Shown here: positions 1-32,388 of the stretch, one piece after another | Layout: each line of letters opens with the position of its first letter | How positions within the stretch are numbered: position 1 is the first letter of the stretch | Virus record (IMG/VR): IMGVR_UViG_3300030606_000034 | Location: 1-32,388 of that record | Reading direction: 5' to 3' (one strand) | DNA length: 32,388 nucleotides | Source: a virus | Lineage: Duplodnaviria; Caudoviricetes | Notes under the pieces: generated by a model | The model's database searches: none | What the model was told of the DNA's origin: nothing | The model's input: only the letters and a program-made list of their open reading frames with translations | Program-made: the position numbers and the translations under genes

Positions 1-1
1 G

Positions 2-1747
2 TTAAACCACCCGCCCCGCATTCCCGATGATGTCGGCGAGCAGGTTCGAGTTCCTGCCCGTATCCGCTTCGCTCAGCACCTTGGCCGTGTCCGCGCCGGC
101 CGCAGCCGTGGCCATGACCTTTTCGTTCTGCATGTCGGCCTGGCGCTTCTCGCGGATCGCCGCGACTTCCTCGTCGCTGCGCACGATCGACGCCGGGACG
201 CCAGTGATGTCGCCGTACTCGTCGATGGTCTGGTCCATGTCCCACTTGTCCAGCACTTCCGGATTGCCCGCCGCGAGATTGCCGAGGAAGCCCGCGAACC
301 GCTCGATGCCCGTCGCGCCGATCGCACGCTGCGCCACGGCAAGCAGCGACGTGTATTCGATCTTGAGGCCCAGGCCATCCATTTCCGGAGGAGGAGGAGG
401 CAGCACGCGGTTTCGAGCCAGGACGCCGAACGCGCGCTTGATGTCGAGGTTCAAGCCCTCGTAATGCGTGCGCTCCAGCACCGGGCCGAGCGCGATCAGC
501 TTCTCCTCATGGACTTCGTTGATCTCGCGCGCCGTCACCTGGCGTCGATCGCTGTTGATCGTGGCAAGGAACAGGTCGACGAAATACGCCACGTCGACGC
601 GGTGTTCGAGGATTTGCGTTTCGGCCGCCAGAGCGTTCAGCCCGTTGCCGTCGACCTTGTACAGCGGCGAGATCGGACCGTTGACGCCGGCCGCCGCAGT
701 CGTCGGATAGAACGACACGTCGCCCGGCTTGTGGCTGATAACCTTCTTGTCCATGCCGGCCGGGGCCTGCATCGGTGGCACGGCCATCTTGTCGATGATC
801 TGCCCCTTGCGCTTCTCAAGCTCCTGCAGTGACTTGACGACGGGAAGCGCGATCGCGCCAGGTCCGTCGCCGTAGATGTCGCCGGGCTGCACGTCCCAGC
901 GCGGCGCGGAGATCGCATTCTCCCAATTGCCCGACACGGCAAGCACGTTGTTGTCGTCGTCGTTCGAGCAGTCGACCGCATAGTAAACGACCATGTACGG
1001 CATACCCAGCGGGCCGCGCCAGTCCTTGATCATCTTGATGTTGGGCTGCACGACGGACACGATGGTCCACTTGTCCTCGTAGCCGCCGCGATCCCATGCC
1101 GCTCTGATCTCACGCGGAATGCGTCCGTACTTGAAGAACCGTTCAACCACGTCCTTTGTCGTCCATGACATATCGCGAAACATCGTGTCGACGCCGCCGC
1201 GATCGTTGACGCCGAGGATGTACTCGCCGGCCGGCGAGCAGTAGCAATTGATGGCGTTCTCATAATCCTCGTCGATGAGGACCGGACCCTGCCCGAAGTC
1301 GGCCATGTCGCGATAGGACGACTGTTTCGAGTGGTAGTAATTCGAGTTGGCGAAGACCTGATAAAGCCGCTTCTCGACGATATCGAGCCAGCGCTTGACC
1401 GTGGCGAACTCGTTCAGGTCTTTGTCCGGCGTGCCGAGCTTCAGCCACGGACGCGACGGCGAGGACACACCGGCCAGCATCCCGGCCCCGCAGGTGCGGC
1501 TGGCAAAGATGCCTTTCTCGTTCAAGACTTTCTTGGAGTTGCGACGCTTGCGATTGTCAGTGATCAGATAGCGGCCGCGCCGCGTCTGCACGTAGTCGCT
1601 GATATTCTTCCACTCCTCAAGGAACTCGTCGCGCTCGATCAGCAGCGCTTGCTTGCGCTCCTCCAGCCCGGCCGACGCGCCACGGATGGCGAGGTGGCGC
1701 GGCGCAGGCCAGTCGATCTTGCGATCAGTTCCGACAAGAGCGTCCAT
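2..1747 (-). CDS. Portal protein (head-to-tail connector, Bbp21/T7 gp8-like)
   Basis: 581-aa ORF downstream of TerL, with family-typical motifs SPSRPW, PRW...YGxGPG..AL, TAREI.E..EEKL..LGP and EY.S.LA.AQ. Confidence 0.93.
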   Translation of the reverse strand: MDALVGTDRKIDWPAPRHLAIRGASAGLEERKQALLIERDEFLEEWKNISDYVQTRRGRYLITDNRKRRNSKKVLNEKGIFASRTCGAGMLAGVSSPSRPWLKLGTPDKDLNEFATVKRWLDIVEKRLYQVFANSNYYHSKQSSYRDMADFGQGPVLIDEDYENAINCYCSPAGEYILGVNDRGGVDTMFRDMSWTTKDVVERFFKYGRIPREIRAAWDRGGYEDKWTIVSVVQPNIKMIKDWRGPLGMPYMVVYYAVDCSNDDDNNVLAVSGNWENAISAPRWDVQPGDIYGDGPGAIALPVVKSLQELEKRKGQIIDKMAVPPMQAPAGMDKKVISHKPGDVSFYPTTAAAGVNGPISPLYKVDGNGLNALAAETQILEHRVDVAYFVDLFLATINSDRRQVTAREINEVHEEKLIALGPVLERTHYEGLNLDIKRAFGVLARNRVLPPPPPEMDGLGLKIEYTSLLAVAQRAIGATGIERFAGFLGNLAAGNPEVLDKWDMDQTIDEYGDITGVPASIVRSDEEVAAIREKRQADMQNEKVMATAAAGADTAKVLSEADTGRNSNLLADIIGNAGRVV

Positions 1748-1750
1748 GTA

Positions 1751-1948
1751 TCACTGACCAAGCAGAGTTTTGGCACCGCCACCGACCGCAGTCGGCACGT
1801 TGAACAGCGACGACAGGATCGTCGACTGCGAACCAGCGGCAGCGCGCGCGCGCTTCTTGGCGTCGTCGCCGGCCTGTTGAACCTGCGGATCGGCGATCGT
1901 CGCGGGTTGCTGGATCGGCTCAGGGTCTTTTGATTGGACGAAGCACAT
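1751..1948 (-). CDS. Small virion-associated protein preceding the portal
   Basis: MCFVQSKDP...STILS...KTLLGQ (65 aa) with GGGGAG SD upstream of the ATG at 1948. The MC start, STIL motif and KTLLG end are typical of the small gene before the portal in this phage type. Confidence 0.7.
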   Translation of the reverse strand: MCFVQSKDPEPIQQPATIADPQVQQAGDDAKKRARAAAGSQSTILSSLFNVPTAVGGGAKTLLGQ

Positions 1949-1993
1949 TGCCTGGCGGCTCCCCTTTGAAGGATGATCGTTCACTGCCTGGCA

Positions 1994-3520
1994 TCAGCGC
2001 TCGTAATCGACGCCTACCACATTCGAATGCCGTTCGCCAGCGAGTTCCGCGCGCGTCCGTTCCGCATCCCTCATGCCGACCGGCGTCGCGAACGTCAGGC
2101 AGAAACCGTCCGCGCGGTCCGGACTTTCCTTCACGTCCTTGTCGTCCTTCAATTCCTCTTTCGACTGGACCTTGATCGCCGTGCCTTTCTTGGCCTCGAC
2201 GATCTCGTACTCGCGCGTTGTCAATTGGCGCTTAAGGATGCTGTCTATCGGCAGCGTGACGCCTTGCTGCTTCAGCCACAGCCGCGCCTGCCCCATCATG
2301 TACGTCGCCATGTTCGCGTATTCGGCATCCAGCGACGTGCCACCGAAGTGGATTTCGTAGACGTTCGGCACACCCCAATTGTTCAGGTTGTCGATCACCG
2401 CGCCGCCGATGCCACCGCCGTCGACGTTGATCGCGTCGGCCAGATGCTTCTCCGCAAGGTTGCGCACTTCCATCGACAGACGCGCCGTGTCCAGCCCACG
2501 GAATACCTTCGGCTCGATCGTGCGGCCATCGCGGCCACGGCGGACGTAGATCGTGCTTTCGTCGTCGCCGAAGCGCGCCACGTCGACGCCGATGATAACC
2601 GGATCGGTCGGCGAGCAGTACGGTTCCCGGTTCGGGTCCATGGCCGCAGTGACCAGCGGTCCCGGTATGAACTGCCGATCGCCAGTGAGCGGGAACTCAC
2701 CAAGCACGCGCACCTTGACGAAATCGCTGTCCATTCCCCAATCCTCGATCCACTGGTTTATCAGACCCTTGTTCGTCATGCGAGCCGAGCGGCTGTCCAC
2801 CCTGTAGACGCGATACCGCTTGGACATGTCGTGATGGCTGTCGAAGAAAAACCCGGCCGGCTTTGTCGGGTTGGAGAACATGAAGAACATCGGCTCGCCG
2901 TCGGTCAGGCCGCCTTGCGCCGTCTCAAGGACGATGCGCGCCACCTCGCTAGCCTCGTCGATCACATAGAAGGTCGTGCTGTCCGCAGCGTGCTTGCCGG
3001 CGAATGCAGCCGGGCGACTGGCGTCCCATGCCATGCCCTCGACGCGCCATAGCTCAGGGTGCAGGCGGTGAACCATCTTCATCGCGCCGCGCCCGCTGGT
3101 CGTTTTGAACCATCGCCGCGTGATCATCATGCTTGACCACTTGACGATCTCAGGCCAGGTGGTCGTTTCCAACTGCGGGATGCTGTTGGCAGTGACGCGA
3201 CCGCGACACATTGGTCGCGTCGACATGATGAACCCGACGATCATCCCGACAAGGGCGGACTTGCCAACGCCGTGACCGCTTGTCGTTGTGGTCATGATCG
3301 GCATTACCGGCGTGAAGCCGTCGAACGGATGCGACCGGATGTCCTCGCCCCACTCGCGCAGAAACCCTACCTGCCAAGTGTCCGGCCCGACGAAATTATC
3401 CAGCGGTCCGCGCCCCCACGGATAGGCGTACCTCACCCATTCCAAGGGGTCATCGGCAAGCTCGCCGCAGTCGCGGGCAAGCTCCTTGTCAAGTTCGTTG
3501 AGGTTGAGGTATTCGCTCAA
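1994..3520 (-). CDS. terL: Terminase large subunit
   Basis: Walker A SGHGVGKS, Walker B VIDEAS, SNP coupling motif and RNase H-like nuclease motifs GVDVARFGDD and SPDRAD. Start placed at TTG 3520, overlapping the upstream TGA; the ORF track extends it to 3577. Confidence 0.95.
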   Translation of the reverse strand: MSEYLNLNELDKELARDCGELADDPLEWVRYAYPWGRGPLDNFVGPDTWQVGFLREWGEDIRSHPFDGFTPVMPIMTTTTSGHGVGKSALVGMIVGFIMSTRPMCRGRVTANSIPQLETTTWPEIVKWSSMMITRRWFKTTSGRGAMKMVHRLHPELWRVEGMAWDASRPAAFAGKHAADSTTFYVIDEASEVARIVLETAQGGLTDGEPMFFMFSNPTKPAGFFFDSHHDMSKRYRVYRVDSRSARMTNKGLINQWIEDWGMDSDFVKVRVLGEFPLTGDRQFIPGPLVTAAMDPNREPYCSPTDPVIIGVDVARFGDDESTIYVRRGRDGRTIEPKVFRGLDTARLSMEVRNLAEKHLADAINVDGGGIGGAVIDNLNNWGVPNVYEIHFGGTSLDAEYANMATYMMGQARLWLKQQGVTLPIDSILKRQLTTREYEIVEAKKGTAIKVQSKEELKDDKDVKESPDRADGFCLTFATPVGMRDAERTRAELAGERHSNVVGVDYER

Positions 3521-3801
3521 ATGCCTGCCGCCCGCTCGATCGCCGCGCGCTTGCAGCGTTCCCACGCCTTGCGGCATAGCCTGTCGAGCTTGATGGCGGC
3601 AAGGCGCTTTGGCGATCCTGGCGGGAAGTGCCAGAAGCCGTTATCCCCGTAGAGGTAGCGATATCGCCGGAACAGCCTCGCCTTGCGCCGGCGCAGCACA
3701 GTCGACACGGCAGGCCAGTGGTTGCCACATATCCATTCGCCCCGGCCCTTGATGGTACGCCGGCAGAACGGGACGCAACACGGCACGCGCTCGTCGGCCA
3801 T
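3517..3801 (-). CDS. Hypothetical protein with Cys/His Zn-binding motif
   Basis: CCVPFC...WICGNHW motif; stop codon overlaps the TerL start. Confidence 0.7.
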   Translation of the reverse strand: MADERVPCCVPFCRRTIKGRGEWICGNHWPAVSTVLRRRKARLFRRYRYLYGDNGFWHFPPGSPKRLAAIKLDRLCRKAWERCKRAAIERAAGI

Positions 3802-3806
3802 AGTGT

Positions 3807-4001
3807 CTAATCCCTGTCATTGAGCGACGGCGGGCGCGGCCGTGGCTTGTGCTCCTTGAGCACGGACCCATTGCCGACGTGAAACGCCTGGCAATCCTTG
3901 CAGCGGTATACCTGCGCGCTGGCCTCGTCGTGCTTATGCCTCAACTCGCGCGCGTCAAAGCTGGCGTGCTGCCATGTCAGATAGCTCTTTTTGCTGCACA
4001 C
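3807..4001 (-). CDS. Small phage Zn-finger protein
   Basis: C.KK.Y...YRCKDCQAFHVG pattern common in phage small proteins; fits the tightly packed operon. Confidence 0.7.
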   Translation of the reverse strand: MCSKKSYLTWQHASFDARELRHKHDEASAQVYRCKDCQAFHVGNGSVLKEHKPRPRPPSLNDRD

Positions 4002-4002
4002 A

Positions 4003-4143
4003 TCACCGCCCCGGCTCTACCGTCTTAGTGGTCGGCTCAGGTGGCGCGGCCGGTCCAGCCTTGCCGTCCTCCAGCGCCGTGGCGATCCGCTCCAGCGCGG
4101 CGGCAATGCGCGCTACGCTGTCCTCGATCGGAGCCGGTTCCAT
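4003..4143 (-). CDS. Hypothetical protein (46 aa)
   Basis: MEPAPIEDSVARIAAALERIATALE; TGATG coupling with the upstream gene at 4143. Confidence 0.6.
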   Translation of the reverse strand: MEPAPIEDSVARIAAALERIATALEDGKAGPAAPPEPTTKTVEPGR

Positions 4144-4469
4144 CAGTGCACCGTATGAGGTTCGAGCGCGTCGGCCGGCGTCGCCATCATTTCGTCGACG
4201 GCATAGCCGATAGCGGCAAGCATGTTGATGTTCGGCCGGATGCGAGCGTGCGCCGCGACCCACGCCGCACCGATCGGCAGGCCGGCCGCGTCGAGGGCGT
4301 CGAGCCTGGCACGCTTGGTGATCGTCATGCCGTTGAGCGTCATGCGGTGAGCCATGTCGGCAAGCATGTCGTTCGCGCACATCTGGCGAACGGCGTTCTC
4401 AATCCTCACCTGCGTCATCGCCTTGAGCAATTGCGCGGTCTTGTCCTGATCGTTCGTCGGTTGATCCAT
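4143..4469 (-). CDS. Hypothetical protein
   Basis: MDQPTNDQDK... with GGAG upstream of the ATG at 4469; overlaps the TerS 3' end by about 70 nt. Confidence 0.6.
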   Translation of the reverse strand: MDQPTNDQDKTAQLLKAMTQVRIENAVRQMCANDMLADMAHRMTLNGMTITKRARLDALDAAGLPIGAAWVAAHARIRPNINMLAAIGYAVDEMMATPADALEPHTVH

Positions 4470-5100
4470 CGTCGTCTCCCACTTCGCGTCGTTTCTGCTT
4501 CTCCTGCCGAGCCTGGCGCAACTCGTCGGCAATATCCGTGATGCTGGTGTTCTCCACCACATCCGTCCAGAGCTTGTGCTTTTTGCCAAGTAGCTCCAGC
4601 GCCGCCAGCTTCGGCGCGAGCTTGAACTTGATAGACTTCACCGCTTGCGCGTTGTCGCCTCGACCCTCGTAATACGTGTCGATCGTCACCTCTTGCAGCG
4701 CCGCCAACTGCTCGCGCGTCAGGCCCGACAGATCGGTGACCGCGCTTCCGTCCTCCTGAATGACGATGAAGTCTGTCATGTTCGAGTAGGCAAGCTTTGC
4801 CACCTCCTCGATGATCGTGTCCTCGTTGACGATGAGGCGCTTGCGGATCAGCGCGCGGCATTCCTCGATGTAGTCGCGCATCCATGGCTTATGCAGAAGC
4901 CGCGCGGCGTTGAACGATCCGTGCTGCGAGTTAGAGTTAAAGGCCAAGCGCCAGGCCCGCGAGCCGTTGCCGGTGCGCAGGTATTCGGCGGCGAACGTCA
5001 CCTCCTGCGCTGTCCAGTCGTGCGACAGCCACAGCGGCGGCTCAGGCTCAGGCGGTGCCTCGCCGAACGTGTACTCTTGGATTGCGTCGTCACTCGCCAC
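4399..5100 (-). CDS. terS: Terminase small subunit
   Basis: F..EYL..GN...A...A....AARLL..P HTH, IIEEVAKLAYS and KLAALELLGK motifs (Terminase_2 type); upstream of TerL. Confidence 0.88.
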   Translation of the reverse strand: MASDDAIQEYTFGEAPPEPEPPLWLSHDWTAQEVTFAAEYLRTGNGSRAWRLAFNSNSQHGSFNAARLLHKPWMRDYIEECRALIRKRLIVNEDTIIEEVAKLAYSNMTDFIVIQEDGSAVTDLSGLTREQLAALQEVTIDTYYEGRGDNAQAVKSIKFKLAPKLAALELLGKKHKLWTDVVENTSITDIADELRQARQEKQKRREVGDDDGSTDERSGQDRAIAQGDDAGED

Positions 5101-5101
5101 G

Positions 5102-5200
5102 CTACAGCCTGCCCGTAAGCTCGCGCCAGAAGATGACGACGAACGCGACGACTGCGATGCTGCATCCTATCCCAACTACGGCGAAGAAGTTCCAGATCAT
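5102..5200 (-). CDS. Small single-TM membrane protein (32 aa)
   Basis: MIWNFFAVVGIGCSIAVVAFVVIFWRELTGRL, read manually; ATGA overlap with the upstream gene. Confidence 0.55.
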   Translation of the reverse strand: MIWNFFAVVGIGCSIAVVAFVVIFWRELTGRL

Positions 5201-5376
5201 TTCTCCAACTCCCTCAACAGCGCGTCGGCCAGGAGGACAGCCGCGCGCGCATCTTCGGCAAAGCCTTCCTCGTGCACCAGGCCACCGCCCCGGCCGGCGA
5301 GGAGGCCGGCGAGGAGTGTCGTCGCCACGGCTTCGCGCTTGGTGAGGCGATCCCCTGTCGACGGTTTCTCGAACAT
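5197..5376 (-). CDS. Conserved small phage protein
   Basis: LTKRE..A...LAGLLA...AV..ADALL.ELEK pattern widespread in phages; TGATG coupling. Confidence 0.7.
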   Translation of the reverse strand: MFEKPSTGDRLTKREAVATTLLAGLLAGRGGGLVHEEGFAEDARAAVLLADALLRELEK

Positions 5377-5669
5377 CACGCCACCATGAGCATGACGCCG
5401 GCCGTCGTGCCGACGCAGATCGTGATAAGCCACAGCATGCGAGCGACCTTGATCAGTTGCGCGGCACTCACGGCAGCGGTTGCCGCGTTAACCGGATCGG
5501 CCACGACATAGGCCGAAGTGGCTAGACACTGCGTGAGGTAAGCGAGGCCAGCGGTTGCGATGATCATGAGCAGGGCAAGGTCGCGACGCCACACAAGCGC
5601 GGCTATGGCGACGAGCGCGATGTAGAGCAGGCCGAAGTAGATCGTTGCGCGGAAGCTCTCGACGGTCAT
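5376..5669 (-). CDS. Membrane protein (about 3 TM)
   Basis: Hydrophobic ORF MTVESFRATIYFGLLYIALVAIAALVW..., with GGAGG SD and ATGA overlap. Confidence 0.7.
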   Translation of the reverse strand: MTVESFRATIYFGLLYIALVAIAALVWRRDLALLMIIATAGLAYLTQCLATSAYVVADPVNAATAAVSAAQLIKVARMLWLITICVGTTAGVMLMVA

Positions 5670-5935
5670 GTGATCCTCCCGCGCGGCAGCACGTAATGCG
5701 CGACGGCCTGCCACCTGTCGGCGATCTCATCAAGATCGTCTACGTACCGCTCAAGCTCGCGCTGCTCGTCTAAAGCCGCCATGGCAGGCGATCGGCCGTA
5801 CAGCGGATACCCGCCCTCCTTCATCAGCCCGTCCAGCGGCGTCGGCGGCTCCTCGTCCTTGCCGCACGCGGCCAGCCCGACCAGCGGAGCCAGGCCGAGC
5901 AGCGAGAGGATCGAACGTCGAGTGATATTTTTCAT
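5666..5935 (-). CDS. Putative Tat-exported lipoprotein
   Basis: MKNITRRSILSLLGLAPLVGLAAC: twin-arginine motif, h-region and lipobox LAA-C; AAGGA SD. Confidence 0.72.
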   Translation of the reverse strand: MKNITRRSILSLLGLAPLVGLAACGKDEEPPTPLDGLMKEGGYPLYGRSPAMAALDEQRELERYVDDLDEIADRWQAVAHYVLPRGRIT

Positions 5936-6357
5936 GGCAGTTCCTTTCACCGTTTGAGATCAGAGCCGGCGCGGCAGTCTGGGAGGACTTAACGCCGCGC
6001 CGGCATTTGCCACATGACGCCGTGGCGCGGCAGACAGAGTGGACGTCAGGCTGCAACCAGAACAGATACCGGCAAAAGGTGCGGGTGGCAAGGGTGCGGC
6101 TTAACTGTACCGACCAGACGGTATACCTTACGCTGTACGATTAACAGGTTTCCAGTTAAGCATTTGATTTCATTGAACAATTCCAGCTGGGCAAATTTGG
6201 ACCATTTAGCGGTGAGGTAATCGTTTTCATTACCGTGACGTGATGTCAACGAAAATGGGCTGTTTTGGCGTCGTTTTTAGAATATCATGTCGTTTCTAAT
6301 CCACAAAACTAAGTACCTTAAACTGTAGAGAATATCTTAAATAGATATATAATAGGG

Positions 6358-6386
6358 TTGAATGTTTATCCATTTAAGAATATATT
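6358..6386 (+). promoter_or_regulatory. Putative sigma70-like promoter for the rightward early operon
   Basis: TTGAAT-17 nt-TATATT in an AT-rich intergenic region upstream of the 6445 ORF. Confidence 0.5.
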
Positions 6387-6444
6387 ATAGAGATATGTTG
6401 CGTGTTTTCTCGTGAAACACACCGTGAAACATAAGGATGTAGCT

Positions 6445-6969
6445 ATGAATGACGAACGCAGCCCTGATGACGTGCAAGTCGGCGACGTGGTGCGAGGCCT
6501 AAGCCAGTCGACGCAGACGTTCGTGAACATCGTCGTTCGAGAACGTAAGTATGTCCAGTTCGATAGTGACCGGCACCCTACATTTGTAGGCGTGCGTGGC
6601 TTTCAGGTCAACGACGACGGCACGATCAAAAGCCGCCACTGGCATTACATCGGCAAAGGCCTGCCTGGCCGCAGCGACGGCAGCGGCGGCGGGATGCCGG
6701 ATACCTATCACGAAGACCCACTAACCCGCGAACGATCGTACGGCGGCTGGGTCTATCGGCCAGACATCGTGGCGGTGAAGTTCGAGCGCAACGACAAATG
6801 GGCTGGACCCATCAAGGAACTAGGCGTTGGCGATACGCTGGACATTGATTGTAGTTTCGGGACGATCGCCATCATCCGCAGCGTGGCGTCACAGCAGGCC
6901 GGTAAGTGGAACCGGCGATACAAGGTCGAGAAGACCCTGAGCGGCTGCGCCGTAACGAGGAAGGCGTGA
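6445..6969 (+). CDS. Hypothetical protein
   Basis: TAAGGA SD before the ATG at 6445; C-terminal ELGVGD...VTR small-domain pattern seen in phage proteins. Confidence 0.7.
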   Translation: MNDERSPDDVQVGDVVRGLSQSTQTFVNIVVRERKYVQFDSDRHPTFVGVRGFQVNDDGTIKSRHWHYIGKGLPGRSDGSGGGMPDTYHEDPLTRERSYGGWVYRPDIVAVKFERNDKWAGPIKELGVGDTLDIDCSFGTIAIIRSVASQQAGKWNRRYKVEKTLSGCAVTRKA

Positions 6970-6972
6970 TCC

Positions 6973-7134
6973 ATGAAGGACCCTATAATTGTCATCCATC
7001 ACCCGGAATTTGATGACGTGGACCTAGTTCTAGGCGGCAGGCCAAAGCCCGCGCCGGAGACAGTCAAGCAGGCCGAGATGGTCGAGAAGGCCAGAATTGC
7101 CAGGATAAAAAAGACTGGCCGTGACGAAAAGTAG
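6973..7134 (+). CDS. Hypothetical protein (53 aa)
   Basis: MKDPIIVIHHPEFDD...GRDEK, read manually; starts 3 nt after the previous stop. Confidence 0.55.
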   Translation: MKDPIIVIHHPEFDDVDLVLGGRPKPAPETVKQAEMVEKARIARIKKTGRDEK

Positions 7135-7187
7135 GATATTTTTGGACCATGGCTTGACGCCGTACTGCCAGAAAAGGAGACACCCGC

Positions 7188-7463
7188 ATGAACGCCACCT
7201 TCACCCCGTCGAACGTCCATTATCTCCCGCCGCTGCACAGCGCCGACGCGCGCCTCGACGACGCTTGGCGCATTGCCCGCGCCGACGTGGCCGAGGATAT
7301 GTTCTGGATCAACCAGTACGAGCGCTATCTGATGCACGGCGCGATGACGCCCAGCTACCGCCGCTACGTCGAGACGGCCGTCGCCGGCCGCTGCCGGTCA
7401 TACCGCGCCGGGCTGCGGCGCGTCGCCGAGATCGAGGAACAGATCGCGCAGAGGAGTGCTTGA
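7188..7463 (+). CDS. Hypothetical protein
   Basis: AAGGAG SD; phage-typical codon usage. Confidence 0.75.
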   Translation: MNATFTPSNVHYLPPLHSADARLDDAWRIARADVAEDMFWINQYERYLMHGAMTPSYRRYVETAVAGRCRSYRAGLRRVAEIEEQIAQRSA

Positions 7464-7465
7464 AC

Positions 7466-7618
7466 ATGAAAATGCGCTGTTACACCTACTTTTGGAATGC
7501 GGATAGGGACTGTGAAACCATACCCGCGAACGCCACGCATATCATGGTGCTCTACGAATGCCCGACATCGAGCATTGCATCGCAGCCGTCCAGATCATGG
7601 CGTATGTTTGCCATCTGA
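7466..7618 (+). CDS. Hypothetical protein (50 aa)
   Basis: GAGGAG SD upstream of MKMRCYTYFW; ends inside the tandem repeat. Confidence 0.45.
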   Translation: MKMRCYTYFWNADRDCETIPANATHIMVLYECPTSSIASQPSRSWRMFAI

Positions 7619-7654
7619 CAGCTTCATGGCGTATGTTTGCCATCTGACAGCTTC
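7595..7654. repeat. Perfect 29-bp tandem duplication
   Basis: TCATGGCGTATGTTTGCCATCTGACAGCT at 7595-7623 and 7624-7652. Confidence 0.95.
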
Positions 7655-7721
7655 GGTTTCCGGCGTCCGCGCCGGTTTCCCAATCTGCCAAGCGCCACGG
7701 CGCACAACACAGGAGAGAAGC

Positions 7722-8144
7722 ATGACCATTTTCAAGCGCGGCGACATCGTGGCCGTTCAGGGCGAGGTACGGTTTAACCCTACGCCTGGCGACGAATATC
7801 TTTACGTCAGGTTCGGACACACCGACGCTGGCGTGAAGCCATCGGACATCACCCTGATCATTCCAAAATTCGAAGTCGGCGACCTTGCCACGTTTGAAGG
7901 CCGCCAGGTCACGATCAAGGCCACGATCGACGATCAGGTCTGGATTGCCTTCGGCGGCTTCGATGCAGACCAGATCGTCAACGCTGGTGATCTTGAGCGG
8001 ATGCTGGTTGCCAGGCCGGAGGTGACCGAGGAGCAGATGCAGGAGATCAGCGACGAGGCCGCCGCCACGATAATACCGGAGGCATTCCCGTCCAGCACGC
8101 CGGTCATTGAAGAACCTGACCCGCGCCAGCATCGACGACGTTGA
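7722..8144 (+). CDS. Hypothetical protein with two KOW/SH3-like motifs and an acidic tail
   Basis: AGGAG SD; FKRGDIV and FEVGDLA motifs; possible +1 frameshift extension to 8184. Confidence 0.75.
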   Translation: MTIFKRGDIVAVQGEVRFNPTPGDEYLYVRFGHTDAGVKPSDITLIIPKFEVGDLATFEGRQVTIKATIDDQVWIAFGGFDADQIVNAGDLERMLVARPEVTEEQMQEISDEAAATIIPEAFPSSTPVIEEPDPRQHRRR

Positions 8145-8214
8145 GGAAGCGCCGGCCGACATCGACGACGATCCGAAGTTCTAGCCCACAACCCCACTGC
8201 CAGGAGCCACCCGC

Positions 8215-8319
8215 ATGACCCTGTTCATTTGCAGCATCATCCTTATCGTGATCGCCGTGCTTGGCGTCATCGACGCCGCGTTGCCCGATGATGATTTCTG
8301 GAGCCAGTTCGATGAGTAG
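8215..8319 (+). CDS. Small single-TM protein (34 aa)
   Basis: MTLFICSIILIVIAVLGVIDAALPDDDFWSQFDE, read manually; AGGAG SD. Confidence 0.6.
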   Translation: MTLFICSIILIVIAVLGVIDAALPDDDFWSQFDE

Positions 8320-8599
8320 CACCTGGCTGGACCGCGCGCGTCTGTTCATAGCCGAGGAAATGAAGGACGCGCCGGCCGACATGCCCTTGCAGGACCGCAA
8401 GAAGGCGCTTCGCGCGGTCGCATGGAGGTTTCACGGCTATACATCGTGGGGTAGGAAAGTCTGGAGCCGGGCGACGCGCGAGTACCTTGCGCCGTTCGCC
8501 TACAAGTCAGACAGGGAAGTGCCAAAGAAACACCTGTCGCCAATGGAGCGCATGATGCGGGCCACGGCTGAACATGAAGCAAAGTTGAGGATGAAATGA
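8312..8599 (+). CDS. Hypothetical protein
   Basis: MSSTWLDRARLFI...; overlaps both neighbours, ATGA coupling at 8596. Confidence 0.7.
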   Translation: MSSTWLDRARLFIAEEMKDAPADMPLQDRKKALRAVAWRFHGYTSWGRKVWSRATREYLAPFAYKSDREVPKKHLSPMERMMRATAEHEAKLRMK

Positions 8600-9852
8600 C
8601 CATAGACCCGAACGACGAAATGCTGCGCGCCACGCGCGAGAGCCAGGGCAGGCCCACGGACGCGCAGCCTCTATCCACAGAGCCGGGTGAGGCGGTGAGC
8701 GTCACGAAAGAAATGATCCATCGTGCCTTGAAAGCCTCACGCGACAAGAGGCTCAACACGCTTACCAATGACGAGGCCATGCGCTTCATTCTCGAAGCCG
8801 CCACTCTCACCGGCACAGTCCGTCCTGTAGAAGCCGTGGCGGTGAAGGCGCTGGAGACACAAGATAATGGGATAGCCACAGTCTGCGACGGAACGCGATT
8901 TCGCGATAGCGCCGAAGCGGATGGACAGGCCAGTGGTGAAGCCGGGTTGCTCCGGTCTACAGAAGGTTCGATCCCTTCCTATCTCGCCTCAATCGGTCCG
9001 TTAGAGGCCGTTGCCGATCTCATCAAAGCGAGGGACGCCGATTGCCGAACCGTAGGCTATCGGTCCGACTTATGGGACAGGCTACGTTCCACTCTCGACC
9101 ATATGCCTGTCTGGAGTGTTGGATCATGGGGTGACGGATCGACGCCGCCTGATCTGGCCAACATCTTCTGTGACGCCTACGAAATAACCGTAGCAGTTGG
9201 GCTCCCCAAGGACATCGCTGCCGAGATCGTGGCCGCGCACAATGAATCCCTAGCTACCCCTCTCAGCAATCCCGAAGCGCCAGCCGCACCGGTGGTGGAG
9301 ATAGATTGGGATTCGGAGCCCAAATTCGATTGGAACAACACTAATCGCGAGGCTCGTCAAAATCACGTCGCCTGGCACAGGGATTGGGCTGAAGCGCAAA
9401 TCGAGCGAATCCGCGCCGCTCTCGTAGCCACCCAGCCCGCCCCAACATCGGCGGTGAATGGGGAAGACTACGCACTGAGGCATTATGACCCTGTGCGTGT
9501 TGCTTTGGAGATGCAGGAAGCCAAAGCGAAGGCCGAAGGTCGCGAAGACGATGAACTCTACTGGCGGCATGAAATAAAGGCGCTGGACGATGCTCGAAAC
9601 TCCGTCAAAATGGCTGTGCCGGGGGAGATGGAACGGTTGCGGCTGGCGTTAAAGCCGTTCGCCGACCTTGCCGCCGTGAGATACCCTGACGAGGGCGGCG
9701 CGCCATCGCATATCGACATCATTACCGCCAACGGCGAGCAAGACGAGATCGAACTGCGAAGCCACACCGCCGTGAGCGATCACTCCGTCGTCCTTTGTGG
9801 CAACGACTTCCGTGCCGCCCTCGAAGCCGCATCGCAAGCGAGGGCCAAATGA
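8596..9852 (+). CDS. Mosaic hypothetical protein
   Basis: 418 aa with ATGA coupling at both ends; patchy composition. Confidence 0.75.
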   Translation: MTIDPNDEMLRATRESQGRPTDAQPLSTEPGEAVSVTKEMIHRALKASRDKRLNTLTNDEAMRFILEAATLTGTVRPVEAVAVKALETQDNGIATVCDGTRFRDSAEADGQASGEAGLLRSTEGSIPSYLASIGPLEAVADLIKARDADCRTVGYRSDLWDRLRSTLDHMPVWSVGSWGDGSTPPDLANIFCDAYEITVAVGLPKDIAAEIVAAHNESLATPLSNPEAPAAPVVEIDWDSEPKFDWNNTNREARQNHVAWHRDWAEAQIERIRAALVATQPAPTSAVNGEDYALRHYDPVRVALEMQEAKAKAEGREDDELYWRHEIKALDDARNSVKMAVPGEMERLRLALKPFADLAAVRYPDEGGAPSHIDIITANGEQDEIELRSHTAVSDHSVVLCGNDFRAALEAASQARAK

Positions 9853-10112
9853 ACGGGATCGCCAAGAAATTGGAAGATGCAAAGGCCGAAGTGGCTCGGC
9901 TAGAACGCATCGCCGGCAGCGCGACATGCCGAGAGATGGGTTGCCATGACTGGCAGTCTATCGGCGGTACGAACGCCAGTTGCGGCGATCTTGGCAAAGA
10001 TTGCTCGTGTTCAGTGCCGGTCCTCCAGTGCAGGCGCTGCGGTGATTGCGACTACGGAGACAATGCCGAGGCCGAAGAAACGCGTCGCAAGTGTGCGGAG
10101 TCTGCAAAATGA
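9849..10112 (+). CDS. Cys-rich hypothetical protein
   Basis: Coiled-coil N-terminus followed by C...CH.W...C...CSC...CRRCGDC; ATGA coupled. Confidence 0.75.
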   Translation: MNGIAKKLEDAKAEVARLERIAGSATCREMGCHDWQSIGGTNASCGDLGKDCSCSVPVLQCRRCGDCDYGDNAEAEETRRKCAESAK

Positions 10113-10579
10113 ACACGCACCCGATCATCGAAAGTGTCAGATCTGATATCGAAGGTCTCGACTTCGCTGACGACGACAAGCGACAGAACGCCGAAGACAG
10201 CATCATCTGCACCGTACAAACGCTCATCGACCACATCGAGGCCCTCGAAGCTGAGAACGCTAGGCTGGTGAAGGATCTATCTCGAAAGACGGCCAACGTA
10301 CGAGACCTAGCGCACCGGAAGGTCATTGCTGGCGAATACCGAGACGATTTCAAAGCCCGCGCCATCGCCGCCGAAGCCGACCGGGAAGCGCTAGGGGTGG
10401 CGCTGGCGCCGTTTGCGGAAGCGAACGACCTGTTCAATAGCTGGTGCCCTGACGAAACGCACGCATGGTACATTGATGGCGCGGAGCCCGGCGAAGAGAC
10501 GCCATCGCCCGTGACAGTTGGAGACTTCCGCCGCGCCCGCGCTCTTACACAGGGTGGTGGGAAGGGGGAAGGGCAATGA
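10109..10579 (+). CDS. Hypothetical protein
   Basis: ATGA coupled; coiled coil plus ALAPFA...GDFRRA module. Confidence 0.72.
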   Translation: MNTHPIIESVRSDIEGLDFADDDKRQNAEDSIICTVQTLIDHIEALEAENARLVKDLSRKTANVRDLAHRKVIAGEYRDDFKARAIAAEADREALGVALAPFAEANDLFNSWCPDETHAWYIDGAEPGEETPSPVTVGDFRRARALTQGGGKGEGQ

Positions 10580-10923
10580 CCACCATGCACCGCCTGTGCG
10601 AGCACGTCGCCGCCCTGTACGACAACCCGTCGCCAAGCCATGCCGCCGCGTGTGCGGACGCCGAGGCTCACGGCCGGCCGGCATTCTGGCCGGCGACCAA
10701 GTGGGACGAAACGACCGTCGAGCGCGTCGCCTGGTTTGCCACCTATAGCGGCGAACTGCATCAGGCACTCGACCGCTTTTCCGACAAGCCGCGCAAGGAG
10801 ATCATCGACAGCCTTGTGCCGCTCAATCACAAAGCCGTGCTCCAATTGCGCATGGCCTACATGTCGATAGGCGAATATCCGCCAATCCCAAAGCTTTGGG
10901 CCAGACAGGAGAAACGGGCATGA
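10576..10923 (+). CDS. Hypothetical protein
   Basis: ATGA coupled on both sides. Confidence 0.7.
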   Translation: MTTMHRLCEHVAALYDNPSPSHAAACADAEAHGRPAFWPATKWDETTVERVAWFATYSGELHQALDRFSDKPRKEIIDSLVPLNHKAVLQLRMAYMSIGEYPPIPKLWARQEKRA

Positions 10924-12077
10924 CCGCTTTTGTAATCGTAGAAGGCCGCTCTCTTGCGGCAGCAATGAAGAAAATCAACCTCGTCGTCGAGAAGCGAACG
11001 ACGATCCCGATCTTGACCACCGTGCGGCTGCTATCCAGTGGCGTCGGTCTGGTACTGCGCGGTACTGATCTCGACATGGAGATCACGACAGATGTCGACC
11101 TGATCGACGGCGACGGCGACACGGACGTATGCCTGCCGGCGCACTTGCTGGAGAAGATCGCCCGCCAGGCTGGACCCGCGCTAGTGAGGATCGAGGCCGG
11201 CGAGTATCGCGCGAAGATCGACGTTGCCGACGGTGACGCGACCTACGAGGTGCAAGGCTATCCGTCCAGCGATTATCCAGAACTGTCGTCCGGCGCATGG
11301 ACGCCGATCGAGAGCTTCACCAACGGCCGGCTTGCCTCGATCCTCGATCGCGTGTCGACCTGCATATCGACCGAGGAAACGCGCTATTACCTCAACGGCG
11401 TGAACTGGTCGATCGACACGTTCGGCCGCTGCATGACGGCGACGGACGGGCATCGCCTGGCAAGCGCCAGGTACGACACCGACGGCGATGACAAACCCAT
11501 GTCTGTCATAATCCCCTATGGAGCCGTCCGAGTGCTGCGCAAGCTCGCCAAGGGTAAGGACGTGGGCGTCAATCGCAGCACCGACGAGAGGCACCACCTT
11601 GAGTTCTGGATCGGCTCAACCCACCTTGTCACCAAGACCATCGACGGCACATTTCCGGACTGGCGTCGCGTCGTGCCGAAGGAGACGCCGCACGCTATCG
11701 AGTTCGACGCGGACCTGCTTCGCACCGCACTGGAGCGCGTGACCATGATGGCGAGCGAGAATGGCCGGGCCGTCCGCATCTATCGCGGCGAGGACGGCAC
11801 TGCACACCTGTCCATCAAGAACGCCGACAGCGGCGAGGGCCACGCCAAGGCGTTTGCGACTTGGCCGGACGTTCCGGCAGACCCGAATAACCCCGACTTC
11901 AGGGGCACTATCGCCGGCTTCTCCTCGTTTGGCTTCAACGCCGCATACCTGAAAGCCGCGCTTGGCAACAATCACGGCCGCTTCATCCTTCGGTTCGCTG
12001 ACAGCGGATCGCCGTTCATTGTCGACGATGGCGACGAGGAAATGACCCGCGTCCTTATGCCTATGCGCGTCCTATGA
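10920..12077 (+). CDS. dnaN: DNA polymerase III beta sliding clamp homologue
   Basis: TIPIL, GTDLD, STEETRYYLNGV, ATDGHRLA, IDGTFPDWRRVVP, FNAAYL and VLMPMRV motifs. Confidence 0.95.
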   Translation: MTAFVIVEGRSLAAAMKKINLVVEKRTTIPILTTVRLLSSGVGLVLRGTDLDMEITTDVDLIDGDGDTDVCLPAHLLEKIARQAGPALVRIEAGEYRAKIDVADGDATYEVQGYPSSDYPELSSGAWTPIESFTNGRLASILDRVSTCISTEETRYYLNGVNWSIDTFGRCMTATDGHRLASARYDTDGDDKPMSVIIPYGAVRVLRKLAKGKDVGVNRSTDERHHLEFWIGSTHLVTKTIDGTFPDWRRVVPKETPHAIEFDADLLRTALERVTMMASENGRAVRIYRGEDGTAHLSIKNADSGEGHAKAFATWPDVPADPNNPDFRGTIAGFSSFGFNAAYLKAALGNNHGRFILRFADSGSPFIVDDGDEEMTRVLMPMRVL

Positions 12078-12559
12078 CCACACACGCCGCGATCGTCATG
12101 ACGGCCGACATCGCCGACAAGAGGGTCAGGTCGATCATGCGGTACTTTGACAGCCACGGCTGGCCGGTCGCCGGCCGTGACGCCGAACGCGATACGGCCG
12201 GCATAGTGTCTAGTCGCTTCCTCGCAAGGTACTCCACAGGAGGAGGCCGTCAGCACGTCCTCGCACTAGGCGCAGGGCTGTACGCGCCCGTTGACAAGGC
12301 GGGAACGGACCCTGTGCCGGTATCGCGCGACGTGGCGCAGGCTGTCCTTGCGCTGGAGGCCGACGAGGTGATCGACGATCATGACCACTTGCGACTATTC
12401 AAGCTTGCCATGATACTGGAGCGCAAGGGCTTGGCCACCATTCGAAAATCGAGGACGACGCGCGCCGGCATTCGTCGACAGACGATCCGGCTCGCGCTCA
12501 ACGAGGCCGGCCGCTCAATGCTTGAAGCGAGGGCGAGGCTTGCAAAGGATGAATTTTAG
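12074..12559 (+). CDS. Hypothetical protein (possible C-terminal winged helix)
   Basis: ATGA coupled to dnaN; LERKGLA...LNEAGR pattern. Confidence 0.7.
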   Translation: MTTHAAIVMTADIADKRVRSIMRYFDSHGWPVAGRDAERDTAGIVSSRFLARYSTGGGRQHVLALGAGLYAPVDKAGTDPVPVSRDVAQAVLALEADEVIDDHDHLRLFKLAMILERKGLATIRKSRTTRAGIRRQTIRLALNEAGRSMLEARARLAKDEF

Positions 12560-12607
12560 TCGCACAACACCCGATGCCAACGCCGACTGCCAGCGCGCGG
12601 AACCCGC

Positions 12608-15214
12608 ATGACCGACATTGATTTCGACAGGATCAGGAAAGACTACCCGTTGCCGGACGTGGCAACGGCGTCTGGCCTGAAGCTGACAAAGAACGGCAAT
12701 GAGTACATAGCCTCATGCCCGTTCCACAGCGAGAAGACCGAGAGCTTCACCGTCTACAAGGACAAGTCCGGCGTCTGGAAAATGCACTGCTTCGGATGCG
12801 GCGCGCATGACGACGTGATCGGCTTCTACAAGGAACGCTACGGCTGCAAAGACAGCGGCGAGGCGGCGAGGGAGTTGACTGGTGGAGAAGCCAGGCGCGA
12901 TCCCGTCGCACCGAGCGAGGCAGTGCAGTCCAGCGATCCCTATAGCGGCTACGATATCGGACGCCCGCCTGCCGACACGCCGCCGATCATTGGCGGCAAG
13001 CGAACACCGCCGATCCTCAATCCAAAGCGCGTCGACGCCAGCACCGGCAAGCCCAAGGTGGTCACGTACACGCCGACGATGGCGTTCCCGTACACGACCA
13101 AGACCGGCGAGCTTCTAGGCTACGTGCTGCGCGTCGAGTTCGACGGCAAGAAGATCACACCCGGAGTGTGGTGGACGAAGAACAAGGAAACGCAGTTCGA
13201 AGGCTGGAGCCATGGCAGCTATCCCGCGCCGCGCCCGCTATACGGACTGAAGGAGATACACGAAAATCCAGAACACCAAGTCCTCCTCGTCGAAGGCGAG
13301 AAGTGCAAGGACGCCGCCGCGCGCCTCATGGCCGGCAAGAAGGTGGTCGCTGCTACGTGGATGGGAGGCGGCAAGGCGCTGTCGAAAGTCTACTGGAAAT
13401 CCCTCGCCGGCCGATCCGTGGTCATCTGGCCAGACAACGACGAGGAGGGATGGAAGACTGTTCTAGGCTACGCCGGGCCTGATATGTCCTGGCACAAGGG
13501 CCTCGTCGAATACTGCTACGCGGCCGGTGCGAAGAACGTGAAGATCGTTCACATTACGCCGGCCAGCCGCGAGCCGGGCTGGGACATAGCCGACGCCGAG
13601 AAAGAGGGCCTTGGCCAGAAAGGCGTTGAGTTTATAATTCGTGATCGCATCCAGCCATGGAGCAATGAGCGACACGCAGAATGGAAAGCCGAGGCGATCG
13701 CCAAGGCAGGACCGCAGGGAGCGATAAAGGATGACGACGATCCGGGACCAGTGGAAGACGTTTCACAGAGCGCGCCGGCTGATGAAAGGCCACGGAAAAA
13801 GGCAGGCGGAAGCACTAAGAGAAAACCCGGATATTCCGGAAATGGTACGAAACCGCCTGATCGATCAGATAATATTCCCGCCAATGGTCTGGCCTCAGCC
13901 GACGCTGGCGAAAGCGATGGGCTGGACGACGACGATCTTCCCGCTCAAGTCGGCCGAGGCTTTGACATCGACGATGAAAGCTGGCGAAACCACCTGATCA
14001 TGAAGGCCGACGGCAACGGCCTGAAAGGCAACAGCCTCCAGAACTTCGCCCTCCTGCTCCAGTACGAGCAACGTTTCGCGGGCATCTTCGCGTGGAACGA
14101 TTTCGCCAAGGAGGTCTATCTACAGCGCCGGCCGCCGTGGGACGTTGGCGGCTCTTGGAAAGTCCGCAAGATCACAGAGCCAGACATCACGTCGGCCGCT
14201 TGCTGGCTGGAGTATTGCGGCATGTCACCGAAGACGAACGACATTGGCAAGGTTGTGCAGCGCGTCGCCCAGCACAACAGTTATAACCCGGTCACTTCAC
14301 GCCTGCTCAAGCTGAAGTGGGACGGCGTGCCGCGCCTGTCCGGCAATGGCAATGGCGATGACGCCGAGATCGTCAAGCCGTGGCTTACAAACTGCCTTGG
14401 CGCGGTGCCGTCGACGGAGAACATAGCGTTCGGCCGCAAGTGGATGATCGGAGCCGTCGCCCGCGCCATGCAGCCAGGATGCAAGGTCGACACCATGCTC
14501 GTCCTTGAAGGACCGCAGGGATTGAAGAAGTCTTCAGCGCTGCGCATTCTGTCCGACGCGGTTGTGCCTGGCGTGTTCACCGACGAAATTTCAGATCCAA
14601 ATTCCAAGGACGCCGGCCTGCAAATGCAAGGCGCGTTCATCATCGAGATCGCCGAGCTTGACGCATTCCGCCGCGCCGAAATCACGCAGATCAAGGCGTG
14701 GCTGTCACGCCAGGTCGACCGCTTCCGTCGCCCGTACGGAAAGATCGTCGAGGACTTCCCGCGCGGCTGCGTGTTCGCCGGCACCGTCAACCCGATCGGC
14801 ATCGGATACTTGAAAGACCCGTCAGGAGGCCGGCGCTTCTGGCCCGTCGAATGCGGCAAGATCGACCTAGACCGATTGGCGAAGGACGCGCCGCAGCTAT
14901 GGGCGGAAGCGGTCGCGGCGTATCAGGACGGCGAGGAGTGGTGGTTGAGCGACGACGAACAGGTTTACGCCACGATCGCGCAGGCCGCGCGCTATGAGGA
15001 AGACCCCTATAACACCATGATCGACGAGTACATTCACGGCCGCGCCACCGTCACCCTGCTCGACATCATGCAGCACGCGCTCGACATTCCGAAAGAACGC
15101 CGGAGCGCGATCGTCAACAAGCGCGTAGCCGCGCATTTGCATTCACGTGGATGGCAGCGAGTGAGTGAGGGAAGCGGCCGAGTATTTTACGCCGCGCCGG
15201 ACAGGATCATTTGA
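12608..15214 (+). CDS. Primase-helicase: CHC2 Zn finger, TOPRIM and VirE/VapE ATPase domains
   Basis: CPFHSEKT..HCFGC; VEGEK and PDND; LEGPQGLKKS, IEIAELD, RRPYG and GGRRFWP. Confidence 0.93.
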   Translation: MTDIDFDRIRKDYPLPDVATASGLKLTKNGNEYIASCPFHSEKTESFTVYKDKSGVWKMHCFGCGAHDDVIGFYKERYGCKDSGEAARELTGGEARRDPVAPSEAVQSSDPYSGYDIGRPPADTPPIIGGKRTPPILNPKRVDASTGKPKVVTYTPTMAFPYTTKTGELLGYVLRVEFDGKKITPGVWWTKNKETQFEGWSHGSYPAPRPLYGLKEIHENPEHQVLLVEGEKCKDAAARLMAGKKVVAATWMGGGKALSKVYWKSLAGRSVVIWPDNDEEGWKTVLGYAGPDMSWHKGLVEYCYAAGAKNVKIVHITPASREPGWDIADAEKEGLGQKGVEFIIRDRIQPWSNERHAEWKAEAIAKAGPQGAIKDDDDPGPVEDVSQSAPADERPRKKAGGSTKRKPGYSGNGTKPPDRSDNIPANGLASADAGESDGLDDDDLPAQVGRGFDIDDESWRNHLIMKADGNGLKGNSLQNFALLLQYEQRFAGIFAWNDFAKEVYLQRRPPWDVGGSWKVRKITEPDITSAACWLEYCGMSPKTNDIGKVVQRVAQHNSYNPVTSRLLKLKWDGVPRLSGNGNGDDAEIVKPWLTNCLGAVPSTENIAFGRKWMIGAVARAMQPGCKVDTMLVLEGPQGLKKSSALRILSDAVVPGVFTDEISDPNSKDAGLQMQGAFIIEIAELDAFRRAEITQIKAWLSRQVDRFRRPYGKIVEDFPRGCVFAGTVNPIGIGYLKDPSGGRRFWPVECGKIDLDRLAKDAPQLWAEAVAAYQDGEEWWLSDDEQVYATIAQAARYEEDPYNTMIDEYIHGRATVTLLDIMQHALDIPKERRSAIVNKRVAAHLHSRGWQRVSEGSGRVFYAAPDRII

Positions 15215-15238
15215 CGATGAATTGCCTTGTGATATAAG
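15211..15238 (+). promoter_or_regulatory. Putative sigma70 promoter with extended -10 driving the small RNA
   Basis: TTGACG (15211-15216), 16-nt spacer, then TATAAG (15233-15238) preceded by TGn. Confidence 0.65.
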
Positions 15239-15241
15239 GGC

Positions 15242-15321
15242 GCTGCGATCCTGGCAGGTCGCGGTTGCCTTTCACCGGGCAAGCCCGGCACGTTTCATGC
15301 GGCGTGCCGGGCTTTTTATTT
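15242..15321 (+). ncRNA. Candidate three-hairpin antisense small RNA
   Basis: Three consecutive stem-loops (loops CTGGCA, TTCACC, TTTCATGCGG) between a promoter and a U-tract; loops are complementary to motifs at many start codons. Confidence 0.7.
15281..15321 (+). terminator. Intrinsic terminator
   Basis: 12-bp stem AAGCCCGGCACG/CGTGCCGGGCTT followed by TTTATTT, between convergent genes. Confidence 0.9.
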
Positions 15322-15660
15322 GGGCGCGCCAGGTCCGCCCGCGATAATCGACAGCGCATCCTCGACCGTGCGGGCAATTCCGGAGCGCCCGTTACGCATG
15401 ATCACCCACTTGTGCCAGTCAGCTTGCCCCTTGCGGCGCGCGTCAGAGCCGACCTTGATCTCGATGGACACAAACACCCCGGCAGAGGTCAAACCGATCA
15501 GGTCGCCTCCCCCGCCACCGTGCGGCCCCACTCCGTAGGCAACGCGATAGGTCTTTCCCTTTCGCTTGTAGACGGCCAACCCGCTATTATTGCGAACGAG
15601 CAAGCATCCGACATCGGACGCGGCCAGGCATATCGCCTCAGTCAGTTCGGCGGTGTTCAT
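15316..15660 (-). CDS. VRR-NUC (PD-(D/E)XK) nuclease
   Basis: RNNSG...DLIG...FVSIEIK...Q..W...G...ARTVEDA pattern; downstream of the SF2 helicase. Confidence 0.85.
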   Translation of the reverse strand: MNTAELTEAICLAASDVGCLLVRNNSGLAVYKRKGKTYRVAYGVGPHGGGGGDLIGLTSAGVFVSIEIKVGSDARRKGQADWHKWVIMRNGRSGIARTVEDALSIIAGGPGAPK

Positions 15661-15857
15661 AGCCGTCGCGCCATCTTGCGAAGGCGCTTCCACCTGGCGC
15701 GGGCGATAGCCTTGCGCTGGTGAGCCAGCGACGGACGCAACGTCGTCGCATCCTCGTCGTCCGGAAGTAGCCGCGTCGTCGCTTGTTGTCTCGTCGCCTT
15801 GAGATAGGCCAGCACTTCGGCGAACTCTCGGTCAGCTTGGCCGGTATCCATATCCAT
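15657..15857 (-). CDS. Hypothetical protein
   Basis: ATGA coupled to VRR-NUC; basic C-terminus; start uncertain. Confidence 0.55.
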   Translation of the reverse strand: MDMDTGQADREFAEVLAYLKATRQQATTRLLPDDEDATTLRPSLAHQRKAIARARWKRLRKMARRL

Positions 15858-16023
15858 CTGTCTCGACCTTTCCATCCTCGACCAGTTCGCGCAGGATGAT
15901 CCCCGTCACGCTCAGCATGTGCGCCGGCACCCAGCCGCCATACCTGGCCTGCTCCTCGCGCCATGCGTCCATGAAGTCGCGCATGTCCTGGCGCTTGAGG
16001 GCAAGCAGTTCCTCGCGTGTCAC
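15832..16023 (-). CDS. Hypothetical protein
   Basis: GTGA overlap with the helicase stop. Confidence 0.6.
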   Translation of the reverse strand: MTREELLALKRQDMRDFMDAWREEQARYGGWVPAHMLSVTGIILRELVEDGKVETDGYGYRPS

Positions 16024-17525
16024 CGCATCACCCTTTCAATCGCCGCCTTTTCGAAGAAATCCATTTGCTGTTTGCGGGCATACTCGCGCGCCTCCTCCTT
16101 GGCCTTCTTCGAAGTCCAGAGTTTTGCTGCCCACTCCTCAGCAAAGTCGTACCCACGACGCCGGCCGATGTCGATCAGTTCGTCGAGCGATCCGGCCTGC
16201 CACTCCTCCAGCTTCTTCGCCTTGCGCACGCGGTCCTTGTCGATCTCATGCAGGTCGCCGTCCTTCATTTCCACCTGGCGCGCGCCGATCGGAGCGGATC
16301 GCTTCTTCGCCTCGCGCAACTTCTCGCCGCAGTGCCGGCAGACGATCGTCACGGCCGGCACGGTCGCGCCGCAGCCCGTACACTGTACAACCTCGCTTGC
16401 TCGCTTTTCAGCGCCGGCTAAGCTCCACTCTCGATCGTCATCAGGCAAGCCGTGACCTTGCGCCATGATGTTGCCGGCGTGGTCGAGCAGCACCGAGCGG
16501 CCGCCCCACGGCCGCAGCATCCGGCCGGCTTGCTGCATGAACATGCTGAGAGATTTCGTTGGGCGCGCCATGCCGACGCACTGGATCGGCACATCACGTT
16601 CCGCCTGTGCCGACAAATCGTATCCCTCGCCGAACAGGTCAACATTCGTGAACACCATCAACTCTCCGTCCGCCATCTGGAGCGCGGCGGCGCGGCGTTC
16701 CCAAGACTTATGGTCGCCGTCCAGATGCATTGCCGGGATGCCGGCTTCATTGAACGACGCCGCGACGTGCTGGCTATGCTTGATCGAGGTGCAAAAGTAG
16801 ACCGCGCGCAGCCCGTTGGCGTACTGGCGATAATCGCGAACCATGTCGCCGATGATGACGGCCTTGTCCATCACCTCGTCGACTTCAGACGTGACGTAAT
16901 CTCCCATGCGGGTGTGAAGCCCGGTCAGGTCAGGCGATGACGGCGCATAGGCCACATAGTCAGCCAGATATCCGCTGTCGATCAGCCACTTGACCGACGG
17001 GCCGGTCACGATGTCATCGAAGAAAGCGTCTAGACCCTTCCCGTCAAGTCGGCAGGGAGTGGCCGTCAGACCTATGAAGGTCGTATCCTTCCACGCCTCC
17101 ATCACCTTGACGTAGGTCGCGCTTGGCGCGTGGTGAGCCTCGTCGACGATGCAGTAATCAGGAGCCTTGACCTGTGCCAGACGCGACTTGAGCGTCTGCA
17201 CCATGTCGATATGAATTGGAGGCCACGGATTGTTCCAGCGCCCGGCCGCGATGAACGAATAGTCCAGCGCCAGGCGGGAAAAGGTCTTGGCCGTTTGGTC
17301 GATCAGGAAATCCCGGTGAGCCAGGAAGTCGACGCGCTTGCCGTTCTCGACGAGCGCTTTCGTGATCCGACTGGCTATCACCGTCTTGCCGCCGCCCGTC
17401 GGACATTGAATGAGGATGCGGGGCGCGCGACCCTTGACGGTCTTTCGGAGCGCACGAAGCTTCTCGCGCGCCTCCTGTATGATCTTGGTCTGGAACGCGC
17501 GTTCCTGCATGTCAGGCGAGGCCAA
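16020..17525 (-). CDS. Superfamily 2 (DEAH) helicase with C-terminal Zn ribbon
   Basis: PTGGGKT, DEAHH, GLTATP, QQAGRMLR and CTGC..CRHC; start may be the ATG at 17510. Confidence 0.93.
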   Translation of the reverse strand: MASPDMQERAFQTKIIQEAREKLRALRKTVKGRAPRILIQCPTGGGKTVIASRITKALVENGKRVDFLAHRDFLIDQTAKTFSRLALDYSFIAAGRWNNPWPPIHIDMVQTLKSRLAQVKAPDYCIVDEAHHAPSATYVKVMEAWKDTTFIGLTATPCRLDGKGLDAFFDDIVTGPSVKWLIDSGYLADYVAYAPSSPDLTGLHTRMGDYVTSEVDEVMDKAVIIGDMVRDYRQYANGLRAVYFCTSIKHSQHVAASFNEAGIPAMHLDGDHKSWERRAAALQMADGELMVFTNVDLFGEGYDLSAQAERDVPIQCVGMARPTKSLSMFMQQAGRMLRPWGGRSVLLDHAGNIMAQGHGLPDDDREWSLAGAEKRASEVVQCTGCGATVPAVTIVCRHCGEKLREAKKRSAPIGARQVEMKDGDLHEIDKDRVRKAKKLEEWQAGSLDELIDIGRRRGYDFAEEWAAKLWTSKKAKEEAREYARKQQMDFFEKAAIERVMR

Positions 17526-17721
17526 GTTCTTCGGCCTTCCAGTCGAGGATGCGAAGCATGACTACCTCGTCACGCGGCATCCGGTCCAGCTTGAGATCAT
17601 CGCCGCCGTGCAGGAGCGAGCGCGGTATGTTTTGCGCGACTTGCCGGTTGCGGGCGATCACCCACACGGATGACGGGAGAACGTTCGATATTCGTATGGT
17701 CACGGTCCTGTAGCTTGCCAT
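17512..17721 (-). CDS. Hypothetical protein
   Basis: GAAGGA SD upstream; fills the gap before the helicase. Confidence 0.6.
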   Translation of the reverse strand: MASYRTVTIRISNVLPSSVWVIARNRQVAQNIPRSLLHGGDDLKLDRMPRDEVVMLRILDWKAEELGLA

Positions 17722-17842
17722 CTGTCTGTTCCTTCACCGGCTTGGTCACTGTGATAATCGCGCCGCACTGGCAGCGGCGAGTATGCGGGAACGCCGTCGG
17801 CTTGAACACCGTGCCGCAGGCGCATTTGTAGACGGGTTTCAT
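17597..17842 (-). CDS. Small Zn-ribbon protein
   Basis: MKPVYKCACG...RCQCG; ATGA coupled; long 3' overlap with the next gene. Confidence 0.55.
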   Translation of the reverse strand: MKPVYKCACGTVFKPTAFPHTRRCQCGAIITVTKPVKEQTDGKLQDRDHTNIERSPVIRVGDRPQPASRAKHTALAPARRR

Positions 17843-18108
17843 ATCCCGTTGTCTCGCTTCCACACCGTTGAAAGCGACACGCCGATCTTGGCCGCGATCG
17901 CCTCATAGGTATGGCCAGCCTCGCGCATTCTCTTGATGCGAGGAATGTTGACATGACTTGTCAGCTTCGGAACATAAAGCACCTCGACCGTCGTGAAGCG
18001 ATGCCCGCAGGAGCAGATGCGACGACGGCGTATCTTGTTGCAGCCGCGCCTCGTCTCGATCGTTTCGGACGAGGTACGATGACAGGCAGGGCATTCGATA
18101 CCGGACAT
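17839..18108 (-). CDS. NrdR-like Zn ribbon fused to an HTH (putative regulator)
   Basis: CPAC...ETR...IRRRRICSCGHRFTTVE followed by GHTYEAIAAKIGVSLSTVWK. Confidence 0.8.
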   Translation of the reverse strand: MSGIECPACHRTSSETIETRRGCNKIRRRRICSCGHRFTTVEVLYVPKLTSHVNIPRIKRMREAGHTYEAIAAKIGVSLSTVWKRDNGI

Positions 18109-18416
18109 CACAGCACCCTCCCGTCGTCGACGGACTGGCCGCATGTCGGGCAGACCGCAGGATCGAGGCAGGCGGACACCGCATCCATGAACGCCTTGGC
18201 TTCCTCGTCCGGCAGGCGAGCCGCATGTTCCATGGCCGCGCCGACGATCGCCCGGTTGTGTCGTGTCGGAACGTGGCCGCCGTTGCCGACGTGGCCGCCC
18301 TCCCTCCAGTCATATGGCTTGTCCCAGCGCGTGACCATCGAGCGGTCAGTGCCGGCCGCTTCCGCCAGCTTGCCTTTGCCGCCGAACAGTTCGGCGAGTG
18401 TTTCGACCTGGCTCAT
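18108..18416 (-). CDS. Cro-like HTH regulator with C-terminal CxxC
   Basis: LFGGKGKLAEAAGTDRSMVTRW...GG.VP; CPTCG; near the divergent promoter. Confidence 0.75.
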   Translation of the reverse strand: MSQVETLAELFGGKGKLAEAAGTDRSMVTRWDKPYDWREGGHVGNGGHVPTRHNRAIVGAAMEHAARLPDEEAKAFMDAVSACLDPAVCPTCGQSVDDGRVL

Positions 18417-18685
18417 GAGTTCTGTTCCTTGTATTTGGCGATGTTCGCAACGATTTCGCCGATGCCTCCACCGCCCGGTCCAAAGGCTTTCTCGATCGCC
18501 TCCCTGCCGATTACATGGCGCGCTGCCTCCAATTCTTCCGGGGTCTTGAAAGTGGCGATCGGCTTAGGACCATCCGGGAACTGCCTCTTGTATTCTGCGT
18601 TCGCTTCGGCTTCGCAGTAGAGGCAACCGCGCCCTTGGCAGAAGCGGCAATCGCGGTAACGCTTTCCATCAAATCGCATCGTCAT
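18413..18685 (-). CDS. Hypothetical protein with CxxCxGxGCxxC motif
   Basis: GAAGGA SD; first gene of the leftward operon. The 5' extension in the ORF track is antisense to HNH. Confidence 0.72.
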   Translation of the reverse strand: MTMRFDGKRYRDCRFCQGRGCLYCEAEANAEYKRQFPDGPKPIATFKTPEELEAARHVIGREAIEKAFGPGGGGIGEIVANIAKYKEQNS

Positions 18686-18703
18686 GCTTTTTTCCTTCAC
18701 CGG

Positions 18704-18756
18704 TTGACAGAATTTATTTCTGGTCGTATTCCTACCCGACATTGACGCGATGTCAA
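18704..18756. promoter_or_regulatory. Divergent sigma70-like promoters with a palindromic operator
   Basis: Rightward TTGACA-17-TATTCC (18704-18732); leftward TTGACA at 18756-18751; TTGAC-N5-GTCAA at 18742-18756. Confidence 0.65.
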
Positions 18757-18775
18757 GACCTGCCAGGAGACGCAA

Positions 18776-19336
18776 ATGCCAGCCGCACGCATCACCAGAG
18801 AGCAAGCCATGGAGCTTTTCGTCTATGACGACGATGCCGGCAAACTCTACTGGCGAGAGCGACCGGCTAGCCATTTTACGCATGAGGCATACCAGCGCGC
18901 ATGGAATACCAAGTACGCCGGACGACAAGCCGGGTCGATATCGCTGAACGGCTATCGTCGCGTCAACATCGGCGGCTGCTTTCAGTACACGCACCGCATC
19001 ATATGGCTTCTGGAGACTGGCGAATGGCCGGACGAGATTGATCATATCAATGGACGCCGGACAGACAACCGTTTCGCAAACATGCGGGAAGTCGACCGCA
19101 AGACGAACGGCAAGAACGCCAGTCGTAGCGTTAGCAACAGCAGCGGAGTGACCGGCGTGTCGTTCGACCGTTCGTATCGCAGATGGGTCGCGTACATCAC
19201 AGTCGACGGGGCCAAGGTTCACGTCGGACAATCTACCAATAAAGCAGCAGCCATCGCCATGCGAAAGGCGGCAGAGCGCGAATACGGTTATCATCACAAC
19301 CACGGAAAGGAACCTGCCAGTGCCTATAAAAATTGA
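18776..19336 (+). CDS. HNH endonuclease with AP2-like domain
   Basis: HRIIW...IDHINGRRTDNRFANMR, SSGVTGVSF, W.AYI and AAIA.RKAAE motifs. Confidence 0.92.
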   Translation: MPAARITREQAMELFVYDDDAGKLYWRERPASHFTHEAYQRAWNTKYAGRQAGSISLNGYRRVNIGGCFQYTHRIIWLLETGEWPDEIDHINGRRTDNRFANMREVDRKTNGKNASRSVSNSSGVTGVSFDRSYRRWVAYITVDGAKVHVGQSTNKAAAIAMRKAAEREYGYHHNHGKEPASAYKN

Positions 19337-20126
19337 GGATGACGCGTCTTATCACGCTGGAGAAGGCGTATCAAAATCCGGTCTTTGGACCCTTTGGAGC
19401 AAGACCCCTTTCCATTATCGCTACGGCGTTCGAGAGAGCCGGCCGCAGTTCGACGTAGGCAAGGCCGCGCACATCGCCATCCTTGAACCGGAGCGGCTTG
19501 AAACCTCGATCACGCGCGGTCCTGTCGATCGGCGCGGCAACAAGTGGAAAGAGGCGCAGGACTTCGCCGAGTTCCACAAGACCATCCTGTTGACGGAAGG
19601 AGACTTCGAACAGGTGATGCTGATCCGCGATCTTGCCGCAACGTCGTCAATCCTCGACACCATGCGAGACGGCGGCGCGATCGTCGAGACGAGCGCCTAC
19701 CATGTCGACGAGGAAACCGGCGTCTTGGTGAAGACCCGCCCCGACATGTACAACCCCAAGCACAAGATCATCTGCGACATCAAGAACATGGCGGACGGCA
19801 GCGCTGGAGCGTTCAGCCGGGACGTTGCCAAGTTCGGCTATCACGTTCAGGAAACCATGTATTCCGACGTGTGGGAGAAAGGCAGCGGCAACGAGGTCGA
19901 GGCGTTCGTATTCGTTGTGTTCGAGAAGTCCGAGCCGCCCATGCTGGCCGCCTATGAACTCGACAGCGACGCCGCCAAGGAAGGCCATGCGATCTATCGC
20001 GCGGCGCTGGCGAAGTACGCCGAGTGCCTGAAGGCTGACAACTGGCCGGGCTATCCCGACGAGGTGCAACGCATCGGCCTGCGGTCGAAGTGGGACTTCA
20101 AGATGGTTGAGCCGGAGGGCGAGTAA
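19320..20126 (+). CDS. RecE/exonuclease VIII-like PD-(D/E)XK nuclease
   Basis: YHA..GVSKSGL, G.A.H..ILEP, KTRPD, DIK, YHVQ..Y, F.FV..EK and WPGY motifs; upstream of RecT. Confidence 0.9.
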   Translation: MPIKIEDDASYHAGEGVSKSGLWTLWSKTPFHYRYGVRESRPQFDVGKAAHIAILEPERLETSITRGPVDRRGNKWKEAQDFAEFHKTILLTEGDFEQVMLIRDLAATSSILDTMRDGGAIVETSAYHVDEETGVLVKTRPDMYNPKHKIICDIKNMADGSAGAFSRDVAKFGYHVQETMYSDVWEKGSGNEVEAFVFVVFEKSEPPMLAAYELDSDAAKEGHAIYRAALAKYAECLKADNWPGYPDEVQRIGLRSKWDFKMVEPEGE

Positions 20127-20375
20127 ATGAGCCACGCCGCCGCCGACATTCGCTACGCAGTCGACGCGCTACAGCAGACGCTTATGGCGGTCGGCCTTCG
20201 TCTAGACGCCATAACAGTCGGCAGCGACGCGAGCGAGGCCGAGGCGTCGCGCCGCTTCATGCACTACGCCTTGAACGATATGGCCAGGCTCATCACGTTC
20301 GACGATCCGCCGCCACAGCACGTCACCTATCTTGGCGTCGTGTCCATCCACTTTGCAGGAGCGAAAACAAAATGA
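20127..20375 (+). CDS. Hypothetical protein
   Basis: Abuts the upstream stop; ATGA coupled to RecT. Confidence 0.7.
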   Translation: MSHAAADIRYAVDALQQTLMAVGLRLDAITVGSDASEAEASRRFMHYALNDMARLITFDDPPPQHVTYLGVVSIHFAGAKTK

Positions 20376-21370
20376 CCACCGCCCTTACCACCGTCGAGAA
20401 ATCCCGCGACATGGCCGCCTACTTCGAAGGTGCGAAAGACAAGTTCGCTTCATTCATGGAGGAGGGCGAAGTCGGGAAGTTCATGCGCGTTCTCAACAAC
20501 GCGATCCTGCGCGATCCGGAGATCGCCACGGCCAGCAAGCAGAGCGTGTTCCTCGAATGCCAGAAGGCCGCCGCCGATGGACTTGTCCTCGACGGCCGCG
20601 AAGCGGTCTTGACCCGCTTCAAGTCGAACAAACGCATCCAGCAAGGCGGCAAGTGGGTCGACAACTGGCAGACCGAAGTCGTCTATATCCCGATGATCAA
20701 GGGCTTGCGCAAGCTGGTCCTCCAGTCGCCACAGGTGGCGTCGTGGAACACCGGCCTTGTGTACGAAAAGGAATACGACGAGGGCCGGTTCGACTACACG
20801 GCCGAGCCTCCTATGCTCCTTCACAAGCCGATCATCGTCGGCGATCGAGGACCGGTTGTCGCCGCCTATTCCGTCGTGCGTCTGCGCAACGGGCAGGTAT
20901 CGATCATGGTCATGACGCGCGGCGCGCTGGACCGGATCAAGGGCCGCACCAAATCGAAGAAGCCGGCAAAGGGCAACGAGCCGGAGAAGATCACCGGGCC
21001 ATGGGCGACCGACGAGGAGGAAATGTTCATCAAGACCGTCGCGCGCCGGCACTTCAAGAGCCTTCCGCTTGGCGGCAAGATCGACGACGCCGTGACCCGC
21101 GTCGACGGCCTGTATGATTACGATCAGGAGACAGGCGAGATCGCCGATGACGCGCCACCTGTTCCGGTCGCCAAGGCTGTCGCGAACAAGAAGAAGACCA
21201 GCGCCAAGGAAAAGCTTGAGGCCGCGCGACCGAAGCCCGGCCCCGATCCCGACGGCGATCCGGCCGGCGACGGCACTGGAACGACCATCGAACACGAGGA
21301 AGCCGAGATCGACGAGGGAGAGGAGAAAGAGCCGATCGAAGGCGAGATACTGCCCGAAGACGAGTTTTAA
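20372..21370 (+). CDS. recT: RecT-family single-strand annealing protein
   Basis: AAADGLVLDGREA, KGLRKL, VAAYSV and GPWATD.EEM..KTVARR..K.LP motifs; acidic tail. Confidence 0.9.
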   Translation: MTTALTTVEKSRDMAAYFEGAKDKFASFMEEGEVGKFMRVLNNAILRDPEIATASKQSVFLECQKAAADGLVLDGREAVLTRFKSNKRIQQGGKWVDNWQTEVVYIPMIKGLRKLVLQSPQVASWNTGLVYEKEYDEGRFDYTAEPPMLLHKPIIVGDRGPVVAAYSVVRLRNGQVSIMVMTRGALDRIKGRTKSKKPAKGNEPEKITGPWATDEEEMFIKTVARRHFKSLPLGGKIDDAVTRVDGLYDYDQETGEIADDAPPVPVAKAVANKKKTSAKEKLEAARPKPGPDPDGDPAGDGTGTTIEHEEAEIDEGEEKEPIEGEILPEDEF

Positions 21371-21387
21371 CCGCAGGAGCAAACGAC

Positions 21388-21651
21388 ATGACAGAGCATA
21401 AAGGACTACCGGTCGCCGGCTATCAGGAGACGCAATCGCAGGAAAGCGTCAACCTCGTCAACGAGGCGAAGGCGCTGGAGGAGCGCACCTTGCGCTTTGC
21501 CGACAAGCTCAAGGGTATGGGAACGTCGGCAGATCAGCGCCGCGTCGCCATCGGCGTCACCAACATCGAGCTTGGTTTCACGCAGCTTTGCAAGGCGATC
21601 TTCGCGCCGACCGGATCACGGATCGCGCTTCCGGAGGACAACAAGGAATAG
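21388..21651 (+). CDS. acb2: Acb2-like anti-CBASS cyclic-oligonucleotide sponge
   Basis: 87 aa; AGY...LVN..K and R..AI..T.I..G...L.KAI..P match the Acb2 pattern from memory; AGGAG SD. Confidence 0.8.
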   Translation: MTEHKGLPVAGYQETQSQESVNLVNEAKALEERTLRFADKLKGMGTSADQRRVAIGVTNIELGFTQLCKAIFAPTGSRIALPEDNKE

Positions 21652-21764
21652 CCGCGAGGCTATCGCGACGAGGCGAGCAATCGCCATGTGGCAAGGCACG
21701 CTACAGACCTTCGATAAGCCGGAGATTGCCGGGCAATCCTTATCGTAAATCAGTGGCCGTCGCG
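21648..21764 (+). ncRNA. Candidate structured RNA (multibranch, GNRA tetraloops)
   Basis: Closing stem CGCGACG/CGTCGCG encloses three hairpins; GCGA and GCAA tetraloops. Confidence 0.5.
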
Positions 21765-21807
21765 TCATCTACACCAGGATCAAACATCAACAGGAGACAC
21801 ACCGACA

Positions 21808-22236
21808 ATGACCATCACCGCTACACCTGCCGCCGCGCCAATGACCACGGTCCACGGTTTCGCCGTGCAGATACTCGCATTCATCCCGATCCCGAAAGAC
21901 GATCTCAAGCGGCAGATCGAAGTCAGCCAGGCGCTTATCGATCTTGGCGAGGGAACCAAGACCATCGCCGATCTCGTGCCCTTCATGAAAGGCGTCGAGT
22001 TCCGGCAACAGCACGTCGGCAAGCGCGTCACCGTCGAGGAGGCGAATAGCTGGAAGGCTCAGGCGCAACTGCCGCTGGACGAACAGACGGCCGAGGAGAA
22101 GGACGCCGAGGCCGAGGAGGCGAGCCAGCCGGAGCCGAAGGCCGCCAAGGGCAAGGGCAAAGCCAAGCCACCGGCCGACGCCGATGAGGACTTCGACGAC
22201 ATCGATCCGGCCGACATGGACGGCGGAGACGATTGA
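21808..22236 (+). CDS. Hypothetical protein with acidic C-terminus
   Basis: AGGAG SD; phage-like codon usage. Confidence 0.78.
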   Translation: MTITATPAAAPMTTVHGFAVQILAFIPIPKDDLKRQIEVSQALIDLGEGTKTIADLVPFMKGVEFRQQHVGKRVTVEEANSWKAQAQLPLDEQTAEEKDAEAEEASQPEPKAAKGKGKAKPPADADEDFDDIDPADMDGGDD

Positions 22237-22261
22237 CGCCGGGTCAAACTGATGGCATAAA
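22233..22261 (+). promoter_or_regulatory. Putative promoter overlapping a TTGAC-N5-GTCAA palindrome
   Basis: TTGACG-17-CATAAA with TGn; palindrome at 22233-22247. Confidence 0.5.
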
Positions 22262-22316
22262 GGAGAGCCGGTCAAGACCAAGACAAGACCAAGACCAAGA
22301 CCGGCTCTTTCCTTTT
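22259..22316 (+). repeat. Hairpin enclosing an AAGACC x5 microsatellite (terminator/attenuator-like)
   Basis: AGAGCCGGTC/GACCGGCTCT stem; AAGAC(C) five times at 22274-22302; pyrimidine tail. Confidence 0.8.
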
Positions 22317-22333
22317 AACCATAGGAGCATCCG

Positions 22334-23263
22334 GTGAAAGAACTGTTCAAACCATGCAAGTTCAACTCTCGCGTCCTTGAGCGCATCAGGCTTTGCAACA
22401 CGATCTTGGAAAACTATGCGGCGCGCGGCTACAAGGTCACGTTGCGATCCCTTTATTACCAACTTGTCGTGCGCAACGACATCGAGAACAGCCAGCAGTC
22501 TTACAAACGCCTCGTCGACACGCTGACCAAAGCCAGGCTTGCCGGCCTCGTCGACTGGAAAGCCCTCGAAGACCTTGAGCGCCCGCTGCAAGGTGGATAC
22601 GGCGGATACCGTGATCCGCAAAACTTCTTCGACAGCATCGAAGGCGGATACTTCAAGGACCAATGGGAAGGCCAGCCCGTCTATGTCGAGGTGTGGGTTG
22701 AGAAGAACGCGCAGCTAGGCGTGATCTCCGTTCCATGCAATCGCTTCCAGGTCCGCTACATGTCCTGCAAGGGCTACCTGTCGCAGACGGCGCACTATGA
22801 GGCCGGAAAGCGGTTTCAGGGAAAGGCGCGCGACGGCAAGGAGTGCATCATCATCCATCTAGGCGACCACGATCCGAGCGGCATCGACATGACGCGCGAT
22901 CACGTCGACAAGATCGACATGTTTGCGCAGCTTCACGACGTCGAGGTTAAGAGGATCGCCTTGCACATGGAGCAGATCGAGGAGTTGAACTTGCCGCCCA
23001 ACCCGGCCAAGGAAAGCGACAGCCGATATGCAGGATACCGCGATCGGTTCGGCGATCAGTCTTGGGAACTCGACGCGCTTGAGCCGCAATACACGGACGC
23101 GCTTGTGTCCAGGCACATCGAAGAACTGATCGACCAGGACATCCTTGCTGAACTAAGGAACCGCGAGGCCGAGGAAAGCGCAGAGGTGAACGAAACCGCA
23201 AGAGCGCTCGCCGAGAACTATGATGCGATCCGCAACCACATGCGCGACCAGGGCATGATCTAA
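22334..23263 (+). CDS. Topo VI-A/Spo11-like TOPRIM protein (Mini-A-like)
   Basis: TLRSLYYQL (winged-helix tyrosine motif), VWVEK, LGDHDPSG and WELDAL motifs. Confidence 0.75.
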   Translation: MKELFKPCKFNSRVLERIRLCNTILENYAARGYKVTLRSLYYQLVVRNDIENSQQSYKRLVDTLTKARLAGLVDWKALEDLERPLQGGYGGYRDPQNFFDSIEGGYFKDQWEGQPVYVEVWVEKNAQLGVISVPCNRFQVRYMSCKGYLSQTAHYEAGKRFQGKARDGKECIIIHLGDHDPSGIDMTRDHVDKIDMFAQLHDVEVKRIALHMEQIEELNLPPNPAKESDSRYAGYRDRFGDQSWELDALEPQYTDALVSRHIEELIDQDILAELRNREAEESAEVNETARALAENYDAIRNHMRDQGMI

Positions 23264-23298
23264 GCGAGGGGTAAGCCTCCCAAGCACTCCCTCGCACC

Positions 23299-23335
23299 GA
23301 CGCCGCGTCATGCCCTTGACGCGGCGTCTTTTTTG
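23299..23335 (+). terminator. Intrinsic terminator
   Basis: 12-bp stem GACGCCGCGTCA/TGACGCGGCGTC followed by a T-tract. Confidence 0.88.
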
Positions 23336-23399
23336 TGGCCTTGATACGAGCAAGCGTCTAGACACTTGCGTCAAACGCCTACTGCCAGGAGATACCTAT

Positions 23400-24095
23400 A
23401 TGTTACCCGCACAATCAGGCATCTATTGCATCGAACACGCTGACAGCGGCCGTGTGTACGTTGGCTCCGCACTCAATATGAGAGGCCGTGTCGAGCTACA
23501 TATCCGGCTACTGTCGGCCGGCAACCACCACTCGCCCATCCTTCAACGTTCGTGGGTCAAATACGGTAGCGACGCATTCGATATCTATGTGCTCGAAATC
23601 GTGCCGGATCACAATCGACTGTCTACGGCAGAGCAAATGTGGATCGACCGCCTACAAGCGGTAGGAAAGAACGGCTTCAATATCATGCCGACGGCAAGCC
23701 GCCACGGTAGCGGCAAAGGCACCCCCGCCTCTCCCAAGTACCGCCAACGCTGCTGCAACGAGTGTGGCCAGCCCTACCAGCCCGGCCGCGCGGATCAATT
23801 CTTCTGTGTCCGCAAGTGCCGCATGGATTTCGAGAACCGCATGATGACACGCGGTCGCGAACTCTATTCCCTTTTCATGGTCATGCGCTACGAGCGCGGC
23901 GTCGCCAGGATGCGCGGCGTATGGGCGATAGCCTGCCGCCTGGCGCAAGGATGGCGCGAGGAGGACGAGCGCGAGCGCGACGGCCGCCAGTCATGGATAC
24001 CGGCAAAGCGCGCGCTGGCGAAGTTCCCCGTAACCATGACGGTCGCCGACGTGTACGTGAAGCAAGAGAAGTTCGGCCGGGCTGGCGTGCGCTGA
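23400..24095 (+). CDS. GIY-YIG endonuclease domain fused to a C-terminal Cys-rich domain
   Basis: SGIYCI...VYVGSA...R...H, EQ.WID and GFNI; then CNECG...FC...C; AGGAG SD before the ATG at 23400. Confidence 0.82.
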   Translation: MLPAQSGIYCIEHADSGRVYVGSALNMRGRVELHIRLLSAGNHHSPILQRSWVKYGSDAFDIYVLEIVPDHNRLSTAEQMWIDRLQAVGKNGFNIMPTASRHGSGKGTPASPKYRQRCCNECGQPYQPGRADQFFCVRKCRMDFENRMMTRGRELYSLFMVMRYERGVARMRGVWAIACRLAQGWREEDERERDGRQSWIPAKRALAKFPVTMTVADVYVKQEKFGRAGVR

Positions 24096-25571
24096 TCACA
24101 CGCCGTGCAGAGGCCGAGGGTCAGGCACTTCGAACAGCGCGATCCGCTCGACCACCGCAACGCCAACGCCAACAGCCTGCCCGTCGATGTCGATTTGGCA
24201 CGCAGGAGCTTGCGTAGTCACGCCCACTGGCACTTGCCACGGCGGACCGAGGATATCCAACACGACTTCCTCCGAAGCCTCGATCCGAGCGTCAGCAGCG
24301 GGAGAGGCCATGCCACCGGATGCAAAAAGCGCGGTCGCAACGTTGCGCCATCCTGTCCAGGCACCAAGTCGCACGCGAATGTAGCTCCTCACCCAACTGC
24401 CCGGCGTCACCGGGATAGTTCCTGCCGCCCTCGAAATGATGAACACTTCCCGCGCAGAACCGGCCGCTTGTATCGTGAACGTCAACACCTGCTTGTCGGC
24501 ACCGTTCTTCGACTTGACGCAGGTGCAGGTTCCCGCTCCCTGGAACGCAGCGATCCAGCCCGCAGCAGTCGGCCCGCTGCTCCTTGTCGCGCCGCCGCCG
24601 CCAGTTCCCGCCATTTGCGAAAGCAGTTCAAGGCTTGGCGATGTCGGGATGTAGCTAAACGCTTCTGGAAATAACGGCTGGAGTACCGGAAGTAACGACG
24701 CGCCGCCAGCCTGTGCTCCAGTTCGCGACGGATGCGTGCCGTCGAGGGTGTACCCGGCTATAGGTCTGCCCGCCCCGTCATCGTACGCCAGGTTGACATC
24801 CCAAAGATGAACGTTCGGCGCAGCAGGAGCATAGGCACGGATCAGCGTGTTGATGTCTTGAAGGATGATCAGGCGCGGATCAGCATCCGGAAGTGCCGAC
24901 ACCCCTTCCGGCCGAACCGTCGAGAGGATTACCGGGATGCCGCGCGACGTGCACTTATCGCAAGCGGCTTTAAGATTGGCCATCGTCGTGGCGGCTGGAA
25001 CGCTCCCGTTCACGTCGTTCACACCGACTGAGATAATGACCACGGCCGGCGAGTAAGCCAGCAGGGCATCGACGCGCGCCAGCGCTTGCGCCGAGGTGTT
25101 GTCGCCGATGCCGGCGTTCATGCCCGTAAAGTCGGGCACCGCGTCACCATCGTACCAAGTGTCGTATTCGAAATGCGGCCAGAGCGCGTTCGCCCAAGCT
25201 ATCTCGCCGAGGCCCATCGTCCAGCCGAACGCGTTGGTCGCGGACCAGACATGATTGGCCTGCATGATGCTGTCGCCGAGGAAACCAAGGCGTGACCGTG
25301 CCAGTCTCCCCTTACCGATCAGGGCACCATCGTCCCACAGCCGCTTACCGCCAACGTCGGAATACCATCGGCCGTCACCGGCATCGAAGACGCCAGGTAT
25401 CGCCGCCGCCAGCGCTTGAGCGCCGCGCAGGCGTTTTCCGCCTACGTCGAAGTACCAGCCGCCAACGCCATCCGACTGGATACCGTAGCCGGCAGCGGCG
25501 AGAGCTTCCGCGTGATAATAGCGCTCGCCATCAACGTCGAGAACGAGCCGGCGTCCATCAAACTCGAACAT
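24096..25571 (-). CDS. SGNH/GDSL hydrolase-domain protein (possibly a virion esterase)
   Basis: LGDSI, NAGIGD, GVND and DGTHP blocks; N-terminal repeats; GAGGG SD before the ATG at 25571. Confidence 0.85.
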   Translation of the reverse strand: MFEFDGRRLVLDVDGERYYHAEALAAAGYGIQSDGVGGWYFDVGGKRLRGAQALAAAIPGVFDAGDGRWYSDVGGKRLWDDGALIGKGRLARSRLGFLGDSIMQANHVWSATNAFGWTMGLGEIAWANALWPHFEYDTWYDGDAVPDFTGMNAGIGDNTSAQALARVDALLAYSPAVVIISVGVNDVNGSVPAATTMANLKAACDKCTSRGIPVILSTVRPEGVSALPDADPRLIILQDINTLIRAYAPAAPNVHLWDVNLAYDDGAGRPIAGYTLDGTHPSRTGAQAGGASLLPVLQPLFPEAFSYIPTSPSLELLSQMAGTGGGGATRSSGPTAAGWIAAFQGAGTCTCVKSKNGADKQVLTFTIQAAGSAREVFIISRAAGTIPVTPGSWVRSYIRVRLGAWTGWRNVATALFASGGMASPAADARIEASEEVVLDILGPPWQVPVGVTTQAPACQIDIDGQAVGVGVAVVERIALFEVPDPRPLHGV

Positions 25572-25584
25572 GGAGATTTTTCCC

Positions 25585-25737
25585 TCAGATTTTGCCGACA
25601 AGAAGCAGGATGACAAGGATCAGCAGTATCAGTCCAAGGCCACCGCCCAGCCTCAGGCCGCCGCCGTAGAAGCCGCTGGGATAGCCGCCGACCAGAATGA
25701 CGATCAGGATGATGATCAGTATGAGCGAGAGCGACAT
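25585..25737 (-). CDS. Small 2-TM protein, DUF3309-like (50 aa)
   Basis: MSLSLILIIILIVILVGGYPSGFYGGGLRLGGGLGLILLILVILLLVGKI, read manually. Confidence 0.7.
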   Translation of the reverse strand: MSLSLILIIILIVILVGGYPSGFYGGGLRLGGGLGLILLILVILLLVGKI

Positions 25738-25738
25738 G

Positions 25739-25999
25739 TCAGTTCACCTTGTCCCATTCGATAATCTTGTTCATGCGCGCGGAACATACCAGAAGTCCAG
25801 CCTCATTGACATCGCCCCGCTCGACGAAATCTCCTGTCACTTCTGGCCCGCCCGGCTTGCTCCAGATCGGCGGGCATGGCCGCTTCAGCGTAGCCGGAAT
25901 TCGTCGCTCGACCTTTTGATATTTAGTCACCACCTGCGGCTTTGGTGCGGTCGTACACGCCACGCAAAGCAGGAGGAACAGGCAGCTTGAGATACGCAT
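25739..25999 (-). CDS. o-spanin (Rz1-like lipoprotein)
   Basis: MRISSCLFLLLCVAC lipobox; Pro/Cys content; overlaps the i-spanin 3' end. Confidence 0.8.
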   Translation of the reverse strand: MRISSCLFLLLCVACTTAPKPQVVTKYQKVERRIPATLKRPCPPIWSKPGGPEVTGDFVERGDVNEAGLLVCSARMNKIIEWDKVN

Positions 26000-26306
26000 C
26001 AACGTCAACATCTTTCGCCCTCAGATCGGCCAGCGCTTTCGCGACTGACAGCGCAGTGTTATTGGCCACATCGATCTCGTCGGCCAGTTCGGCCGCCAGC
26101 TTGTCGGCGTGGTTCTTTTCGGCCTGTAGACGGCCCATGACTTCCTCGTTGTGCTCGTTCACGGCCACGGCCGCGTCGCGATCCCGAACCGCCGCATCAC
26201 GCAGCACGATCGCGTCGCGCGCCTCCACCTTGTAATGATAGGCGACGAGTGCCGTTGACAGAAGCGCGATCAGGCCAATGCCGCCAACCCACGCGGTGAT
26301 GCTCAC
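25923..26306 (-). CDS. i-spanin (Rz-like)
   Basis: N-terminal TM, Ala-rich coiled coil and C-terminal PVP; overlaps the lipoprotein gene. Confidence 0.8.
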   Translation of the reverse strand: MSITAWVGGIGLIALLSTALVAYHYKVEARDAIVLRDAAVRDRDAAVAVNEHNEEVMGRLQAEKNHADKLAAELADEIDVANNTALSVAKALADLRAKDVDVDAYLKLPVPPALRGVYDRTKAAGGD

Positions 26307-26809
26307 GGCGTCACCTTGAACGAGTTCGAGCTAACGTGGAGTTCCTTGCGGTAGTGTCCGCTGGGCCGGAGATACCATGAAGTCTGAACTATGTACTCGC
26401 CAGGCGTCAGGTCGCACTTGACCGGCCTTGTCCACCAATCGAGGTCGAATGCATCTGGCGGACCGTAGCCGGCGCTGTAGGTGTTCCAGTGGCGCGAGGA
26501 GCAGATGCGGGCCATACTGCCGTTCTCCTGCTTCTTCAGGACCGTAGCGGTGCGCATGGCCAAAACGGTACGGTGTACCTTTATCTCCTCCTGCATGATC
26601 GGCGACTGGCCAACCTTGGCGTCGTTGACGTGGACGAGGCTTATCTGCATCCAGTAGCTTGGCGGGAGAGCGCTAGACCAAAGCGCGGAACCAACGGTGT
26701 ACAGGATGGCGAGGCCGATCGCGACCATGGCAAACGGCCGTTGCGCCTCTATCGCGTTCCGCACAAGGCCCATGCTGAGTTTCTGCGAACTAAGCTCCGT
26801 CTTCATCAT
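26303..26809 (-). CDS. Single-TM protein in the lysis cassette
   Basis: GGAG SD; TM segment followed by a periplasmic beta domain with two Cys. Confidence 0.7.
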   Translation of the reverse strand: MMKTELSSQKLSMGLVRNAIEAQRPFAMVAIGLAILYTVGSALWSSALPPSYWMQISLVHVNDAKVGQSPIMQEEIKVHRTVLAMRTATVLKKQENGSMARICSSRHWNTYSAGYGPPDAFDLDWWTRPVKCDLTPGEYIVQTSWYLRPSGHYRKELHVSSNSFKVTP

Positions 26810-27146
26810 GTCTCCGCCTTCGCGACTGCCGCGTATCCAGAGGATCGACAAGGCGCAAACGGAAACCCTTGACGATGATTTCGATTATGACAATTCCGAC
26901 AACGCCCATAAGAAAACCACCAAGCGTTGCCCCGTTTTCTTCAGGCACGTTCACCACACCAAGGCCCCATTCTAGCATGGGAACGGCCAGCGGCGACAGA
27001 TACATGGCGCAAGCCGATCCGACGACGATCTTTCGAATGGCCGGAAGAACGCCGGTCCACTCCATTGCAACGGAAACGGCCGACCCGGAAAGGCCGGCCG
27101 TAAGGAGTTTTCCACTCTCGCCCTGTAGCCATTCCATGATGGTCAT
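26790..27146 (-). CDS. Putative holin
   Basis: Three hydrophobic segments and a charged C-terminus; follows the endolysin. Confidence 0.65.
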   Translation of the reverse strand: MTIMEWLQGESGKLLTAGLSGSAVSVAMEWTGVLPAIRKIVVGSACAMYLSPLAVPMLEWGLGVVNVPEENGATLGGFLMGVVGIVIIEIIVKGFRLRLVDPLDTRQSRRRRHDEDGA

Positions 27147-27185
27147 GCTGTTAAACCCCGCCCGCCCTGTTTAAGTTCCGCTCAG

Positions 27186-27707
27186 TCAGAGCTTTACCAC
27201 TACTTCCGCGCGAAAGCGATCTCCGCATTCCCGCGCCGTGTCGAACGAGGGATCGAAAGGCAGCTTGGCAATGTCCCACTTGCCGCGCTGCGGGATGCCG
27301 AGATTTGCCCCGACTTCGGCGTGCGACAAAACCGTCTTTGGCGTGACCTTGATGCCGTAGCGCCGGCACAGATCGGCGACGACTTCGGAGGCTTTGTCCC
27401 ATTGCGCCTTGGTCAGCGGGAACCTGCCGGCGTTGAATGGCCGTTCGACCGCGCCTGCCATGCAGCACAGCGACACGCCAATCGATCCGGTGTTGCACAT
27501 GCGCGTGTGCGCGGCATAGCCGGCCTTCGCCTTCGGCAAGGAGTTGAGCGCGATTGACGGCTTGCCCCTGATCAGCTTGCCATCGTTCTCGATCAGAATG
27601 TGGTAGTGCTTGCGATCGAAGTCGGACGCCTTGTGAGCGCCGGCCGTCCAGTGAAGGATGACGCGGGCGATCCGCGCGTCGGGCATCCAGTCTGATGGAA
27701 TTCTCAT
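27186..27707 (-). CDS. Endolysin, N-acetylmuramoyl-L-alanine amidase (Amidase_2)
   Basis: ILHWTAG, YHILI, AHT..N..SIGV, SHAEV and KWD Zn-amidase motifs. Confidence 0.9.
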   Translation of the reverse strand: MRIPSDWMPDARIARVILHWTAGAHKASDFDRKHYHILIENDGKLIRGKPSIALNSLPKAKAGYAAHTRMCNTGSIGVSLCCMAGAVERPFNAGRFPLTKAQWDKASEVVADLCRRYGIKVTPKTVLSHAEVGANLGIPQRGKWDIAKLPFDPSFDTARECGDRFRAEVVVKL

Positions 27708-27713
27708 TTGTTT

Positions 27714-27986
27714 CTATCCTTCCAGCATCTTCGCGGCGCGGGCCACAACCACAGGCGCCCACACGGTCGGCAAAAGCGAGCGGATCAGGGCCGCATCTTC
27801 CGGTGTGATCTCATGCTCGCCGCCATCTGCCACAGTCAGTGCGAGGTTGCCGCGCTTCATGGCTTGATCGAGCGACAGCGGTTCCTTGCCCGGTGCATTC
27901 AACGCATTGAGCGCCACGGCCCCAAGGTGGAATTCAAGTTCCTTGCCGTCCGGACCGGTGATCTTCTGAGAGAAGTCTATTTTCAT
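27714..27986 (-). CDS. Small protein downstream of the tail fibre (possible chaperone)
   Basis: MKIDFSQKI..DG...; AGGA SD; position immediately after the fibre gene. Confidence 0.7.
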   Translation of the reverse strand: MKIDFSQKITGPDGKELEFHLGAVALNALNAPGKEPLSLDQAMKRGNLALTVADGGEHEITPEDAALIRSLLPTVWAPVVVARAAKMLEG

Positions 27987-27996
27987 TTTTTGCTTC

Positions 27997-29802
27997 CTAT
28001 GCTGGCGTGATTGCCACACCGCCGTCAGACGGGAACCAACCGGCGGTCGCGCCGCTGGCGTTGGCGGTATAAAGCAGTTGATCGTCCGTGTTGTAGACGA
28101 CAACACCTTGGGTTTTTCCGGTCGTGTTGATCACGTTGCCTGCATCAGCTAGGGCGGCTGCGGTTGCCGCCTTATGGATAACATTCCCCGCTGAGTTGAT
28201 GACCGCCGAGCCGTTGACTTGAAACGCCCCGGCAATATTGATCGAGCCGGAGCCGGGATCGCCGCCAGTTGGAATGCCGACACGGAAGCCGGCCCCGAAA
28301 AACCCGCGCTTCACGCCGCTGTCGCACCAGCCAATGACGTTGGCACCCTCGCGATAAAAGCCTAAATCCGGGTCACTCAGGAAGGAGAAGGCCGGCGCAG
28401 TGGATGACCCGTTAGCGGCACGCACCAATCCGCCGCCCGCTGCGTTGTTGTTCCCCGTCACGGCGAAATAGGCATTCGCCTGCGTATCGTCGGATGTCGC
28501 AAAGGCAAAATAGTCAAACGCTCCACCGCCAGCCGGAGCCGAAGCCAGAAACGCCGCGAATGGGTTACCAACATGGGGTCGAATATTGACGCCAGAACTC
28601 TTGCCTGGGTGGAGAGAGGCTGCAAGATTAACCTGATGCCACCCTAGAAACACATGGAGATCAAGGAGGAATGTAACTCCATCTACGTCATAGGATCGGG
28701 TGGCCCACTCTGCTATCAGGTTGTTGCCCGTACCGTCAGCCGGCACGTTCGTCACCATGATTTTGTTGGAGCTACCTGAGTACAGCGCCGTATCGCCAAA
28801 CTCATTATTAATGGCGCGGCTCATGTTGGTTGTGACGGGTCCACGAACTCCCGAACCAATCGCATGGGCGGGGGCGCTTCCTGGGGTCCAGCCCTTTTTC
28901 TGCGCGTCAGTCCATACCGTGCCGTCTACTCGATTACCTCCAGACGCCCCACCGGACCCCCTGAAGTTGCTTACTATAGAAACAGCGTACCACGCAGTAT
29001 CCGCTCCATCGCCGGCATCGATGCTGTGTGTCGCGTCCGTATCGGAAACAAAGCGCTGCTGCGTTCTATTTGTAGAGCCAAATAGCGGACCAAGAAAGTT
29101 GGTCGGAGGGGCTGTCAGGTCGAACGTAAATCCACCATCCGCGTTCAGCGCCTTGACATTGAGTGCCGTTGCCGCTTCACCCGCCGTCGCCGTCGCCAGC
29201 AGCGCCAAGCCCGTCACGCCGGCCGCAACCGCCTGGAAAGCGGTGTTGGCTGCGTTGCGCAGCAGCATGGTGGAGGCGACGGCCGGCAGCGCCTCAACTG
29301 CATCAACTAATGCCTTGTTCTCAAGAGCCGTTCCTGCCGCGTTCCATCCGATGACCAGATCGGATTCCGGCAACGGCAGAGCCATGCCAGGTTCCCCGAC
29401 CGGCGCAAGTACGGCACGGTCCGTGATCTCCTTGACTTGCTGTATCTGCATTTCGAGAAAGTCGAATGCGCGCTCGTGGGTCGCCGGGAAGAACCCGCCC
29501 TGATTGCCGATCCGCGTCGGCTGCTCGTAAGGCACGATGCGGTATGGATAGACGATCATCCCTACCGCAATGGCATCGACCGGCGATACCGGGTAATGCA
29601 CGAAGCCGCCCGCATTGTTGTTGATGTAGTTGTCGGCGATCGTGAAGCCGGACAGGATTATCTGTTCGTTCTCGCCATCCGCATCAGTGATCCGCAACGC
29701 CATATGCGCCACGTTGTCGACTTTGAACGAGAACTGCCAGTCGCGGTTTACGCCATCCGCGATATGCGGGCCAGAGACGGGCGTTGTTGCGGTGACGGTC
29801 AT
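27997..29802 (-). CDS. Tail fibre/receptor-binding protein
   Basis: T7 gp17-like N-terminal anchor (ADG...F.F, R..PY.Q, HERAFD.L.M.IQQ); Gly/Ala-rich body with APAFSF.SD.D.G.YR motif. Confidence 0.85.
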   Translation of the reverse strand: MTVTATTPVSGPHIADGVNRDWQFSFKVDNVAHMALRITDADGENEQIILSGFTIADNYINNNAGGFVHYPVSPVDAIAVGMIVYPYRIVPYEQPTRIGNQGGFFPATHERAFDFLEMQIQQVKEITDRAVLAPVGEPGMALPLPESDLVIGWNAAGTALENKALVDAVEALPAVASTMLLRNAANTAFQAVAAGVTGLALLATATAGEAATALNVKALNADGGFTFDLTAPPTNFLGPLFGSTNRTQQRFVSDTDATHSIDAGDGADTAWYAVSIVSNFRGSGGASGGNRVDGTVWTDAQKKGWTPGSAPAHAIGSGVRGPVTTNMSRAINNEFGDTALYSGSSNKIMVTNVPADGTGNNLIAEWATRSYDVDGVTFLLDLHVFLGWHQVNLAASLHPGKSSGVNIRPHVGNPFAAFLASAPAGGGAFDYFAFATSDDTQANAYFAVTGNNNAAGGGLVRAANGSSTAPAFSFLSDPDLGFYREGANVIGWCDSGVKRGFFGAGFRVGIPTGGDPGSGSINIAGAFQVNGSAVINSAGNVIHKAATAAALADAGNVINTTGKTQGVVVYNTDDQLLYTANASGATAGWFPSDGGVAITPA

Positions 29803-29851
29803 AAGGCACTGCCCCTCTTGGTTCTACAGTATCGCAAGCCCTGGCAGCGGC

Positions 29852-32388
29852 TTATTTATTAGGTCTGCTTAACACAATGTCCCGCAGTTGGAAATCGTCA
29901 TCCTCGATCGCCTTCCAAACATTGTCGACCGTTGTTGCCAACTGCCCGACAGGAAGTCCGAGGGAATAGCCAGTCGTCTCGATCGTCTGCTTCACCAACT
30001 TGCGCGCGTCCGGATCATTGCCAGGATCGTCATCGAAATACTTGCTCACCATCTGGAACGGCTGGACAAGCAGTTCATCGACGACGCGCGCGGCCGGCGT
30101 GAAGCTGTAACCGTACCCACGATCGAACACACCGAAGGCATCACGCACGATCGGCACGGCAGAGAACGGATAGAACGCGATCTTTCGCGCCGCCCATTCC
30201 GACCATTCCTCATCCTCGGCTGGACCCTTGCCGACGAGAAGTTCGGCGACAACCGCAGGGCCGATCGTCATGAACACCTGGCGCGCGAGCAGCGACGTGA
30301 ACGACCCCTCGCCAGTCGAAATCTTGTGCGCCACGTCACGGCCCCACGTCCTTTGCCGGTTGTAGTACGCCGAGAAATACGAATAGAACATCGTCACCAG
30401 CTTGGTGAGTTCATTCCGCCGTGATATCGCCGCCAGGTCTTTCGGCCCGCCGCCGCCTTGAGTGAGACGCACCACCTTGTCCGCGTGCGCGATCGCGCCT
30501 TCCTCGTCGCCCGGCATTTTCTGGAGGTGATCCCGATACGCCGCCACCCACGTCGGAACGGTCACGACCCGATCCATGAAGCCGATGCCCCACATGGAGA
30601 ATTTGCGCGCCTGATCGGCGACGCTGGTCTTTCCCGTCAGAGCCTTGAGTTGATCGTTGATGTCGCGGTCCATGTTCGACGAGCGGTAGCGCATCATGCC
30701 GGACTTGGCGTTCACCTCCTCCCACATCGCGCGCGGCGACACGGTGAAATCCTTCATCGCCCCGGCCATCGCGTTGACAGGCACCATTTCCAGCGACGAG
30801 GAATAGCCGGCAAGCTGCGTCAGGATCGTCGAGATACGATAGCCCATACCCATGATCGTCGCGCGCGAGCGCACCGAACGGAACAGGTTTTCCACCGCGC
30901 CGAGGCCATCGTTCTTGTATTCGTCATGCGCGATCGACTGGAGCCACGGCACCATCTGCGAATATATTTCAGGACCGTAATGCGACGTGATCGCGGCGCG
31001 GACGTTCGGATTGGTCAGCAGTTTGTAAGCGTCGAGGATCGGCTCGCGGTGCGTCACGTCATGGACTACGGCCGTCAGGTGGCGAGCCGCGCCGTTGAGA
31101 TCGAACAGCAGAGGACGCGTATATTGCTGCGAGCGCTCCTTGGTGAAGCCGTGGCGCGTCTCAGGACGAAGGTATGTGTTTTCGAACAGGCGATCGGCCG
31201 CCGCCGCGCTGCGATCCTCGACATCGGTCGACCGGCTTGGATCGTACATCAGCGGATAGTATCCGCCCTTGAGATCGCCGAACGGCGTCGGCACCGTGCG
31301 CGCCTCGACCTTCTCAGGCTCGACGCCGGTCAGCTTGCGCTGCAATGCCGCGATCTCAGGCCACAAGGAATTGATCGTATCCCATATGCCCTGCACCGCC
31401 TGCCATTCCGCTTCGTTGAGGTTCGACGTGATGCGGGCAAGCGTGGCGTCGTCCCACGTCTCGCCGCGCTTCATCTTGTCCAGATTGCTTTCGTTGCCCA
31501 TGTTGAGCGCGACGGCCATCACATCGGAGCGCAGGAACGTCTGCCTAACGCCGGGAATGGTCAGCCGCTCGTTCAGGCGCTTCGGGTCTAGACCGCTCAT
31601 GATCCGCTGGAACTCGCCGACGACTTTGATCCGCATGTCGTTCTCGCGCGTCTCCGCGTCGGCGATCGGTTGCCAGACCAGGCGGCGCAGCGGACCATTG
31701 ATGTCCTTGCTGTCCATCCAGTCGAAGACGCTTTCCAGCTTGAGCAGCGACGCCTCGATGCTCTTTGCCTGGTTGATGACGCCGACGAACCGCGTCGGGT
31801 TGCGCGTCTTGGCCTCCTTCTTCAGAGGAGCCGAGGTTGCGACCGACGTTGTGATCTCGTCACGCTTGGCGTTGAACTTGCGCGCCTCGATGTCGCCGTA
31901 CACCGCCGCCCAGCGCCGGCCGATATGCTCGATCGACTTGACCGCATCACGCACGGCCATCAGATCGTCGACGGTCATCTGCCGGTATGGCTTGCGGAAC
32001 GCGTTGTCACGCACCACGTCGGGAATAGCGACCAGTTCGCCGGCCGCCTCCTGTTGCGTGATCCAGTCGACGAGCGAGGCGCGACGCTGTTCTTCGGTCA
32101 GGGTGATCGACTTGCGGAAGTCGAAGCGCTCCAGCAGGTTTGCAATCTGGTCAAGGCTTTCGCGCCATACGCCTTTCGGCTGGGAACGGCCGGTGAACTT
32201 GTTGATGTAGGTGACGGCCGACTGCACGTCCTTTTCGGCGAGCGCCGCCTCCTGCGCGATGTAGTGGTTCAGGAGTTGCCGCTTTTTCGCCGCAAGCGCT
32301 GTCGCCCAGTCGCCCTTGATGATCGCGCGTTCCGCTTCGGTCGCCGCCTTCATGTCCGCATTCTGATAGAGCTTCACCCGCAGCGCTT
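29852..32388 (-). CDS. Large internal virion (ejection) protein, C-terminal part
   Basis: More than 840 aa, helical, open to the window edge; GGYYPL.YD and T.FYSYF motifs; precedes the tail fibre as in podoviruses. Confidence 0.75.
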   Translation of the reverse strand, partial: ALRVKLYQNADMKAATEAERAIIKGDWATALAAKKRQLLNHYIAQEAALAEKDVQSAVTYINKFTGRSQPKGVWRESLDQIANLLERFDFRKSITLTEEQRRASLVDWITQQEAAGELVAIPDVVRDNAFRKPYRQMTVDDLMAVRDAVKSIEHIGRRWAAVYGDIEARKFNAKRDEITTSVATSAPLKKEAKTRNPTRFVGVINQAKSIEASLLKLESVFDWMDSKDINGPLRRLVWQPIADAETRENDMRIKVVGEFQRIMSGLDPKRLNERLTIPGVRQTFLRSDVMAVALNMGNESNLDKMKRGETWDDATLARITSNLNEAEWQAVQGIWDTINSLWPEIAALQRKLTGVEPEKVEARTVPTPFGDLKGGYYPLMYDPSRSTDVEDRSAAAADRLFENTYLRPETRHGFTKERSQQYTRPLLFDLNGAARHLTAVVHDVTHREPILDAYKLLTNPNVRAAITSHYGPEIYSQMVPWLQSIAHDEYKNDGLGAVENLFRSVRSRATIMGMGYRISTILTQLAGYSSSLEMVPVNAMAGAMKDFTVSPRAMWEEVNAKSGMMRYRSSNMDRDINDQLKALTGKTSVADQARKFSMWGIGFMDRVVTVPTWVAAYRDHLQKMPGDEEGAIAHADKVVRLTQGGGGPKDLAAISRRNELTKLVTMFYSYFSAYYNRQRTWGRDVAHKISTGEGSFTSLLARQVFMTIGPAVVAELLVGKGPAEDEEWSEWAARKIAFYPFSAVPIVRDAFGVFDRGYGYSFTPAARVVDELLVQPFQMVSKYFDDDPGNDPDARKLVKQTIETTGYSLGLPVGQLATTVDNVWKAIEDDDFQLRDIVLSRPNK

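Follow-up and report, generated by a model that had tools for sequence, protein, structure and literature searches.

A candidate three-hairpin phage RNA whose loops match the translation starts of its own early genes

How might a phage hold back its early genes if it has no CI repressor? The stretch analysed here, the whole of IMGVR_UViG_3300030606_000034 (Caudoviricetes; 32,388 nt, 70% complete; hereafter the window), raises this question: no CI gene lies at its divergent early switch. Between its primase gene and a convergent nuclease/helicase operon, a sequence-only reading had placed an RNA gene with loops antisense to the start regions of dispersed genes, and had suggested that this RNA acts in trans, perhaps in place of a CI repressor. 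The elements of the locus and of the early switch are as follows.

12608-15214, plus strand: zinc-finger/VapE primase-helicase gene (family matches), predicted target of the RNA and upstream neighbour of its gene
15211-15238, plus strand: predicted sigma70-type promoter of the RNA (sequence)
15243-15318, plus strand: predicted small RNA of ~76 nt, 5' end approximate (fold, family conservation)
15243-15264, plus strand: hairpin 1 (predicted fold), loop 15251-15256, putative seed for six targets
15266-15281, plus strand: hairpin 2 (predicted fold), loop 15271-15276, putative seed for four strong targets
15282-15321, plus strand: hairpin 3 and U-tract (terminator-like stem), loop 15295-15300, putative anti-start-codon seed
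15316-15660, minus strand: endonuclease gene (PHROG 93; family match), last of the leftward helicase operon
18108-18416, minus strand: small HTH gene of Cro/YdaS type, conserved across 14 members of the family
18686-18775, no strand: divergent early switch with back-to-back promoter-like sites (-35 at 18704, plus; 18756, minus)

The promoter, three hairpins and U-tract ascribed to 15211-15321 all agree with the sequence. The -35 hexamer TTGACG (15211-15216) overlaps the primase stop codon, and a 16-nt spacer that ends in the extended element TGA (15230-15232) leads to the -10 hexamer TATAAG (15233-15238). A consensus sigma70 scanner run on the window left this promoter out of its output, since it accepts only T as the sixth base of the -10 element; in relatives, the corresponding position again has a TTGAC-like hexamer and a -10-like element. 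The promoter is a predicted one, and its use by the host RNA polymerase is likely. With RNA ends set semi-manually, folding returned the three hairpins at a z of about -4 (-3.8 to -5.5), and none of 200 shuffled sequences was equally stable. The unit would thus comprise its own promoter-like site, stem-loops and an intrinsic terminator, conserved by position. The stop codon of the endonuclease, which we take to be VRR-NUC-like, falls inside the U-tract. The early switch contains the palindrome TTGAC-N5-GTCAA (18742-18756), and the Cro/YdaS-like gene near it is identified by weak scores (atlas 0.82-0.85; PHROG 409, E 0.003; a cluster of 14).

Related loci carry the unit as well. It is present in 21 of 24 related convergent primase/nuclease loci, and these 21 form one primase clade, on one side of a branch with an SH-aLRT of 96 in a quick tree. 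The fold z is -2.3 or lower in all 21, one of which (G002) has no clean U-tract. Among cultured phages, blastn found no match to the RNA, and no cultured phage or plasmid is close to the family (best protein identity 33-45%). Likewise, 185,579 species genomes and plasmids gave no close relative, nor did any family member turn up there as a plasmid or prophage in a named bacterium; the 23 distant loci from the species genomes include none in the convergent arrangement. A scan of viral contigs for the loop 1-loop 2 pattern was too unspecific (~9,600 stretches), and its 120 loci were set aside.

Every loop complement named in the sequence-only reading is present at its position. The strong sites lie 2.4 to 9.3 kb from the RNA gene, on both strands, and the seeds are short (7-12 nt). 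The target regions are these.

12587-12611, plus strand: primase start; loop 1 site 12587-12593, loop 3 site 12604-12611; covaries, 16 phages
7165-7192, plus strand: start of ORF 7188-7463; loop 1 site 7165-7171, loop 3 site 7184-7192
8197-8218, plus strand: start of 34-codon ORF 8215-8319; loop 1 site 8197-8205, loop 3 site 8211-8218
18757-18768, plus strand: 12-nt loop 1 site within the rightward early operon's leader, ahead of the HNH gene 18776
19312-19320, plus strand: loop 1 site between the SD and the GTG start of a RecE-like exonuclease
22331-22340, plus strand: loop 2 site covering the GTG start codon of gene 22334-23263 (Spo11/TopoVI-A-like)
23382-23390, plus strand: loop 1 site before the GIY-YIG gene 23400
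18696-18703, minus strand: loop 2 site within the leftward early operon's leader (operon genes: ORF 18685, the Cro-like gene and the helicase)
17733-17740, minus strand: loop 2 site ahead of ORF 17721, which lies upstream of the helicase gene
5943-5952, minus strand: 10-nt loop 2 site before ORF 5935

At the primase start, the loop 1 and loop 3 sites flank a weak ribosome-binding site. We also considered the Spo11-like gene as a recombinase for integration and found no support for this.

Is this clustering at starts more than chance? Within -30 to +10 of the starts called by our own simple gene caller, and with the RNA gene itself left out, CTGCCAG has 6 of its 11 occurrences (0.26 expected), CGGTGAA 4 of 13 (0.31 expected) and CCGCATGA 3 of 6 (0.14 expected); the last is found at 3 of the 39 ATG starts and at 2 of 214 in-frame ATGs inside genes. 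When the loops are pooled, 12 of the window's 44 start regions carry a loop complement of at least 7 nt, as against 6.2% of coding windows (p 1e-5) and 10.8% of the start windows of other phages (Fisher p 0.003). Shuffled loops gave a mean of 2.6 start matches, and none of 1000 shuffles reached 12. The positional enrichment is strong, and it outlasts the caveat that GGTGA belongs to the SD consensus: without SD-like 7-mers the count stays at 12 of 44.

The sites also have a preferred orientation and gene class. Across 617 starts they are antisense at 122 and sense at 19, the antisense sites peaking at -20 to -1; they are enriched after intergenic gaps (p 7e-7). Matches occur at 109 of 460 non-virion starts versus 13 of 157 virion and lysis starts, and none of the window's 12 targets is a virion gene. 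Near terminase and tail-fibre starts, matches lie 35-39 nt upstream. The tail-fibre site of the sequence-only reading (29840-29847) is one that exists 38 nt upstream of the start, outside the enriched zone. Of the replication, recombination and packaging genes then proposed to be under genome-wide control, packaging genes are rejected as targets, given the depletion in virion and lysis genes.

If the loops pair with these starts, the two should change together among relatives, and they do. Stems and loops diverge (a plain alignment of eight RNAs has 47% column identity, too poor for pair counts), and each RNA tends to match the starts of its own phage. Over 16 RNAs, own-genome matches number 110 of 566 against 26 expected, or 87 against 23 without SD-like 7-mers. 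By label permutation, which ignores relatedness, 0 of 200,000 permutations gave as many own-genome matches, and 0 of 500,000 paired the RNAs as well with the primase starts of the 16 phages, located by homology. The own primase start is the best match in 11 of the 16 rows; L240 and L415 have no match there, and the RNAs of G016 and G017 match a relative's primase start better than their own. Compensatory loop/target changes are found at orthologous sites: in G001 the loop changes from CAC to CAU where the start orthologous to 22334 changes from GTG to ATG. RecE orthologues have covarying sites in G001, G006, G015, L395 and L415 (6 of 11 RNA-bearing rows match), and own-RNA sites lie upstream of a GIY-YIG-related gene in G001, G003 and G016. 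Three members fetched after the own-genome test had been fixed gave 13/52 (G019; p 2e-5), 17/61 (G024; p 3e-8) and 5/54 (G021; p 0.03). Under a loop-only rule, run without G017, the test is not significant in 7 of 21 members (G006 6/44, G012 2/50, G013 1/17, G014 5/37, L393 0/3, L394 2/9, G025 6/54). Thus the loops follow their targets and do not drift away from them. The order of the loop 1 and loop 3 sites, non-colinear with the RNA, is conserved in the window's subclade; since other subclades (G003, G011, G017) are colinear, this order is no evidence against pairing.

Taken together, we judge it quite probable that an RNA of ~76 nt represses, in trans, the translation of about 12 of the phage's own early genes, and so does the job of CI. 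Host RNA polymerase would transcribe it from its own promoter, and each loop would nucleate a kissing duplex of 7-12 bp with a start region free of structure. Loop 1 would bind over the SD or immediately 5' of it, loop 2 at either the SD or the start codon, and loop 3 over the AUG, with two loops clamping the primase start. Such duplexes would block 30S loading. Many of the targets come first after a gap or promoter, so the RNA would restrain the primase and the two divergent early operons at the same time. The Cro-like protein, acting at TTGAC-N5-GTCAA palindromes, is likely a second, transcriptional layer.

Pairing with starts could instead promote translation or make the mRNAs more stable. 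As activation would have it, a number of loop 1 sites sit immediately 5' of the SD and not on it, and the primase SD is weak, but the loop 2 and loop 3 sites cover start codons. Further, the folds of the window's 12 target regions range from -1.6 to -7.4 kcal/mol, and 10 of them are no stronger than -6 kcal/mol; so little structure to open favours occlusion over unmasking, and we regard activation as improbable. The functional strand might also be the other one: read-through of the helicase operon would display copies of the start motifs that draw off an RNA-binding protein which represses translation, in the decoy logic of CsrB/RegA. The minus strand does fold (z -4.3), and the leftward operon ends in the U-tract with no U-run behind the minus-strand hairpin. 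Against this, it is the plus strand on which promoter and U-tract are conserved and which folds better in 14 of 17 members (G-U pairs allowed), and the protein would need a new specificity for up to three motifs in each lineage; this version we consider very improbable. Finally, the motifs might be DNA operators, promoter elements or chance look-alikes of SD and ATG, the hairpins being only the terminator of the convergent operons. A terminator is expected there, starts are purine-rich, the cross-phage match rate of ~10% exceeds the coding background, and a separate DNA palindrome exists. Such a view accounts poorly for the strict antisense orientation, the signal that survives removal of SD-like 7-mers, the presence of two further hairpins downstream of a promoter, and compensatory changes that reach the start codon itself. 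The co-variation seems already to have largely refuted it, and we give it the least credence of all.

Whether translational repression by the RNA takes the place of a lysogeny repressor is a separate matter. None of 11 complete RNA-bearing genomes matches integrase (PF00589) or HTH_3 (PF01381), a negative that is weak for small repressors, as the Cro-like genes themselves mostly escape HTH_3; G006 carries an HTH_3 gene elsewhere in its genome. The S24 model matched 0 of 13, missing even the CI-like protein of G018, and has no discrimination. Four relatives with no RNA found behind the primase (G018, G026, G027, G028) have an integrase and an HTH in a frame of 216-308 aa, and in G018 this CI-sized HTH gene occupies the switch position. 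These facts lend support to the earlier suggestion of an RNA in place of CI. The switch gap is 92-101 nt in 7 of 14 members; small unassigned ORFs (64-116 aa) face the Cro-like gene in six, which leaves residual doubt on the absence of CI. On this evidence the clade appears to be without a CI repressor.

The same pairing could, however, serve strictly lytic phages, in which the RNA would build up after infection and stop translation of early and replication genes before the late phase, a delayed negative-feedback timer that replaces no lysogeny repressor. The targets are early genes, integrase is missing from all 11 complete genomes, ParB has no match in 13 records, and no close relative is found in species genomes or among plasmids. 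ParA is absent from the window (70% complete) and from 14 of 17 RNA-bearing viral records. The other three, G016, G017 and the circular G021, do have ParA, with a small ORF downstream of it in G016 and G017 and a resolvase in G017; the divergent switch with its Cro-like gene is retained; and loops differ between close relatives, as immunity determinants would. We give strict lytic timing a substantial chance, well short of even, and favour over it, at about even confidence, a non-integrated plasmid-like or carrier genome that is kept quiet and immune. The fullest form of this proposal is offered tentatively, as somewhat less probable than not: one RNA of ~80 nt would have replaced the clade's CI, serving a prophage that does not integrate as both its master repressor and its immunity factor, with three independently evolving loops silencing both early operons and the primase at their starts, with loop changes defining immunity groups and helicase-operon read-through as the opposing arm of an all-RNA lysis switch.

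To our knowledge, each phage immunity RNA described so far either regulates a single adjacent operon or works beneath a protein repressor. The lambda-type CI/Cro switch differs from the arrangement here, where no CI was found divergent from the Cro-like gene and no integrase in any of the 11 complete RNA-bearing records. P4 CI RNA is a small phage RNA that keeps replication genes off via short complementary sites; it is processed from the leader it controls and pairs with the adjacent seqA and seqC, leading to premature termination (PMC4825925). The RNA predicted here would share the short complementary sites and the repression, whereas it has its own predicted promoter and terminator and at least 10 dispersed translation-start sites on both strands. 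The P1/P7 C4 RNA is described as a short antisense RNA that blocks phage genes and helps the lysis/lysogeny decision in a plasmid prophage, controlling one operon (icd, ant1/2) under the protein repressor C1 (PMC8198154). Here neither an antirepressor operon nor CI was found, and no antirepressor family occurs among 59 window ORFs. Unlike those of C4/CI immunity RNAs, the targets do not flank the RNA in the same operon, and the sites are at translation starts. The Rfam C4/CI covariance models have no match to E 5 in the window and, at gathering score, none that overlaps the RNA in the 16 related loci. The three-hairpin RNA is without an Rfam match; the whole window gave three weak matches, of which the minus-strand one that overlaps the RNA (M23, E 3.8) was taken as chance.

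A parallel in design is AbcR1 of Agrobacterium and related alphaproteobacteria, a trans-acting sRNA whose separate single-stranded modules act on many mRNAs, often at initiation regions; it is chromosomal, has anti-SD motifs and regulates host transporters (PMC4152367). The separate modules here are likewise complementary to many initiation regions, but most are not anti-SD motifs, and they are specific to the phage, whose own genes they match; the AbcR and MmgR Rfam families do not match the RNA. P22 sar, lambda OOP and aQ, Stx phage 24B_1, VpdS and PreS tune lysis, lysogeny or replication through one phage gene (ant, cII, Q, d_ant) or mainly host RNAs, and the available part of the review describes none that represses an entire early regulon through several loops with co-varying sites (PMC12197685). 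Our literature search, with subscription titles thinly covered and supplements outside its scope, found no description of the three-hairpin RNA.

If one RNA runs the entire early regulon, the classing of integrase- and repressor-less phages, now virulent by default, would change. The compensated loop/target pairs in 21 phages are ready-made specificity controls, which makes the idea testable by reporters alone, and the family offers a compact set of orthogonal translational repressors. The RNA resembles MmgR/SuhB (RF00519) in size, and a few family members have CUCCC-type loops; a scan of 17 RNA loci gave no RF00519 match at gathering score. True RF00519 matches occur in G016 and G017, away from the RNA locus.

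The small RNA encoded behind the window's primase very probably belongs to a real, conserved and undescribed family of phage small RNAs, and sequence comparison argues strongly for multi-target antisense control of the phages' own early genes. The element is as the sequence-only reading had described it, with a promoter-like site, three hairpins and a U-tract at 15211-15321. TTGACG (15211-15216) overlaps the primase stop codon and is followed 16 nt on by TATAAG; the hairpin loops lie at 15251-15256, 15271-15276 and 15295-15300, with the U-tract after the third. The fold is more stable than 200 of 200 shuffles, and an Rfam search of the element gave no match to the RNA. The flanking genes are as follows.

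12608-15214, + strand: zinc-finger/VapE primase-helicase
15316-15660, − strand: endonuclease, in an operon convergent to the primase, with an SF2 helicase

Relatives were gathered by primase and helicase searches, which yielded 24 distinct loci in which a primase faces a nuclease/helicase operon. The gap carries two or three hairpins in 21 of them, along with a promoter-like site and a terminator-like stem; the other three (L283, L495 and G018) have none of this unit there. Fold z was −2.3 or lower for all 21 RNAs, and the plus strand folded better than the minus in 14 of 17 tested. The RNAs have diverged so far that a plain sequence alignment is of little use. In a quick primase tree, from which three short rows were dropped and in which several rows are partial, the RNA-bearing loci fall on one side of a branch (SH-aLRT 96) from nine RNA-less rows. 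Separately, two related records carry a second small RNA that matches Rfam suhB/MmgR above the gathering score (L329 17954-18030, in G016; L330 18511-18585, in G017), behind its own TTGAC promoter; it may act on host mRNAs, or may hint at the origin of the RNA family.

Gene starts in the window were taken from our own caller, which combines a coding score with a generic SD score and is blind to the loops; a match was a complement of at least 7 nt to a loop region within −30 to +10 of a start. Such complements occur in 12 of 44 start windows, against 6.2% of coding windows and 10.8% of the start windows of other phages (Fisher p 0.003). Shuffled loops matched a mean of 2.6 start windows and never as many as 12 (0/1000), and dropping SD-like 7-mers left the count unchanged. 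Ten of the twelve had already been named from the sequence alone; the other two (7466 and 16023) are single 7-mers and may be chance. At the divergent early switch (18686-18775), where the rightward operon includes HNH, RecE and RecT, each of the two leaders has a site; so do the primase, RecE and a Spo11-like gene. The latter (22334-23263, + strand; PHROG 6247) encodes 309 amino acids and is present in six family members, being an RNA target in five; to judge by its atlas neighbours, it may have a Spo11/TopoVI-A Toprim fold, with no B subunit. The HNH gene (18776-19336, + strand) and a GIY-YIG fusion (23400-24095, + strand) each have a loop 1 site, and the related record G001 has neither gene there, as if inserted nucleases had taken over or acquired this putative control site.

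The key result is the co-variation of the loops with the starts of their own phages. Kinship, which the permutation statistics below ignore, weighs least on the changes seen between close relatives. G001, whose primase is 66-68% identical, keeps loop 1 and the loop 1 sites; its loop 2 is UUUCAUCGG, replacing UUUCACCGG, and its orthologous Spo11-like gene starts CCG-ATG-AAAG versus CCG-GTG-AAAG in the window. The primase start context is CCGCATGA in the window, TCGGATG in G001, TGATGACC in G002, AGGATGAAA in G014 and CCAATGAGC in L394, and in all five loop 3 is complementary to the context of its own phage. Loop 1 and its primase site change jointly, to CTGCCACA in G002 and to CTACCACA in G015 and G019. 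In G003, G011 and G021 the loops are entirely different, yet each set fits the primase start of its own phage.

A test of 16 phages, in which homology fixed the position of each primase start, gave a self score of 214, which 0 of 500,000 label permutations reached, and self was the best match in 11 of 16 rows; G016 and G017 matched the primase start of a relative more closely than their own, while L240 and L415 had no RNA match there. Genome-wide, the 16 RNAs matched 110 of 566 own starts where 26 were expected (0/200,000 label permutations). Genomes added afterwards gave 13/52, 17/61, 5/54 and 6/54 (p 2e-5, 3e-8, 0.03 and 0.35). Under a loop-only rule, the own-start test was non-significant in seven members.

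Across 617 starts in 17 phages, loop complements were antisense to the mRNA 122 times versus 19 times sense, and peaked at −20 to −1. Non-virion genes were favoured (109/460 versus 13/157 virion; p 1e-5), as were genes after an intergenic gap (76/259 versus 46/358). The target regions have little structure, and for the ten main sites the predicted energy of the loop duplex is −13 to −21 kcal/mol; the loops would therefore likely act by occluding the ribosome.

The RNA may plausibly stand in for a CI repressor, as had been suggested. Tyrosine integrase was found in 0 of 11 complete RNA-bearing records and an HTH_3 match likewise in 0 of 11, the latter with models that miss small repressors. G018, which has no RNA, encodes an integrase and, at the switch position, an HTH protein of 216 aa; in G026-G028 an integrase accompanies an HTH in a 234-308 aa frame, and the 1.5 kb behind the primase contain no RNA. 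G022 and G023 lack both integrase and RNA; they have two small HTH genes in divergent orientation. There are weak indications that the switch has kept a small Cro-like gene. In 7 of 14 members the gap between this gene and its divergent neighbour is just 92-101 nt; in six, an ORF of 64-116 aa with no assignment faces it. G006 carries an HTH_3 gene elsewhere than at the switch. The palindrome TTGAC-N5-GTCAA is likely the operator of the Cro-like protein, a DNA layer apart from the RNA sites. In most members it overlaps −35 elements at the switch, as it does at some other early promoters; it occurs in G001, G003, G006, G011, G013, G015-G017, L240 and, in the window, at:

18742-18756: TTGAC-N5-GTCAA
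22233-22247: TTGAC-N5-GTCAA
6235-6249: TTGAC-N5-GTCAA

The starts at 7188 and 23400 each have a partial look-alike 34 nt upstream.

What such an RNA would serve is less certain. Repression and immunity in a carrier or plasmid state seem to us about an even prospect; a role as lytic timer seems somewhat less likely. ParA occurs in three records, which suggests that part of the clade is maintained like a plasmid:

G016 10828-11732: ParA and a 78-aa ORF, inserted beside the RNA gene
G017 27234-28810: ParA, a 78-aa ORF and a resolvase, inserted beside the RNA gene
G021 (circular) 18218-18754: ParA

The record id of G021 is of the kind given to genome projects, not metagenomes, although it could just as well denote a virus isolate. 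ParA was not found in 14 of 17 records, and a search of named genomes and plasmids returned no family member. One might speculate that read-through from the helicase operon could neutralise the RNA, making a double-negative switch, because in the window the nuclease stop falls within the U-tract of the RNA, and no U-run follows the hairpin on the minus strand. In G017 the inserted genes break the adjacency of nuclease and RNA.

P4 CI RNA and P1 C4 are alike in RNA control of phage development (PMC4825925, PMC8198154), and AbcR1 in having separate modules that address many initiation regions (PMC4152367). The window RNA belongs with none of these, lacking an Rfam match, flanking sites and an antirepressor operon. 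No equivalent is described in the portions covered of PMC12197685, a review from 2025, or of PMC13492144, and a search of openly accessible article texts found no report of this RNA.

The window is a virus record of 32,388 bases, about 70% complete, with portal, terminases, tail and lysis genes and a beta clamp. Its nearest portals are those of epsilon15-like podoviruses (37-38% identity), and none of the cultured phages searched is close.

10920-12077, + strand: phage-encoded DNA polymerase III beta clamp, present also in G001 and G015

Because the best matches of this clamp are alphaproteobacterial, from Shinella and Sinorhizobium (34-35%), the host is likely an alphaproteobacterium. An Acb2/Tad1 hairpin-domain gene (21388-21651, + strand; also in G015) likely encodes an anti-defence sponge, and a GDSL lipase/esterase gene (24096-25571, − strand; another in G002) ends the lysis block. 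An exact 29-nt tandem duplication, spotted by eye, occupies a poorly coding stretch at 7597-7655. The helicase match at G002 4608-6086 (− strand) contains one TGA stop. Finally, an AT-rich, non-coding stretch (6050-6445) separates divergent gene blocks and is a possible origin or early promoter region.
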